Origin: Bacillota bacterium
Lineage (GTDB): Bacteria > Bacillota > Dehalobacteriia > UBA4068
Length of the DNA stretch: 64,000 nucleotides
Assembly (NCBI GenBank): GCA_031553915.1
Contig: JAVBKT010000009.1
Coordinates: forward strand, 12,520 to 76,519
Direction of reading: 5' to 3'
Shown here piece by piece: positions 1 to 64,000 of this stretch. The translations under genes and the position numbers were made by a program. Every line of letters begins with the position of its first letter. The stretch's first letter is position 1. The notes beneath the pieces were generated by a model that searched no databases, had not been told where the DNA came from, and worked only from the letters and a program-made list of their open reading frames with translations.

Positions 1-557
1 GGACAGACAAGCCCCCTGACAAGCTATATATCCTGATCAGCGGCAATATTGCCATGGCAAAAGATACCTTGGGCGGCAAACGCAGCCTGAGCAAGAGCAT
101 CACCCAGCCGGGCGAGATGACCGGCGAGGTGCGGCTTTTTTCACCCAAAAAACTGCTGTGGGAATACGCGGTTGCACTGGAAAACAGCTCTGTTTTAGAA
201 ATCGACAGCAGCATCTTTTTGCAGCCGGGCGCGATTGATGCGGATATTCAGATTGTGCTTTTGCGCAATATAATTAGTAATGTCGTCGAAAAAATCGATT
301 ACCTCGGTCAAAAGGTGAGGATACTCTCGCTCTCCTCGGCAAGAGAGCGCATTGCCTTATACCTGCTCAACATTGAGGACAAAAACCGCCGCATGATTTT
401 CAGCGGCACAAGGGAAGAAATCGCCGACTATTTGGGAATGGCGAGACCGTCCTTATCGCGGGAGCTTGGCCGCATGCAGGACGAGGGGATAATTCGCATT
501 GACGGGCACGAGGTGTATATCACCAATCATGATGTCTTTGACGAACTATTTGAATAA
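1..557 (+). CDS. Crp/Fnr family transcriptional regulator, 5'-partial (cNMP-binding domain runs off the window start; C-terminal HTH present)
   Basis: The reading frame is open from base 3 (…YILISGNIAMAKD…). The C-terminal HTH REEIADYLGMARPSLSRELGRMQDEGII is typical of Crp/Fnr DNA-binding domains. Confidence 0.85.
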   Translation, partial: TDKPPDKLYILISGNIAMAKDTLGGKRSLSKSITQPGEMTGEVRLFSPKKLLWEYAVALENSSVLEIDSSIFLQPGAIDADIQIVLLRNIISNVVEKIDYLGQKVRILSLSSARERIALYLLNIEDKNRRMIFSGTREEIADYLGMARPSLSRELGRMQDEGIIRIDGHEVYITNHDVFDELFE

Positions 558-558
558 A

Positions 559-576
559 GCGTAACCCCGGTTACAT
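559..576. promoter_or_regulatory. Palindromic operator cGTAAC-CCCG-GTTACa (site 1 of 4; consensus TGTAAC-N4-GTTACA)
   Basis: Read directly from the sequence. It is a 14-16 bp inverted repeat lying between the crp-like stop and the SDR start. Confidence 0.5.
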
Positions 577-584
577 ACAAATTA

Positions 585-637
585 ATCCCCTTTCGTTATA
601 CTAATTATAAGAAGTACAAACGAAAGGGGATGCTTTT
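585..637 (+). terminator. Terminator-like hairpin with a 13-bp perfect stem and a 3' T-run. The 3' arm contains the SD (AAAGGGGA) of the downstream SDR gene
   Basis: The stem atcccctttcgtt / aacgaaaggggat pairs perfectly around a loop of about 20 nt, followed by gcttttATG. Confidence 0.45.
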
Positions 638-1420
638 ATGAGACTTCAGAATAAGGCCGCTATTATCACCGGCGCAGGCGGAGGCTTTGGGCGGGCTACC
701 GCAATCAAATTTGCCAAAGAGGGCGCCCGCCTGTCTTTGGTTGATCTGAATGAGACAGCGCTGCGCGAGACTGAGGGAATCGTCAAAAAAGCAATGCCCC
801 AGGCGGAAATCCTCTGCACAAAGGCCGATGTCTCCAGTGAGGGGGACGTTAATGCTTTTATCGACGCCACAGTGCAACGCTTCGGCGCTCTGGATATCCT
901 TTTCAACAATGCGGGGATTGAGGGTATTACCGCTCCCATTGATGAAATGCCCTTTGATCTCTTCCAGCGTGATCTGGCCATAAACCTGCACAGCGTGTTC
1001 CTCGGCATGAAATACGCCATTGCCCATATGAAAAATCATGGCGGCGGGAGCATCATCAGCACTGCTTCAGCAGCGGGCATTATAGCCTTCCCCTTCAGCT
1101 CGGGATATGTGGCATCCAAGCACGGCATTATCGGCCTGACCAAGGCTGCCGCTGTTGAATATGGCGCGGCGAATATCAGGACGAACGCCATCTGCCCCGG
1201 TGCGGCAATGACTGAGCTGCATAAACGCACAGCCCGTCAGTTTGCCAAAACAGAGGAAGAGGCCGAGGCCTTTTACCAGGCCAATGCTGAGAACGTGCCG
1301 ATGAAACGCTACGCTAAAGTAGAAGAAATTGCGGATGCAGCGGTTTATCTGGCCAGCGACGAATCCTCTTATGTCAATGGCATTTCCCTGATGGTGGACG
1401 GCGGATTTACAATCGTCTAA
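638..1420 (+). CDS. SDR family NAD(P)-dependent oxidoreductase
   Basis: The ITGAGGGFG Rossmann motif, NNAG and YVASKHG (YxxxK) catalytic motifs are present. The ORF encodes 260 aa. Confidence 0.9.
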   Translation: MRLQNKAAIITGAGGGFGRATAIKFAKEGARLSLVDLNETALRETEGIVKKAMPQAEILCTKADVSSEGDVNAFIDATVQRFGALDILFNNAGIEGITAPIDEMPFDLFQRDLAINLHSVFLGMKYAIAHMKNHGGGSIISTASAAGIIAFPFSSGYVASKHGIIGLTKAAAVEYGAANIRTNAICPGAAMTELHKRTARQFAKTEEEAEAFYQANAENVPMKRYAKVEEIADAAVYLASDESSYVNGISLMVDGGFTIV

Positions 1421-1434
1421 ACTTTTTGACAAAC

Positions 1435-1450
1435 TGTAACCATAGTTACA
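1435..1450. promoter_or_regulatory. Palindromic operator TGTAAC-CATA-GTTACA (site 2)
   Basis: Perfect 6+6 inverted repeat seen in the SDR-amidohydrolase intergenic region. Confidence 0.5.
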
Positions 1451-1453
1451 TTA

Positions 1454-1509
1454 AACAACATCTCCTTCTGGTAGACTTAAACCAACAAACCAAGAGGAGA
1501 TGTTTTATT
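1454..1509 (+). terminator. Hairpin aacatctcct / aggagatgtt followed by a T-run. Its 3' arm is the SD of the amidohydrolase gene
   Basis: 10-bp perfect inverted repeat with a loop of about 30 nt, then gttttattATG. Confidence 0.4.
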
Positions 1510-2508
1510 ATGAAACTTATTGCTATAGAAGAGCACTATATGTCCCAGGCAGTCAACGAGCAGTATATGCAGGTCATGACCAAAATCGTCAGCCCGGCGG
1601 AACGCGCCCGGCTGGAGGGTTTGCAGACATTTCTGGCAAACAGCAGCATCAGCGATTTGGCTGAAATACGCATCGCCACCATGGATAAGCAAGGCGTTGA
1701 TCTACAGGTGATCTCCTACGGCAATAACAGCCCGCAGGATTTGCCCTCTGATGCCGCTGTTCCGCTGTGCAGACAGGCCAATGACGAGCTGGCAACAGCT
1801 ATTCGCCAGCACCCTACCCGCTTCGCCGGCTATGCCGCGCTGCCAATGGGCAATCCCCAGGCAGCCGCGGATGAGCTGAGCCGCGCAGCAAATGAGCTTG
1901 GATTCAAGGGCGCCTCTTTGAACGGCAACTACAACGGCAGGTTCTTTGACGAACCGGAGTTTTTCCCCATCTTCCAAAGAGCGGCGGATCTGGACGTCCC
2001 CATCTATTTCCACCCCGGCTTCCCCAATGAAAAGGTGGCGGACTATTATTATCAGGGTGAAAATATTCCCGCTGCCGTGTCTGCTGTGTTTGGCTCTTAT
2101 GGTTACGGCTGGCATGTGGATGTGGGTATTCATATGATGCGGATGATTCTATCGGGCATCTTTGACAAGCTCCCGAGCCTGAAGCTGATAACCGGCCACT
2201 GGGGTGAGCTTGTCCCCTACTATTTCGACCGTATCGATGAGATGATTCCGGAAAGCATCACCGGCCTCGGACGTCCGTTCTCGCAGATTTACAAGGAGCA
2301 TGTCTATATTACTCCCAGTGGCATTGCCAGCCGCGGACCGGCTATGCTGACCATCAATGAGATGGGCGCGGAACATGTGTTGTGGTCGCACGACTTCCCC
2401 TATGTGAAGCGGAATAATGTCCACGATTTCCTCATGGATCTGCCCATCAGTCAGGCAGACAAAGAAAAAATCGCACACCAGAACGCGGAAGCGCTACTGA
2501 AATTATAA
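1510..2508 (+). CDS. Amidohydrolase family 2 protein (ACMSD/2-pyrone-dicarboxylate hydrolase-like metal-dependent hydrolase)
   Basis: The N-terminus MKLIAIEEHY is typical of PF04909-type amidohydrolases. The start was chosen at the internal ATG with the AAGAGGAG SD, because the longer ORF would overlap the operator. Confidence 0.75.
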   Translation: MKLIAIEEHYMSQAVNEQYMQVMTKIVSPAERARLEGLQTFLANSSISDLAEIRIATMDKQGVDLQVISYGNNSPQDLPSDAAVPLCRQANDELATAIRQHPTRFAGYAALPMGNPQAAADELSRAANELGFKGASLNGNYNGRFFDEPEFFPIFQRAADLDVPIYFHPGFPNEKVADYYYQGENIPAAVSAVFGSYGYGWHVDVGIHMMRMILSGIFDKLPSLKLITGHWGELVPYYFDRIDEMIPESITGLGRPFSQIYKEHVYITPSGIASRGPAMLTINEMGAEHVLWSHDFPYVKRNNVHDFLMDLPISQADKEKIAHQNAEALLKL

Positions 2509-2523
2509 ACAGGAGAATTCATC

Positions 2524-2784
2524 ATGTTAAACGCCGAGCAATTAATACAAACCAGTATAGAAATGAAAGAAAACCTGAGGATTTCCGCATTAACGCCGGA
2601 GATAGTCTGCGCTGATCTTGATATCAGCAGCAGCGCGCTGGCTGCGGTGCTTGATATGTCAGGCGCGGACCCAACCACTGTTTGGCGGGTGCGGGATTAT
2701 CTGCTGCGGAAAATTGAAGAACAGGGTAAAAGTCCCTTGCCCTTTTCCGCCCTGAAGACGAACATCTGGTATCGCTACGATTAA
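2524..2784 (+). CDS. Small conserved protein (DUF2316-like), paralog of 4313..4582
   Basis: 86 aa. Shares (D/N)PTxVWxxRDYxxxKxxEQGKxPxPxS with the second copy. Confidence 0.6.
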   Translation: MLNAEQLIQTSIEMKENLRISALTPEIVCADLDISSSALAAVLDMSGADPTTVWRVRDYLLRKIEEQGKSPLPFSALKTNIWYRYD

Positions 2785-2798
2785 TGGGAGAGGGAACC

Positions 2799-4247
2799 AT
2801 GACGCAGGATAATAATCTATCAACACAAACTATGGAGAGCGCCCAGCAAAGTAATCCCTTGGGCTCCGCTCCTGTCTGGCCCCAGCTATTCCGCTTTGGC
2901 ATACCGGCTATGATCAGCCTGCTGGTGGGCGCGATTTACAATATCACCGACCAAATATTTATCGGCAATGTAGTGGGCATGTACGGCAACGCCGCTACCA
3001 ATGTGGCTTTGCCGCTGGTAACGCTGGTGCAGGCTATCGCCACCTTAATCGCCTTTGGCTCCTCCGCAAACTTTACGATCAGCATCGGCGCGGAAAACAA
3101 AAAAGACGGCGCGCGTTTCACCGGCAATGCCATTAGCCTGTCCATCATTAGCGGTGTTGCTGTTATGGCAATCACTCTCGTTTTTCTCGACCCGCTTATC
3201 AATCTTTTCGGGGCCAGCGTAAACTCTGCGCCGCTCGCAGCAACCTATATTCAAATCACTGCACTCGGCTTCCCCTTTTTGCTCTTTTCGGTTGCCTGTA
3301 CGGATTTGATCCGCTCGGACGGCAGCCCTACCTTTGCCATGATCGCCTCCATTACCGGCGCTGTGATCAATGTCGGGCTGGACGCGCTCTTTATGTTCGT
3401 TTTTGAATGGGGCATTGCCGGCGCAGCTTGGGCAACGGTCATCGGGCAAATTATCTCCGCCGGATTGATAGCCGCCTACTTTACCCGGTTTAAGAGCCTT
3501 AAACTGACAAGAGACGATTTGAAACCACGGAAGGCTATTGTTGGCCCCATCATCAGGCTGGGTATTCCCGGGTTTTTCGGCAGCTTCACTTCCATGGCAG
3601 TGCAAATTACCATGAACAGAACCATGAGCTATTATGGCGGGCTTTCAATATACGGCAGTGATATCCCCTTTGCCGTGATGGCGGTTGTTTCCAGAATCAA
3701 TATTATCGTATACGCCATCAATGCCGGATTTTCGATGGGCGCCAACCCGATGATCGGCTATAACCTGGGGGCAAAAAATTACAAAAGAGTGCGTGAGGTT
3801 TTCCTCAAATGCGCGCTGGCGATTACGATTTCATCGGCCATTTTTACCGCTATTTTCCAAATCTTCCCCGAGCAGGTGGTCAGCATCTTTGGCGGCGGCA
3901 CTGCGGAATATTTCGAATTTGCCGTGAAATATATGCGCATCTTTATCATGCTGATGCCTATCAGCGGGCTGGTGTCTCTGTGTTCCTTCTTTATCACAAC
4001 TACCGGCAAATCATTGCAGGGGCTGATACTGTCCGTTTCCCGGCAAGGCATCCCGCTGATTATCCTGGCTATAATTTTGCCCCGCTTTTTCGGCATTGAC
4101 GGCATTTTGTGGGCCGGGCTGATCGGGGACGCGATTGCCATGATACTCGCGACGATCTTTATCATACCGGTGCTGCGGGATTTAGGCAAAGACACTACAG
4201 AAAAAAATACCCTAGAGGTATCAGGGGAAAAAGCCTTGGAGATGTAA
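2799..4247 (+). CDS. MATE family efflux transporter
   Basis: About 480 aa polytopic membrane protein with MATE-like architecture of 12 TM helices. The SD is GGGAGAGGG. Confidence 0.85.
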   Translation: MTQDNNLSTQTMESAQQSNPLGSAPVWPQLFRFGIPAMISLLVGAIYNITDQIFIGNVVGMYGNAATNVALPLVTLVQAIATLIAFGSSANFTISIGAENKKDGARFTGNAISLSIISGVAVMAITLVFLDPLINLFGASVNSAPLAATYIQITALGFPFLLFSVACTDLIRSDGSPTFAMIASITGAVINVGLDALFMFVFEWGIAGAAWATVIGQIISAGLIAAYFTRFKSLKLTRDDLKPRKAIVGPIIRLGIPGFFGSFTSMAVQITMNRTMSYYGGLSIYGSDIPFAVMAVVSRINIIVYAINAGFSMGANPMIGYNLGAKNYKRVREVFLKCALAITISSAIFTAIFQIFPEQVVSIFGGGTAEYFEFAVKYMRIFIMLMPISGLVSLCSFFITTTGKSLQGLILSVSRQGIPLIILAIILPRFFGIDGILWAGLIGDAIAMILATIFIIPVLRDLGKDTTEKNTLEVSGEKALEM

Positions 4248-4312
4248 ACCAAAAATCAGACAAACTGTTTCCACAACAAATAAATATTTCAATTATGAAA
4301 GAAGGTCTTAAT

Positions 4313-4582
4313 ATGTTAACAGCACAAGAAAAAAGACAACAGGCTATTGAGTTAAATGAAAATTATCGCGCTTTGGGCTATCCATGCGAACGCATCTTGG
4401 CGGATATAAAAATCAGCGGAGCCGAGCTTGATGCGGTGCTGGCCATGGAAAATGAAAACCCGACAGCTGTGTGGATGCTGCGGGATTATATGGACGAAAA
4501 GCTGCGCGAGCAGGGCAAAATTCCCCGTCCCTATTCAAAGGGTTCAGTCAATATCTATTTCCCTTATAGAAAAACCTGGTGA
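4313..4582 (+). CDS. Small conserved protein (DUF2316-like), paralog of 2524..2784
   Basis: 89 aa from the internal ATG with the GAAAGAAGG SD. It aligns with the first copy over its whole length. Confidence 0.6.
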   Translation: MLTAQEKRQQAIELNENYRALGYPCERILADIKISGAELDAVLAMENENPTAVWMLRDYMDEKLREQGKIPRPYSKGSVNIYFPYRKTW

Positions 4583-4614
4583 GCATTGCTCACTTTATGA
4601 AAGAAGGTGCAAAA

Positions 4615-5127
4615 ATGAAAAAACAAATTATTATTTTGACTGCGGTGTTGTCAATAGCTATACTCTTTTCTGCTTGCAGCACTGTCAATAATGAACCCTC
4701 TGACAGCACACCATCAGCAACCCTGCCAGCCTCTGATCCGGTGGAGCAACCAGCCGACACACCGGCGACAGAGCCGGAGTCTTCTCCTGATACAGAAGGT
4801 ACCGGATCAAACGCCATCAATGTTGTGGAGCTGTACAATGAGTTCATCGCCGACCTCTCGGCTGCGACAGATAAATATAGCGGCGAAAGCATTACCGCCA
4901 CCGGCGTTGTTATCCGCACCGGAGCGGATATTCACGGCACGCCATCCATTGAATTATCTGATAGCGAAGACGGACAAATCTACGTTCTATATGTTGTCAA
5001 TTCCTTCGACCAGCTCGATGAGGTGTCTGTCGGCGAAACAGTAACGATGAAAGGTAATTTTCACGTTTTTAGTTCCGCTGAGTGGGGCGTCGTCATCAAG
5101 CAGGGTGAAGTTATAGAAAAGGAGTGA
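4615..5127 (+). CDS. Lipoprotein with a C-terminal OB-fold (tRNA_anti-like) domain
   Basis: Signal peptide plus lipobox LFSAC, a Pro/Ser/Thr linker, then a domain sharing GxPSIELSDS… with the 9311..9640 protein. Confidence 0.7.
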   Translation: MKKQIIILTAVLSIAILFSACSTVNNEPSDSTPSATLPASDPVEQPADTPATEPESSPDTEGTGSNAINVVELYNEFIADLSAATDKYSGESITATGVVIRTGADIHGTPSIELSDSEDGQIYVLYVVNSFDQLDEVSVGETVTMKGNFHVFSSAEWGVVIKQGEVIEKE

Positions 5128-5131
5128 TCTC

Positions 5132-6406
5132 ATGAAAAAAATAACTGCTCTAGGGCTTAGTATATTGCTGTTTGCCGGTATACTGGCAGGGTGTGCCAGC
5201 ACACCGACAGACGACCCTGCACCGCCTGTAACCCCTCCGGCTGATAATCAGCCGGCAGACATTGATTCCCGGGTGCTGATTGTTTATTATTCGCTTTCGG
5301 GTAATACTGAAAACGTCGCCAAGATGATAGAGACAAAAACCGGCGCTGACCTTTATCTGCTGGAACCGGAAACCCCCTACCCCAGCTCTACCGAGGCTAC
5401 TGGCACAGAAATGCAAGCGGAGCGGGATAATAACTCCATCCGTGAACTAACGGGCACTTTACCGGATCTGTCTGATTATGATTATATTCTCATTGGCGGG
5501 CCGGTATGGTCCGGGCTGCCGTCTAATCCCGTACAGAAATATTTAAGCCTTAATGATTTTACCGGCAAGCAGGTATCCGGGTTCTGGACAGCATACGGCG
5601 ACCCTGCCAATTATGCGGATGAATTCGCGGCGCTGGTTACTAACGGCTCTGTTCTGGAAGGACTCAGCTTAGTCAGTGCCGATGTTTCGGACAGCGCCGT
5701 GCTTAATGCCAAAATAGATGCCTGGCTGGAATCATTAGGTCTTCCTCAAGCATCCGGCTCTGCCGCAGCCGCTGATATTACTGTCCGCAAGTTTGACAGC
5801 ACCGGCCCGCGGGCCTGGACCGCTTCCTTCCATGTCATCAGCTCCGAAAAAGGGAATATCCTCATCGATCCCGGCAAGTATGACGATGAGCTTGCCGAGT
5901 ATATCGAATCAATCGGCGGCGTGGAGGCGATTCTCATCACACACGGGCATTGGGATAAGCTGAGAGGTCTTGACGAGGCAGTTGCGGCCAATCCCGACGC
6001 CACCGTCTATGTTCATGAGCTGGATTATCCCTATTTCAGCGATCCCGTACGCAACTGCTCAATCGAGCAGGGCTTTGAAGGCATAACAGAAACCCCAGCC
6101 GAGACGCTGGTTGAGGGCACTTATCAAATCGCCGGGTACACAGTTGAGGTGATTCACACGCCCGGGCATACCGAGGGCTCCAGCCTCTTTTACTTCCCGG
6201 ATGAAAATATGCTGATCGGCGGTGACACCATCATGGCTGATCTGGTAGCCGGATCTGAGCATCCGGGCGGAAATGAAGCTGACCGGCAGGCATCTATTCA
6301 AAAATTTAAAGAGCTGGTGTTTCCTGACGACATGAAGATTTATAGCGGCCACGGCGCAGACACCACTTATGCCGAGTTGATGCAAACAAACAGGGATTTG
6401 CAGTAA
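5132..6406 (+). CDS. Lipoprotein: N-terminal flavodoxin-like (flavodoxin_4) domain fused to a C-terminal MBL-fold metallo-hydrolase domain
   Basis: Lipobox LAGCAS. The flavodoxin-like segment is LIVYYSLSGNTENVAKMIE. The MBL segment has HGHWDK and HTPGHTEGS motifs. Confidence 0.8.
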   Translation: MKKITALGLSILLFAGILAGCASTPTDDPAPPVTPPADNQPADIDSRVLIVYYSLSGNTENVAKMIETKTGADLYLLEPETPYPSSTEATGTEMQAERDNNSIRELTGTLPDLSDYDYILIGGPVWSGLPSNPVQKYLSLNDFTGKQVSGFWTAYGDPANYADEFAALVTNGSVLEGLSLVSADVSDSAVLNAKIDAWLESLGLPQASGSAAAADITVRKFDSTGPRAWTASFHVISSEKGNILIDPGKYDDELAEYIESIGGVEAILITHGHWDKLRGLDEAVAANPDATVYVHELDYPYFSDPVRNCSIEQGFEGITETPAETLVEGTYQIAGYTVEVIHTPGHTEGSSLFYFPDENMLIGGDTIMADLVAGSEHPGGNEADRQASIQKFKELVFPDDMKIYSGHGADTTYAELMQTNRDLQ

Positions 6407-6454
6407 AAAGGCAAGTCTCACCAAAATATTAGCTCTGCTGACAAAAATCACAAA

Positions 6455-6472
6455 ATGTAACTACGGTTACAT
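6455..6472. promoter_or_regulatory. Perfect 18-bp palindromic operator ATGTAAC-TACG-GTTACAT (site 3)
   Basis: Seen upstream of the P-type ATPase gene. Confidence 0.5.
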
Positions 6473-6480
6473 AAAATTTT

Positions 6481-6530
6481 ATCTCCTTTTGATAAACTGT
6501 AAATAACAGATCAAAAGGAGATTTTTATTC
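6481..6530 (+). terminator. Hairpin atctccttttgat / atcaaaaggagat followed by TTTTTATT
   Basis: 13-bp perfect stem with a 16-nt loop and T-run. It sits downstream of the MBL lipoprotein gene and upstream of the ATPase. Confidence 0.5.
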
Positions 6531-6576
6531 GCGCGGGACATAAACCCCGTACTATTATCAGGAAAGGAGAGAGGCT

Positions 6577-9270
6577 ATGACAAATTGGTATGAACCCGAA
6601 CTCTCATCCGTGCTAACGGAACTGAACACTGACGCTAAAGAGGGGCTTTCTGAAAAAAGTATCCCTGCCCGGCAGGCTGAGAGCGGAAAAAATGAATTCA
6701 TTTCCGTCAAAAAAACCAGTCTGCCTAAACGAATACTCTATCAGCTGCAGGATGTCTCTATTATTGTCCTGCTGATTGCAGCCGCCTTGTCCTTTGCCCT
6801 GGCTCTGTACCAGAACAGCGGACTGATCGAGCCAATTGTCATTTTGGCCATCGTCATTCTCAATGTAGTTTTGGCCATCACGCAGGAGGGGCGGGCGGAA
6901 AAGGCTTTGGAAGCCTTGGCCGATCTCAATGCGCCCACCTGCACTGTTATCCGGGACGGCGTACACGCAACCATTGATACCGCAGAACTCGTGCCGGGAG
7001 ATATTATTGTGCTGGAAACCGGCTCTATTGTCCCGGCTGATGCCAGAATCCTCGAAGCCACCGGGCTCTTTTCCGATGAATCCTCTTTAACCGGGGAAAG
7101 CGAGCCGGCAGAAAAGGATGTGTCCGCCCTTTTATCCGGCCAAATCAGCTTAGGCGATCAAGATAATATGGTGTTTTCCGGCTGCGCTATTACGGCCGGT
7201 CATGGCTTGGCAGTAGTCACCGCTATTGGCATGAATACGCAAATGGGGCAAATTGCCAGCCATCTGCATACAGAGACGCGGGTGAAAACCCCGCTGCAAA
7301 TGCGCCTGGACCGCCTGGGCCGGATGATAAGCTGGATCGCAATTGCTGCTGCTTTTGTACTGCTGGCAGTGGGCCTGCGCGGCGGTACTGATTTCCCCAC
7401 CATGATTATGATTGCTATCTCCATGGCAGTGGCGGCTGTGCCGGAAACGCTATCCCTCATTGTAACCCTGTCCTTGACCAATGGCGTACAGAAAATGGTC
7501 GGCAAAAACGCTTTAATCCGCAAGCTGCCGGCAGTTGAAACCTTGGGCAGCATCTCTGTTATTTGCTCGGATAAGACCGGAACCCTGACCCAAAACCGTA
7601 TGACTATCCAACAGCTGTGGCTAACCGGCGAGGCGCTTTTTTCCAGCAACTGCGATTTCACTAGGCCGCAAATACGCTTCCTGATGATGCTGGCAATGGC
7701 CAGCAATGCCACTGCCGAGCCTGATGCGCAGGGTGTTACGCAATTTCGCGGCGACGCTACAGAGGTGGCCATCATGCGGCTGCTTGATGAAAAAGGCTAT
7801 AACAAATCTACCGCTGAGCAACAGTTCCCCAAGATAGGGGAAGTCCCCTTCTCTTCGGAACGGAAGCTTATGACGGTGGCACTTAAATCCAAGGACGGCG
7901 GATATACTATCCTTACTAAAGGCGCGCTGGACCGGATGCCCCTGCGGCAGATGACCGCAGAAGAAGAGGCTGAATTCCAAAGCGCGCATGATTCCTTTGC
8001 TGAAGGAGCCCTGAGAGTCATTGCCTTGGGCTATAAACATCTCGACGAGCTGCCGGATCTCGCCCACTTGGAAGAAGAGGAAAAAGATTTGACCTTGATG
8101 GGGCTGATTGGCCTGATTGACCCGCCGCGGCCGGAAGCGAAAGAGGCCATTCAAAAGGCTAAGATGGCAGGTGTCCGCACCGTAATGATTACCGGAGACC
8201 ATGCTGTAACCGCGGAGGCCATTGCCAAAGAGCTAGGGATTCTGACCGAGGGGCAGCGGGTGCTAACTGGCGCGCAGCTGGCGGAAATGCATGAGCAAGA
8301 GCTATACGACACTATCCAAAACTACTCGGTATATGCCCGTGTTTCTCCGGAGGATAAGATCCGCATTGTCAAGGCCTGGCAGGCCAATGGCGACGTGGTA
8401 GCCATGACCGGCGACGGCGTCAATGACGCGCCAGCATTGAGAGCGGCGGATGTCGGCATTGCCATGGGTAAGGCCGGAACAGAGGTCGCCAAAAACGCCT
8501 CTGACATGATACTGACAGACGACAACTTTGCCACCATCGTAGAGGCAGTCAGCGAGGGCCGCAATGTCTATGAAAACATCAAGAAAACTATTTACTTTTT
8601 GCTGGTGTGCAATCTCAGTGAAATTGTCATTATGCTCTTTTCTCAGATTGCCGGTTGGGGCATCTTTTTAACACCCATTATGCTGCTGCTGATTAACCTG
8701 CTGGGCGACGGTATTCCCGGCTTCCAGCTATCGCGGGGGGTTTCTGATGAGAATATTATGGATCGCAAACCCATCCAGCGCGATCAAAGCTTTTTCAGCG
8801 AAGACCTGTTGATTCCGATCATCAGACAGACTATAGCCTGCTCAGCGGTATCTCTGGCTGCTTTCTTCTTTGGCGCTTTCATTGCGGTATCAGCCGCTGT
8901 TGCGCCCAATGTGGCCATTGGTCAAACCATGGCCTTCCTCACTGTCGGCTTTACTTCTATTCTGCATATTTTCAATGTACGCAGCCGCAAGTCAATATTC
9001 AAGGTCTCTCTTAGCAGCAATAAGCCCCTAGTGGTCAGCGCTGTGCTTATGCTCGGCGTATTCATTGTCATGGCACTCACACCGCCGCTCCAAAGCCTCT
9101 TCGGTTTGACCGCGCTCAGCGGTATACATTGGCTGATTGTCATCGGCTTTTCTATCATCCCCACCCTCGTCCGCGAAATGGGTGTGCGGATTGACAATAA
9201 TCCCTATGTGCTGGCAAAACGGCGCCGGAAACACGAACTGTTGCACCGCACAGCAGCTGAGGAGCAGTAA
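6577..9270 (+). CDS. Cation-translocating P-type ATPase (Ca2+-type, P2 family)
   Basis: ICSDKTGTLTQN phosphorylation motif, MITGDH, TGDGVNDAPAL, and 10 TM segments across 897 aa. Confidence 0.9.
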   Translation: MTNWYEPELSSVLTELNTDAKEGLSEKSIPARQAESGKNEFISVKKTSLPKRILYQLQDVSIIVLLIAAALSFALALYQNSGLIEPIVILAIVILNVVLAITQEGRAEKALEALADLNAPTCTVIRDGVHATIDTAELVPGDIIVLETGSIVPADARILEATGLFSDESSLTGESEPAEKDVSALLSGQISLGDQDNMVFSGCAITAGHGLAVVTAIGMNTQMGQIASHLHTETRVKTPLQMRLDRLGRMISWIAIAAAFVLLAVGLRGGTDFPTMIMIAISMAVAAVPETLSLIVTLSLTNGVQKMVGKNALIRKLPAVETLGSISVICSDKTGTLTQNRMTIQQLWLTGEALFSSNCDFTRPQIRFLMMLAMASNATAEPDAQGVTQFRGDATEVAIMRLLDEKGYNKSTAEQQFPKIGEVPFSSERKLMTVALKSKDGGYTILTKGALDRMPLRQMTAEEEAEFQSAHDSFAEGALRVIALGYKHLDELPDLAHLEEEEKDLTLMGLIGLIDPPRPEAKEAIQKAKMAGVRTVMITGDHAVTAEAIAKELGILTEGQRVLTGAQLAEMHEQELYDTIQNYSVYARVSPEDKIRIVKAWQANGDVVAMTGDGVNDAPALRAADVGIAMGKAGTEVAKNASDMILTDDNFATIVEAVSEGRNVYENIKKTIYFLLVCNLSEIVIMLFSQIAGWGIFLTPIMLLLINLLGDGIPGFQLSRGVSDENIMDRKPIQRDQSFFSEDLLIPIIRQTIACSAVSLAAFFFGAFIAVSAAVAPNVAIGQTMAFLTVGFTSILHIFNVRSRKSIFKVSLSSNKPLVVSAVLMLGVFIVMALTPPLQSLFGLTALSGIHWLIVIGFSIIPTLVREMGVRIDNNPYVLAKRRRKHELLHRTAAEEQ

Positions 9271-9310
9271 TGTGCCACGTTTTTATCTGGATCAGAATTG
9301 GAGAATTGAT

Positions 9311-9640
9311 ATGAACCAACAAATACCACCAGCTATCAGCGCCGCGGATTTATATGGCGTTTTTCAAACAAATATAGCAGAAGCAAAACAACTATATATC
9401 GGACAAAATCTTGTGGTCAGCGGTATTATTGCCTACATCGGGCCGGATATGTACGGTCTTCCCTCGATTGAGCTATCTGATAGCTCAACAAAACGTTCCC
9501 AGACCCTATTTGTGTTTCGTTCCGGCTTTCCCAAAGATATAGTGCTGGAACGGGGAATGCTAATCACCATATCCGGAGAATGTATAGATGTAATGCCTGA
9601 CGGCATGGTTGTGATCAAAAAGTGTGAAATTGAAAAATAA
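9311..9640 (+). CDS. OB-fold (tRNA_anti-like) protein, paralog of the domain in 4615..5127
   Basis: Shares LY..F……GxPSIELSDS…. There is no signal peptide. The start was chosen at the ATG after the GGAGAAT SD. Confidence 0.6.
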   Translation: MNQQIPPAISAADLYGVFQTNIAEAKQLYIGQNLVVSGIIAYIGPDMYGLPSIELSDSSTKRSQTLFVFRSGFPKDIVLERGMLITISGECIDVMPDGMVVIKKCEIEK

Positions 9641-9656
9641 AAGGAGCTGACAATAA

Positions 9657-10616
9657 ATGAAATACACGGGATTTGGGCTGGGCTGCATGCAAATGCGCAA
9701 GGCGTACCTTGATGAAAATAAGGCCGTTATTCATGCGGCGATTGATCAAGGCGTTACCTTTTTAGATACCGGCGATTTTTATAGCCGAGGAGAAAGCGAG
9801 ATAGTCCTGGGAGAAGCCCTGCAAGGCGTAGAGCGTGACCAGTTCTACATTTCTGTAAAATTTGGGGTTCTTACCCAACAGGGACAGGGTTCCTCTGGTC
9901 TGGACGTTCGCCTGCACAAAATTAAAGGCTATCTCAGCGAGTCTTTGAAGCGGTTGAGGCTTGACTATATTGATTTATATCAGCCGGCGAGAATGGACAG
10001 AGCGATCCCGGTTGAAGAAATCATTGGTGTGATGGCAGACCTGGTCAAGGAAGGGTATATCCGCCACATCGGCCTTTCGATGGTTGACGCGGCTACGCTG
10101 GAAAGGGCGAATGCCATTCATCCTATTGAAACGGTTGAAATGGAGTATTCGCTCTTTAACCGTACGATTGAAGCAGATGTTCTGCCCATGGCGCGGAAGC
10201 TTGGCATCTCAGTGGCCGCGTTCGGCATACTTGCCCACGGGCTGATGAGCGGGCAATATAACAAAAACAGCCTGCGTCAGGGCAATATTCCTCCTTATCG
10301 GGGCAACTCGCTCTTTGCGGCTGACAACATTGAGCAAAACCTGGAGCTGATAGAAAGGCTGCTGGCAATTGCCGGTGAGATGCAGATCAGCCTGCCGCAG
10401 CTGGCTCTGGCCTGGGCCGCGTCCAAGGGCGATGATATCATTCCCATTATTGGCGCGAGCAAAGTTAAAAATTTTCAAGATTCAGCCAAAGCCATGACAA
10501 TTTCTCTCAGCCCGGAGGAAAGGGAGAGGATAGAGGCAGCTATTTTGCCGGAGGAGATTGCGGGCGAGAGCATGAGCAATTTGCAGTTTGAAAATGGCAG
10601 AGTAGTGCTTTTTTAA
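9657..10616 (+). CDS. Aldo/keto reductase
   Basis: The N-terminal region GLGCMQM…LDTGDFYSRGESE…LGEAL is typical of the AKR family. 319 aa. Confidence 0.85.
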   Translation: MKYTGFGLGCMQMRKAYLDENKAVIHAAIDQGVTFLDTGDFYSRGESEIVLGEALQGVERDQFYISVKFGVLTQQGQGSSGLDVRLHKIKGYLSESLKRLRLDYIDLYQPARMDRAIPVEEIIGVMADLVKEGYIRHIGLSMVDAATLERANAIHPIETVEMEYSLFNRTIEADVLPMARKLGISVAAFGILAHGLMSGQYNKNSLRQGNIPPYRGNSLFAADNIEQNLELIERLLAIAGEMQISLPQLALAWAASKGDDIIPIIGASKVKNFQDSAKAMTISLSPEERERIEAAILPEEIAGESMSNLQFENGRVVLF

Positions 10617-10647
10617 TAAACCAATCTTTGCGAAAGAGCGATATAAG

Positions 10648-11424
10648 ATGAAAAAAATAATTATGACTGTTTTAACGATAGCAGCGCTTTTAAGCTTTTC
10701 CGCTTGCAGTGTTCCCGCAGACACAACCGCTGCGGCAAAACCGCCGGAATCTCCTCAAACAGAGCAGGATGCTACTGCGGATGATGCTGCAATCGAGCCG
10801 TCTGTATGAACCTTTTCCACTACCAAGGGCTTTTCCAGCGAGGTTCATGTGCTCAGCTCGGATAAGGGAAACATCCTCATTGACCCCGGCTTTTACAGCG
10901 ATGATCTTGCCGCATATGTAGAGGAGATCGGCGGGCTTGATGCTATCCTCATCACCCATGGACACTGGGATAATATCCACGCCCTGGATGCGGCAGTAGC
11001 GGCGAACCCGGATGCCGAGGTCTATATTCACAGGCTGGATTATGACTTTCTGCGCGACCCGGTTTTGAATGCTTCTTTGCCCAACGGGTTTTCCCTGGCG
11101 GTTGAAACACAACCGTTAACCTTTGACGAAGAAGGATTTTACGATATCGGCGGCTATCATTTTGAGCTGATACACATGCCCGGGCATACCTGCGGCTGCT
11201 GTTGTTTCTATTTTGAAGAGGAAAACATTCTTTTCCGCGGCGACATGTTTATGATTCCTTTTGTCGGCTCTGCCGACCACCCTACCGGCAGCGAGATTGA
11301 CCGGGCCGCTTCCATCGAGAAATTCAAAAATTTTGGCTTTCCTGACGATTTGAAAATTTATCCCGGGCATCGCGGCAACACCACCTATGGCGAAATGTTG
11401 AAAACAAACGTTGATTTGCAATAA
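10648..11424 (+). pseudogene. Lipoprotein MBL-fold hydrolase interrupted by an in-frame TGA (10807-10809). It is a paralog of the MBL domain of 5132..6406; the downstream segment 10849..11424 is intact
   Basis: A signal peptide plus lipobox (LSFSAC) ORF at 10648..10809 is in the same frame as the MBL ORF. The residues after the TGA (TFSTTKGFSSEVHVLSSDKGN) align with TASFHVISSEKGN of the first copy. Confidence 0.5.
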
Positions 11425-11448
11425 ACTTGCAGCTTGTTAAAAATAGAC

Positions 11449-11464
11449 TGTAACCATGATTACA
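11449..11464. promoter_or_regulatory. Operator-like palindrome TGTAAC-CATG-ATTACA (site 4, one mismatch)
   Basis: Seen upstream of the PNPOx-like/SnoaL-like gene pair. Confidence 0.4.
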
Positions 11465-11522
11465 TAAATGAGTGCTAACCCATGCTAAACTGAAAATAAC
11501 AACAACTAAAGGAGCGATTGAT

Positions 11523-11930
11523 ATGATTGATTATATTGACATTATAAAACAAAACCCCAACGGCGTGCTGGCTACACAAAGCAATAGCAGTCTGGACACC
11601 AGGGTAGTGCACAGCCTCTTTGCTGAGGATAATAAAGTGTATTTCTGCACCAAAGGCGAAAAGTCGATGTACGCGCAGCTTATGGCCAACCCGGATGCGT
11701 CGTTCTGCTGCTACCCGCCCAATTATTCGCCGGTATTGACCTTAAACGGCAAAGTGTCCTTCGTGGACGATATGGCGTTCAAGACCCGTGTGATGGAGGA
11801 GAGCGGAATAGTCAAGGACAACTACCAGACTGCAGATAATCCGGCATTCAAGCTCTTCTATCTGGAAGTGGAGGAAGTCAAGCTTCACACTCCCGGAGTG
11901 AGTACAACCAGGGAGGCGATAATATGTTAG
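11523..11930 (+). CDS. Pyridoxamine 5'-phosphate oxidase (PNPOx)-like FMN-binding protein
   Basis: Small split-barrel protein pattern (NGVLATQS…VYFCT…). The start was chosen after the AAAGGAG SD. Confidence 0.75.
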   Translation: MIDYIDIIKQNPNGVLATQSNSSLDTRVVHSLFAEDNKVYFCTKGEKSMYAQLMANPDASFCCYPPNYSPVLTLNGKVSFVDDMAFKTRVMEESGIVKDNYQTADNPAFKLFYLEVEEVKLHTPGVSTTREAIIC

Positions 11931-12532
11931 ACAGGCCGATGAATAACTCCGCAGAGGATATTGCGGATAAGTTCAGTGTCAAAGAGCTGATCGAATTTGA
12001 GCGGTTTTGCCGCGACAATGCGCTGTGGGATGAGATGAAAAAGTGCTACTCCCCTGATGCCACCGTTAACATCTCCTGGTATCAAGGCAGCGGCTATGGG
12101 TTTGTGGTTGCTTCCAGCCAGATAAATCTCGTTGCCCCGCATAAAATATACAACACTCTGACATGGCTAAATGGCGATAAGGCCTTTGCCCTGACAATGG
12201 CCACTGTGGAAATCCGCCAGACTTTAGACGGCGCAGCTGTCTCGATTTGTACTGACGCCAAGCTGGTTTATCGCTTGGTCAAAAGAGAGGGTGTTTGGCA
12301 TATCATCGCCTTCACCAGCATTTATGAGAAGGATGCCATTGTGCCGGTTTATCCGAATAGGAATATCCATATTGATGCCGGCGAGCTCTCCGCCTACCGG
12401 AGCAGCTATGCCGGTATGTGCTATATGAATCACCTCGCGGGGCGGCCGACTAATGAAAACCTGCCCGGTGTTGATTGGCCGGAGCTGGTGGAGGAGCTTT
12501 ATGAAGAAGCGGGCAAATGGCTGGAAGGGTGA
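11924..12532 (+). CDS. SnoaL-like / NTF2-like domain protein
   Basis: Its start overlaps the previous gene (ATGTTAG), indicating an operon. The alpha+beta barrel pattern fits this family. Confidence 0.55.
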   Translation: MLDRPMNNSAEDIADKFSVKELIEFERFCRDNALWDEMKKCYSPDATVNISWYQGSGYGFVVASSQINLVAPHKIYNTLTWLNGDKAFALTMATVEIRQTLDGAAVSICTDAKLVYRLVKREGVWHIIAFTSIYEKDAIVPVYPNRNIHIDAGELSAYRSSYAGMCYMNHLAGRPTNENLPGVDWPELVEELYEEAGKWLEG

Positions 12533-12607
12533 GCGTGGTGTAAGCAAGCTAAGAGTGACAGCAAAACTTACCACAAATTATAGCCAATAGCCAACAAATC
12601 TATCTGC

Positions 12608-12647
12608 ATACAAAAACCCCTCCCAACGATAAAGATTGAGAGGGGTT
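12608..12647 (-). terminator. Rho-independent terminator for the CHAP endolysin gene (hairpin aacccctc / gaggggtt plus a T-run on the minus strand)
   Basis: Stem-loop flanked by an A-run on the plus strand, which is a T-run on the minus strand. Confidence 0.6.
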
Positions 12648-12687
12648 AAATAGGGCTGCCGTGAGCAAACCCGGGCAATTTTGATAG

Positions 12688-13410
12688 CTATTTTTTCATA
12701 TCAAGAATACCCGCGGCCAGTTTATCATACAAAGCAGCGGCGAATTTGTAGCCGTCCAAGTATTTCATGGTATTATCATCCAGCCCAGGGGCAGCCTGCA
12801 CCATTTCTCTGCTGGTGGTAATAATTAGGGCCTGATATAGCTTGTCATAAAGCGCAGTGGGCCAGAGGTGCTTATCCAGATAGGCCATGGTGTTGTCATC
12901 AAAGCCGGTCGTCTCTTGCACATATTGGCGGTGGTTGTTTTCTTCTTCTTTGTATTCAGGTATGCAGTACCCCTTAATCCAGGAATTGTTCAAGGCTCTG
13001 GTGCGGCGGTAAACGCCGTCGCCATTGGGATTATTGCCGTCCTGGCTGGTATTGCCTTCAATAGCTGTCACTGTTTTGCCGTCGCAGCTCTCCACAATGC
13101 CCACATGAGAATTAGTGCCATAAAGAATAATATCTCCGGGAGCAGGAATATAAGCGCCTTTTGCTTGGTAGCGGCCTTTTGCTTGGTAGTAACTCTGATA
13201 ATCAGGCACCCAGGCGGTGCGGGGAATGATGCCGGAGCAATTATTGCTGCCAAGGATGCCGGCCCCATCCGCGCACCAGGATATGAAATAAGCGCACCAC
13301 GGCTGATAGTTGCCGCCAAAAGCTGCGCCGTATTTATTATTATTGTTTGCTCCTTCTTTGTAGCCAACCTCAGCGGCGGCTAGGCGGAGCATGTTTGTTC
13401 TGTCGGACAT
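12688..13410 (-). CDS. CHAP-domain peptidoglycan hydrolase (endolysin-like) with two C-terminal repeats of about 30 aa; no signal peptide
   Basis: The N-terminal segment QPWCAYFISWCA … HVGIVE matches the Cys/His CHAP pattern. Two C-terminal repeats have the form DDNTM.YLD…ALYDKL. Confidence 0.75.
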   Translation of the reverse strand: MSDRTNMLRLAAAEVGYKEGANNNNKYGAAFGGNYQPWCAYFISWCADGAGILGSNNCSGIIPRTAWVPDYQSYYQAKGRYQAKGAYIPAPGDIILYGTNSHVGIVESCDGKTVTAIEGNTSQDGNNPNGDGVYRRTRALNNSWIKGYCIPEYKEEENNHRQYVQETTGFDDNTMAYLDKHLWPTALYDKLYQALIITTSREMVQAAPGLDDNTMKYLDGYKFAAALYDKLAAGILDMKK

Positions 13411-13528
13411 GGATTCACCTCGTTGATTATTCGTAAAATATTGATTTTATTTGTTTACTCGGTTAGACTTTACTAATCTGAGCGAAAGGGAGAGAGCTAC
13501 GGCTGTCTCCCTTTTCTTTTGCTTGCCT

Positions 13529-13816
13529 CTAGCCGGCAGTTTCTTCCGGGCTGTTTTCACTGCTTTTCAGCTGTTTATACACCTGATTGACTCCAGTTGC
13601 AGCTAGGCCGGAGACTATACCAATGGCAATAGCGGACATGATATCCGTGGCCGGGAAATCCGGCACAATTTCCATGGCTACCACGCCCAGCGCTGCTCCT
13701 GCTACGCCACAAATAACCGGCAGCCACTTGTTATCAAGCGGGGTGGCCTTGATTGCCTGAGCAATCAAATAACAAATAACGGTAATTGCCGCAAAGCTCG
13801 CAATTCCTAATTCCAT
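13529..13816 (-). CDS. Holin-like small membrane protein
   Basis: 95 aa with three predicted TM helices and a charged C-terminal tail. It sits immediately upstream (same strand) of the signal-less CHAP hydrolase. Confidence 0.55.
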   Translation of the reverse strand: MELGIASFAAITVICYLIAQAIKATPLDNKWLPVICGVAGAALGVVAMEIVPDFPATDIMSAIAIGIVSGLAATGVNQVYKQLKSSENSPEETAG

Positions 13817-14031
13817 AATTAATACCTCTCTTTCTCAGCGCCAATATTTTTTGCAAAAGTCTTTGCTAAACGCAAAAACATGCTATTCAAGACACCGCCC
13901 GGTATGGAAAACCCAGGCGGTGTCTTGTGCGGATATGGCGCTAAACTAGCTGTTAGCTGAATCCGCGGTGGGATTCTGATAGATAGATGTCTCTTGCGAT
14001 CTCTTGAAAAAAGATAAGATCAATTTAGAGC

Positions 14032-15756
14032 CTATTTGAATCCGCGGCCGGATTGCGGTACATAAAGGCCTGCCTGGCCATCTGCTGGAGTAGCAGTAGG
14101 CTCATAATCTGCTGGATCAAATGCAGGATTCAAGTGTTGCTCAGGGAACGGATCCGGATGGATCTCTATATCATGCATAAAACGATTAATCAAAGCTTCG
14201 TCAACATGACCCATACAGTAAACATGGTTATACTCACGCTGCTCTCCATCAACATATACTACTTCCGCCGATAAAGAGTACTTAAAAACAAGATCCGGTG
14301 CCACTTTTTTAAAGCGGACCGAAAAGGTATTTGGAGTATGTTCTACCCATGTCTCCATCAAAAGTGCCCTTAGTCTGCTGGTGAGAATATTTGCCGCTTT
14401 TTGTGAGTTATATGTTTTTTCCTTCTCAGTATCATAAGAACGCTTGGCGATATAATCCCATAAGACCATGGCAGAAAAGCCGTTGCGGGAACCGGCCAGC
14501 GTACTGTCGGGAGCGCCCAAATAATGCGGGTTCGAGGGCGGCTTCAGCTGATATTTAGTCTTGGACATATACACTCCGCAGGGCCAAGGCGCGCCGGGGT
14601 ACTTATGCCCGCTCATGGTAATAGAGCATACCTCATCTATGCGGAAATCAAATACTGGGAAGTCGGTAGAATCTGTCATTTCCTGGTAAGGCATATATCC
14701 AGCGCCCAAAGCCCCATCTATATGGACCCAATAGTTATTTCTCTCCCTGGGTATACCTATGTACGGATCAAAGCCGCCCGCATCTGTAAGTAAATAGTCT
14801 TCCTTAAGTGCGTTTACCGCATCTAGTACGCGGTCGTAGGCCCCTTTAAAAGTAGTGCCATAATTGAAATTGAGGATAATTGGATAGCCCTTTTCAACGA
14901 AAAAATGAACTAACCTTACTAAAGATTTTATGCAAATGCTACCATCCAACTCAGAGGGAACTTCACGCGGCCAACCGCTCGTCGGGTCAATACCTTGCTC
15001 TGAATATCCATCAGGATAATCATGAACATCAGGATGAGTAGGATTCCACCTTAACGGGCACTTGTCTGTAGGACTGGCTTTGGTAATTTGACTACCCAGT
15101 TCATAAAAAGTGGGGATTTCAAACATCTTCATACATTTGATCACAGAATAGTGCGTATCCTGAGAATAAAAAGCAACAGGGGTATACATATTCTCCGCAG
15201 GCGGAGGAGGCGTTTCCGGCCGATAGGTTAAAATGCGCGGCTCTACTGCATACGGGGTTCCTGGGTTTGCCAGACTTGCCTGTCTTGCCTGCTCTGCAGC
15301 CTCCGGATCAGGTAATAATTTTTTGCCCTGCAGATAATCGCGCGCATTCCAAAAGCCAAAAATATTGGATTCTGAAGAGCCCATCGAAACCACATAGCCC
15401 CAGTAGCTTTCCGGATCATGTTCGTCGTGATAACGATGTCCTTCAGGTATATGCCACAATTTTGCAAAATAATCAAGTACCTCACGTTCCATAAATTTGG
15501 TATTGGTAGTGAAATTCCCTTGAGTAAATGGATCGCCGATATTATTGATTTGAATGTTTAAATAGTCTTGCAAGGAATCCTTATAATTTACATCTTGGTT
15601 TGTCTGATAGCCAAGAAAATTGATTTGTTGCTGAGTTTCATATGCTTTTAACTGTGCATGAGCATCTTTATACTGTCTCTCCGGCATCTTCCAATCTGTG
15701 AGCTCAAAGAGACTAGCATCTATGCCCGGCACTTTTGGATATGGTTTATCTGTCAT
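14032..15756 (-). CDS. Pyridoxal-phosphate-dependent decarboxylase, group II (histidine-decarboxylase-like); no signal peptide
   Basis: SMGSSESN matches the (S/T)GGTEGN-like loop, and SGHKYPGAPWPCGVY matches the SxHK PLP-lysine motif of PLP-dependent histidine decarboxylases. 574 aa. Confidence 0.75.
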   Translation of the reverse strand: MTDKPYPKVPGIDASLFELTDWKMPERQYKDAHAQLKAYETQQQINFLGYQTNQDVNYKDSLQDYLNIQINNIGDPFTQGNFTTNTKFMEREVLDYFAKLWHIPEGHRYHDEHDPESYWGYVVSMGSSESNIFGFWNARDYLQGKKLLPDPEAAEQARQASLANPGTPYAVEPRILTYRPETPPPPAENMYTPVAFYSQDTHYSVIKCMKMFEIPTFYELGSQITKASPTDKCPLRWNPTHPDVHDYPDGYSEQGIDPTSGWPREVPSELDGSICIKSLVRLVHFFVEKGYPIILNFNYGTTFKGAYDRVLDAVNALKEDYLLTDAGGFDPYIGIPRERNNYWVHIDGALGAGYMPYQEMTDSTDFPVFDFRIDEVCSITMSGHKYPGAPWPCGVYMSKTKYQLKPPSNPHYLGAPDSTLAGSRNGFSAMVLWDYIAKRSYDTEKEKTYNSQKAANILTSRLRALLMETWVEHTPNTFSVRFKKVAPDLVFKYSLSAEVVYVDGEQREYNHVYCMGHVDEALINRFMHDIEIHPDPFPEQHLNPAFDPADYEPTATPADGQAGLYVPQSGRGFK

Positions 15757-17395
15757 AATTATTTCTCCTTTTTATTAATTGTTTTAATCATTTGATATGT
15801 GTTCATGGTATGTTTAGTAGAATATAGGGGTAAATTTAATGCTTGTTATAGATGTTTGTCATGCAGAGAACAGGGGATATTATTATTTTCTTCACCACCT
15901 CCTTTCGTATCTGACAGCTTGGACTTCTGCTGCAATGATGCACTGACATCCGGCAAAACACCTGTTTAGACGGATGCAGCTTTGTCATGTAGCCCTCTTG
16001 CCCAGTTGCCCGGAGTCATGATTGTCCCAACCTTTGCCTATAGCATTTGCCTATAGCGTCTATCCCCTGCCAAAACCCTGATAGTAATCGTTTATGCGTG
16101 GATTATCGCAGGAGCAGCGCTGGCAATTGCTGCTGTTTGCCAATACTGGGGACAATATTAAAACCCATGCTCATGTCCCTTTCTACACACAGGGCAAAAG
16201 CATGTCCATATCAAGCTGCAACCGACAATTCCTTCCTGGCCAAATACACTCAAAGCAGTATCATGATCAATTGAATATTCTTTTGAATACTCTTCATTAA
16301 TTAGTTTTGCCTATGTAGTATTTGGTTTAGCTGCTTTTTTGCTGGCAGGGGTGTCATCCGCACCCCTGTAGCTTAAATCTGCAGGGAAGAATGCTGTGCG
16401 TGTTACAGCAAAACAGCACAGGGTAAAAATAAGAAAAAATGACTATATATCTAAATGTTGCTTTTATACTCTGATTAATATAAGTTGTCTTTTTATCTTT
16501 CGATAATTGTTTGCGTTTCAAAAAATTAGTCAAAATATTATGAAAAATAATTTTATTAATATATTGACGTTTTCATATCTTGTTTTGTGGGTTTTTGTAA
16601 CCAGATATGCAATAATTCACTATCTGATTAATCCGGTATATTTTTATATTTTTATCTTTAGCTGGCAATATCTTCTGATTGTCAGCTTATATGCAATTTA
16701 GTGTAAATTTTTTATGTGAGAACACTTGCTAACTATAAGGTATTCTCAATAAATATTATTATAAATCAACTTTATATAAAAAATTAATATAATATAATGA
16801 TGGTATACTTAGCTAAGTTTACCCTTATAAAACCTGCTAAAATACTATTACGGACTAAAATTTATAACAAAATATGACTCTAATCCACAATTTCCATCAA
16901 TTTGTTACAAAATATTTCGGTACTACTAATACTATTAACTCGCAATTTTGTTACACATATTTACGAAAAAAGAAATATTTTTTTATTTTTGTAACATTTA
17001 ACATTCAATCCTTAGTCATCAGCTCTGCTGCTGGCCAATATCTTCCCTACATCGTTTACTAGTATGGCTAAGCTTATACAGGCGTTTTTAACAGCCAATA
17101 ATAAAATAAGCTTATCCCCCTCCCTCTCTATCATATGTGAGGGCAAACACTATTGTGCGGTAAAAAAATTCTTACCCTGTCAAAAAACAGACTTGCGGCG
17201 CTTTGATAGCCTTCGTATGCGGGGAGAACTTAGCACAGCCAGGTTGCAGTTTGAATTTATTAGACAGTACATTAGCTCGAATTTGTCAATTTTTATTTCA
17301 GCAAAAATATGATAAACTAAAAAATATTACGAGATATACGCGATTTTGGTATTTTATCACTCAAATATATCTAAAAAATTCAAGGAGGTTATCGC

Positions 17396-19798
17396 ATGCT
17401 ACGCATATTGAAACGTAAATCAATCTTATTTTTTGCACTGGTGCTTGTCCTTGTGCTGGCGCTGATGCCTCTGTCCGCTTCCGCGGCAGGGCCGATCACT
17501 ACCGAAGTGGCTCTTACAGAGGCAATTGAAGCGGCCTCTGGTTCCACCACACTGGAGCTCGGAGCAAACATCACCCTGAACTCTACGCTCGCGATCCCAG
17601 CCGGCAAGGACATCACTCTTATTGGCAGCTACAGCTTGATCGGCGCAGATGGGGTGGCGACCATCACTGTCAACGGCACCCTGACACTAGATGGCATAAC
17701 CGTTACCCACACGAGCGACGAGAGCGGCAGAGGGGTGCTTGTCAATAGCGACGGCGTCCTGATTCTGCAAAGCGGCGAGATTTCCGGCAATTCAGACACC
17801 GCAGCTACTGCACATGGCGGCGGGGTGTACCTAGACACAGACGCCACTTTTACGATGAATGGCGGTACCATTTCTGAAAACACCGCAACCGGCAATAGTG
17901 GCGGCGGCGTATTCATAGGTGCAGACGCCACTTTCTCGATGAGCGGTGGCACTCTTTCTGAGAACACAGGACACCACGGCGGTGGTATCTATAGCTCTGG
18001 CGGAACGATCACCCTGTCCGGCACTGCTGCAATAAATGAGAATATCGCCACCAAGGATGGCGGCGGCATATACAATGATAACGGCGCCGTTATTATGGAC
18101 GGCGGCACGATCAATACTAATACGGCTGTAGCCACCGGCGGCGGCGTGCGCAATAACGGTGAAGCAGCCTTCACGATGAATGGCGGCGAGATTTCCGGCA
18201 ACATCTCTGATGCAGATGTTGGCGGCGGCGTTTGTAATACCGACGGCGTGACCTTCACCCTGACTGGTGGTAAAATCACCAACAACACCTCCAATAGCTA
18301 TAGTGGCGGCGGCATCGCCAGCCGCGGATCCACTTTGATCATGAGCGGCGGCGAGATTTCCGGCAACACCGCGCCTGAAGGCGGCGGCGGTATATTGAGC
18401 TGGGAAGCGAACAGCAGCTTTACCATGAGTGGCGGCATCATTTCCGGCAACACTGCCACGAATAGCGACAGCAAGGGTGGCGGCGTATACAATTTTGGCC
18501 CCTCGGTCTTTATCATGACAGACGGCGCCATCACCGCTAACACCGCTGGCAGTGGCGGCGGGGTATATGAAGAAGCCAGTGGCACCTTCACCATGAGCGG
18601 CGGCGAGATTTCCGGCAATACGGCAGCTACCAGCGGCGGCGGCGTCTATACTGCTGATCCGCTGACCATCGGCGGCACAGCAAAGATCACAGATAATCTG
18701 CTCGCAGGCACAAATACTGCCAGCAATCTTTATCTTTGTGACGGCATCTACATCACCCCCGGCTCGGGCGATATTGCCCCGGTTGACGGCATGAGCGTAT
18801 CTGTGCAAACCGCAACTTCAAGCGGCGCATTCATCGCCTTCGGCGCAGGCACGGATGTTGTGCAGTATTTCACTTCTGACGACAGCAGCAAAGCCGCAAA
18901 AGTAGTGGGCGGCGAACTGGTGCTGGTGGATGCAGCGCAAATCACTATCACAGTTTATCAAAACAATAATCTTTGGCATAACCACGGCAAGGTATTTTAT
19001 CTGGAAGCGGACAGTGACCAGAGCCAATATCCGTGTATCGGCACCAATAGCACTGTGACTGTATCTGTCCCCATCGGAACATATTACCTCTACGACCAGG
19101 ATGGCTATACCAGAACTATGATCGAGGTTACAGATTTATCTCCCCTAACCACATCAGTCAATTACATTGAGTATGACCCCTCCCGCATTACCCCGATAGC
19201 CTTCGATGATACTACACCTGATGATACTACACCTGATGATCAGGGACGTCCTTTTGTTGATGTCCTTGCTACTGATTGGTTTGATGCTGATGTGATGTAT
19301 GTCTACGAAAAAGGACTCTTCCTCGGCACAGACGCCATTCATTTTTCACCTTACGGCATCACCACCCGCGGCATGACTGCTACCCTGCTCTGGCGGTTAG
19401 AGGGCAGTCCGGCGGCAACAACGGCAAACTCTTTCCTCGACGTTAACTCCGGCAGCTATTATCAACAGGCCATTGCCTGGGCAGCGGCGAACAACATTGT
19501 TACCGGCTACAGCAGCAGCCAGTTCGGCCCGGATGACCCGGTTACCCGTGAGCAGTTTGCGGCGATTCTCTACCGCTACGCTGCTTATAAGCAAATCGAC
19601 GTTTCCGCTCAGGCTGATCTTAGCGTCTTTAGCGATGCGGGCAATATCAGCAGCTATGCTGTGTCTGCAATCAAGTGGGCTGTTGCCGCCGAGCTCCTGC
19701 AAGGCAACAGCAATAACATGATCAACCCCTCTTTGCCAACTACGCGCTGCGAAGTGGCTGCCCTGCTCCACAGATTCTGTGAGCAAGTGGCAAAATAA
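17396..19798 (+). CDS. Secreted right-handed beta-helix repeat protein with three C-terminal SLH domains (cell-surface / S-layer associated)
   Basis: Signal peptide, then about 14 repeats of roughly 22 aa (GGxISxNTAxxxGGGVY), then three SLH modules (FVDVL…, FLDVN…, FSDAG…). Confidence 0.85.
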   Translation: MLRILKRKSILFFALVLVLVLALMPLSASAAGPITTEVALTEAIEAASGSTTLELGANITLNSTLAIPAGKDITLIGSYSLIGADGVATITVNGTLTLDGITVTHTSDESGRGVLVNSDGVLILQSGEISGNSDTAATAHGGGVYLDTDATFTMNGGTISENTATGNSGGGVFIGADATFSMSGGTLSENTGHHGGGIYSSGGTITLSGTAAINENIATKDGGGIYNDNGAVIMDGGTINTNTAVATGGGVRNNGEAAFTMNGGEISGNISDADVGGGVCNTDGVTFTLTGGKITNNTSNSYSGGGIASRGSTLIMSGGEISGNTAPEGGGGILSWEANSSFTMSGGIISGNTATNSDSKGGGVYNFGPSVFIMTDGAITANTAGSGGGVYEEASGTFTMSGGEISGNTAATSGGGVYTADPLTIGGTAKITDNLLAGTNTASNLYLCDGIYITPGSGDIAPVDGMSVSVQTATSSGAFIAFGAGTDVVQYFTSDDSSKAAKVVGGELVLVDAAQITITVYQNNNLWHNHGKVFYLEADSDQSQYPCIGTNSTVTVSVPIGTYYLYDQDGYTRTMIEVTDLSPLTTSVNYIEYDPSRITPIAFDDTTPDDTTPDDQGRPFVDVLATDWFDADVMYVYEKGLFLGTDAIHFSPYGITTRGMTATLLWRLEGSPAATTANSFLDVNSGSYYQQAIAWAAANNIVTGYSSSQFGPDDPVTREQFAAILYRYAAYKQIDVSAQADLSVFSDAGNISSYAVSAIKWAVAAELLQGNSNNMINPSLPTTRCEVAALLHRFCEQVAK
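19205..19234 (+). repeat. 15-bp tandem repeat x2 (gatgatactacacct) encoding a DDTTP-DDTTP linker inside the SLH protein
   Basis: Exact direct duplication seen in the sequence. Confidence 0.8.
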
Positions 19799-19835
19799 AA
19801 CAACTACTCGTTTTACCTCTGGTTGAAAAATAAAA

Positions 19836-19877
19836 AAAGCAAGCGGTCAGTTGCATAGCTGACCGCTTGCTTTTTAT
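19836..19877 (+). terminator. Bidirectional rho-independent terminator (aagcaagcggtcag / ctgaccgcttgctt plus TTTTT)
   Basis: 13-bp stem and T-run after the SLH protein gene. Confidence 0.8.
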
Positions 19878-19980
19878 GTATGATGCAGTTTTCTCCGGCT
19901 TTTCGGCCTCTTAGCCTCTCCTCTCGGCCAGACTATTTTTCTATCTTTAATGTAAAGAGCAGGCAAAAAAGTAAAAAAAC

Positions 19981-20271
19981 TCACTGATGGCTATCCATCA
20001 ATTCGCCGCTGTTGGTAAATGTTTCCGCCATCAACAGAACGCCGAGACGAAAGCCGTAGCTAAACTTTTGATATCTGGTGATGGCGTCAATCTCCGCTTC
20101 AGCGTCATTGAACTTTTCCAGAGTTTCTTTTTCCTGCTCGTTCAACGACTCCATCAGCTTTTCCCAATTCTTTTCGCGGAGATATATCAGCTCAGCAAAA
20201 GGCGAATCCTGACCATAAAACTTGACGTCCGGACGAATATTCCCATAGTACAGCTCTTCTAAAATCTGCAT
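19981..20271 (-). CDS. Hypothetical small protein (96 aa)
   Basis: ORF with no recognisable motif, located downstream of the frameshifted RHH ORF. Confidence 0.4.
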   Translation of the reverse strand: MQILEELYYGNIRPDVKFYGQDSPFAELIYLREKNWEKLMESLNEQEKETLEKFNDAEAEIDAITRYQKFSYGFRLGVLLMAETFTNSGELMDSHQ

Positions 20272-20306
20272 AATGATTTCCTTTCTTATTGTAGTTCCGA
20301 CAATGC

Positions 20307-20335
20307 TTGAAAGGAAGTGTGGCGCATGATATAAT
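20307..20335 (+). promoter_or_regulatory. Near-consensus sigma-A promoter TTGAAA-N17-TGaTATAAT on the plus strand, antisense to the flanking minus-strand genes
   Basis: The -35 TTGAAA lies at 20307-20312, followed by a 17-nt spacer and an extended -10 TGATATAAT ending at 20335. Confidence 0.5.
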
Positions 20336-20429
20336 ATTTACGCGACTGCCTTTGGTAGTTGTCGGCTATGAGAGAAGCGGTGTGTTTCTTGGTTGGGGCG
20401 CGCCGCTCTCTCTATTTCTTTTTGAGGTC

Positions 20430-20576
20430 GTCATGAACACGATGAACCCCTCGTCTGACGATTTCGGCTTTTGAAACCTCCAATGTTTTCACACAATCAT
20501 TTAGCTTTTCGGATGTTTCTTTATCAAGCCTCACCTTCAACGAGATATCTTTGGGGTTATCGGTAGGACGACCCAT
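20430..20576 (-). CDS. Ribbon-helix-helix (CopG/Arc-like) small DNA-binding protein ORF, apparently frameshifted
   Basis: The 48-aa ORF is MGRPTDNPKDISLKVRLDKETSEKLNDCVKTLEVSKAEI…. The +1 frame continues with a helix-like tail …VRRGVHRVHDDLKKK*. An extra T lies in the aattt run near 20460. Confidence 0.4.
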
Positions 20577-20720
20577 TTTTTTATTCCCCAATTACATCAC
20601 CTCACTTAATGGGGTCACTAATATTATAACTTACCGACGCCGCAAAGTCAACACCTTACAAATAAATTATTTTATATTAGAGAAAATCTCTCCACATCCA
20701 GACTGCCAACCCTTTAAAAT

Positions 20721-20755
20721 AACAAAGCTTGAAAACTAAGTTTTCAAGCTTTGTT
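20721..20755 (-). terminator. Terminator of the SLH/PstS-like gene (17-bp palindrome aacaaagcttgaaaact/agttttcaagctttgtt)
   Basis: Perfect inverted repeat with T-rich flanks on both strands. Confidence 0.7.
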
Positions 20756-20824
20756 ATTTTATTAAGCCCATCTTTTGATAAACGCTTACACTGCGCTTTG
20801 GTCAGCCCAATATATTCCCTTTTC

Positions 20825-22573
20825 TCAATTTGCTTTCAGCGGACCAAAGCCAGCGTTAACAACACATTCTTGACCGGCTTCGCTAAGCATGTATTTGACC
20901 ATCTGGCGGGCAGGCGCATCCTTTGGCGTATCTTTGCGCAAAGCAATATAGCTGTTGTTCGAGAGCGGATAGCTGCTGTCCGCAATGCTCTTGTCAGTGG
21001 GGTATATGCCATCTATGGCCAACAGCTTCAGCTCTGTCTTAGTGTCGTAGAACATATCCATGTTCTGATAATAATAGTAAATGCTGTAGCCCAGCGCATA
21101 ACCAAGCGGTTCTGTAGTTTTGGCGTTCATCACATCCGTGAGGACATTTGCCATAGAGACAGAGGTCGTCTCGTTTCTGATCTTCGCATTTATTTCGTGA
21201 CCGTACAGGAAATGGCGTTCCATCTGCGCATGGCTGCCGCTGTCATTATTTCGGCAATAAGGATAGAGCAGCGCATCCGGTCCGCCGATCTCCTTCCAGT
21301 TAGCATAGGTGTTGTCCACATATATCTTGCTGATCTGAGTCGAAGTTAGTCCGGTGGCGGGATTATCAGCATTGGTAAAGAAGATCATCGCATCATAGGC
21401 AATGGGGATCAGTTCCAGCTCAACGCCCTTTTCCTTTGCCAGTGCCAGGATGTCGCTGGCCGGATATACCGAGGCAAACACCATATCCACCTCGCCCGCG
21501 ATCAGCCGCTCATAGGAGGCGTAGCTCTTAGAGTGGGCGGCAGGCATCGCGGAATGCCGGTACCCATTGGAAAACAGGCTGCGGAAAACCTCTTGCGTAA
21601 AGGGATAGGTGGAGGTAGAGCCGTCAATAATCGGCATGGCCTGATCAAAACCGTACGCCACCGCAGCCTGCGAGGGATAGATCTGATAGCTCTCAATCAG
21701 CCGCCACAGCAGATGCGCCGCCTCAAAACGGGTCGCGGCCTTTTGCGGAGTGGCATAGTGCGCCATCACTACCTCACCCTCGGCGCCTACCTCCCCAGTC
21801 TCTACCCCGTCTGTGGGCACATCTGAGCCAAAAACAGCATAGGCAGGCAGCGCCCAAGCAGAGATAGTCTCCGCATCCCGCAGGGAATAGGCTGCGGTTA
21901 CGTCTTCGGCAGTCACCCTTTCATTTTTCTCCTGCAAACCCGCTGTCCACAGGGCCCGGGCGGCCATAGTCACAAATTCCTCGCGCGTCACCAGGCGGTT
22001 AGGGTTAAACAGCGTGGCTGAATCGCCCTGGATAATGCCATATGCTTTTGCTACTGCAACAACATCAGCATACCATTCTTCCGCCGGCACGTCGCTAAAG
22101 CCTGCCGGTTCAGCGTCTTTTGTCTCAAGACCAAGCATACGGATGATCATTGCCGTAGCCTCAGCGCGGGTAATATTGGCAAAGGGCAGCGCCTCGCCCT
22201 TGCTGTTCCCTTTGATGATGCCCTTATAAAAAAGTCTTTCCATCATGCTAAACTCGTACTGGGCGGAAATGTCGTCAGCAAAGGTGATCTCCTCGGCCAT
22301 AAAAGCCTCAATTTTCCGCTCGGCATTATCCGTTGGCGCCGTGGCAAAAAGTTGTCCGTCGTAATAATAGGACAAGGGGATTGGCGTTTTATCATCAATA
22401 TAGCGGGCGACCAGACGGTTGGATTCACTAAACCTAAGCTCTCCCCCTTGCGGGTAGGCGATGCTTAATACGGTGAACCCGCTATCTGTTTCCGCGGCAG
22501 CCAGCGCCGCCGGAGTGCTGATACCAAGCAACAGGACACAGCATACCATGATGTATAATATTTTCTTTTTCAT
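20825..22573 (-). CDS. Secreted protein with SLH domains fused to a PstS-like (PBP-like_2) phosphate/anion-binding domain
   Basis: Signal peptide; SLH-like segments (FSDVPAEEWYADVVAVAKAYGIIQG…); C-terminal domain IDGSTSTYPFTQEVF… typical of PstS-family binding proteins. Confidence 0.75.
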   Translation of the reverse strand: MKKKILYIMVCCVLLLGISTPAALAAAETDSGFTVLSIAYPQGGELRFSESNRLVARYIDDKTPIPLSYYYDGQLFATAPTDNAERKIEAFMAEEITFADDISAQYEFSMMERLFYKGIIKGNSKGEALPFANITRAEATAMIIRMLGLETKDAEPAGFSDVPAEEWYADVVAVAKAYGIIQGDSATLFNPNRLVTREEFVTMAARALWTAGLQEKNERVTAEDVTAAYSLRDAETISAWALPAYAVFGSDVPTDGVETGEVGAEGEVVMAHYATPQKAATRFEAAHLLWRLIESYQIYPSQAAVAYGFDQAMPIIDGSTSTYPFTQEVFRSLFSNGYRHSAMPAAHSKSYASYERLIAGEVDMVFASVYPASDILALAKEKGVELELIPIAYDAMIFFTNADNPATGLTSTQISKIYVDNTYANWKEIGGPDALLYPYCRNNDSGSHAQMERHFLYGHEINAKIRNETTSVSMANVLTDVMNAKTTEPLGYALGYSIYYYYQNMDMFYDTKTELKLLAIDGIYPTDKSIADSSYPLSNNSYIALRKDTPKDAPARQMVKYMLSEAGQECVVNAGFGPLKAN

Positions 22574-22969
22574 CGATACCCCTCCTTAAAAAGAACATCT
22601 AGTGACGTAAGCAGTGAGCAAAGCGGATGAGTTATTGATTCCACTCCCCATAATATAAGCATTACAGAGCAGCGGGAGCCTGTAAATACATGCAGCCAAA
22701 TCAAAATATCCGCATAGCTGTGATATTATACCATCGCCGCTTGCGGATATGCCTCCGTTGCCAAGAGGCGATCAAGTATATAAAATAGATGCTCCGCCCG
22801 GAATCGAAGCTTTTAATTTTGTAATATTATATCATACAGCAGATAAATTTACCATGTTCATTAAGGCAATATAGTGCACATCTTCGCCATAATATACATA
22901 AAATAAGGTATATAGTTTTAGGCAAAATACTCAGCTGTCATCTTAATGTCAGTTTTTGAAAGGGATAAA

Positions 22970-23593
22970 ATGAATAACTGCAAATATTATAAGTCTTTAT
23001 CCGGCCGTTGCTGTTTGCCGGGCTCTGCCTGCCCGCGTGCAATACCCGGCCCAACCGGCCCTAACGGCGCAACAGGTGCAACAGGCGCTACCGGGCCCAT
23101 GGGAGAGCCAGGTCCGGTTGGGCCAACCGGACCATCTGGGATGACTGGCGGCAAGCTTAGCTTTGACACCATCACGCCCATTCTGCTATCTCCCTCTAAT
23201 CGCGCCTTTGCGACTGAATGGCCTGTTATCCTTGAGGATTTTGGCCTTACCTTTGATTTGAGCAATCCGCAAAACCCTTCTTTTGGCGGCGGACCGGCAG
23301 TTTATACGCTTATTGTCAATCTGGCTGTGGGCATTGGCTCAAATTTCCCGGATGAGCAAATGAATTTAGACCTGTATGCCAATGGTGTTTTCCTTTCGCG
23401 AGATATTCTATATACGCCAAGCAATCCACCAAAAATCATGCTCTTTAAGATCACCACTCTCTATCAAAGTAGCGATGATCCTGTGACATTGCAGGTGCAA
23501 TTAACTTACCCTTTTAATGCGAATTTCGTATCGGCCTTAGTCTATCCTGCCGACTCCTACCTCACTGTCCAAAAATTTGTTTTTCCCGTCTAA
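22970..23593 (+). CDS. Collagen-like triple-helix repeat protein with a C-terminal globular domain (BclA-like exosporium/spore-surface protein)
   Basis: About 12 GXY triplets (GPTGPNGATGATGATGPMGEPGPVGPTGPSGMTGG), a Cys-rich N-terminus and a C-terminal domain of about 140 aa. Confidence 0.75.
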   Translation: MNNCKYYKSLSGRCCLPGSACPRAIPGPTGPNGATGATGATGPMGEPGPVGPTGPSGMTGGKLSFDTITPILLSPSNRAFATEWPVILEDFGLTFDLSNPQNPSFGGGPAVYTLIVNLAVGIGSNFPDEQMNLDLYANGVFLSRDILYTPSNPPKIMLFKITTLYQSSDDPVTLQVQLTYPFNANFVSALVYPADSYLTVQKFVFPV

Positions 23594-23723
23594 CTGGTCG
23601 ACAAACCTCTGTTCACCCTTATTGATGCCGGCAAGGGCCTAAATTCTTTGTTTGACAGTACCCCTGTTATAGGTCATAATAGAGATAGTTTTCGCTTGCA
23701 CTATTTTGACACAAGGGGATATT

Positions 23724-24620
23724 ATGGGAAGTTTGTTCAGCTCATGGCTGCGCTTACAAATACGTCTATTAAAACCGGTGTTGAACCATATGGATATCAA
23801 CAAAAGCCGGGCTGCTCAAGACCGCCTGGGGAATCTTGCCGAGCATGTGATGGCTGGCAAGGTCGATTTTGTCCCCATTGAGCACTATAATGATGACACT
23901 GCCTGCTGGGCTTTGCCGCACCATGCCCATGCGGATGCTGTCATCCTTTATCTGCATGGCGGCGGCTATGTGGCAGGTTCGCTCCCGTATGCCAAGCATT
24001 TTGGTGGTATGCTGGCTGCTGCATGTCAAAAAAACATTTTTTGCCTCGGCTATTCTTTAGCGCCGGAACACCCTTATCCCGCGGCCCTTGATGATGCATA
24101 TGCGGCATATCTGTATCTGCTGGAGCGGGGAATTCATCCCGGCAAAATTTCCCTGGTTGGCGAATCCGCCGGCGGCGGCTTAATTTTTTGCCTGCTACAT
24201 AAATTGATCAGCGAAAAACAACCCCTGCCTGCCGCAATCGTTGCTATTTCGCCATGGATGGATTTAACTTTATCCGGGGCATCCTATACCTATAACAAAA
24301 GAAAAGATATTACTCTTACCATCAAACAGCTGACAAGCTATGCCAACCACTATGCACCCCGCGACAAAACAAATAAATTTGTATCGCCGATTTTTGGCGA
24401 TTTTGATGGCTTCCCGCCGGGATTAATTATCGCCGGCGGCAATGAGCTTCTTTTGGATGACGCCTATCAGGCAGAAAAAAAATATCAGCAAGCAGGCGTA
24501 CAAGTGCAGCTGATTGTTGAGCCGAAAATGTGGCATGCCTATCCGCTTTATGCTACACCAGAGGCCAAGGAGGTATTAGTGAAAATTAATCACTTTATTG
24601 ACGCTAATATAATTGAGTGA
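23724..24620 (+). CDS. Alpha/beta hydrolase (esterase/lipase family, HGGG-type)
   Basis: HGGGY oxyanion-hole motif and GESAGGG nucleophile elbow (GxSxG). Confidence 0.85.
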   Translation: MGSLFSSWLRLQIRLLKPVLNHMDINKSRAAQDRLGNLAEHVMAGKVDFVPIEHYNDDTACWALPHHAHADAVILYLHGGGYVAGSLPYAKHFGGMLAAACQKNIFCLGYSLAPEHPYPAALDDAYAAYLYLLERGIHPGKISLVGESAGGGLIFCLLHKLISEKQPLPAAIVAISPWMDLTLSGASYTYNKRKDITLTIKQLTSYANHYAPRDKTNKFVSPIFGDFDGFPPGLIIAGGNELLLDDAYQAEKKYQQAGVQVQLIVEPKMWHAYPLYATPEAKEVLVKINHFIDANIIE

Positions 24621-24651
24621 ACCTCACCGTAAATTGATCAAAAAGGAAGGT

Positions 24652-25938
24652 ATGTCTTTGAGCGCACAACAAAAATGGATGAAACTTGATAACGCGGCGA
24701 CTATTTACCCGGCAGCCATGTCGCGCCGCTGGAACGCGCTATTTAGAGTCAGCATCAACCTTCAAGAACCAATAGATCCGCTCATTCTTCAAAAAGCCCT
24801 TGATCAGACCATGACCCGCTTCCCTCTTTTTGCCCACGGGTTAGGGAAGGGCTTTTTTTGGCATTATCTGGAGCCCTTAACAGACAAGCTGCTGGTAGAG
24901 AGCGATGTAGGCAACCCTTGTATGCGCATGAATTTTAAGGAAAACAAAGGGTTTATGCTCAGGGTTCGCTATTATGACACCCGCATTGCTGTGGAGTTTT
25001 TTCATGTCCTGACTGACGGTACCGGCGGGATGTGTTTTCTCAAAACATTGGCAGCGCAATATTTGCAGCTGAAATATGCTGTTGATATTCCCCGTGATAA
25101 TAAAACTATTCTTGATTGTGCCGCCTCGCCCCAAGAGTCAGAAAGCGAAGACGCCTTTCCCAAATACGCGCGCAACCTCACCCGCAGCCGCAGGGAAGCA
25201 GCAGCCTACCGCCTACCCGGCAGCGAAGAGAAAAATTTTATGCATATTGTCACCGGCCTGATTGACAGCGACGCTGCGCTGACTCTGGCCAGAAAATATA
25301 AGTCCAGCTTGACTGAATTTTTGACCGCCGTTTTAATTTTGGCTATCGATGATGTACAAAAAGCGCATAATCCTGTTATCCGGCGGCATAAACCGATTAA
25401 AATTTGCGTGCCGATCAATTTACGCAAATATTATCCCACTTCCACCCTGCGCAATTTTTCCTCTTTTGTCAACCCGGGGATTGAGCCCAAATACGGGCAA
25501 TATTCGCTGGAAGAGACCATCCAACAGGTTCATGCCTTTATGATGAAAGAAACTGATGAAAAGCTGCTGAACGCCCGCTTTACCTCTAATGTCCAAGCTG
25601 CCAATTTTCCGCTGCTGCGCGTGGTGCCGCTCTTTATCAAAAACCCTGCCTTAAAGGCCGCTTTTTTGATCAATGGCGATTTGCAATCTTCCAGCACACT
25701 GAGCAATTTGGGCAATATTGTTCTGCCGGATGCGATGCGCGAATATGTTGAGCGTATGGATTTTATGATCGGGCCTTTGAAGCGCAACCCGGTAGCTATG
25801 GCTTGTCTCAGCTGCAATGGGCAGCTTGTAATCAACCTTACCCGCAAAATCAGCGACTCTCCGGTAGAAAAAAACTTTTTCCGCAGGCTGGTTAAACTCG
25901 GCCTGCATGTAAAAATAGAAAGCAATACGAGGTGGTAA
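24652..25938 (+). CDS. HxxxD-motif acyltransferase (WS/DGAT / condensation-domain-like)
   Basis: FFHVLTDGTG matches the HHxxxDG motif of WS/DGAT and condensation-domain acyltransferases. It overlaps the esterase gene, indicating an operon. Confidence 0.6.
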   Translation: MSLSAQQKWMKLDNAATIYPAAMSRRWNALFRVSINLQEPIDPLILQKALDQTMTRFPLFAHGLGKGFFWHYLEPLTDKLLVESDVGNPCMRMNFKENKGFMLRVRYYDTRIAVEFFHVLTDGTGGMCFLKTLAAQYLQLKYAVDIPRDNKTILDCAASPQESESEDAFPKYARNLTRSRREAAAYRLPGSEEKNFMHIVTGLIDSDAALTLARKYKSSLTEFLTAVLILAIDDVQKAHNPVIRRHKPIKICVPINLRKYYPTSTLRNFSSFVNPGIEPKYGQYSLEETIQQVHAFMMKETDEKLLNARFTSNVQAANFPLLRVVPLFIKNPALKAAFLINGDLQSSSTLSNLGNIVLPDAMREYVERMDFMIGPLKRNPVAMACLSCNGQLVINLTRKISDSPVEKNFFRRLVKLGLHVKIESNTRW

Positions 25939-25939
25939 T

Positions 25940-26650
25940 ATGTCTTATTGCGTGAACTGCGGTGTGGAACTGGCAAAATCTGAACAGAACTGCCCCTTAT
26001 GCGGCACAGAGGTAGTTAACCCACTCGACCCTTGGAAGGAACCAAAAGCGCATCCTTATCCCGCTTATTTTGAAACAGTGGTGCGGGGGGTGGACCGCCG
26101 CTATTTTGCTTTTTTGATGGCTTTGGTGCTGATGATACCAGTATTAATCTGCATTTTGATTGATGTTTTTGCCATTCCTTCCACTGGCTGGTCCCTGTAT
26201 GTCGCCGGCGCAGTATTGCTGTTGATGACAGTGGTGCTGGTGCCGGTTATTGCCCGGGTGCAGCGGCCGGTGCTTTTCCTCATGCTTGATTTATTGGTCT
26301 TAGCCGCTTATCTCTATCTCATCGATTCCCGCGCCATTGGCGAAAGCTGGTTTATGTCTCTGGCCCTTCCGCTAGTACTCGCAGTAGGCCTGGCTATCCT
26401 GGCCGTTATTGTCTACTATCAATTGCGTAAAAAAAGAGGAATCCTCATTTCTTTTGCGGTATTTTTATTTGCCATCGGCGGCCTCAATGTGATGATTAAT
26501 ATCATTATCAACGCCTACCTCGATATTAACCCGCCTCTGGAATGGGCCTGGTATGTGCTAATCCCCAGCCTTTTGCTGGGATTCGCCGCTTTGCTGATTG
26601 ATAAGCAAAGAAAATGGAAAGAAAAAGTGAAAAAACGTTTATTCTTTTAA
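25940..26650 (+). CDS. Zinc-ribbon-containing integral membrane protein
   Basis: N-terminal CxxC…CxxC (CVNCG…CPLCG) followed by about 5 TM helices. Confidence 0.55.
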   Translation: MSYCVNCGVELAKSEQNCPLCGTEVVNPLDPWKEPKAHPYPAYFETVVRGVDRRYFAFLMALVLMIPVLICILIDVFAIPSTGWSLYVAGAVLLLMTVVLVPVIARVQRPVLFLMLDLLVLAAYLYLIDSRAIGESWFMSLALPLVLAVGLAILAVIVYYQLRKKRGILISFAVFLFAIGGLNVMINIIINAYLDINPPLEWAWYVLIPSLLLGFAALLIDKQRKWKEKVKKRLFF

Positions 26651-26671
26651 CCGCTCATCTGGCACAAGTAA

Positions 26672-26718
26672 AAAAACCCACCCTTTCTTTATTATTACCG
26701 CGCAAGGGTGGGTTTTTG
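26672..26718. terminator. Bidirectional terminator (aaacccaccctt / aagggtgggttt)
   Basis: 12-bp stem with an A-run before and a T-run after. Confidence 0.7.
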
Positions 26719-26764
26719 TGATGCCTTTTTCTGGCTTTGTGTATGTCTGTTTATCTTTACTTTG

Positions 26765-28795
26765 TTAGATACCAATGGAACTGACAGCGGTGGCAATAGC
26801 TTTTGAGCTAAGGTGAATCTTCAGCCCGCCTCTGCCGGTAGTGATTTCTCTAATCACTTGAGAACTCACCCTGACCTCGCCCAAAGCGCCATGAAGCAGC
26901 GCCTCTTCCTTGGCTGCTTTTTGCGCCTCCTGTTCGGCGCAGGCCTCGGCATCCTCCAGCTCTTCAAAGCGATAGGTTGCTCCTTTGCCATAGACGCTAT
27001 AACCGGCTATGCCATTTTCATCATAGATGGGCATGAGTTCAACGGTATATTCAGCATAAAAATTGCCCAAAATAGCGCCCAGAGCATTGGCCACGCCGGA
27101 AAAGGGCGGGATAATCGCCTTGGTTCCCAGCAATTTTGCCACATCATCGAGAAAAATATGCGTAGGCGCGCCAACCCCGATCAAAGAAAAATCAGTTTTA
27201 AAGCCCATCTCCATAATTGCCGGACGATACTCTTCTTTAGCCATATCATAGCATTCTTTGATATATCTGATCATATCTTCGCTGATACCATCTTTAATAT
27301 AGCGCGTCTGCTCATTTTCCAGCATCACGCTCACTATATTCAAATACAGTTTTCTTTCAAATTCATCATAAGCAGCAGCGCACAGCTCGTCAACAGTAAG
27401 CCCTAAATTGGAAGCGACAAACGCTGCGCCATAAAGAGCGGCTTCTTTATCATATGCGGCAAAATCTCCGCGCAAATGCATAATATCCGTGGGCGTCAAG
27501 CCGCAGATCTGCACCACCTCATCCTTAATCAGACGATTGAGGCGTAGAGCATAAATATCGCGGTCAACTGCCGCGGCTAAAGCGCGCAAGCTGAGCGGGC
27601 CATTGTCCAAAGCCGCGCAAATCAGCTTCTCATCGTCAGTATAATTGGGGTTATCTGCAATGCTTTTAACCTGCAAATAGTGCTCATGCAAAAAATGCTT
27701 ATGCATAGAAATTCGCGAGAGCGCTTTCAGACTATCTTTCATCTGCGGATATTTCTGGGCGGCAAGAGAAAGCGGCATCACCCGGTACTCCTCAAGCACC
27801 AGCTTATTATCTTTATAATGAATGCAGCTATCGCCGCCCAAGCCAATAGTGCGCACATAAAGGCCTTTAACAAAAGTTTTCCACTTGCCGATATTAATGC
27901 CCTTTTCAGTACGCACAGGGTCGCCGTTTTTAACAATAGCAATATCCGTAGTGGTGCCGCCAATATCAACAATAACCGCATTCTTCTCATTAGTAAGGCC
28001 AACTGCGCCCATCACGCTGGCGGCTGGCCCGCTGATTAGCGTTTCTACCGGACGCTCATGAGAGAATTGTTCTGTCATCAGGCTGCCGTCACTGCGGACA
28101 ATAAATTTGGGGACATCAATGCCTCTTTGTTCCATGGATTGCTGTATTCCCGCCAAAAAGCCTTTGATCACCGGAAACAGCCGCGCATTGAGCAATGTGC
28201 TGGCTCCGCGCTGCAAGCAATTCAGCTCAGAAAAAAGCTCATAGCCGCAGACTACCGGAATATCCATATTCTTGGCAATAATCTCTTTGGCTGTTTTTTC
28301 CGCAGAGGCCCCATGCCACATCGAATTCAGCTCCACAATGCCGATGCCGTCTAGATTGGCAAAAAACCCTGCTTCAACATCTGCGGTAAACTTGTCCCAT
28401 TCTGGAACAGACAGGGTCGGATGATAATTATCCTCTAGATCCTCATTTTCCACTTCATGAAAGACAGGCAAATATATTTCCTCTAGCGCCGGCAAGCCAT
28501 AGGCGCTGCCATAGCTATCGATGACCTTGCTGTTGCCGCCAAAAAAAATCAGCCGCGCATGGCCGCCTTTGTTTTCAACGCAGGCATTGGTCGCCAGTGT
28601 TGTGGATAAAGCCAAAACAGTAGCCTGTTGCACCAGATCAGAGGGCAACCCATCTAATGCGCACAAAATGCCTGTGGAAAGATCATTTTTAGTGGTCAGC
28701 GCTTTGGCGCTGCTCAAAATTTTCGCTTGCGCAAAATCATATATTACAGCATCAGTATAGGTGCCGCCGGTATCAATGCCAATACCAATCTTCAT
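26765..28795 (-). CDS. Hydantoinase/oxoprolinase family protein
   Basis: The N-terminus MKIGIGIDTGGTYTDAV is typical of the hydantoinase_A / acetone-carboxylase-beta family. The start was chosen at the ATG after the AAGGGGA SD. Confidence 0.7.
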   Translation of the reverse strand: MKIGIGIDTGGTYTDAVIYDFAQAKILSSAKALTTKNDLSTGILCALDGLPSDLVQQATVLALSTTLATNACVENKGGHARLIFFGGNSKVIDSYGSAYGLPALEEIYLPVFHEVENEDLEDNYHPTLSVPEWDKFTADVEAGFFANLDGIGIVELNSMWHGASAEKTAKEIIAKNMDIPVVCGYELFSELNCLQRGASTLLNARLFPVIKGFLAGIQQSMEQRGIDVPKFIVRSDGSLMTEQFSHERPVETLISGPAASVMGAVGLTNEKNAVIVDIGGTTTDIAIVKNGDPVRTEKGINIGKWKTFVKGLYVRTIGLGGDSCIHYKDNKLVLEEYRVMPLSLAAQKYPQMKDSLKALSRISMHKHFLHEHYLQVKSIADNPNYTDDEKLICAALDNGPLSLRALAAAVDRDIYALRLNRLIKDEVVQICGLTPTDIMHLRGDFAAYDKEAALYGAAFVASNLGLTVDELCAAAYDEFERKLYLNIVSVMLENEQTRYIKDGISEDMIRYIKECYDMAKEEYRPAIMEMGFKTDFSLIGVGAPTHIFLDDVAKLLGTKAIIPPFSGVANALGAILGNFYAEYTVELMPIYDENGIAGYSVYGKGATYRFEELEDAEACAEQEAQKAAKEEALLHGALGEVRVSSQVIREITTGRGGLKIHLSSKAIATAVSSIGI

Positions 28796-28945
28796 TATTT
28801 GTCCCCTTTGTTTGCGTTTTTGTGCTGCTTGGCTGTGGGCAGAGATATGCCATATTGTTTCTGGTAAAAGACACCAGCTCCGCCTGCGCAATGCCAGCGT
28901 ACTGGTGTCTTATCTTGTCAGAAACACATGCCCAGGTAGGTTGCG

Positions 28946-29989
28946 TTATTTTTTGTATACCCCATAGGTTTTGGCAACCTCTACCATTTTATAAGCATAA
29001 TCCAGACTGGCATTGGCAGGAAATTCACAGCCGCTGGCCAGCATAAAGCCGCCACCCTTGGCCATAATATCAATATTATTTTTACATTCTTCTTCCCAGT
29101 CTTTCAGATCGCCGACAACAGTGGTGGCAGGACTGACACAACCAATCAACAAGATCTTATCACCATATTTCTCTTTGCACTCGGCAAAATCCTTGCAATC
29201 ATCAGGAGGGCAGGCAAAAGAAATGGCATTAGTGCCATAGCACTCGATTTGGGCGTCAAAATAAATTTTCTCGCCGCAATTATGGGTCATAGTCAGCACA
29301 CCACGGGCTTTATTGATCGCTGACAATTCCTTCATCAGCCCGCCTTCCATATCAATCCACATTTGCTTGCTCATAATAGAGCCGGAGGCAAACAAGGTAT
29401 CATACATAATAGCATCTGCGCCAGCATCACAAAGTGCGGCGGAATAGTCTTTCAGTGTTTCATTAACATTTTTCACCGCCGCTTTGACCGCATCCGGGTC
29501 ATCATAAAGATCCATATACATGTCTTGCTGGTTGCGCATCATCGAAAGAGTGCCCAAGGGGCCAAAAACAAAAGCGACAATGGGGACTTCTCCTTTGAAC
29601 CGCGCCACCAATTGTTTAATGACCTCCAGATGCATCATCATCCGTTTGCCCTGGCGGTAATCGACCTTTTTGATTTTGGCATAGTCTTCAATGTCCTGAA
29701 TAAGTAGGTTCTTGAAATTGGGTCTTGCCGCCTCGTCCTCAGGATAATCAACCTCCTGCCCCCAAGCCTCACATTCGACAGAGAGATCAATAAGGGTAAC
29801 GACACAATCCAGATCAAACTCTTCTACAGCTTTAATATAAGCGGCGGCACAGATATCTGCATTCTGGCTCCACTCGGGATAACTGGCTCCGACCAGACGA
29901 CGGGTTGCACCGGCCAGAATCGGGTATACTGGCACACGGTCTGCTTCTTCATTGCGCATTGCTGTCAAAACACGTTCCATAGCATTCAT
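28946..29989 (-). CDS. Uroporphyrinogen-decarboxylase (URO-D) family protein (MtaA/CmuA-like methyltransferase fold)
   Basis: About 347 aa with a URO-D-like TIM barrel pattern (RVPVYP…). The SD is GGAGG. Confidence 0.65.
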   Translation of the reverse strand: MNAMERVLTAMRNEEADRVPVYPILAGATRRLVGASYPEWSQNADICAAAYIKAVEEFDLDCVVTLIDLSVECEAWGQEVDYPEDEAARPNFKNLLIQDIEDYAKIKKVDYRQGKRMMMHLEVIKQLVARFKGEVPIVAFVFGPLGTLSMMRNQQDMYMDLYDDPDAVKAAVKNVNETLKDYSAALCDAGADAIMYDTLFASGSIMSKQMWIDMEGGLMKELSAINKARGVLTMTHNCGEKIYFDAQIECYGTNAISFACPPDDCKDFAECKEKYGDKILLIGCVSPATTVVGDLKDWEEECKNNIDIMAKGGGFMLASGCEFPANASLDYAYKMVEVAKTYGVYKK

Positions 29990-30635
29990 GTTGTTGCCTC
30001 CTTGGCATATTATTTTGTTTGCTCTTTGGCTTTGGAGCTTTCGGGTAGCCATTAGGGATGCGAATTCATGTGTCTCAGACGGCATCTGATCAAGCCGGAG
30101 CTAGTGCATTGCCCAGCTCAACCATCAATCCACCGGGATGTCGGCAGTTTTGGCTGAAAAACAGTGAGTAGATCTTGATGAAAAAATTGTTTTTCGTAGT
30201 ATATCTACGGGGAATACTTTTTTCATTAAGAGATGCCAGCGTTTTTCAGAACCTACCTGGCCTTTGCTTCACAAAGTCACAGGTAATGCACTAGCTTCGC
30301 GTCGCAAAACCACATGTGGTTCGAATTTCTAATGGCTAAAGCTCTTTTTAATTTTATACATATTTATCTTTTTATTATTTGACAATTAAGTAGTTTTTTG
30401 TAATTTTTTATACTTCTTAAATATTGATCAATATTTTACATAAAAAACATAATAAAATAAAAAAATTTATCTAATATTAATTCTTATATTAAAATATCAG
30501 ATAAACACATTTAATAATTAAATTAATTATAAATAATTACAAAAAATAAATAGCTCACATTTATATAAAAAAATATTTTTGTAATTATTTATAGTTTTAG
30601 AAAAAATTTTTGTACTATTAATTATGGTAAAATTT

Positions 30636-31205
30636 TTACCAAATTCCTTTTTGGCATAAATCAACTATAGTGATGCCTTGATCGACTTTTTGGCTAAAGG
30701 CATGGCAACAGCGGTCATATTCATCAAAAAGCTGCCTTGCCCTTTGCGGGTTAGCATATACCTTCCAATGTCCACGCAAAAGATAGTTTTGGCCCCGGTT
30801 GCGGGCAAAACCATAAAAATCAGCCAGCGGATAGCCCAAAAACAGCCCGATTTCATGAGGGAAATTAGCTTTAGCCTTAAACCTTTGGCGCAAATAAGCC
30901 AAATTAATATTAATTTCTCCTGTCCCGGGATAACCACAGCCGAGCAAAATAGCTTTAATCTGCCTGCTATTGATTATCTCACTTAATTGCTTTTGCCGAT
31001 AAACCAAAAGCAAAGCGTATTGCTCACACTGATAGATGATCTTGAAAAAAATATCTAGTTTGTTTAAATTTTTATTATAGATATCAACCAGGCTCACTAG
31101 ATCAGGATATTTTTGCCAATGGCAAGCCACCAGGTTAGCCGGTTTAAGCCCGGCCAAGGCAGGCGCACAAAAATGCGCCAATATTTGATCAAAGCTACGC
31201 GCCAT
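30636..31205 (-). CDS. DUF3793 family protein (paralog of 46394..46942)
   Basis: Shares LAxxCxPxL..KPA, FPHE(I/V)GLFLGYP.AD..GF and G.WKVY with the second copy. Confidence 0.7.
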   Translation of the reverse strand: MARSFDQILAHFCAPALAGLKPANLVACHWQKYPDLVSLVDIYNKNLNKLDIFFKIIYQCEQYALLLVYRQKQLSEIINSRQIKAILLGCGYPGTGEININLAYLRQRFKAKANFPHEIGLFLGYPLADFYGFARNRGQNYLLRGHWKVYANPQRARQLFDEYDRCCHAFSQKVDQGITIVDLCQKGIW

Positions 31206-31295
31206 CTCTTTTTCCCCACAAACTAAGCCTGCTTTGGCTTATTGTTTGAAGAAAAGCAGCGCGATATGCAGCAAAAATATACTCATTATTGACGG

Positions 31296-31331
31296 CGCCC
31301 ACAAAAAACCAGCAGCAAAATTTTGCTGCTG
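31296..31331 (-). terminator. Hairpin accagcagcaaaa / ttttgctgctggt with T-run
   Basis: 13-bp inverted repeat seen in the sequence. Confidence 0.5.
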
Positions 31332-31393
31332 GTTTTGCATCCTTTGCCTGTTTAAAGATCACGGCAAAGCCAGTTCTCTTTCACATTTGCTTA

Positions 31394-31753
31394 TTATATA
31401 ATAGCCGCTCCCAGCTGCCTTGCTTCTTCAAGAACGGGGTTACCGATAATATCACCGATTTCATTAACCCCGCCTGCCAAAACCTGGCCAATGTCCTTCC
31501 AGTTCAGCTGCTGCAAAATCTGTTGATAATGCTCTACTACATGAGAAAAACCGTGCCCTTCAGCTGCCATCATCAAGATGCACTCTTTAAGCGGATTGCG
31601 GTAATTAGGATTGCTTTCCGCCACCGCAAACAGACGATCAAAAGCACATTTAAGCTGGCCGCTAATGCTCCAATAATAAAGCGGAGAAGCCAGAACCACA
31701 ATATCCGCCTCTTGATAGGACGGGTATATCTCATCCATCCCAAAAAGCAGCAT
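31394..31753 (-). pseudogene. Flavodoxin-like-fold (NAD(P)H-dependent FMN reductase / WrbA-like) gene fragment with only the C-terminal part present
   Basis: 119 aa matching the C-terminal half of flavodoxin_2-type proteins (IVVLASPLYYWSISGQLKCAFDRL). A stop codon lies immediately upstream and there is no N-terminal FMN-binding loop. Confidence 0.45.
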
Positions 31754-32437
31754 CTATTGTTAATGTGTACTGTTGCTGACGCTATACAAGGCTTGCAAAC
31801 AATATATGATAATTTACTGATACTGGAAAAACATCTAGAAAATAGCGATATTGATAGCATGGAAAAACAATTTATTGCTTTGTCAAACCATAATTACACC
31901 GCAAAAGATTAACTATATAGTCTTAACAAATCTACTATTATCAATCAAGAGGCCAATTAAACACAAACCACCTCCCACTTACGTTTAGTAGAATAGATGT
32001 ACATCATTGCCACATTATTTCCAGAAACACTTGTTACCATAAAGAAAGAAGCCCCGGCGCTTGGCTGGGAGCTTCTTTCTTTATGCTGCTATCAACAGGC
32101 TAACATGAATGCTATGGAACAGTTCAAGTTCTTGATAGCAATGCGCAATAAAGGCAACCCGAATGCCTCTATCACCGGGAATTATTGGCATGATCAATAG
32201 TAAAAATTGCTATCTGATATTGACCACTTGTGGGCAAAAAATAGACAAAAAATTTTAACTAATTCGAGCTTATTATAACATAATTGCGGCTTGGGCAATA
32301 GTAGATTTGATCTAATTAAGCGCTTTGGCGCATTGACACTGCGGCCAAAAAAGGCGATAATATTTATTAACCAAGCTAAGCTGCAAACAAGCGAAATTTT
32401 CACGTCTGGCCAGAGCGCTGGCAGAAGAGGATGAAAA

Positions 32438-32905
32438 ATGAACGATTATAATTACAACTATAGCCCGCCAAAACCACAGTTGCAGGATGAGCTGGCTTAT
32501 GTGCAGAAAAATATTGACTATTATAACGGTCGCTGGGGTTCAGCCATGGGCTCCAGATATAAAGGCTGGAATTTTGTCTGCATGTTTTTTCCCTATGAGT
32601 GGATGTGCTACCGCAAAATGTATTTAGAAGCTTTCTTGTCATTTGCAGCAGTATTTGCCTTAAACTTTGCACTCTTTTTTATGCCCAGCGAGGTCTTTGT
32701 CTGGGCGATACGTTTGGCTTTTGGCGCAGTGGGCAATATGCTTTATTGGCGCAAAAGCCAACGGATGATTAAACGCACTGACGCTATGGACGACCAGGAT
32801 CGTCTGGAATTTTTGCAGGCAAAAGGCGGAACCAGTATCCCCGGCCTAGTTATCTGTGTAGCGCTGGAAATGGGCTATTTGTTTGTGATCTATTTTCTGC
32901 TTTAA
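32438..32905 (+). CDS. DUF2628-like small membrane protein
   Basis: 155 aa with a Tyr/Asn-rich N-terminus followed by two TM helices. Confidence 0.5.
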   Translation: MNDYNYNYSPPKPQLQDELAYVQKNIDYYNGRWGSAMGSRYKGWNFVCMFFPYEWMCYRKMYLEAFLSFAAVFALNFALFFMPSEVFVWAIRLAFGAVGNMLYWRKSQRMIKRTDAMDDQDRLEFLQAKGGTSIPGLVICVALEMGYLFVIYFLL

Positions 32906-32943
32906 CAATATTTGGGCTTGCTTGTCCATTTATCTACATATGC

Positions 32944-32976
32944 AAAAAAGGCCAAGCATGTTTGGCCTTTTTTGCA
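32944..32976. terminator. Bidirectional terminator (aaaaaaggccaa / ttggcctttttt)
   Basis: Perfect palindrome with poly-A and poly-T flanks. Confidence 0.75.
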
Positions 32977-33034
32977 TACGAGGGGAATTTTGAAGCTTTT
33001 TATACCATGAACACATTTAGAAGGAGGTCAATTA

Positions 33035-33511
33035 TTAGTCACTAAGAGCATTATCTATCAATAGCATCAACTCTAGTGCACTGCGAAAGCTGATTTCCAG
33101 ATTCTTGTCCATCCACACCAGGCTACCCTGCCAACTGGCATTTTTACGGAAAACAACTTTAACAGAAAAGGTTGCCAGCTTGCCACAAGGGATATTCACC
33201 TCAACATCCCTCTTGATGCCAGTCTCTGCGGCTTCCTTTTGGTCCAGATCAGAGCCAAAACCTCGTTTTTGAGAAAAGGCTTGCGGGTATCCTGTATCAT
33301 CCAGCAATTGTTCCTGCAAAAGAAGCAGTTGCATAGCATTATCAAAAGTTTTCTCTTTGGCATAATATGGATGATAAAACACGCCCGACAACCTTTTTTC
33401 ATCATAATTATTAATAGCCACAATACTGGGGCTACTGATGGTAGAAAAGGGTACGTTTGTCATAGGCTGTTTTTCCATAGAATTTGTGCATGCTAAGCCA
33501 AAACTTAACAT
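33035..33511 (-). CDS. Hypothetical protein
   Basis: 158-aa ORF with no recognisable motif. Confidence 0.35.
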   Translation of the reverse strand: MLSFGLACTNSMEKQPMTNVPFSTISSPSIVAINNYDEKRLSGVFYHPYYAKEKTFDNAMQLLLLQEQLLDDTGYPQAFSQKRGFGSDLDQKEAAETGIKRDVEVNIPCGKLATFSVKVVFRKNASWQGSLVWMDKNLEISFRSALELMLLIDNALSD

Positions 33512-34145
33512 CCTCCGATGTTATATAGTAGAACCTGATAATAATATTTTAGAAACAAATTTCTTTCTCTAAAATCAATTATACTAAACAAAAGTTACAT
33601 TAAAATTACATTTCGCATTTTTCTTTACATTTATTTAATAATTTTATAAAATATCACCAAGAATTCTCATTAACACACTAAGGGATCGCTCGACATAGTC
33701 CTAATTGCCGAACTTTATAATGGAGGTATTACCTGACTTAAGATATCATTGTCTATAAACACGGAGGTTATACATTAAGCGTTTGTATATAAGTATTATT
33801 TACTCAAATATTATAGTTAATTTTCCTTTGCAAAAAAATATTTAAAATTGCCAATCTGTCAAGAATATAAACACTATTGGCAATATGAACGGTGTTTTTG
33901 CAAAATTAAACCACTAGCAAAAATCTCTTAAAATAAAATCCATATTTTTATCTAATTCTTCAAAATAATTAATTATTAATATTTATTATCACTTAATCTT
34001 TACCAAACAGATATAGCTATGCTATAATTATAATAACTTTATTTTTACACATTTTTGGCAATAAAATTTATTGTCAATTTCATAGATAATGTATCTCAAA
34101 ACTGTGTTAATAAAATATCTCACTGCGTTTTATGGAGGTTTCGCA

Positions 34146-35921
34146 ATGGAGAAAACTTTTATCGCTATGTTTGGCAGCCTTGCGCTGCCAGTAATTGTTT
34201 GCGAAAACAACAAAGACTGGCCGGTGGTATATATGAACCCGCACGCCGGTTTACTTTTGGCCCCTACCTATTCAGTAAACAAACTGATTGGCGCTTCCGG
34301 CACTGATCATTTATATAGCATTGTTAATTTTATCAACAATAAAGACTATGATTTATTGCGGCAAATTGCCGCCAACAGCGGCTATATAGAGGATTTTCAT
34401 ACAGAGATTAATACCTTTGAGCAAAGCAAAATATCTGCAGCCTTATTCGGGGTCAATCTTACCGGTTCCGATGGTAAGGATTATTTTGTTTTATATGTTC
34501 TAAATAATAGCCAAGCAACACAAAATGAACATGAACACCAGGTCAGCGTGCTCCTGACTAATGCCTTTATGGCAGAGGATGTTGATCTGACCATTAATAA
34601 TGTTCTAAATATCGCCGGCCGCACAGCAGAAGTCAGCCGGGTGTATGTTTTTGAAGAAACCTCGCCGACCATGACCGCCAACACCTATGAATGGTGTGCG
34701 GCAAACATTGCGCCCGCTATTCAGGATTTACAAAACCTGCCCAAGGAAGACTACAATTTTGATGTTATCGTTAATTCCGGCATGTATATCACCGATGATG
34801 TGAGCCGCCTGCCTGCTGATGACCGAGAAATTTTGGAAATGCAGGGTATCAAATCTTTGGCTATTATCACTCTCTATGACAAAGGACATCCCTTTGGCTA
34901 TTGCGGTTTTGATGACTGCGAAAGGACGAGAAACTGGAGCAATGATGAAATTCAATATTTAAAAAGCATTTCCGCCCTGCTTTCGGCTTTGCTCATACGC
35001 AGAAATGCCGAGCGCCGTGTCACTGATACGCTGAATATTTTGCAGCTAATCTCCGACGCCTCTAAAGATATTATGTATGCCAATGATATTGAGGAATATA
35101 ATTTGCTCTTTGTTAACCGGGCCTTGGCCGAGAGCCTGGGCAAAACTCCGGAGCAACTGATCGGCAAAAAATGCTATCATATGCTGCATAAAAACCAGAC
35201 CGGCCCTTGCGATTTTTGCCCGATACCCAAGGTCAAATATGATGCTGAAAATCAACGCTCCGAGGCATATACCTGGGAGGTACATAATGATATTGTTGAT
35301 AAAACCTATTTGGCAACAGATACGCTTGTGCGCTGGACAGACGGGCGTCTGGTGCATACGGAAACTGCGGTGGATATTTCCCGCCGCATTGCCAATGAAC
35401 AACAACTGCGCTATTATGCCTCCACCGATGTCATGACCGGGATCAGTAACCGCGAATGGGGCGCTAATACTCTTACTGAAAAGCTGAGTACAAATGCTTG
35501 CGGCAGCTTAGTCTTCCTGGATATTGACGGGCTGAAAATGGTTAATGATACCTACGGACATGCGGCAGGCGACACTCTACTGAAAACTACTGTACAAATG
35601 GTGCTTGACCATGTTGGGGAGGAGGCTTTTTTCTGCCGCTGGGGCGGTGACGAGTTTTTGCTGTGGCTGCCGCAAGAGGTGAAGGCGGCACAAGCCATTA
35701 TTAATAATATCCTAGCTGCCATGCATACCTATAACCAAACCAATCATAACCCGTTTATTCTTTCTTTTAGCTATGGCATAGTGCCCTTTGCCCACACGGA
35801 GGGAAAGGCCAATCTTGACGCTTTGGTCACATCAGCTGACCAGCTGATGTATGCGCACAAGATGGACAAAAGGGGCCGCTTAAAAAGACGCAGAAGAGGC
35901 GATGCTCCGCAGCAATATTAG
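34146..35921 (+). CDS. Sensor diguanylate cyclase (N-terminal sensor region, PAS-like region, C-terminal GGDEF)
   Basis: RWGGDEF active-site motif and LDIDGLKMVNDTYGHAAGD. The start was chosen after the GGAGG SD. Confidence 0.85.
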   Translation: MEKTFIAMFGSLALPVIVCENNKDWPVVYMNPHAGLLLAPTYSVNKLIGASGTDHLYSIVNFINNKDYDLLRQIAANSGYIEDFHTEINTFEQSKISAALFGVNLTGSDGKDYFVLYVLNNSQATQNEHEHQVSVLLTNAFMAEDVDLTINNVLNIAGRTAEVSRVYVFEETSPTMTANTYEWCAANIAPAIQDLQNLPKEDYNFDVIVNSGMYITDDVSRLPADDREILEMQGIKSLAIITLYDKGHPFGYCGFDDCERTRNWSNDEIQYLKSISALLSALLIRRNAERRVTDTLNILQLISDASKDIMYANDIEEYNLLFVNRALAESLGKTPEQLIGKKCYHMLHKNQTGPCDFCPIPKVKYDAENQRSEAYTWEVHNDIVDKTYLATDTLVRWTDGRLVHTETAVDISRRIANEQQLRYYASTDVMTGISNREWGANTLTEKLSTNACGSLVFLDIDGLKMVNDTYGHAAGDTLLKTTVQMVLDHVGEEAFFCRWGGDEFLLWLPQEVKAAQAIINNILAAMHTYNQTNHNPFILSFSYGIVPFAHTEGKANLDALVTSADQLMYAHKMDKRGRLKRRRRGDAPQQY

Positions 35922-35950
35922 TTATCCCTTTCTGGCATAGTGATCGGATA

Positions 35951-35982
35951 AAAAACAGCTGTTAACTAACAGCTGTTTTTTA
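35951..35982. terminator. Bidirectional terminator (aaaaacagctgtta / taacagctgttttt)
   Basis: Palindrome with A and T runs. Confidence 0.75.
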
Positions 35983-36696
35983 TTGCTTATTTTTCTGTCC
36001 GATAATCCCGATGAAATTCATATATTGACCTGCTCCGGTATCCATAGCAATTTTATCATTTTTGGCATAAGGATTATCCGTTGCCAGCCAGTCATCCCAG
36101 GCCTGCGTGAAGCAATCCATCTCACGAAAGGCAAACTGGCTGGAGTGGTTAGCCACAAACATCTTTTTCCACCAGGCAATATCATGAAAGGTTTCCATAT
36201 CCTCAGCAGTCCAGGAAAGTAATATTTCCGCAGGCAGATGACCATGGATATCCTTTTTGAAGCCAGGGATAGCAATGGCCACCATACCGCCCGGGCGCAG
36301 CAAAGGTTCTATTTTTTCGGCATAGAAATGCTCTTCCCGGCCGAAATAGTGATAGCTGTCAATGCTAACAATCAGGTCAAAAGATTCCTTTTGATACGGC
36401 AAAGCTGCAGCATCAGCATGCACCGCAGTAATCAAATCAGCAACCTGCCATTGTTCAAATCTCCTCGCATTATCCTCTGCCGCTATCCACAAATCAGTAG
36501 CATGTATTTGCGCGCCAAATTCTTTAGCCAGGAAAAAAGAGGTCAATCCCTCGCCACAGCCTAAATCCATCACCGTCATCTCCGCTGTGATAGATAGATT
36601 TGCCGTTAATTCTTCCAGCAGCAACAGGGCATTTGGCCCCATCATATGTTTATTTAATAAGTCTTTAGCATATTTTTCTGTCCTTTGATACCGCAT
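35980..36696 (-). CDS. Class I SAM-dependent methyltransferase
   Basis: VMDLGCGEG glycine-rich SAM-binding motif I. Confidence 0.8.
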   Translation of the reverse strand: MRYQRTEKYAKDLLNKHMMGPNALLLLEELTANLSITAEMTVMDLGCGEGLTSFFLAKEFGAQIHATDLWIAAEDNARRFEQWQVADLITAVHADAAALPYQKESFDLIVSIDSYHYFGREEHFYAEKIEPLLRPGGMVAIAIPGFKKDIHGHLPAEILLSWTAEDMETFHDIAWWKKMFVANHSSQFAFREMDCFTQAWDDWLATDNPYAKNDKIAMDTGAGQYMNFIGIIGQKNKQ

Positions 36697-36759
36697 TGTT
36701 TTACTCCCTTCTTTTAGCCAGCCTCTTTATATATCGGCTTAAGCTTACAAAGGCTGTTT

Positions 36760-37626
36760 TTAGCCGGAACGGTAATGCAAGTAATCGAGAAAACGCTGCA
36801 TGGCCAAAGAGAGGGAATTACGGTCTTTCATCACCAGGCCGATTTCACGAAAAGCCGGAACATCCAGCTCCTTGGTGATAATCTTATACGGCGCTCTCTG
36901 CAGGATCAGCTGCGGCAAGATGCTAATACCCATTCCGCTTTCAACCATTGCCATAATGGCATAATCATCCCAAGTAGTAAAACGGATATCAGGGTTGATC
37001 TTATGCTGCTCAAAAACGGCGGCTATTTCACCCTTGGCGCTCTTTTCCATCAGCATAAAGGGATAATTTGCCAGCTCTTTGACCGGGAACTTTTCACAAG
37101 CGGCCAGCGGATGATTTTCCGGCAGAACTACCAGCAGGGGATCTTTCTCAATAAAAATATTCTCCAGCCGCGCATAGCCTGGCAAACGCAAAAACCCACA
37201 GTCTACTCTACCCTCGAGCGCCCATTGCTCAATCTCCAGATAATCACCAAGCAGCAGTTCAAACTCAATCCCCGGATAATCCGCGCTAAAAGCTTTAACG
37301 ATATTGGGCAGCCAATGTGTCGCAACACTGGAAAAAGTACCAATACGCAGCAAACCGCTGGCTAAACCCCTCAGCTCATCTACAGCTGTCAGCAAACGGG
37401 TATTTTTTTCGCAAACCTCTCTGACGAAGGGCAGCAGCTCTAGCCCATCAGAGGTAAGATGCACACCGCCAGGATTGCGCTTCAACAAAGAAACGCCCCA
37501 CTGCTCCTCCAAATCATTAATCATATGGCTGATGCCTGATTGGGTATAGCCGAGCATGTCTGCAGCTTTGGTAAAACTGCCCTGCTCTGAGGCTTTAATA
37601 AAAGCCAGATACTTGGCTATGCTCAT
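36760..37626 (-). CDS. LysR family transcriptional regulator
   Basis: N-terminal HTH FTKAADMLGYTQSGISHMINDLE plus a LysR substrate-binding domain. It is divergent from the DMT transporter gene. Confidence 0.9.
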   Translation of the reverse strand: MSIAKYLAFIKASEQGSFTKAADMLGYTQSGISHMINDLEEQWGVSLLKRNPGGVHLTSDGLELLPFVREVCEKNTRLLTAVDELRGLASGLLRIGTFSSVATHWLPNIVKAFSADYPGIEFELLLGDYLEIEQWALEGRVDCGFLRLPGYARLENIFIEKDPLLVVLPENHPLAACEKFPVKELANYPFMLMEKSAKGEIAAVFEQHKINPDIRFTTWDDYAIMAMVESGMGISILPQLILQRAPYKIITKELDVPAFREIGLVMKDRNSLSLAMQRFLDYLHYRSG

Positions 37627-37737
37627 ATTTGCTCCTTTGATGAATTTTTCTCATTATAAACATTAAAATAATTCTCTTTTATAATTATTGTCTTTATTGT
37701 AAACTAAAGATAGCCAAATAACAAGGGGGCTTTTGCC

Positions 37738-38637
37738 ATGAATAGCAAAACAAAATTTATCATTGCCGTGCTGATTTTTAGCACCTTAGGCTTATTTGTT
37801 AAACAACTTGCTCTTCCGGCAGGTTTAATTGTTTTGTGCAGAGGCGGCATCGGCACATTATTTTTGCTGTTTGTTTTCCTTGCCGCCAAAAAAAAGTTTT
37901 CCCTAAAAATAATCAAAGCAAATCTTTGGCTGTTGCTGGCCAGTGGCCTTGTGTTGGGCGCAGACTGGATATTCCTTTTTGAAGCATATAAGCATACCAG
38001 CGTTTCCCTAACCACAGTGCTGTATTATTTAGAGCCGGCTTTTCTGGTCACCCTCTCTGCTCTCGTGTTTAAAGAAAAGCTATCCCGCCTCAAAATATTC
38101 TGCATCGGCTTATCTCTCATCGGGCTGATAATGGTCACCGGCCTACTTTCCGGCGGCAACCTCGCCCAGATCAGTATTGCGGGCATCATTTTCGGCATTG
38201 CTGCCGCTCTGGCCTATACCGGATTAACCTTTCTTAACAAATTTATCAAAGGCCTGGTGCCGCTGGAATCAACCATGATTCAGCTGGCCATAGGCACTGT
38301 TGTCGTCCTCCCCTATGCTTTAATAACGGCAGATTTGCCAACATTGACGATTCATACTGCGGATATTGCGATCCTGCTGCTCTTGGGTGTTGTCCATACC
38401 GGGATTGCTTTCTGGCTTTATTTTGATTCTGTGGCCAAATTACCTTCCCAAACCATTGCTGTGCTGGGCTACACAGAACCAATAGTTACTATTATCCTCT
38501 CTGCTGTGATTTTGCATGAGCGACTGGATTTGCTGCAAATGATGGGCGCGATATTGGTCCTGGGCTCGATGCTGATTAGCCAGATACAAACAGCCGGCAA
38601 AACTCCGCTGTTAACAGCCAAAATAAAAGAGGCCTGA
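37738..38637 (+). CDS. DMT (EamA-like) family transporter
   Basis: 10-TM protein with duplicated EamA-like halves. Confidence 0.8.
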   Translation: MNSKTKFIIAVLIFSTLGLFVKQLALPAGLIVLCRGGIGTLFLLFVFLAAKKKFSLKIIKANLWLLLASGLVLGADWIFLFEAYKHTSVSLTTVLYYLEPAFLVTLSALVFKEKLSRLKIFCIGLSLIGLIMVTGLLSGGNLAQISIAGIIFGIAAALAYTGLTFLNKFIKGLVPLESTMIQLAIGTVVVLPYALITADLPTLTIHTADIAILLLLGVVHTGIAFWLYFDSVAKLPSQTIAVLGYTEPIVTIILSAVILHERLDLLQMMGAILVLGSMLISQIQTAGKTPLLTAKIKEA

Positions 38638-38657
38638 GTTCAGGCCTCTTTTATTTT
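38622..38657. terminator. Bidirectional terminator (aaaagaggcctga / tcaggcctctttt)
   Basis: Perfect 13-bp stem. Confidence 0.75.
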
Positions 38658-38668
38658 TGTTTGCATCA

Positions 38669-39784
38669 TCACTCGGCTTTGGTTTGCTGTTTGCGTCTGA
38701 TGCGGCGCATCGCCCGCCGCAACAAGCTCCAAAGCAGAGCCACCCCAAAGGCAACCGCCAAGGCATCAGTATACCAGGCATGGTGATGCCCCGCCTCTGC
38801 CAGGTCGCCGCCATAATGGAATATTGTCTCACCAAAGAGATCAAGAACCAGCCCAAAGATAATCGCCATCACGGCAATCACTACCAGATAAATAATGGTC
38901 ACTTTTTTACCCAAGCTTTTGGCCATCACCATCAAAGAAGCGATATTGGTTGCCGGGCCGACAAAAAGAAAAACAAAAGCCGCGCCCGGGCTGATACCCT
39001 TGGCTATCAAGGTTAAGGCAATGGGAATGGAGGATGTTGAGCACAGATACATCGGCAAGCTGATCACCAGCATCAATAACATTGCCGGCAAGCCGCTGCT
39101 GAAACCATGCTCCACAAAAAAATCTACCGGAACAAAGGCATTGATGGCCGCAGCCAAGGCCAGGCCAATCAGCAAATGCACGGAAATTTCATCGAGAAAG
39201 GTGATAAAAGGATAGCTGAAAATATTACTAAAAGACTTTTTAGGCTCTGCCTGGCCATGATGCTCATGTTCCCGGCAAGTACAATTCTCATCACAGCAAA
39301 TATCTCCGACCCCTTCCTGGTGATCCTTTCGGCAAAAAATATTGGTCACAGCGCCGCTGATGATGCCGGTGATAAAAGCGGCAACAGCGCGGTAAATAGC
39401 GATAAACGGCCCCAGCAAACCATATGTCGCAATTAAAACCTCAATGCCTGTTTGCGGGGTAGAGGTTAAAAAGGAGACCACAGCGCCATTGCCGGCGCCG
39501 TTTTTTTTCATCTCCAGAGCCGTTGGCACCACACCGCAGCTGCACAGAGGCAGGGGGATGCCAATCACGCTGGCCTTGACCACTGAGGCAAAATTATCTT
39601 TCCCTACAAAACGGCTAATCCATTCCTTTTTAATATAAGTGTTGAGAATGCCAACAAAAAGCAGCCCCAATACCATAAAAGGCGCCATATCAATAAAGAT
39701 ATGCAAAAACTCATAAAAGAAATCACCAATAGGCGATTGGGAAACTAATTCATCTGTATGCGCATGGGCCAGGATAGTCTGCAT
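38669..39784 (-). CDS. Permease of the DUF318/ArsP-like family with a Cys/His-rich cytoplasmic loop
   Basis: PLPLCSCGVVP motif and the loop CCDENCTCREHEHHGQAE. Confidence 0.65.
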   Translation of the reverse strand: MQTILAHAHTDELVSQSPIGDFFYEFLHIFIDMAPFMVLGLLFVGILNTYIKKEWISRFVGKDNFASVVKASVIGIPLPLCSCGVVPTALEMKKNGAGNGAVVSFLTSTPQTGIEVLIATYGLLGPFIAIYRAVAAFITGIISGAVTNIFCRKDHQEGVGDICCDENCTCREHEHHGQAEPKKSFSNIFSYPFITFLDEISVHLLIGLALAAAINAFVPVDFFVEHGFSSGLPAMLLMLVISLPMYLCSTSSIPIALTLIAKGISPGAAFVFLFVGPATNIASLMVMAKSLGKKVTIIYLVVIAVMAIIFGLVLDLFGETIFHYGGDLAEAGHHHAWYTDALAVAFGVALLWSLLRRAMRRIRRKQQTKAE

Positions 39785-40024
39785 ATTCGCTCCTTGATTT
39801 TGCTGCTGTATCGAAACCGTACTGATTCACAAAAAGAGGATAGCGATATTATATGCAATTTGAGAACAATTATCAAGTTCATTTAGTAAAAATACTAAAA
39901 AATATGCTTAATAGACAAAAAACACTATTTTTGTTGAGGAGAAGTAATTTACCCATGGCCGATACAGGTAAAATATTTTTTATCAAGAATACCGTACATA
40001 TATAAATAAAAAATGAGGCTGCTT

Positions 40025-40612
40025 ATGTCGGATAATAAACTTCAAAAAACAATTGCCGAGATTATCGAAATCGGTAAACGCCTATGGACAAGGGGTATGG
40101 TTGCCGCCAATGACGGCAATATCAGCTGCCGATGCCAGGAGGGCTTTTTGATCACCAGAAGCGGTGTCAGCAAGGGCTTTCTTGAGCAAAAGGATATTCT
40201 CATCATCAATGATGAAGGCCAACCGCTATCTGCCAATGCGCCGCTGCCGTCAATTGAGACTGCCCTGCACTTGGCTGTTTACCGCAATAATCCACAAGCT
40301 GCGGCCATTATCCATGCTCACCCGCCATATGCTACTGCTTTTGCCTTAAGTTCTCTTAACATCAATACTTTTCCACTGGAAGAATTACGCCTGCAGCTGG
40401 ACGAGGTGCCGCTAATCCCTTATGCTCCGGCAGGCAGCCCGCAGCTGGCCGAGCTTGTTGGCAATTATATGCAAGCAGCGCGCGCCGGACTGATGGAGCG
40501 TCATGGCGCCCTAAGCGTCGGCGCCAGCCTGATGGAGGCCTTATTCCGTATGGAAGCGTTGGAACAAGCGGCAAAAATTATCAGCATCAGCAAAAATTTG
40601 TCAGCTGATTAG
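40025..40612 (+). CDS. Class II aldolase/adducin family protein (MtnB / L-fuculose-phosphate aldolase-like)
   Basis: MVAANDGNIS…ITRSGVSKG and IIHAHPPYATAF motifs. Confidence 0.75.
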   Translation: MSDNKLQKTIAEIIEIGKRLWTRGMVAANDGNISCRCQEGFLITRSGVSKGFLEQKDILIINDEGQPLSANAPLPSIETALHLAVYRNNPQAAAIIHAHPPYATAFALSSLNINTFPLEELRLQLDEVPLIPYAPAGSPQLAELVGNYMQAARAGLMERHGALSVGASLMEALFRMEALEQAAKIISISKNLSAD

Positions 40613-40797
40613 CGGCTACAAATACAGTTTCCGCATAAAGCAGGGTAGCAAAAATCAAGTATTACATATGCGAATAATCATATTGACAGCAGTGCTAATA
40701 TTATCGAAAAGTCTATTGAATAATTACATAGCTATTGGTATAATTAGAAAGAATTACTGCAATTATGCACTATTTTGCCTTGAGGATGCTGTTTTTT

Positions 40798-42909
40798 ATG
40801 GAAACATTATTTGGCAAACTGGAAAGCTCCTTTCTGGTTCGAACAATCCGTAATGGCTTATTGATGACTATCCCGATCTTAATGATCGGTTCTTTTGCTT
40901 TGATTTTTAATAATTTACCGATAGAGGGCTATCGTAACTTTATTGCCTCTGTTGCTAATGGCGCGCTGGTTGATTTTTTTGTCTTTGTTAATCAGGGTAC
41001 TTTTGGCCTGCTTTCTATTTATATGGTTTTTTGCCTCAGCCTTAGCTTTGCCAGAGAGCATACGCATACCGTGCGCTTTATTTATGGGGTGCCGCTAACT
41101 TCCTTGATCTGCTTTGTTATCCTAAGCGGCATTTCCTCAGAAAATTTTGATATCAGCTTTTTTGGCAGCCGTGGCGTTTTTACGGCCATTTTCTGCGCCT
41201 TGATCGGCTCTGCCTTATACATCCAGTTTAGCAAATGGTCTAGCAAACGCAAGCGCCGCCTCTGGGCAGAAGGCGCTGATGTTGAATTTAATAATGCTAT
41301 TTCTGTTATTATACCGATGGTTGGCGTCACCGTAATTTTTGCTGTTTTCAACCTGCTGCTTGTTGATATTTTTAATGTTTCCGGACTGCAAGAGCTATTT
41401 ATCCGCTCTACGGACGCGCTTTTCCATGGTATTGACAACGGCTTTTGGAGCGGATTATTATACGTTTTCCTTTCCAGCCTGCTGTGGTTTTTTGGCGTGC
41501 ATGGCAGCGATGTCCTGGAAACAGTCAGCCAGAGCCTGTTTGTGCCTGTGGCCTCCCAAAATGCCGCCAATATTGCCGCCGGTCTGGAAGCTACCGAAAT
41601 TGTCTCCAAATCTTTTATGGATATTTTTGTCTTTATGGGCGGTTGCGGTACCTCTCTTGCTTTAATCCTCGCTTTGCTGATCTTCAGCAAACGGCGCGCT
41701 AACCGCTCGCTGAGCCGGATGGCAGCTCTGCCCGTGCTGTTTAATATTAATGAGCTGCTCATTTTTGGTCTGCCCGTCATTTTGAACCCGCTGTTTATTT
41801 TTCCCTTCATTCTCACTCCGGTTGTCTCTTATCTGCTTGCCTATGGAGCGACTGCCATCGGTCTAATGCCAGTTATAGCCGAGGAAATACATTGGACAAC
41901 CCCTTTCATCCTCGGTGGATGGACAGCCAGCGGATCATTGGTCGGCGCTATTGTCCAGCTGGTAACTATTGCCATCGGAATAGTCATCTATCTGCCCTTT
42001 GTGCGCCGCTATGATGACTATATCGTCAAAAACAGTATTCGTGGCGTGAGTAAACTAGCTGAAGTTTTGCGGGATAGCGAGGAAAACAATACCCCTATCA
42101 CCCTCACCCAGCTGCGCAGCTCCCGCGGGGCCTTAGCAAAAACCCTGGCGGCGGATTTGCAAAATGCGATCAATAAACAAGAGCTGACTATGTTCTATCA
42201 GCCCCAGTTTGACAACCATGACAAATGTACCGGCGTGGAAGCGCTTTTGCGTTGGAAGCATCATCAGGTTGGCTATATTTATCCGCCGCTGATTATTAAA
42301 CTGGCTGATGAAGCTGATATGCTGGAGACGATGGAGCGGCAGATCATCCTGATGGTGGCCAAGGACCGGCAAAGGATAGGCGAAATTCTTGGCGATGACG
42401 TCAAGGTCAGCGTCAATGTCTCCGGCAAAACTATTCAAAGCGAAAGCTTTGCTAATTATCTGCAAAAATTAATCAGCAGCGGTATGGCGGACAAAGGCAG
42501 CCTTTGGTTGGAAATCACCGAGCAGATGGCCTTCCTCACCAGCCATAATGAGGAAGTATTCAGCCGTATCCGTTCTCTTGGCTACCCAATGGCCATAGAC
42601 GATTTTTCCATGGGCCATACCTCCATAAAATATCTGCAAAACAACCACTTTGATATGGTTAAGCTCGATGGTTCTCTCGTTACTAATCTGACAGATAATG
42701 ACCGCGCCAGAGAAATTGTCGCCTCTATTGTCTATTTATCCAGATCTCTCGGCTTTGATGTTCTGGCGGAATTTGTCGAAACGCGTGAGCAACAAAAAAC
42801 ATTAGAAGATATCGGTTGCTATAAATATCAGGGATATCTCTATTCACCGGCAGTGCCATTGGAGGAGTTGGCCAATATCCGCTTCAAAGATAAAGCAAAA
42901 ATATCATAA
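40798..42909 (+). CDS. PTS EIIC-like (lactose/cellobiose type) membrane domain fused to a C-terminal EAL c-di-GMP phosphodiesterase domain
   Basis: The N-terminal segment IRNGLLMTIPILMIGSFALIFNNLPIEGY resembles the CelB/ChbC EIIC start. The C-terminal domain has EALLRW and DDFSMGHTS motifs. Confidence 0.75.
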   Translation: METLFGKLESSFLVRTIRNGLLMTIPILMIGSFALIFNNLPIEGYRNFIASVANGALVDFFVFVNQGTFGLLSIYMVFCLSLSFAREHTHTVRFIYGVPLTSLICFVILSGISSENFDISFFGSRGVFTAIFCALIGSALYIQFSKWSSKRKRRLWAEGADVEFNNAISVIIPMVGVTVIFAVFNLLLVDIFNVSGLQELFIRSTDALFHGIDNGFWSGLLYVFLSSLLWFFGVHGSDVLETVSQSLFVPVASQNAANIAAGLEATEIVSKSFMDIFVFMGGCGTSLALILALLIFSKRRANRSLSRMAALPVLFNINELLIFGLPVILNPLFIFPFILTPVVSYLLAYGATAIGLMPVIAEEIHWTTPFILGGWTASGSLVGAIVQLVTIAIGIVIYLPFVRRYDDYIVKNSIRGVSKLAEVLRDSEENNTPITLTQLRSSRGALAKTLAADLQNAINKQELTMFYQPQFDNHDKCTGVEALLRWKHHQVGYIYPPLIIKLADEADMLETMERQIILMVAKDRQRIGEILGDDVKVSVNVSGKTIQSESFANYLQKLISSGMADKGSLWLEITEQMAFLTSHNEEVFSRIRSLGYPMAIDDFSMGHTSIKYLQNNHFDMVKLDGSLVTNLTDNDRAREIVASIVYLSRSLGFDVLAEFVETREQQKTLEDIGCYKYQGYLYSPAVPLEELANIRFKDKAKIS

Positions 42910-42924
42910 ACATGGGAGCGCATA

Positions 42925-43755
42925 ATGTTAGAAATACCGGAAGCATATAGCCTGACCAAACAATTGCAAAAAACAGTTCAAGGCAAAGAAATCACTCAAG
43001 TCATTGCAGCGCAATCGCCGCATGGCTTTGCTTTTTATAATGGTGAGCCGTCAGATTATCCCCGCCTGCTGAGCGGAAATACTATTGAAGCGGTGGAAGC
43101 TATTGGCGGCATGATTAAAGTGTATCTTGGCGATATGCGCCTGCTCTTCCATGATGGCACCAATATCCGCTATCTGGACTCAGCCGCTAAGCTGCCGCAA
43201 AAACACCAGTTGCTGCTGGGCTTTAGCGATAACAGCTACCTGGTCTGCACTGTGCAGATGTATGGCGCGCTGTTTGCCTATGAGCACGGCAGCCTGGACA
43301 ACCCCTATTACAAGGCTGCCCGCGAAAAGCCCAATCCCCTGAGCAGTGAATTTAACGCAGAGTGGTTTGCGCAAATTATCGCGGAAGCGCCGGAAAAACT
43401 TAGCATCAAGGGCTTGCTGGCTACAGAGCAGCGTATCCCCGGACTGGGCAATGGCTGCTTGCAGGATATACTCTTCCAGGCAAGGCTCAACCCGCAAAGC
43501 AAAGTGGCTACGCTGAGCAAAGCGGATCAAGAAAAGCTGTATAATGCAGTGAAAACTGTTTTGCGGCAAATGGCAGATTTGGGAGGGCGCAATACGGAAA
43601 AGGATTTGTTTGGGAATCCGGGCGGGTATCAAAGCATACTCTCTGCCAAAACCTGCAAGGAACCCTGCCCTGTTTGCGGCGGGGCAATCACCCGCAAGGC
43701 TTATATGGGCGGCAATGTTTATTTCTGCGGACACTGCCAGCCTTTGCAAAAATAA
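42925..43755 (+). CDS. Fpg/Nei family DNA glycosylase homolog with a Cys4 zinc finger; the N-terminus is MLEIPE (no Pro2)
   Basis: C-terminal CPVCGG…CGHCQ zinc finger and Fpg-like N-terminal domain architecture. Confidence 0.7.
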   Translation: MLEIPEAYSLTKQLQKTVQGKEITQVIAAQSPHGFAFYNGEPSDYPRLLSGNTIEAVEAIGGMIKVYLGDMRLLFHDGTNIRYLDSAAKLPQKHQLLLGFSDNSYLVCTVQMYGALFAYEHGSLDNPYYKAAREKPNPLSSEFNAEWFAQIIAEAPEKLSIKGLLATEQRIPGLGNGCLQDILFQARLNPQSKVATLSKADQEKLYNAVKTVLRQMADLGGRNTEKDLFGNPGGYQSILSAKTCKEPCPVCGGAITRKAYMGGNVYFCGHCQPLQK

Positions 43756-43841
43756 TAACGATAAGCAAGAAAAGAAGAGGCTTGCCTCTTCTTTTTTGTT
43801 GGCTTGTGGTATAATGCAAATATGTCTTATGCGGCAGGGGC

Positions 43842-44675
43842 ATGCTGATGAAAAAAGATTATCTGATCATCCTCGGCCTTTGGCTGGTGTTTGAGGCAGT
43901 TGCAGTGGTACTTTGGCTGAGCTTAGACAATATTTTTTATTTATTTAATTTTACTTATATCGGCAGCTGCCTGGCCCTGGGTCTGTTCTTGTTCAATAAA
44001 AAATTCAGGCACGCCCGCTTGGTGGTTCAGCTGGCTGTCGGCCTTTATATGCTGGTTTATCTGGGGCTTATCTGCGGCGAAAACATGCAGATAGCCGGTT
44101 TTTGGTACTATCTGTTCCTAGGCGTTTTTGAGGCAGCGGTGATCCACTATGCCGTGGCAAAAATCTTTGGCCCTTTGCTTTTTGGCCGCGGCTGGTGCGG
44201 CTATGCCTGTTGGACAGCTATGATACTCGACTTGCTGCCCTATAAAACCTCCTCTCATCCGCGTAAAAAATGGGGTTTTGTCAGATATATTGTTTTTAGC
44301 GCGGTGCTGCTTTTTGTTATTGCCTTGTTTTTACTGCACATTCCGAATATGGAGAGAATCATTTTCTGGAGCTTTATCATTGGTAATATTATCTATTATA
44401 CGCTGGGTATTGGCCTGGCTTTGGCTTTGCATGATAACCGCGCCTTTTGCAAATATATCTGCCCTATCACCGTTTTCCTCAAACCGATGAGCTTTTTTTC
44501 TTTGCTGCGCATCAAGAATGATACAGATAAATGTACCTCTTGCCACAAGTGCCAAAAAGCCTGCCCCATGGAAGTGGATATGACCGACAATTCCCGCAAA
44601 CGCATTAATGCTACAGAGTGTATTCTCTGCATGCAGTGCATTAAGCAATGCTCCACCAAGGCCCTGCACTTATAA
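43842..44675 (+). CDS. 4Fe-4S-cluster-binding integral membrane protein (NapH/MauN-like)
   Basis: CGYACW and CKYICP motifs, plus two CxxCxxC-containing ferredoxin-type cysteine motifs, and multiple TM helices. Confidence 0.7.
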   Translation: MLMKKDYLIILGLWLVFEAVAVVLWLSLDNIFYLFNFTYIGSCLALGLFLFNKKFRHARLVVQLAVGLYMLVYLGLICGENMQIAGFWYYLFLGVFEAAVIHYAVAKIFGPLLFGRGWCGYACWTAMILDLLPYKTSSHPRKKWGFVRYIVFSAVLLFVIALFLLHIPNMERIIFWSFIIGNIIYYTLGIGLALALHDNRAFCKYICPITVFLKPMSFFSLLRIKNDTDKCTSCHKCQKACPMEVDMTDNSRKRINATECILCMQCIKQCSTKALHL

Positions 44676-44685
44676 GCGAACAAAT

Positions 44686-44718
44686 AAAAACGCCCTGTAC
44701 TTAGGGCGTTTTTATTTA
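44686..44718. terminator. Bidirectional terminator (aaaaacgccct / agggcgttttt)
   Basis: Perfect stem with A and T runs. Confidence 0.75.
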
Positions 44719-44737
44719 TGCAACGTCTTAACGAAAC

Positions 44738-45994
44738 TTATTGATAAGTGACAAAACCCCAATGATAATCATCCTGGAAAAGCTCCTTCATGGTTCCATA
44801 ATTGCTCTCACCTTTAAATTTTATTAAAGCGTTACTTGTTGTTGGAATATAATTAAGGGTAAAATCACCCTGAAAAAATACCTGGTCTGCAATAATATCG
44901 CCATTGATGACCATGTCTGCCGCAAAGGTAAATTGCGCTCTGGAATCACCATGGATATACACCCTGGTGTTAATATTTGGAGGAGTCCCAGAGAAAGAAG
45001 GCTTTACTCCCTGAGCAAAGAAAAGGTGTACTTCTGTAGCGGCGCTGGGAAGTTCGCCTAATTTAACAGACATATTCCCTTGGTGGAAGCGGTAATAATA
45101 ACGGTTATCATCATCTTTCACAACGCTACCCATACTAGTAGCAAAACTAATAAAAGTCTCCCCGCCATCAAGACTGCCTTTTTGCATATCATTCGTCGGC
45201 ACAAAAATATCTTTAGTACGCCCTTCATTAATTTCACCCACACACTGATGTCCTGCCCCCAGATAAAGCTTAGTATTGCTAAATCCGTTAATTGTAGCAG
45301 TATAATCCATGCCCGAGGGAGCTAAATTCATCTTGTAATAAGTATAAAAATCGCCATTATTAACATAGATAGAGCGGGTATTATTATTGTTATTGGCAAA
45401 TTCTTTTAAATAAAAATTACAATTATTAACAGTAAGAGTGGCATTGCTTGGCAGCGTCATAGTATTGATAAAGAAACCATGGAATATCTTTTGCACGGGA
45501 ATGGTATCACTGGTTTCTCCTTCGGTTATCTCACTTGACTCAGTAGTTCTTTCCAGCACTGCCTCAACTGTTTCCAAGCGGTCAGCAAACTGAGCTGTCA
45601 CACTGACAACCCAAGTATCTTCATCCGTCCTGGTGATGGTGGCAGAAGTAATCTCTCCCATATTGGCGCTGTCGCTAAACTGGAAATCTGTTAATGGCAT
45701 AGGCACGCCAATCATACCGCTGAGCAAGGGCGCTTCTGCGCTCAATTTGGCGGTAAGCTGCTCCTCTGTCATGTTGGCAATATCAGATGTCGCGCTGATG
45801 CTATAGTTGCTTATCTGTGACAAAACCACATCAACAGCAGAGCGCGCCGATAGATATGCCTGGTTCTGCATGCTTTCATGAGTAGTACGCTCACTGTAAT
45901 TCAGGCTAAGCGTCAAAATAAGCGCGATGATAATCACAATTACCATTAGCGCAGCCATCGCCCATATCATGGCCGATCCACGGTTATTATTCAT
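44738..45994 (-). CDS. Hypothetical membrane-anchored/secreted protein (N-terminal hydrophobic helix, Asn/Thr-rich ectodomain)
   Basis: The N-terminus GSAMIWAMAALMVIVIIIALILTL resembles a pseudopilin-like anchor but lacks the Glu5. It is flanked by AT-rich DNA. Confidence 0.4.
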   Translation of the reverse strand: MNNNRGSAMIWAMAALMVIVIIIALILTLSLNYSERTTHESMQNQAYLSARSAVDVVLSQISNYSISATSDIANMTEEQLTAKLSAEAPLLSGMIGVPMPLTDFQFSDSANMGEITSATITRTDEDTWVVSVTAQFADRLETVEAVLERTTESSEITEGETSDTIPVQKIFHGFFINTMTLPSNATLTVNNCNFYLKEFANNNNNTRSIYVNNGDFYTYYKMNLAPSGMDYTATINGFSNTKLYLGAGHQCVGEINEGRTKDIFVPTNDMQKGSLDGGETFISFATSMGSVVKDDDNRYYYRFHQGNMSVKLGELPSAATEVHLFFAQGVKPSFSGTPPNINTRVYIHGDSRAQFTFAADMVINGDIIADQVFFQGDFTLNYIPTTSNALIKFKGESNYGTMKELFQDDYHWGFVTYQ

Positions 45995-46168
45995 ACATTA
46001 TATCTCCTTTTCCATCAACAACCATTTATTGATGAAAATAAATATCATTCTTATTTTATTATAATTTGTCTGACAACACAATTATTCTTGTAAAAACACA
46101 TTCTTTTTTATTCTGCAAGCAAAAAAGCTATTGCATTTATAAAACCCGTATGCTATACTATATCCGGA

Positions 46169-46188
46169 GTTAGTTTGGGCTAACCACA
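46169..46188. promoter_or_regulatory. Palindromic motif GTTAG-TTTGGG-CTAAC-CACA (distal copy)
   Basis: Seen in the sequence. It is the reverse complement, apart from the centre, of the proximal copy at 46360. Confidence 0.35.
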
Positions 46189-46359
46189 ATTATTAGTCGT
46201 CCCTAAACAGTAGCGTTGCTACAAACACTAATACTCCTTAACAAAAACAACCACAAAACAAATACTATGATTAGTAAGTAAGTAGTTTACTTGTCAATTT
46301 GCTTTAACAGCACTATTTGCGCAAGATTAATACGCTAAAGAGTGCATTAATTTTGCGAC

Positions 46360-46379
46360 TGTGGTTAGTTTAAACTAAC
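46360..46379. promoter_or_regulatory. Palindromic motif TGTG-GTTAG-TTTAAA-CTAAC immediately upstream of the SD of the DUF3793 gene
   Basis: Seen in the sequence. It partners with the copy at 46169. Confidence 0.35.
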
Positions 46380-46393
46380 ACAAAGGAGCCTCT

Positions 46394-46942
46394 ATGTGCA
46401 CAAATCTGCAAAAAACCCTTGCCAAACATTGCGGACCGGTATTACTGAACAAAAAACCGGCAACATTGCTTTCTTTGCCCCGTGCAGAGCGCAAAGAGGT
46501 GCTGGCGCTTTCCGGCAACCATATTAAGGCAGCAGTATTACGCTTTAACCAGGACAAGGATCTACTGTTGCTTTATCAGCCCCAGCTGCTTGAGGCAGCA
46601 TTAATGCACGAAGAGGCCGTGGAAATTCTCACCCGCTTTGATTATCCGCTGGGGCAAGGGCTAGCCAGGATCATCCACCATTTGCGCCTGCGGATTAGCG
46701 CCAGTGCGGAATTCCCGCATGAGGTGGGCCTTTTCCTTGGCTATCCGGTAGCGGACGTGGCAGGATTTATCGAACACAAAGGCCATAATTATAAAATTGC
46801 CGGCGACTGGAAGGTTTATGGCAGTGTTCATTTGGCGCAAAACCTTTTTGTTGAGCACCGAAAATGCCGCAACTATCTGCTGCACTATGTGGAAAACGGC
46901 GGAAACCTTCATAGCCTCTGCTTCAATATGACAAGTGGCTAA
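46394..46942 (+). CDS. DUF3793 family protein (paralog of 30636..31205)
   Basis: Conserved FPHEVGLFLGYPVADVAGF and GDWKVYG motifs. Confidence 0.7.
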   Translation: MCTNLQKTLAKHCGPVLLNKKPATLLSLPRAERKEVLALSGNHIKAAVLRFNQDKDLLLLYQPQLLEAALMHEEAVEILTRFDYPLGQGLARIIHHLRLRISASAEFPHEVGLFLGYPVADVAGFIEHKGHNYKIAGDWKVYGSVHLAQNLFVEHRKCRNYLLHYVENGGNLHSLCFNMTSG

Positions 46943-46978
46943 ACTATTACTTATAAAATAAAGGAGATTGATACTTAT

Positions 46979-47395
46979 ATGACAAAAGCAGCAGTTATTT
47001 ATTGGAGCGGTACCGGCAATACTGAAGCAATGGCTACGGCCATTTGCCAGGGTATGGTGGAAAACGGCGTGGAAACCGAGCTTTTCAGCGTTGAAGCTGC
47101 GCCCAAAGATCTCGCCGACTATGATAAATTAGCCTTTGGCTGCCCCTCTATGGGTGCGGAAGTTTTGGAAGAGGCTGAATTTGACCCCTATTTTACGGAA
47201 ATTGAAGCCCAGCTCTCTGGCAAAAAAGTGGCCTTATTTGGCTCCTATGGCTGGGGCGATGGAGAATGGATGCGCGACTGGGTGGAACGCGCCAAGAATG
47301 ATCAGGCGAGCCTTTTTGATGAAGGGTTAATCGTTGAAGAGGTCCCGGACGCAGAACTCTGCACTGAATACGGCCGCAGCTTTGCCTCTGCTTAA
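46979..47395 (+). CDS. Flavodoxin (short-chain)
   Basis: The N-terminus MTKAAVIYWSGTGNTE carries the FMN phosphate-binding loop. 138 aa. Confidence 0.9.
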   Translation: MTKAAVIYWSGTGNTEAMATAICQGMVENGVETELFSVEAAPKDLADYDKLAFGCPSMGAEVLEEAEFDPYFTEIEAQLSGKKVALFGSYGWGDGEWMRDWVERAKNDQASLFDEGLIVEEVPDAELCTEYGRSFASA

Positions 47396-47464
47396 ACAAT
47401 AGTTATACCTAAATAAGATTTTATCCAAACCTGTCTTTTGCGCTCACAATCGCAGGTTGCCCAA

Positions 47465-47496
47465 TAAAAAAACGTCTCCGCTATGGAGGCGTTTTT
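47465..47496 (+). terminator. Terminator (aaaaaacgtctcc / ggaggcgttttt)
   Basis: Stem with T-run after the flavodoxin gene. Confidence 0.7.
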
Positions 47497-47521
47497 CATT
47501 AGTTAGTAAATGCGCTTTTGG

Positions 47522-48142
47522 CTATTCTTTATCATCCTTGACCAAATAAATGCTGCCAACGGAGATCAAAGACACCAGATATTTAATGATCAAATTGGCA
47601 ATAAACATCGCTGCCAAAACCGAGAAATCATAGCGGCCCAAAAAGGCGATCAGCAGAAAACACGCTGTATCAATTGGTACGGAGATGGCATTGGAAAAGA
47701 GCACTCTCAGCCATTGCTTTTTGCTGCCAAAGCGCTTGCGCACTGCGGAATAAACGCGGGTATCAATCAACTCCGCCACAGTCATGGCGATGATTGATGC
47801 CAGCACCAAGCGTATACCCGGGGCCAAAACCAGCGCATATTCGCTTTGCAGGCCCACTGCCATATCCGGCGGCAGGACGCCGATGAGCCACACAAAGCCA
47901 AACAGCAGCAGATTTACCCCGGCTGTCAGCCAAATGGTGAAGCGGGTCAGCTGCGCGCCTGCTTTTTTGTGCAGCATATCGCGCATGGTAAAGGTAAACG
48001 GGTATAAAAGCGTGCCGCCATCCACTGCCAGGCCAAAAATGCTGATGACCTTTAAGGAACCAAGGTTGGCAAAAATGACCAGGCTTAAATACATGGCAGC
48101 TACAGCAATTATAACCTTCATTTGTTTCATGTCCATGCGCAT
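47522..48142 (-). CDS. YhhQ/DUF165-family queuosine-precursor (vitamin uptake) transporter-like membrane protein
   Basis: 6-TM protein with LYPFTFTMRDMLH, which resembles the VUT/YhhQ signature. Confidence 0.55.
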   Translation of the reverse strand: MRMDMKQMKVIIAVAAMYLSLVIFANLGSLKVISIFGLAVDGGTLLYPFTFTMRDMLHKKAGAQLTRFTIWLTAGVNLLLFGFVWLIGVLPPDMAVGLQSEYALVLAPGIRLVLASIIAMTVAELIDTRVYSAVRKRFGSKKQWLRVLFSNAISVPIDTACFLLIAFLGRYDFSVLAAMFIANLIIKYLVSLISVGSIYLVKDDKE

Positions 48143-48309
48143 TATTATAGCATAAAAGTGTTCTCCTGCAAATAGACTATGAGAAAAGCAATAGCTGCTG
48201 AAAAAAGATTTTTTTCGACAAAAAGGATAGTACAGCTATTATAGCGAACCGAATAAATACGGACATAATATATCTGTCCTCACAATAGATAAAAAATGGA
48301 GTCAAATTT

Positions 48310-49683
48310 GTGGCCTTTTTCAAAAATAAATTAAGTAAAACCGAATTTGCCTGGGCCATGTATGACTGGGCAAATTCAGTTTATGCCACTATTATCATGG
48401 CCGCGCTCTTCCCTATTTATTTTACTGCCAAAGCAACAGAAGCAGGCGCTGCCGGTGACGTGGTTTGGGGTTACGGAACCTCTATTGCCACCCTGATTGT
48501 GGTCTTTTTGGCTCCGGTTTTAGGATCGGTTGCTGATTTTCGGGGCATGAAAAAACGCCTGCTGATCATAACTATAGCCATCGGCTGTCTGTTTACGCTC
48601 ACCATGGCCATTTTCGATATCTGGCAGCTGATGCTGGTCGGCTATGTGATTTCTTATATTGGCTTTTCTTTAAGCTGCCTCTTTTATGATAGTTTTCTCA
48701 CTGATGTCACCAGCAGAGAGCGGATGGATATGGTATCTGCCACTGGCTTTGCTCTTGGCTATGTCGGCGGCAGCACTGTGCCTTTTGTCATTGCAGCCCT
48801 TTTGCTGCTTTTTTCCAATAAGCTGCATATCACCACTGATACGGTGATGAAAATGTCTATTGTTATGGCCTCTCTTTGGTGGGCCGTTTTCTCCATCCCG
48901 ATTATCCGCCGGGTGGAGCAAAAGCACTATATTGAGCGCCCTGCCGGCAGCATTGTCAAATCGGTATGGAAAAACCTGGTCAAAACAGCTAAGGATATAG
49001 GCCAAAACCGCGCCTTGTTGCTGTTTATGCTGGCTTATTTTTTCTATATTGACGGCGTGGGTACCGTGATTCGCATGGCAACCTCATATGGGACAATCCT
49101 CGGGCTGGATTCTGTACGCATGTTGCTGGCCTTGATGATAACGCAGCTGGTGGCAGTGCCATGCTCTCTCGGCTTTGCTGCTTTGGCCAAAAAAGCTGGC
49201 GCCAGGAAAACTTTACTGCTGGGCCTTAGCGTTTATATTTGCGTCTGTTTGCTGGGCTTTTATATGGGCTATTCCTTGGAAAACGCAGAGATAGCCGCGG
49301 CTAAAGCCTATAGCCTGGGCGGAGAAGAGGCTTATGCGGCAATTTATAATCCCGCCTTGAAACTTTCGCAAAGCCTCTTTTGGCTGCTATCCTTTTTGGT
49401 GGGAACCTGTCAGGGCGGGATCCAGGCCCTGTCCCGCTCTCAGTTTGGCAAAATGATTCCGCCGGAGCGCAGCAATGAATTTTTTGGCTTCTTTGATATC
49501 TTTGGCAAATTTGCTACGATGATGGGGCCTTTTCTCTATGCCTTTTTAACTACACTGAGCGGACGCTCTTCTGTTGGCATACTCAGCCTGATCATCCTCT
49601 TTGCTATTGGCGCAGGAATACTGGCCTTTGTCCCTAAGGGTGCTTTTTCGCAGCAATACCCGCCAAAAGAGACAGGCGAATAA
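48310..49683 (+). CDS. MFS transporter, UMF1 (Atg22-like) family
   Basis: The N-terminus WAMYDWANSVYAT matches the UMF1 signature WxxYDWANSAF. 12 TM helices. Confidence 0.7.
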   Translation: MAFFKNKLSKTEFAWAMYDWANSVYATIIMAALFPIYFTAKATEAGAAGDVVWGYGTSIATLIVVFLAPVLGSVADFRGMKKRLLIITIAIGCLFTLTMAIFDIWQLMLVGYVISYIGFSLSCLFYDSFLTDVTSRERMDMVSATGFALGYVGGSTVPFVIAALLLLFSNKLHITTDTVMKMSIVMASLWWAVFSIPIIRRVEQKHYIERPAGSIVKSVWKNLVKTAKDIGQNRALLLFMLAYFFYIDGVGTVIRMATSYGTILGLDSVRMLLALMITQLVAVPCSLGFAALAKKAGARKTLLLGLSVYICVCLLGFYMGYSLENAEIAAAKAYSLGGEEAYAAIYNPALKLSQSLFWLLSFLVGTCQGGIQALSRSQFGKMIPPERSNEFFGFFDIFGKFATMMGPFLYAFLTTLSGRSSVGILSLIILFAIGAGILAFVPKGAFSQQYPPKETGE

Positions 49684-49921
49684 TGAGTAATGTGCATAGG
49701 GATATGAATCACTACTACTCAGGACAAGCGCAAGAGATTTATTGAAATAGGTTGACTGAAGAGAAAGAGATATCTGCTGTTTTCCCGGTGCAATTTATGT
49801 ATAATCCGTTACAACTGTCCATACTTGCTTCATTTAATGCTTGTTTTTATTTCCTCAGAGGCTAATTCATGATATAATTTTTTTGATATAAATCATCTTA
49901 CCTGTACTAAGGAGGATAATT

Positions 49922-51550
49922 ATGAAAAGATGGAAAAAAGGCCTACTTATTCTTGCTGCTATCAGTTTAGCAATTTTGCTCGTATCCTGCGGCGATAATT
50001 CTTCAAACACACCACCAGAAGGCGAGCTGCCCGCTGCGGCAAGCTCTGTTGAGCTGGCTACGCCAAGCGGACCTATCCTCGGAGTTAGCCTTGACGGGCT
50101 TAGCATCTATAAAGGCATCCCCTATGCTGAACCGCCGGAGCGGTTTGCTCCGCCGCAAACGGTTATTCCGTGGACAGAAACACTGGACTGCACCGAATTC
50201 GGCCCAACGGCAATACAGGCACGGACTTATGAGGGGCTGGAAATGTCGGAAGACTGCCTGACCTTGAATATTTGGACGCCCGCGCAAAGTGCAGATGAAA
50301 AATTGCCGGTCTATATCTGGATTCATGGCGGCGGTTTTGCGCAGGGGGCCGGTTCAGAGCCTACCTATGATGGCAGCAATTTTGCCAAAGACGGCATTGT
50401 CTTCGTCTCGATCAATTACCGGCTCAACGCATTGGGCTTTTTGGCAACTCAGGAAACATTTAATCAATATGGCACCACCGGCAACTGGGGAATTCTTGAC
50501 CAGATCAAGGCGCTGGAATGGGTGCAGCAAAATATTAGTGCCTTTGGTGGAGACCCGGGCAATGTGACCGTGGGCGGTGAATCCGCCGGCTCCTATTCCA
50601 CCTCCATGCTGATACAAAGCCCCTTGGCCGAGGGCCTATTTCAGCGGGCTATCATGGAAAGTGGCAGTATACTGGGCGTACCCGGTAATAGCCAATATGC
50701 CAAAGGCAATCTTGAGCGCAGCATTGCCATGGGGCAAGAGCTGGCCTTTACCTTTAACGCCAAGGATGATCAGGAAGGGCTCGGGAGGTTGCGCGCAGCT
50801 GACGCAAAAATATTCATGCAAATGAGCCCTTTGCATATGGATTTTACGATGATACCCTCTTTTATGATGACACCGGTCTTCGATGGCCATGTGGTACCCG
50901 AAGACATATATGGTGAACTGACAGCCGGAAACATCAACAATGTCGATTTGCTCTGGGGCTTCAATGCGGATGAGGGTTCCGTGTTTATTCCGGGAGATAA
51001 AAATGAAGAACAATATCAGATGCTGATCAGTAAAATGTTTGGTTATGACAATCTTGACGCAGTGCTGGAACGTTTCCCGGTCAATGATCAGAACAGCGCT
51101 ACCGCGCGCTGCCGGGAAATCCTCGCGCATGGTATGTTTAGCTCTGTGATGAAAACCTATGGCGATGCGCTGGCCAACAATGGTAACCAGGTATACGCCT
51201 ACTATTTCAGCTATGTCAGCCCGGCCAACGCGGAAAACGGTATGGGCGCGCATCATGGCAGCGAAATCGCCTATGCCTTTGGCAACCTGCCGCCTGACGC
51301 CACGCCGGAACAAAGGGCCTTGTCAGATGAATTGCACGCGCGCTGGGTCAATTTCATCAAAACCGGCGACCCCAATAATGGCGAGCTGCCGACTGAGATA
51401 GAGTGGCCGCAATATGATCCGCTCTCCGCTAATGTTCTGATTTTCGATCAGAAAGTCACTTCCGGAGAAATGCCCTTGAAAGCGGATATCGAATTTATGG
51501 AAGGGATCATGTTCGGCGAAACAGGCTATTATTTTGAACGTCAGCAATGA
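49922..51550 (+). CDS. Carboxylesterase type B (para-nitrobenzyl-esterase-like) lipoprotein
   Basis: Lipobox LLVSCGD, GESAGS nucleophile elbow and the type-B carboxylesterase N-terminal pattern. Confidence 0.85.
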   Translation: MKRWKKGLLILAAISLAILLVSCGDNSSNTPPEGELPAAASSVELATPSGPILGVSLDGLSIYKGIPYAEPPERFAPPQTVIPWTETLDCTEFGPTAIQARTYEGLEMSEDCLTLNIWTPAQSADEKLPVYIWIHGGGFAQGAGSEPTYDGSNFAKDGIVFVSINYRLNALGFLATQETFNQYGTTGNWGILDQIKALEWVQQNISAFGGDPGNVTVGGESAGSYSTSMLIQSPLAEGLFQRAIMESGSILGVPGNSQYAKGNLERSIAMGQELAFTFNAKDDQEGLGRLRAADAKIFMQMSPLHMDFTMIPSFMMTPVFDGHVVPEDIYGELTAGNINNVDLLWGFNADEGSVFIPGDKNEEQYQMLISKMFGYDNLDAVLERFPVNDQNSATARCREILAHGMFSSVMKTYGDALANNGNQVYAYYFSYVSPANAENGMGAHHGSEIAYAFGNLPPDATPEQRALSDELHARWVNFIKTGDPNNGELPTEIEWPQYDPLSANVLIFDQKVTSGEMPLKADIEFMEGIMFGETGYYFERQQ

Positions 51551-51570
51551 ACCCAAAACCGCTTACTGTA

Positions 51571-51599
51571 TTGCAGATATGTATTGAACAGTGTATAAT
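51571..51599 (+). promoter_or_regulatory. Candidate sigma-A promoter TTGCAG-N17-TATAAT for the PNPOx-MtnA-CPBP operon
   Basis: Hexamers and 17-nt spacing read from the sequence. Confidence 0.4.
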
Positions 51600-51632
51600 A
51601 ATGTCAATAAGCTGAGGAAAGGAAATCATATC

Positions 51633-52103
51633 ATGCAGAACAGAATGAAAACACATCCTCTCGCCAAAGAGCAGATTACTGCTTTGCTGAACAAGGCTGA
51701 TACCGGCGCTTTGGCTACTCTTAATGCCGACGGCAGCCCCTATCTTACCCCGGTACATTTTGCTTACCACGAGGGCAATATTTATATTCATGGCCTGAAT
51801 GCCGGGCAAAAAATTGAAAATATCCTGCGCAATCCAAATGTCAGCTTTACTGCCTGGGAAATGGAAGGCTATACCCTGCATCCCGAAGGCAAGCCTTGCG
51901 GCACTAATACCTCCTATCAAAGCGTGGTCATTGCCGGGGAAGCTAAATTGATTGATGATCTGGCAACAAAACGCGCTTTTCTCAAAGTAATTATTGCTAA
52001 ATACACCCCGGATCTGGTTAATAATGAGATGGCAGACAGCACTATCGAAAAAACAGCAGTAATTGAGCTGATTGTTAAAGAAATTACCGGCAAATATTAT
52101 TAG
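51633..52103 (+). CDS. Pyridoxamine 5'-phosphate oxidase family (NimA-like split-barrel) flavoprotein
   Basis: LAKEQITALLNKADTGALATLNADGSPYLTPVHF is a typical PNPOx-like N-terminus. Confidence 0.75.
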   Translation: MQNRMKTHPLAKEQITALLNKADTGALATLNADGSPYLTPVHFAYHEGNIYIHGLNAGQKIENILRNPNVSFTAWEMEGYTLHPEGKPCGTNTSYQSVVIAGEAKLIDDLATKRAFLKVIIAKYTPDLVNNEMADSTIEKTAVIELIVKEITGKYY

Positions 52104-52118
52104 GAGCGCTGCTCTTTC

Positions 52119-53126
52119 ATGGGCAAAATGAAATCAGTATTTCTCAATGATCACGACCAATTAACTATTATTGACCAGACCAAGCTGCCTGGCCAACTGG
52201 TCTTTCTCGTCCTTGACAGTAAAGCGGCTATTATTGACGCCATCGCCAAATTGCGGGTGCGCGGGGCGCCGGCCATTGGCATTGCCGCTGCTTATGGCGT
52301 CTATATCCTTGCCAAAAAGTATCCGAGCTTGGACAGGGCTAATTTTGTCCAGGCAATAAAGAGTGATATTGCCGAGCTGAGCGCTATCCGCCCGACAGCA
52401 ATAAATTTGGCCTGGGCGCTCGCGAGAATGGCCACAGCGCTTTCTGGTGAAAACGAGCGCAACCCTGAGCAAATGATTGCTGCTTTGAAGGCCGAAGCCA
52501 TTGCCATTGATCAAGAGGATGCGGCTATTTCCCGGCGCATTGCCGAGCTTGGCGCACCCCTGATTAGCAATAATATGGGCATACTCACCCACTGCAATGC
52601 CGGATGGCTGGCAACAAGCGAGCTGGGTACTGCTCTAGCCCCTCTTTATTTGGCCAAAGAGCAAGGCAAGACCTTTCGCGTCTATTGTGATGAAACGCGG
52701 CCGCTATTGCAGGGCGCACGTTTGACTGCCTACGAACTGATGGCGGCAGGGATTGACACCACCCTTATTTGCGATAATATGGCAGCCAGCCTGATGGCAG
52801 CTGGCCAGGTAGATATAGTCTTTGTCGGTGCGGACCGCATTGCCAAAAACGGCGATATTGCCAACAAAATAGGTACTTTATCACTGGCGATCAATGCAAA
52901 ATATTTTGGCATCCCTTTTTATGTTTGTGCGCCCAGCTCAACACTAGACCCCTTGACCGCAACTGGACAAGAGATCGTCATTGAACAGCGCAGCCCTGAG
53001 GAAGTGACAGAGCTATGGTATTGCGAGCCAATGGCGCCGCCAAAGACCCAGGTCTATAACCCTGCTTTTGACATTACGCCAAGAGAGCTGATTACCGGCA
53101 TCATTACTGAAACAGGTATTTTTTAG
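52119..53126 (+). CDS. mtnA: S-methyl-5-thioribose-1-phosphate isomerase (eIF-2B alpha/beta/delta family)
   Basis: HCNAGWLAT, GTALAP and VYCDETRPLLQGARLTAYEL motifs. Confidence 0.85.
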   Translation: MGKMKSVFLNDHDQLTIIDQTKLPGQLVFLVLDSKAAIIDAIAKLRVRGAPAIGIAAAYGVYILAKKYPSLDRANFVQAIKSDIAELSAIRPTAINLAWALARMATALSGENERNPEQMIAALKAEAIAIDQEDAAISRRIAELGAPLISNNMGILTHCNAGWLATSELGTALAPLYLAKEQGKTFRVYCDETRPLLQGARLTAYELMAAGIDTTLICDNMAASLMAAGQVDIVFVGADRIAKNGDIANKIGTLSLAINAKYFGIPFYVCAPSSTLDPLTATGQEIVIEQRSPEEVTELWYCEPMAPPKTQVYNPAFDITPRELITGIITETGIF

Positions 53127-53137
53127 GAGGAGCAAAT

Positions 53138-53866
53138 ATGCGCATGACTTTCCGTAATACCTCAACCCTATCTTTGATTCTCTCCACTGTTATTGTTCTG
53201 GCTCTTGCCAGCGCTGCTTATTATTTGCTGGTTATCTTGCCCAATGAGAGCTGGACAGGGCTATTCCCCATCGTTTTTCAGTGGATTGATCTGCTGTTTT
53301 TGCTGATAGGTGGCGGCAGCCTGGCCCTGTTAATGATGCTTTTTGTGCGGCTGGTGCCGTCTGCTGATTATTTTTATAGTGACTCCGTGCGGCTGCTGGC
53401 AGATAAATTGCCTTTGGGGTGGGGAGCTGTTTTCTTTTTGCTTAATGCTTTTGCCGAAGAAGTGCTGTTCCGCGGCGCCATTCAAGAGTGGCTGGGTCTG
53501 ATCCCGGCGGCCTTGATTTTCACCGTGGTGCATGTCGCCTATTATAAAAAGCCCTTGATGCTGCTCTATGTTTTGGGTACCGGCCTGCTTTTGGGTTTAG
53601 TGTATCTTTGCTCCGGCTCTTTATGGATTTGTACGCTCTCCCACGCTTTTGTCAATTGGCTGACCATTTGGATGATTAAACGCGGCGCTATTGCCTATCG
53701 CCCCAGCGAGACAAAAATTGATGAGGCCAAAGAGGAAGACCCGGCTGACGAGCTGGTCAAAGAACAAAGCTCAGAACAAGCGCGGCAAACTGCGCTGGAT
53801 GATACCGCCAACGAGGACGCAGCTTTGCCGGATGAAGCTCCAGAGAAAACCGCTGACAGCGAGTAA
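53138..53866 (+). CDS. CPBP (CAAX) family intramembrane metalloprotease with an acidic C-terminal tail
   Basis: EEVLFRG (EExxxR) motif, plus HVAYY and SHAFVNW motifs. Confidence 0.8.
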   Translation: MRMTFRNTSTLSLILSTVIVLALASAAYYLLVILPNESWTGLFPIVFQWIDLLFLLIGGGSLALLMMLFVRLVPSADYFYSDSVRLLADKLPLGWGAVFFLLNAFAEEVLFRGAIQEWLGLIPAALIFTVVHVAYYKKPLMLLYVLGTGLLLGLVYLCSGSLWICTLSHAFVNWLTIWMIKRGAIAYRPSETKIDEAKEEDPADELVKEQSSEQARQTALDDTANEDAALPDEAPEKTADSE

Positions 53867-53891
53867 AAATATATACCTGAATAAAGACTAT

Positions 53892-53926
53892 AAAAAAAGA
53901 ACAAGTGATAACTTGTTCTTTTTTTC
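53892..53926. terminator. Bidirectional terminator (aaaaaaagaacaagt / acttgttcttttttt)
   Basis: Perfect 15-bp stem. Confidence 0.8.
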
Positions 53927-53953
53927 ATAATCTAATCGTCCAAATAATAAAGC

Positions 53954-55171
53954 TTATTCCCGGACCAGCGCCATGCTCATACAACGCGGGCCGCCACGGC
54001 CCCGCACCAGTTCGCTGCCCTCAATTTCCAGCGTCTCAATGCCTGCTTCACGCAAGCAACGGTTAGTAGCCTCATTGCGGTTATAAACAACCACCCGCCC
54101 CGGAGCAATACAAAGAGTATTGGCAGCATCATTCCACTGTTCACGGGCAGCAACACGGCTATTGCCGCCGCCGCTCAAAATCATCCGTACATCAGGCAGG
54201 CCCAGAGCGCTGCTCAATGCCTTGCGCAAGCTTTCATGCTGCTTGAACTGTAGGCAGCCGGTTTCCTCTCCTTCGGCACGGGTCATTTCCACAACAATGC
54301 ACTCATCAATCACCTTAGGATAAATAACAAAGGACTCCCTATCCACCATGGTCATAACTGTATCAAGATGCATAAAAGCACGCACCGGCGGCAGCTGTAC
54401 TGCTAAAACCTTACTAAAACCACTATGCATATTCAAAATCTGCCTGGCTAAATATTCTACTGTATGAAAAGTAGTGCGCTGAGAAATGCCTATTGCCACC
54501 ACTTTTTCCGAAAGCACAAGAATATCTCCGCCCTCGATATGCATATGATAGCGGTCAGGATTATAGAGCAATCTTGTGCCGGTAAAGCAACTATGGTGAT
54601 GCAAAACCAAGTGTATCAGCACGCCTTCACGGCGGCGCGCTTTGGTGCTCATATAACAAGGCACCATGGACGAGCCTATCGCCGCTGCCGGATCGCGCAT
54701 AAAATACATATTCGGCAAAGGATTGAGCAGATGCGTTCTATCCATAGGCAGATAATCAGCTAAAGTTTCTTTTTGTATCGCAACATCTTCCGGGTAAACC
54801 CCGCAGATGGCATATGCTGTCTTTAGCTCCGGCCTGCTGGTCATAAACATCTCGCGAAAACGGCGCATTTCCTGCCGGTCACGCCGGATTTCATTATGGA
54901 TCAGCTCATCAACAAATTTCTCTGATACTTCTTTGATCGAAAACACATCACGCAGGAAATCTTCCACATAGACGACATCTACTCCCTCTTTGCGCAAGAG
55001 GTCAGCAAAAGCGTCATGCTCTTCCCTCATTCTGGCAACCCAGGGAATATCATCAAAAAGCATTTCTTCCATCTGGCGCGGGACAAAATGCTCCATTTCT
55101 AAGCCCGGGCGGTGCAGCATCACACGTTTAAGCCGGCCTGTTTCACTTTTTACAGAGACATAACTTCCCAT
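53954..55171 (-). CDS. arcA: Arginine deiminase
   Basis: About 405 aa with the ADI family pattern and C-terminal catalytic GGPRCMSM. The start was chosen after the AAAAGGAGG SD. Confidence 0.9.
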   Translation of the reverse strand: MGSYVSVKSETGRLKRVMLHRPGLEMEHFVPRQMEEMLFDDIPWVARMREEHDAFADLLRKEGVDVVYVEDFLRDVFSIKEVSEKFVDELIHNEIRRDRQEMRRFREMFMTSRPELKTAYAICGVYPEDVAIQKETLADYLPMDRTHLLNPLPNMYFMRDPAAAIGSSMVPCYMSTKARRREGVLIHLVLHHHSCFTGTRLLYNPDRYHMHIEGGDILVLSEKVVAIGISQRTTFHTVEYLARQILNMHSGFSKVLAVQLPPVRAFMHLDTVMTMVDRESFVIYPKVIDECIVVEMTRAEGEETGCLQFKQHESLRKALSSALGLPDVRMILSGGGNSRVAAREQWNDAANTLCIAPGRVVVYNRNEATNRCLREAGIETLEIEGSELVRGRGGPRCMSMALVRE

Positions 55172-55537
55172 AGATAGCCTCCTTTTAGGTTTTAAGTGCG
55201 GCAGCAAGTATCTGCCTCAAGGGGGCAAAATTTGCTCTATTTAGTTTTCTATACAATCAATTTTTTATTCTCATTATTAAAAAGAATAAAAACAAATTAC
55301 ACTCAGATTTTTATCTTTAAAGAAGAATTAACTTCTCAATTATCCTGAATAAAAGTATACATATTATACTAAGATAAGTTGTTTTTTGCAAGTGTCTATT
55401 TAGTGTTTATTGTAAGAGAGCCAGTCATTATTAATATAAACCGCTGCTCCGCGCCATAGAAGTTTGATAATCGTTTTTCATGGCGATATTTTTCATAAAC
55501 ACTGCTCTGCTTGATAATCAGTTTTGCTTATATTTAT

Positions 55538-55577
55538 AAAAAAGAAGTAAGATGTAAACATCTTACTTCTTTTTTAT
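55538..55577. terminator. Bidirectional terminator (gaagtaagatg / catcttacttc plus TTTTTT)
   Basis: Perfect 11-bp stem after the UPF0182 gene. Confidence 0.8.
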
Positions 55578-55597
55578 ATACGCGTTTTGCTTGCTAG

Positions 55598-58489
55598 CTA
55601 TTGATTGTTGACCAATTGCTGAATATAATTTTCCACCTGCTGCATATATTCACCATAGCCTGCCCAGTCGCCGTTCCTTTGCGCATTCAGCGCATTATCC
55701 AGCGCCTCTTGCGCTAATTGGGCAAGATCACTGGTGCCGGAGGGAAGATTGGTGGACGGTTCATCCGGCCCTAAGCTAGGATCTTCAGGATCATCGCCAC
55801 CAGGCTCGCTTTCTTCATAGCCACTGCTGGCGCCGGCGCCAAACATCGAATCCAAAGCCTCGGCCAAAGTTTCTTCATAGGCTATCCTCTCATTATAGTA
55901 GAGGATAATCCTTTTCACTTCCGGCAGTGAGGAGCTGGCGCTCTCCAGATAAATAGGCTCAACATAAATCAGCGAATTTTCAATGGGGATAACAAACATA
56001 TTGCCCCTGGTGTAGGTAGAACCGGCGCTGCTCCACAGCGTAAAGTCCTGGGCAATCTCTGTATGCTGGTTAATCCGCGCCTCTATCTGACGCGGGCCGT
56101 AAATGACGCGGTCTTTAGGCAGCTGGAACAAAATCAGCTCCCCGTAATGATCGCCATCGCTCCTCACCATCAGCAAGGCTGTCATATTATCTTTGCCCGA
56201 TGGAGTATAGGGAATGGACGTCACAAACTCCGCGCTATCCTCACCGGGTATTTTCATAATATAGTAGGTTGGCGTCATTGCCTGCTCAGTAGTGCCATAA
56301 ATCTCCTTAGCAATAGCCCAGCCGTCCTCGTTCTGATAGAACATATTAACATCAGTCATATGATATTTGGTATAGACCTCAGACTGAATGGCAAACAGGG
56401 TATTGGGATAACGCAAATGCGCCTGCAAGGCTTTTGGCATGTCACCGATATCCTTGAACAAAGCCGGATAAATTTTCTGCAAAGTCATGGCAATCGGGTC
56501 CTGATCATCGACAATATAAAAGCTGGTATCGCCATTATAAGCATCAATAACTACTTTAACAGAATTGCGGATATAATTAATGCCAGTAGCGACATCATTA
56601 ACCTTGTACGGTTCAGAATAAGGATAATATCCGGAGACAGTATAGGCATCGATAATCCAATAGAGGCGTCCGTCAACAGTGACAATATACGGGTCGTCAT
56701 CATAGCTGAGGAAAGGAGCAATAGTCCGCACTCTGTCCATAATATTGGTGTTGATAATAATCTTAGAATCGCTATCAATATTGCTGGAAACAAGCAATTT
56801 CAGGCTGCCTTCGCGAATAGAGAACAGGATGCGGTTCAAGAAGCTAAGATGAATACCGGCATCACCGTCATATTCAGTATAGACATTATTGTCTTCGCCG
56901 GATGAGGGGTAATCGAATTCTTTTTGGTCAGTATTAACGACAAGATAGGTATTGTCGCTCTCACCAAAATAAATAGCCGGCTGGGTAATGTCAATTTCTT
57001 CTACATCAGAGACAGGCGGGATGCTATCAATCAGCATATCCGGCTGGCCGCTTTCTGTTACCTTATCCACGCGGGAAAGAGTGATGCCATAGCCGTGGGT
57101 ATAGATCAGATGACGGTTAAGCCATTGATCTGTGATTTGCGCTCCATTAAGCTCGCGCGCAGCCAGGAAGGTCTGCGTATATTCGCCATTGACCATATAG
57201 CGGTCAACATCAACATCATTAAACTGGTAATAAAGACGTATGCTCTGCGTCTGGTTATAGAACTTGAGCGCAGGCTCATAGTCATTGATGCGGATATTGG
57301 ATATTGTGCCCATATTATTGACAATATCAGCAGAGGTAAGGGTGTTATTGGCAGCAAAATCCCTGATCTTAATATCCTGCAAATCATAGGCATAACGCGT
57401 GAAGGCAATATTGTTAGCCAAATACTCGCTTTCCTTATTCAGTTCATCAGGGGAAACTATCAGCCCCTGCACTGCCGCGCCAATAACGCCGCCCAAAATA
57501 GAAACAGCAATCATCAGCACCGGCACTGCCAAGACAGTTTTCAAGCGTCTTTTGTTCAAACCAATCACAAACATCACTGCCCCGGCAATAGCCAGTACAA
57601 TCAGCAGGCGGTATACCCATAAAGAAATATTGATATCCGCATAGCCTGCGCCGTATACCACACCGGAGCTGGAGGTATAGAGCAAGGTAAACTGTTTGAG
57701 GAAATAATGCATGGCAATCATCAAAAACAGCAATACGCCCAGCACCCGGAATTGCTTACCGGCGATACCGAGCAAGCGGCCCAGGGTATCACGGTTAAGC
57801 TGGCTTTGCCCCCGGCGCTGATTAGCAAAGGGGCTGTTGCCCTGGTTGCCCTGGCCAAACATATTACCAAACATGTTGCCAAAAGGAGATTGTTGCTGTT
57901 GTTTGGGTTCTTCGCGCGGTTCTTCTGCTTCCACTTCGTCAAAGAAATGCGGCTTGCGGTATCTAAACAGCACCAGATAGAAAATAACATTCACCAGCGC
58001 AAAACCAAGAATGATCGGAATCAGCAAGCTGTTGACCGCAGAAATAAACTCCAGTCTGAAAATATAAAAACTGACGTCATAGCCAAAGATGGGGTCAGCA
58101 ATGCCAAAATCCGTACTATGCATGAACTGCAACATCTCAAACCAGAGATTGTTGGCGACAGCGAAAGCGCTGATCAAAGCAAAGACGCCACTGATGGCTG
58201 CGACAATGCCATTTACTTTTTTCTCAGTGCCCAGCAAATCATAGCCGCCAATTTTTTTATAATAGCCGCGCTTCATCGCCATCAGATAAAAATAGCAGAT
58301 GACAAAAATGAGCGCAAAAATTGGCAAGCCATAGAGCAGCTTGGTGGTTATTTCTTTGAAGAAAACACTGACATAGCCCATTTCCCTAAACCAAATCCAG
58401 TTAGTGAAGAAATTGGCCAAAGCCAGAAATAGCACGATAAGCAGCACAATACCGCCGATCAATAAGATTTTACCTTTTCTGGTTTTCAA
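55598..58489 (-). CDS. UPF0182 family large membrane protein
   Basis: 963 aa. The N-terminal TM block with FTNWIWFREMGYVSVF matches the UPF0182 signature, and a large extracytoplasmic domain follows. Confidence 0.75.
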   Translation of the reverse strand: MKTRKGKILLIGGIVLLIVLFLALANFFTNWIWFREMGYVSVFFKEITTKLLYGLPIFALIFVICYFYLMAMKRGYYKKIGGYDLLGTEKKVNGIVAAISGVFALISAFAVANNLWFEMLQFMHSTDFGIADPIFGYDVSFYIFRLEFISAVNSLLIPIILGFALVNVIFYLVLFRYRKPHFFDEVEAEEPREEPKQQQQSPFGNMFGNMFGQGNQGNSPFANQRRGQSQLNRDTLGRLLGIAGKQFRVLGVLLFLMIAMHYFLKQFTLLYTSSSGVVYGAGYADINISLWVYRLLIVLAIAGAVMFVIGLNKRRLKTVLAVPVLMIAVSILGGVIGAAVQGLIVSPDELNKESEYLANNIAFTRYAYDLQDIKIRDFAANNTLTSADIVNNMGTISNIRINDYEPALKFYNQTQSIRLYYQFNDVDVDRYMVNGEYTQTFLAARELNGAQITDQWLNRHLIYTHGYGITLSRVDKVTESGQPDMLIDSIPPVSDVEEIDITQPAIYFGESDNTYLVVNTDQKEFDYPSSGEDNNVYTEYDGDAGIHLSFLNRILFSIREGSLKLLVSSNIDSDSKIIINTNIMDRVRTIAPFLSYDDDPYIVTVDGRLYWIIDAYTVSGYYPYSEPYKVNDVATGINYIRNSVKVVIDAYNGDTSFYIVDDQDPIAMTLQKIYPALFKDIGDMPKALQAHLRYPNTLFAIQSEVYTKYHMTDVNMFYQNEDGWAIAKEIYGTTEQAMTPTYYIMKIPGEDSAEFVTSIPYTPSGKDNMTALLMVRSDGDHYGELILFQLPKDRVIYGPRQIEARINQHTEIAQDFTLWSSAGSTYTRGNMFVIPIENSLIYVEPIYLESASSSLPEVKRIILYYNERIAYEETLAEALDSMFGAGASSGYEESEPGGDDPEDPSLGPDEPSTNLPSGTSDLAQLAQEALDNALNAQRNGDWAGYGEYMQQVENYIQQLVNNQ

Positions 58490-58702
58490 AATAGAAAAAC
58501 TCCTTTCTTAATTGCAGCTAGTCTTCTCAACAAAACAGCGTTGCTCATCTCAAAACTTAAATAATAATGATTATTATATCATCATCTCACCCTTTTGACT
58601 AGTGGTAGCCATAAGAGTTAGTAAACAAAAACAGCGTGTTACCTTTTATAATATTACCTAAATATGAATTACCTATTAAATACGACAAAACACGCAGCAA
58701 AG

Positions 58703-58735
58703 AAAAACTGAGCCGCTTAGAGGCTCAGCAAGTGT
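58703..58735 (-). terminator. Terminator of the che operon (ctgagcc/ggctcag plus a T-run on the minus strand)
   Basis: Stem-loop with an A-run on the plus strand upstream. Confidence 0.65.
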
Positions 58736-58766
58736 ATTAATTATGTTTAGGCTTATACTAGCAAGC

Positions 58767-59759
58767 TTATTTCCAGACAAAATCGCTAATCGCAGCGGAA
58801 ATCATCTGCAGCGGCAGCTGTTTTTCCACTGCTCCTAGATCAAAAGCTGCTTTAGGCATACCATAGACAATTGAGCTTTGTTCATCCTGACCAATAGTAT
58901 GGCAGCCTTGCTCATACATCATTTTCAAGCCCTTGGCTCCGTCTTTGCCCATGCCCGTTAAAAGAATCCCCAAAGTATTGCTATTACCGGCATAGTGCCC
59001 CACAGAATCAAATAATATATCTACGCTGGGGCAAATAGGGCTGCCGGTAGTGTTTTCCACACAGCTGACCCCATATTTGCCGCCGGCAGAGGTCAAGGTC
59101 ATATGATAGCCGCCCGGCGCAATATAAACATGGCCAGCAATCAGCATATCGCCATTGACTGCCTCTTTAACCGAAAGGCGGCACAGCGAATTAAGCCGCT
59201 CCGTAAAGGAGGTGGTAAATTTAGGCGGCATATGCTGGGCGATAACGAGCGGCGGCATTGCTGAAGGCAGGTTTTTGATCACAGTTTCAATGGCCTCTGC
59301 GCCGCCGGTGGACGCGCCAATAGCAATCAGCTTATTGCTGGCAATGGCTACCTTGTCCTGGTTAAAGTCTTCCTGGTTAATGATAGCCCTGATTTTGGCG
59401 CGGATCAGATTAAAAAACAGCTCGGTGCCCTTGGCATCTGTTTCCTTGGGCTTATCAAAAAAGGTAACTGTTTTAATTTGCTCTGCACTCTCGCGCATCT
59501 TTGGCTCGGAGCTCATCATAATCACCGGCAAAAAATATTGCGGCAATAATTGCTGGATAAAATCAATACCATTCATCCGATCCATAAACACGTCGACCAA
59601 AAGCACATCCGGATGAAACTGTACTATTTGCCGGCTGGCCTCAAAGGGGTCGGCAGCCTTGGCCACCACCTTAATATTAATATCCTTTTCCAGCTCTTTA
59701 TGCACCAGCTCGCGCATAAACAGGGAATCATCAACAACAATAACTTTAACCGGTTTCAT
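58767..59759 (-). CDS. cheB: Chemotaxis response regulator protein-glutamate methylesterase
   Basis: N-terminal REC domain (KVIVVDDS…) plus a C-terminal CheB methylesterase domain (GASTGG, catalytic-serine region). Confidence 0.9.
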   Translation of the reverse strand: MKPVKVIVVDDSLFMRELVHKELEKDINIKVVAKAADPFEASRQIVQFHPDVLLVDVFMDRMNGIDFIQQLLPQYFLPVIMMSSEPKMRESAEQIKTVTFFDKPKETDAKGTELFFNLIRAKIRAIINQEDFNQDKVAIASNKLIAIGASTGGAEAIETVIKNLPSAMPPLVIAQHMPPKFTTSFTERLNSLCRLSVKEAVNGDMLIAGHVYIAPGGYHMTLTSAGGKYGVSCVENTTGSPICPSVDILFDSVGHYAGNSNTLGILLTGMGKDGAKGLKMMYEQGCHTIGQDEQSSIVYGMPKAAFDLGAVEKQLPLQMISAAISDFVWK

Positions 59760-60598
59760 TATTTTGCCACCTTTCTGTATACTGATGGCATCACATATTC
59801 AAGACCAGAGCCACTATGGTCTATTGTCTCGGACATGCCAATAAAGAGATAGCCGCCGTCATCCAGAACATCATAAAACTTTTTGACTAAGCGGAGTCTC
59901 GTTTCCTCATCAAAGTAAATCATCACATTGCGGCAAAAAATAAAGTGGAAAGGCTGCTTAAAAACAAAAGGATCTTTGACCAAATTAAGCTTACGGAAAA
60001 TAACCTCTTCTTTAATATTCGGCGCAATCACCACACTGTCCGGGTCCTGCGGATTGGCGATAAAATACTTCTCTGCCCAGCACGGGTTCAGGTCTTTAAT
60101 ACTATCCTTGGCATAGGCGCCGACCAAGGCCTTTTGCAGGGCAAAGGTAGAAATATCTGTAGCCAAAATCTTGGCGTCCCAAAAGGGACGGTTAATCCCC
60201 AAAAAATCCGCAACAATAATGGCCAGGGTATATGGCTCCTCGCCGGTGGAGCATCCTGCGCTCCAAATACGCAAATCCCTCTTGCTTTTTTCTTTTTCAA
60301 ACAAATAGGGCAAAACCTCGCCCGCTACCACATCAAAATGAAATGACTCGCGATAGAAAAGCGTATAATTGACAGTAAGCCCATTAATAAAATCAGAAAC
60401 AGCTACGCCGGAGATATCGCGACAGACAAAATCAAAATACTCGGCAAAGGTTGAGAAATGATTTTCCTTCACCAACCGTTGCAGGCGCATTTGCACAAAA
60501 GTCTTTTTCGCTGTGAGGTCAAGGCCAAAGTTGACCTTGACAAAATCTATCAGAGAGGCAAACTCTTCATCTGTTATTTGCAGCATGGCAACAGGCAT
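59759..60598 (-). CDS. cheR: Chemotaxis protein methyltransferase
   Basis: LTVNYTLFYRE and RIWSAGCSTGEEPYTLA motifs. The start was chosen after the AAGGAG SD. Confidence 0.85.
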   Translation of the reverse strand: MPVAMLQITDEEFASLIDFVKVNFGLDLTAKKTFVQMRLQRLVKENHFSTFAEYFDFVCRDISGVAVSDFINGLTVNYTLFYRESFHFDVVAGEVLPYLFEKEKSKRDLRIWSAGCSTGEEPYTLAIIVADFLGINRPFWDAKILATDISTFALQKALVGAYAKDSIKDLNPCWAEKYFIANPQDPDSVVIAPNIKEEVIFRKLNLVKDPFVFKQPFHFIFCRNVMIYFDEETRLRLVKKFYDVLDDGGYLFIGMSETIDHSGSGLEYVMPSVYRKVAK

Positions 60599-60608
60599 AT
60601 CCGGCTCC

Positions 60609-61076
60609 TTATCCCAAACAATAACAAAAACGCAACTGTAACTCTTGAGCGGTTGTAACCACAACAAAAACAAACAAGCCCTGGCTTTCAGTCTGCATGG
60701 CCAGACAAAGGTCGCCATCAGGAGCGCTAATCTCGCTAAATGTGCTCTGCTCTGAAGAGAGCCGGACTATATTTGCAGCGTAAATATTCAAAAACTCCGC
60801 TAAAACCGCCTCTGCATTAATCGCCAGATCAAAATTATAACGGCTGGTGAACAACTCTACCACACCGTCAATCTCGTCTTTTTTCAGCAACAATAAAAGC
60901 TTTCCCATATATCCGCCAGAAAAGCTCAGCGCTGCCATAATCTTTTCATCCGGCAGCAAAGAAAACTGATCTTTAACAACAATATCCGTGGCACTGATAT
61001 TAATACCAAAGATATTCTTCATCGTTTGTTTGGAAAGATCCTCAAATACTTCAATAGCAACAGCCATGACACCCAT
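60609..61076 (-). CDS. CheX/CheC-like chemotaxis phosphatase family protein
   Basis: 155 aa CheC-like fold pattern (ATDIVVK…FSGG) located between cheY and cheR. Confidence 0.55.
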   Translation of the reverse strand: MGVMAVAIEVFEDLSKQTMKNIFGINISATDIVVKDQFSLLPDEKIMAALSFSGGYMGKLLLLLKKDEIDGVVELFTSRYNFDLAINAEAVLAEFLNIYAANIVRLSSEQSTFSEISAPDGDLCLAMQTESQGLFVFVVVTTAQELQLRFCYCLG

Positions 61077-61119
61077 CCTTAAATATTATAATAAATAATA
61101 TTAGCAAATATGGAGAATA

Positions 61120-61476
61120 TTACATGGCCTCTATGATTGAAATCAGGCCGCTTTCATCAAAAGGCTTCACTACAAAACTTTTTGCCCCTGATAAAATTGC
61201 CTCCTTGACATATTTCTCCTGCCCTAAAGCAGAAACCATTACTACACTCGCATCAGCGTCAAGGGCTATAATCTCTTTTAAGGCAGCGATACCATCCTTG
61301 TTTGGCATCGTAATATCCATCGTCACCAGATCAGGCTGAAGCTCCTGATAAAGGCGCACAGCTATCTCTCCGTCCTCAGCTTCGCCAACAACGTTATAGC
61401 CATTCTTTTCCAGCATTCCTTTGATTAAAACGCGCATAAAAGTGCCATCGTCAACGATCAGTACTTTTTTGCTCAT
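61120..61476 (-). CDS. cheY: Chemotaxis response regulator CheY
   Basis: Stand-alone REC domain: DDGTFMR, phospho-acceptor MDITMP and K-containing VVKPF. Confidence 0.9.
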   Translation of the reverse strand: MSKKVLIVDDGTFMRVLIKGMLEKNGYNVVGEAEDGEIAVRLYQELQPDLVTMDITMPNKDGIAALKEIIALDADASVVMVSALGQEKYVKEAILSGAKSFVVKPFDESGLISIIEAM

Positions 61477-61673
61477 ATGACACCCTCCATAAAGTCTCAG
61501 ACAATAACATTTTCATTCTAGCATAAATTTTTTGAGTATTCAATAGTGTCAAAATAAAATCTAATACTAACAACCCCTATCTATACATACATATTCTTAC
61601 TATTTAATAGGTTGACTGTACTATAAAAAAATTGTATAATTTGTATAAAAATAAAGTGAGTGGGGCGTATATT

Positions 61674-63524
61674 ATGAAAAACATCAAGCTTTCCTCAAAA
61701 ATGATTATCAGTTTTGCGATCCTCACAATTTTTACCATTGGTATTGTCATCGGCGGTATTTTTGGCATTACACAGCTCAATAAGGGTGTCAACATGCTCT
61801 ACGAAAATGTCGTTGTCGGCATGGAGCATATCAACCGCATCAAAACAAATATCCTTGAGCAAAGAGTGCTGGTGCAGCAATATGCCGATAATATTGTTGA
61901 CACAGCAAAAGCTGCTGAAATAAAAGAACAAATTCAAACTAACCTAGAAACCAACGAAAAAAATATTACTGATTATCAAGAGAATGTGGTACAAAGTACT
62001 ACTGTTGTGGCAAACGGCTTATTGGATGAAGCAACATTGCAAGAGCTGTTGGATATGGTAGATCAGTTTGTGGTGTTAAACGATGACTATTTTAGTACCA
62101 CCCTTAGCGCTATCATTGCCAAACAAAGTGTGACTACCGAGGAAATCAGCAGTTTTCTTAATAGCGAAAATTCGCAGCAAATGATGGACCTGCTTAATAT
62201 CGCCTCCAATTTCTATATCGCGCAATCAGAAAAGAGTGTGACCCTTACCGACAGCAGCAGCAGAATGATTAATATCCTTATCTATGTTGCGCTGGCTATT
62301 TACCTGCTGGTTGCCGGGCTGCTGATTGTGCTTATCCCCCGCAGCATCGCTAAACCGATCCGCCATCTGATTAAGGTTGCTGATGCTGTGGCAGTTGGCG
62401 ATATGAGCAAAAAGGTTAATGCTAAATATAGCTCCCGCAAAGATGAGGTGGGTATGCTGGCTGAGGCTCTGAACAGGATGCAGCTGGAAATTAACCGCCA
62501 AATCGAATTATTAGAGGCTCTTGCTAGAGCTGACCTGACTATTACCCCGCAGCTGCGCAGCGAGCAGGATACAATGGGCAAAGCCCTGATCTCTTTGAGC
62601 GAAAGCCTTAATCAGGTGGTTTCTGATGTCAGTTTTTCCACAGAAAACGTCACAAAAGAGGCCAAGCTGGTGGCCAGCCAAAGCCAAGAGCTGGCGCAAG
62701 GCACAACCGAACAGGCTGCCTCGGTAGAAGAGCTGTCCAGCGCCTTTTTCCAGATTTCCTTGAACACCAAAGAAAGCGCTAACCTGGCCAGCAAGGCTGC
62801 TAGCGTTTCCGATGAGGTTAAAAACAAAGCTATTGAAGGTTCGCAGATGATGAGCCAAATGATTCAGGCTGTGCAAGACGCTGCGACTGCCAGCAAGAGT
62901 ATTGATAAGATTATTAAAGCCATTGAAGAGATTTCCTTCCAGACCAATATCTTAGCTTTGAATGCGGCAGTAGAGGCCGCCCATGCCGGGCAAAACGGCA
63001 GCGGTTTTGCTGTTGTGGCTGCAGAAGTGCGCAGCCTGGCCTCCAAAAGCGCAGCCTCTGCCAAAGAAACAAGTATCCTGATTGCCAATACCCTGGATAA
63101 GGTCAACTTGGGCGCAGAGATTGCCGGTGAGACCTCTGATTCATTCCAAAAAATTGTTGACGGTGTCATGGAATCAACTAAAATGATTACTGATATCGCC
63201 AAGTTTTCCGAAGAACAAGCCTCTGCTATTGACCAAATCAATAGCGGCATCGGCCAGGTTGCCCAGGTTATACATATTAATAGCAGCGCTGCGGAAGAAT
63301 GCGCGGCAGCAGCGGAGAAATTGAGCTCCCAGGCTAAGGCTATGGAGCATCTGCTTTCCCGTTTCCGCAGAAAAGACAGTGACAACAACATCATTCACGG
63401 CCGCCGCGATGATGACGCGATGTCCTCTCCGTCAGCAAAAATAATAGCTGACCCTGATTTCAAAATTGATCTTTCGCCGACCATGCCTCCCTCTATTCCC
63501 AATGATGATTTTGGCAAATATTAA
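61674..63524 (+). CDS. Methyl-accepting chemotaxis protein (sensor domain, HAMP domain and MCP signalling domain)
   Basis: TM1, periplasmic region, TM2 and HAMP domain, then an MCP signalling domain with QTNILALNAAVEAA. Confidence 0.9.
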   Translation: MKNIKLSSKMIISFAILTIFTIGIVIGGIFGITQLNKGVNMLYENVVVGMEHINRIKTNILEQRVLVQQYADNIVDTAKAAEIKEQIQTNLETNEKNITDYQENVVQSTTVVANGLLDEATLQELLDMVDQFVVLNDDYFSTTLSAIIAKQSVTTEEISSFLNSENSQQMMDLLNIASNFYIAQSEKSVTLTDSSSRMINILIYVALAIYLLVAGLLIVLIPRSIAKPIRHLIKVADAVAVGDMSKKVNAKYSSRKDEVGMLAEALNRMQLEINRQIELLEALARADLTITPQLRSEQDTMGKALISLSESLNQVVSDVSFSTENVTKEAKLVASQSQELAQGTTEQAASVEELSSAFFQISLNTKESANLASKAASVSDEVKNKAIEGSQMMSQMIQAVQDAATASKSIDKIIKAIEEISFQTNILALNAAVEAAHAGQNGSGFAVVAAEVRSLASKSAASAKETSILIANTLDKVNLGAEIAGETSDSFQKIVDGVMESTKMITDIAKFSEEQASAIDQINSGIGQVAQVIHINSSAAEECAAAAEKLSSQAKAMEHLLSRFRRKDSDNNIIHGRRDDDAMSSPSAKIIADPDFKIDLSPTMPPSIPNDDFGKY

Positions 63525-63564
63525 TCACCCTGCCGGTGTTTGTTAAAAAAAACGGAGGTCTACT

Positions 63565-64000
63565 TTGGACACAAATGCGAAAAAAATACTGGTTGTCGAT
63601 GATACTGCCTTTATGGTAGCTGTTATCTCCGCTGCGCTGCGGGGCGAGGGCCACGAGGTCAGCACGGCCAGCAGCGGTGAGGAAGCGCTGGAGCTTCTCA
63701 AAACCATTAAACCTGAGCTGATTCTGCTGGACGGGATTATGACCGGCATGAGCGGCTATGAGGTTTTATCTGTTTTGCGCAGCGATTTCCGCTATAATCT
63801 AACCCCTATCATCATGCTGACCGGCCAATCTGATGATGAAGAAAAGTTTAAAAGTCTGGAAATGGGTGCGGACGACTATATTGTCAAGCCCTTTAACAAC
63901 CGAGAGCTAGTGGCGCGTGTACGCAATACCCTGCTGCGCCTGGAGCGCAGCCGCGGCGCTAACCCCCTGACCGGGCTGAGGGGCAATAATGATATTGAAA
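63565..64000 (+). CDS. Response regulator with N-terminal REC domain and the start of a GGDEF domain (PleD/WspR-like); 3'-partial at the window end
   Basis: TTG start after the AACGGAGG SD. REC motifs VVDDT and LLD. NPLTGL marks the beginning of a GGDEF domain at the window edge. Confidence 0.75.
   Translation, partial: MDTNAKKILVVDDTAFMVAVISAALRGEGHEVSTASSGEEALELLKTIKPELILLDGIMTGMSGYEVLSVLRSDFRYNLTPIIMLTGQSDDEEKFKSLEMGADDYIVKPFNNRELVARVRNTLLRLERSRGANPLTGLRGNNDIE

Follow-up and report, generated by a model that had tools for sequence, protein, structure and literature searches.

The window, a 64,000-nt stretch of DNA from an uncultured Clostridia-class bacterium, carries at its right end a self-contained chemosensory cluster comprising cheA, cheW, a chemoreceptor gene (MCP), cheR, cheB, cheY, cheX and a REC-GGDDF response regulator, organised as two divergent operons with short gaps. 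The window ends inside the regulator gene; a Logan contig from SRR23967709 (L081), 100% identical to window positions 53677-64000 over 10,324 nt, runs 7,476 nt beyond position 64000 and contains the end of the 309-aa regulator gene followed by cheA and then cheW, both just past the edge, as the earlier note had presumed. The gaps measure 40 nt between MCP and regulator, 21 nt between regulator and cheA, and 20 nt between cheA and cheW. The features are as follows; positions above 64000 are virtual, taken from the identical contig L081.

58707-58729, minus strand: terminator-like hairpin and T-run (consensus scan, pattern match only)
58767-59759, minus strand: cheB, REC plus methylesterase, 330 aa (Pfam CheB_methylest and Response_reg)
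59759-60598, minus strand: cheR methyltransferase, 279 aa (Pfam CheR and CheR_N; gene call on L081)
60609-61067, minus strand: cheX, assigned as a divergent member of the CheY-P phosphatase family from positional orthologues and a profile search, 152 aa
61120-61476, minus strand: cheY, single-domain response regulator, 118 aa (Pfam REC, E 7e-29)
61477-61673, no strand: intergenic control region from which cheY and the MCP gene diverge, with promoter-like sites (pattern matches only)
61674-63524, plus strand: MCP, 616 aa (4HB sensor, transmembrane segments, HAMP, signalling domain)
63507-63521, plus strand: DFGKY pentapeptide-like tail at the MCP C-terminus, after a linker of ~40 residues
63565-64000, plus strand: REC-GGDEF(GGDDF) regulator, first 145 codons, TTG start (Pfam REC, E 9e-28)
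64516-66501, plus strand: cheA, CheA of 661 aa
66522-67052, plus strand: cheW, CheW of 176 aa

Adaptation and signalling components

Pfam recognises cheB, cheR, cheY, the MCP and the truncated REC gene where the earlier note had placed them. CheB matches CheB_methylest over profile positions 1-174 of 174 (E 5.8e-61) and Response_reg (E 2.5e-15), and scores 328.7 bits with the NCBIfam CheB subfamily model, above its cutoff of 293. CheR comprises the CheR (E 5.9e-54) and CheR_N (E 1.5e-9) domains and no TPR domain according to Pfam; its ORF is open to 60718 and shares 1 nt with the start of cheB. The hairpin directly after the cheB stop codon, an 8-pair stem with 5 GC pairs, is the probable end of the cheY-cheX-cheR-cheB operon. 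The closest solved structure to CheY is that of T. maritima CheY (1TMY, E 2.9e-35, gapless alignment), and the exact protein is also present on L081.

The 152-aa ORF described earlier as CheX/CheC-like finds, on its own, no match in Pfam, NCBIfam or PDB sequences. Nevertheless, BLASTP aligns it at E 6e-12 with its positional orthologue from L085, a protein with a PF13690 CheX domain, and a profile of three positional orthologues retrieves from the PDB only CheX/CheC chains (1SQU/1XKO, E 4e-4; 1XKR, E 7.5e-3). An ExxN motif and a downstream Pro (E91, N94 and P116) are invariant in these orthologues. Synteny and the profile search identify this protein as a divergent CheX.

The intergenic region displays a promoter-like TTGACT-17-TATAAT on the plus strand (61612-61640, 11/12 matches), which speaks for an MCP start at the ATG of 61674, and a second promoter-like site with TG on the minus strand (61543-61515, 9/12 matches), both being pattern matches only. 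The MCP comprises MCPsignal (E 6e-41), 4HB_MCP_1 (E 8e-14) and HAMP (E 1e-10) domains; it aligns gaplessly with E. coli Tsr (E 6.9e-41) and with length differences with TM1143 (E 1.6e-15), which places its signalling domain, by alignment length only, in the Tsr length class. It preserves EE/EQ pairs at three of the Tsr methylation sites, and together with CheR and CheB supports the methylation-adapting pathway proposed earlier. The DFGKY tail is shared with the cluster MCPs of L082 and L087, and the MCPs of L001 and L002 end in GFGKY and FDDKY, respectively, alike although the latter two are only 34-38% identical to the window MCP. CheR binding requires aromatic residues at pentapeptide positions 2 and 5 (PMC7390727), and the tail is a candidate CheR/CheB tether. 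CheA comprises Hpt, P2, dimerisation, HATPase and CheW domains, and its closest solved relative is the T. maritima protein (E 1.5e-84).

The REC-GGDDF regulator and its linkage to cheA

The regulator sequence is cut at the window edge, where it ends ...NPLTGLRGNNDIE, and the complete gene ends at virtual position 64494. In the full-length protein (P0121) Pfam finds REC (E 4.6e-27) and GGDEF (PF00990, E 1.8e-10, 41 bits versus a cutoff of 23.8), so that extending the window bears out the GGDEF-family identity proposed for the domain that follows REC. The AlphaFold model (pLDDT 89) finds WspR (3BRE, E 1.6e-23), DgcR and PleD as top Foldseek matches. The cyclase motif reads HxGGDDF without exception, within the subfamily signature HxGGDDF / PLTxLxGN, and differs from the accepted pattern [GAS]G[DE]E[FY] in lacking the fourth-position Glu. 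In addition, His takes the place of the Arg two residues ahead of GG, GN stands where the NRR motif would follow DxLTGL, and the RxxD I-site is absent from the domain.

Among 81 family members, the receiver residues D13, D56, T86 and K108 are invariant. The invariant residues of the cyclase domain, D164, K169, N172, D173, D181, GGDD 209-212, K294 and K298, align with the metal-binding Asp, the Lys, the guanine-contacting Asn/Asp and the C-terminal Lys of PleD; D181 is thus retained at the position occupied by Ser in cGAMP-making Hypr enzymes. Within the subfamily, the GGDDF domain is the sole output after REC in 32 of 100 representatives, is found with HAMP in 21 of 100, and is accompanied by an EAL domain in one third; EAL and HD-GYP domains co-occur with the subfamily or are encoded by neighbouring genes. 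The only GGDDF enzyme with demonstrated activity is Geobacter GSU1937, active in vivo and producing cGAMP as well as c-di-GMP (PMC8835794); PA3258 and Bordetella DdpB, two EAL fusions within the GGDDF class, have no known cyclase activity in the literature. The regulator is a predicted diguanylate cyclase, with c-di-GMP as its putative product.

Seven diverged loci share the regulator-cheA-cheW core, their regulators being 53-100% identical, and the MCP and the cheYXRB block shift position around it. The regulator lies at or beside cheA in all seven loci of its clade and in none of the 13 other family loci with a downstream flank of 3 kb or more; this neighbourhood is not a matter of chance. 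The regulator ORF of L001 shares 4 nt with the cheA ORF. The seven regulators are monophyletic (NJ bootstrap 99/100) and nested in a large GGDEF subfamily in which the remaining members are partnered by ordinary histidine kinases; the clade descends from ordinary two-component regulators.

Predicted outputs of the pathway

The organism uses c-di-GMP, since the same window encodes canonical GGDEF and EAL proteins, both of which the earlier note had pointed out: a stand-alone GAF-PAS-GGDEF protein (34089-35921, GGDEF E 1.7e-30) and an EIIC-EAL protein (40765-42909, EAL E 2.9e-59). No c-di-GMP effector (PilZ domain or riboswitch) was found near the cluster. The absence of adjacent flagellar genes, also claimed earlier, extends further: the predicted proteins include no member of a flagellar, motor or pilus family, either in the 64-kb window or in the 7.5-kb extension, that is, no flagellar or pilus gene within 71.5 kb, and no flagellar gene was found within 10 kb in six related loci.

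With slightly better than even confidence, we read the cluster as a chemosensory phosphorelay that adapts by methylation and has two outputs dependent on CheA. The 4HB-HAMP chemoreceptor would form complexes with CheW and CheA and would be adapted through methylation by CheR/CheB, possibly docked on the DFGKY tail. CheA~P would transfer phosphate to (i) CheB, (ii) the Thermotoga-like CheY, and (iii) the REC-GGDDF regulator, whose gene directly precedes cheA. Phosphorylation of the receiver at D56 would cause the protein to dimerise via the alpha5 helix of REC and the linker, in the manner of DgcR/WspR, bringing together two GGDDF domains that would convert GTP to c-di-GMP, and receptor occupancy would thereby set the second-messenger level, as in Wsp. 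CheY~P would be kept short-lived by the adjacently encoded CheX phosphatase, with CheY controlling a motor encoded elsewhere or acting as a phosphate sink. The non-canonical GGDDF motif, the two GGDDF-class EAL fusions of no known cyclase activity, and the failure to find a c-di-GMP effector near the cluster count against this reading, as does the motor-type CheY with its phosphatase CheX; given this pair, the main output could be motility. The proposal that the REC-GGDEF regulator is the output is therefore retained in part: the regulator does lie beside cheA, but conservation of CheY and CheX in the cluster implies that a motility or phosphate-sink branch coexists with it.

An ordinary motility chemotaxis system is a possible though clearly less probable reading, in which CheA, CheY and CheX would steer flagella encoded elsewhere and the REC-GGDDF protein would be a catalytically inert accessory, serving as phosphate sink, as GTP-sensing adaptor or as protein-protein switch. 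The similarity of CheY to the flagellar CheY of T. maritima is roughly of the degree usual among orthologues, CheX is the known phosphatase partner of CheY, and the GGDDF form is usually classed as degenerate; PA3258 and DdpB, which both have it, show no demonstrated cyclase activity. Furthermore, the GGDEF-like domains of EAL arrangements, present in one third of the subfamily representatives, are often GTP sensors, as in C. crescentus PdeA/CC3396. However, the metal-, phosphate- and guanine-contacting residues and GGDD are strictly invariant across representatives less than 50% identical, which argues for a working nucleotide site; the 310-aa regulators hold no other output domain; a flagellar gene is linked in none of the seven loci; and the MCP, judged by alignment length only, is not in the length class that Firmicute flagellar systems usually have.

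It is improbable that the GGDDF domain is an active cyclase with another product (cGAMP, c-di-AMP, or a linear or oligomeric nucleotide), the pathway then controlling a different second messenger. The dual product of GSU1937, the GGDD form of Cas10 cyclases with a faint Cas10 palm match (E 0.18), and the loss of c-di-GMP feedback with the RxxD I-site speak for it, whereas the guanine-reading Asn/Asp of PleD is invariant here (N172, D181), the Hypr-diagnostic Ser is absent, the Cas10 match is below significance, and the fused or neighbouring EAL and HD-GYP domains act on c-di-GMP. Even less credence is given to phosphorylation of the regulator by an unlinked histidine kinase, the operon being merely shared with cheA: family members outside the clade adjoin HisKA/HATPase_c kinases or are orphans (A. 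saccincola), and the receiver is nearer to OmpR-/PleD-type receivers than to CheY, but adjacency to cheA persists in all seven clade members despite rearrangement of all else, a HisKA kinase is absent from the annotated loci, and the overlap in L001 is translational.

Comparison with known systems

The Wsp system of Pseudomonas (WspA-F, WspR) likewise comprises a chemoreceptor, CheW, CheA, CheR, CheB and a REC-GGDEF regulator away from flagellar genes, with the same predicted logic from receptor state to cyclase activity, and the parallel drawn earlier is reasonable as an analogy. Nevertheless, the cluster is not an orthologue or member of the Wsp family: (i) its CheA lacks the fused receiver of the CheA-REC hybrid WspE; (ii) it has a single CheW instead of two; (iii) it adds a stand-alone CheY and CheX; (iv) its MCP is of the Tsr length class with a pentapeptide-like tail; and (v) its regulator displays HxGGDDF without the RxxD I-site. 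The resemblance appears convergent because the regulator clade arose within a family whose kinases are otherwise ordinary histidine kinases, and the cluster probably evolved independently as a Gram-positive counterpart of Wsp.

In architecture and linkage, the cluster also resembles ACF-class pathways, with a multidomain REC-GGDEF regulator, a recorded ACF architecture (Wuichet and Zhulin 2010, as summarised in PMC3447774), unlinked to flagellar or pilus genes. The examples on record are overwhelmingly Gram-negative, often with CheR-TPR, whereas the host here is Clostridia-class, CheR has no TPR, and a motility-type CheY and CheX are present.

DgcR from Leptospira biflexa (6ZXB/6ZXM), a small prototypic Rec-GGDEF cyclase, shares the size of ~300 aa and the succession of receiver alpha5 helix, short linker and GGDEF domain (Foldseek E 4.8e-22 for the window regulator model; phmmer E 6.6e-25 for the L001 orthologue). 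Unlike the regulator, DgcR is a canonical diguanylate cyclase with an I-site and c-di-GMP bound in crystal 6ZXM, and the NCBIfam DgcR model gives the regulator 73 bits versus a cutoff of 500; 6ZXB is an I-site mutant of DgcR. To our knowledge, DgcR is not part of any chemosensory cluster.

GSU1937, PA3258 and DdpB share GGDDF in place of GG[DE]EF, and the EAL-CBS-GGDDF architecture of PA3258/DdpB accounts for one third of the subfamily representatives. GSU1937 is a membrane Hypr enzyme with Ser at the base-reading position, where the regulator family keeps Asp, PA3258 and DdpB are EAL fusions, and the receiver-coupled chemosensory output of this cluster occurs in none of the three.

The T. maritima core provides the closest solved relatives of CheA, CheY and CheX (the last by profile, E 4e-4). 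Unlike that core, the cluster has no flagellar linkage, CheC, CheD and CheV were not found in it, its receptor aligns with Tsr and not TM1143, and the REC-GGDDF regulator is extra. A chemosensory pathway with a nucleotide-cyclase output is an already known kind, of which this cluster is a variant.

Gene content of the chemosensory cluster

The right-hand end of the window carries a che cluster comprising a minus-strand cheY-cheX-cheR-cheB group and a divergent plus-strand MCP-regulator-cheA-cheW group. Pfam agrees with the genes that an earlier note had named from sequence, namely cheB, cheR and cheY on the minus strand and the MCP and a receiver (REC) gene on the plus strand; the observation stands, as does the greater part of what was inferred from it there. 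The plus-strand group is completed by L081, a 21-kb contig of run SRR23967709 reached via an exact CheY protein match, which is 100% identical across the 10,324 bases of window 53677-64000 and carries 7,476 bases more beyond the edge. Both cheA and cheW, which the note had placed beyond 64000, lie on L081 directly after the regulator.

Features of the che cluster (coordinates beyond 64000 are virtual window coordinates, from L081)
58729-58707, minus: hairpin plus T-run 3' of cheB, pattern match only
58767-59759, minus: cheB, Pfam methylesterase (E 5.8e-61) plus receiver
59759-60598, minus: cheR, Pfam CheR (E 5.9e-54); open reading frame as far as 60718, with the start at 60598 from the gene call on the identical contig L081
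60609-61067, minus: CheX-like ORF of 152 aa between cheY and cheR, from synteny and profile search
61120-61476, minus: cheY, Pfam receiver (E 7e-29)
61612-61640, plus (MCP side): promoter-like TTGACT-17-TATAAT, pattern match only
61674-63524, plus: MCP chemoreceptor with 4HB sensor, HAMP and signalling domain, Pfam MCP signalling (E 6e-41)
63507-63521, plus: terminal DFGKY of the MCP, after a ~40-residue low-complexity, disordered linker
63565 to window edge, plus: regulator gene, TTG start, Pfam receiver (E 9e-28), then ...RSRGANPLTGLRGNNDIE at base 63999
end at 64494 (virtual), plus: full regulator gene, 309 aa, REC (E 4.6e-27) plus GGDEF (E 1.8e-10)
64516-66501 (virtual), plus: cheA, 661 aa, beginning 21 nt past the regulator
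66522-67052 (virtual), plus: cheW, 176 aa, beginning 20 nt past cheA

ATG 61674 is favoured as the MCP start because of the promoter-like element at 61612-61640. CheA comprises Hpt, weak P2, dimerisation, HATPase_c and CheW domains, with no Response_reg match, and its nearest solved counterpart is the T. maritima protein (E 1.5e-84). The cluster and the 7.5 kb downstream hold one stand-alone CheW gene, followed on L081 by genes for a hybrid-cluster protein, ferredoxins and a Crp-family regulator. MCP, CheR and CheB, each with a Pfam match, are all encoded with the kinase, and a methylation-adapting receptor-CheW-CheA complex would have its full set of parts. The window CheY very closely resembles its T. 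maritima counterpart (gapless alignment, E 2.9e-35) and, according to the alignment and sequence reading, retains the DD, D54, Ser/Thr and Lys positions together with an aromatic at the switch position. Three receivers, those of CheY, CheB and the REC-GGDDF regulator, have intact phospho-acceptor sites, accompanied by a putative CheY-P phosphatase.

The phosphatase candidate is the 152-aa ORF, which the earlier note had called CheX/CheC-like. Taken alone, it found no match in Pfam, NCBIfam or PDB sequences, a word-indexed protein search returned only its own sequence, and single-sequence AlphaFold gave no usable fold (pLDDT 37). The gene at the same position in the related locus L085, in the cheY-cheR interval, carries Pfam CheX (PF13690) and aligns with the window ORF (E 6e-12). 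A profile of three positional orthologues matched five PDB chains, all CheX or CheC, the best being T. maritima CheX (1SQU/1XKO, E 4e-4, near full length), with CheC 1XKR at E 7.5e-3. The catalytic ExxN (E91, N94) and a downstream proline (P116) are invariant across the three orthologues, and E91 and N94 of the window ORF align with GELGN of T. maritima CheX. The ORF is accepted as a probable divergent CheX by virtue of the L085 synteny, the three-orthologue profile and the ExxN and Pro residues.

The signalling domain of the MCP aligns gaplessly with E. coli Tsr (E 6.9e-41) and with length differences with T. maritima TM1143 (E 1.6e-15), and the receptor is therefore assigned to the Tsr length class, from alignment length only. 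The long receptor class is the usual one in Firmicute flagellar systems. EQ/EE pairs occur where Tsr methylation sites 297, 304 and 493 align. The MCPs of the window, L082 and L087 end in DFGKY, that of L001 in GFGKY and that of L002 in FDDKY; the FGKY ending is thus common to four diverged cluster MCPs, and the L001 and L002 receptors are overall just 34-38% identical to that of the window. Docking of CheR on Tar/Tsr needs aromatics at positions 2 and 5 of the terminal pentapeptide, and among Clostridiales receptors only 2.9% bear such a pentapeptide (PMC7390727). The window MCP has the features used in that study to recognise such receptors, including aromatics at positions 2 and 5 of the terminal five residues and a flexible linker (PMC7390727). 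Its DFGKY (xFxxY) tail is a candidate CheR/CheB tether of the NWETF type, a feature that is rare in Clostridia.

Pfam was run on the 47 other predicted proteins of the window and disclosed no flagellar, motor, pilus or PilZ families. In agreement with the note, no flagellar genes were detected by Pfam in the window and the 7.5-kb extension; pilus families are missing from both as well, and flagellar and pilus families are likewise absent from the six related loci. CheC, CheD and CheV were not found in the window or extension, where Rfam also returned no c-di-GMP riboswitch nor other RNA family, and no tRNAs are present. The stand-alone GGDEF sensor and the EIIC-EAL protein mentioned in the note are both real, and the organism therefore has c-di-GMP turnover enzymes.

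Further c-di-GMP-related proteins of the window
34089-35921, plus: GAF-PAS-GGDEF protein, canonical RWGGDEF, no RxxD I-site
40765-42909, plus: EIIC-EAL fusion of 714 aa, PTS EIIC permease (E 9e-34) and full EAL (E 2.9e-59)

The first serves as a same-genome contrast to the HIGGDDF regulator; the second is unusual in its architecture and would tie c-di-GMP hydrolysis to the transport or binding of sugar. The remaining window includes (i) a phage-type holin (Phage_holin_5_2) adjoining a CHAP-domain peptidoglycan hydrolase at 12688-13816 on the minus strand, a lysis cassette without further phage genes around it; (ii) a 1.6-kb AT-rich stretch at 15757-17395 (GC about 0.40) with no ORF of at least 80 aa, Rfam family or tRNA, downstream of which lies an 800-aa repeat-rich SLH-domain surface protein (17396-19798); (iii) another SLH protein, whose fusion partner is a phosphate-binding-protein-like domain (20825-22573); and (iv) a low-GC island at 30000-34000 (0.37 versus about 0.47 elsewhere) comprising three ORFs of 155-207 aa without Pfam match and one DUF3793 gene, of which a second copy lies at 46394-46942 beside a flavodoxin gene.

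The regulator and the GGDDF subfamily

Extension past the edge bears out the GGDEF assignment that the note had made from the start of the domain: the full 309-aa regulator matches PF00990 with E 1.8e-10 and 41.2 bits (cutoff 23.8) over profile positions 6-90 of 161, and its L001 orthologue with E 4.5e-15; no NCBIfam model reaches its cutoff. An AlphaFold model built on an 81-sequence alignment (pLDDT 89) finds WspR (E 1.6e-23), DgcR and PleD as its best PDB matches. The motif reads HIGGDDF, departing from the canonical [G/A/S]G[D/E]E[F/Y], and the I-site position reads APND. All 120 closest relatives listed are REC-GGDEF proteins of 305-319 aa, with GGDDF in 117 and GGDDY in 3, and none of these 120 has an RxxD I-site; the GGDEF domain of close relatives starts with PLTGL[R/Q/P]GN, not DxLTGLxNRR.

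The 81-sequence alignment shows receiver residues D13, D56, T86 and K108 to be invariant, together with D164, K169, N172, D173, D181, H207, G209, G210, D211, D212, K294 and K298. D164, K169, N172 and D181 are invariant in 100 distant representatives too, and in the HMMER alignment to PleD they correspond to D327, K332, N335 and D344, with GGDD aligned to the GGEEF loop. In PleD, D327 binds metal, K332 binds phosphate, and N335 and D344 read guanine.

A full HMMER scan of the C-terminal domain alone against 1.84 billion representatives returned 434 clusters at E <= 1e-30, at 50% identity, so that the GGDDF/PLTxLPGN subfamily has at least this size, and 2,808 at E <= 1e-10. Among the best 148 representatives (P0242-P0389), H[I/V/E]GGDDF is present in nearly all and P-x-T-x-L-x-GN in 126. 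Partner domains in 100 representatives comprise EAL (33), REC (32), CBS (32), HAMP (21) and HD-GYP-type HD_5 (2), and one third of the HxGGDDF/PLTxLPGN representatives are EAL-CBS-GGDDF proteins of ~770 aa, the architecture of Bordetella DdpB. Judged by sequence, this GGDEF type is a large, sharply conserved subfamily.

The GGDDF motif has been treated as degenerate, and Geobacter GSU1937 was reported as the first active enzyme to carry it (PMC8835794); cyclase activity of the EAL-linked PA3258 and Bordetella DdpB is undemonstrated in the literature. The evidence here points to a GGDDF domain that would be an active, GTP-using cyclase without product feedback, because the nucleotide- and metal-contacting residues are all kept and REC- and HAMP-linked proteins have no other output domain. 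Two other assignments were rejected: a Cas10/mCpol-type cyclase, given a single match at E 0.18, and a PopA-like c-di-GMP I-site receptor, given the missing RxxD.

Linkage to cheA and origin

The regulator gene lies directly upstream of cheA-cheW in seven loci (window/L081, L082, L083, L085, L087, L001 and L002), with cheY inserted between them in one, and the seven regulators are 53-100% identical to that of the window. The two ORFs overlap by 4 nt in L001. The surrounding genes are more mobile: four loci have the MCP upstream and two have it downstream, and cheY-cheX-cheR-cheB is divergent in the window, convergent downstream in L001 and L002, and upstream on the same strand in L085, forming a single seven-gene operon. 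The genetic bond between regulator and cheA is thus conserved.

Outside this group, che genes are missing from all 13 other family loci whose downstream flank covers at least 3 kb, and in five of these a HisKA/HATPase_c sensor kinase, in one case fused to GAF and an HD-GYP-type domain, lies within 5 kb of the regulator; an HDOD protein adjoins the regulator in another non-che locus, and the Acetivibrio saccincola orthologue is an orphan. On the metagenomic contig L092, a histidine kinase fused to GAF and HD-GYP-type (HD_5) domains (10994-13393) adjoins a REC-GGDDF regulator; this protein would combine kinase and c-di-GMP phosphodiesterase and be partnered with a putative cyclase regulator. Neighbour-joining places the seven che-linked regulators in a single clade (99/100 bootstraps), with the orphan Clostridial group as sister. 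The simplest history would be that an ordinary two-component REC-GGDDF regulator was captured once, within Clostridia, by a chemosensory module. Chance co-location was rejected, the linked regulators being monophyletic and the linkage holding in 7/7 loci.

Surface-polymer or cell-wall genes lie by the che cluster in 2-3 of the 7 loci and are absent from the window. An MBOAT plus AlgX/DHHW-type O-acetylation pair occurs inside or right after the cluster in L002 (13372-18109) and L082 (5677-13107), the latter also with a GT2 glycosyltransferase; directly 3' of cheW are a YkuD-SH3 protein in L002 and an NlpC/P60-SH3 protein in L001 (11510-12892). The O-acetylation neighbours recall acetylated cellulose, which is Wsp-controlled in P. 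fluorescens.

Proposed mechanism and comparison with known systems

In the proposed mechanism, CheA~P would phosphorylate the regulator, which would dimerise via its extended alpha5 helix and short linker, like DgcR and WspR, and the paired GGDDF domains would then produce c-di-GMP; CheY would serve either a motor encoded elsewhere or as a phosphate drain, with its lifetime set by CheX. Taken as a whole, this dual-output cyclase model has, in our judgement, slightly better than even chances of being right. The departure from the canonical motif and the motility-type CheY and CheX agree with a regulator that is inert or merely senses GTP in what is basically a motility system, an unlikely reading that has to accommodate the invariant nucleotide- and metal-contacting positions and the flagellar-free surroundings. 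A cyclase with a different nucleotide product would suit the same unusual motif, and appears quite improbable beside the alignment of N172 and D181 with the guanine-reading residues of PleD. That CheA does not transfer phosphate to the regulator at all, as the sensor kinases close to several non-che relatives might allow, is very improbable beside a gene order kept in all seven loci.

The dual-output model can be extended to a broader reading, possible but doubtful when its three parts are taken jointly, in which (i) an uncultured Clostridia clade would have independently built a Wsp-like device by capturing a REC-GGDDF regulator into a motility-derived CheA/CheW/CheY/CheX/CheR/CheB module; (ii) the GGDDF/PLTxLPGN subfamily, usually dismissed as degenerate, would be a genuine class of feedback-free nucleotide cyclases lacking the I-site; and (iii) receptor adaptation would set a second-messenger level controlling surface-polymer or cell-wall modification, a target proposed because of the MBOAT/AlgX and SH3 genes in or beside the cluster in three relatives.

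To our knowledge, experimental work on chemosensory control of c-di-GMP levels is almost confined to Proteobacteria (Wsp), and within the searchable library no paper was found that specifically describes chemosensory systems of Wsp-like or REC-GGDEF type from Firmicutes or Clostridia. A Gram-positive counterpart of independent origin, with a kinase of another architecture, would separate essential pathway features from historical accident, and, since the CheY/CheX branch is kept, it could show how one kinase shares out phosphate between two outputs, a fast one of motility type and a slow one acting through a second messenger. The regulator is also a clean system in which to examine the large HxGGDDF subfamily: because GGDDF is the only output domain of this small soluble protein with a defined phosphorylation on-switch, it is far simpler to assay than the EAL-CBS-GGDDF proteins investigated to date.

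The Wsp system of Pseudomonas comprises WspE, a CheA with a C-terminal receiver; two CheW-like scaffolds, WspB and WspD; and WspR, with GGEEF and an RxxD I-site. The system described here shares with Wsp the REC-GGDEF architecture and fold and an MCP, CheR and CheB encoded with the kinase, but has no receiver fused to CheA (also true of L001, L082, L083, L085 and L087), one CheW instead of two, HIGGDDF without RxxD, additional CheY and CheX, and a regulator whose ancestry lies among ordinary two-component regulators. The parallel drawn in the earlier note stands in the sense that the system would work like Wsp, whereas Wsp orthology was rejected, the hybrid CheA, the paired CheW and the GGEEF/RxxD that define it being absent.

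Firmicute and Thermotoga F1-type systems have long 44-heptad receptors, CheC, CheD and CheV, and flagellar gene linkage. The CheY and CheX of the window resemble this flagellar type, and the nearest solved CheA and CheY come from the T. maritima flagellar system; in contrast, the receptor belongs to the Tsr length class, and CheC, CheD, CheV and flagellar families are missing from the window and extension. As in ACF systems, a multidomain REC-GGDEF gene adjoins cheA, with no flagellar or type IV pilus linkage, and by gene content the system fits the operational description of that class. REC-GGDEF regulators have been catalogued in ACF pathways, mostly in Gram-negative bacteria with CheR-TPR (PMC3447774). 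The cluster is a variant of the chemosensory pathways already known to have a nucleotide-cyclase output, an output that is predicted here, and is distinguished by its probable independent Clostridia origin, CheY/CheX branch, pentapeptide-tailed Tsr-class receptor and uncharacterised GGDDF subfamily.
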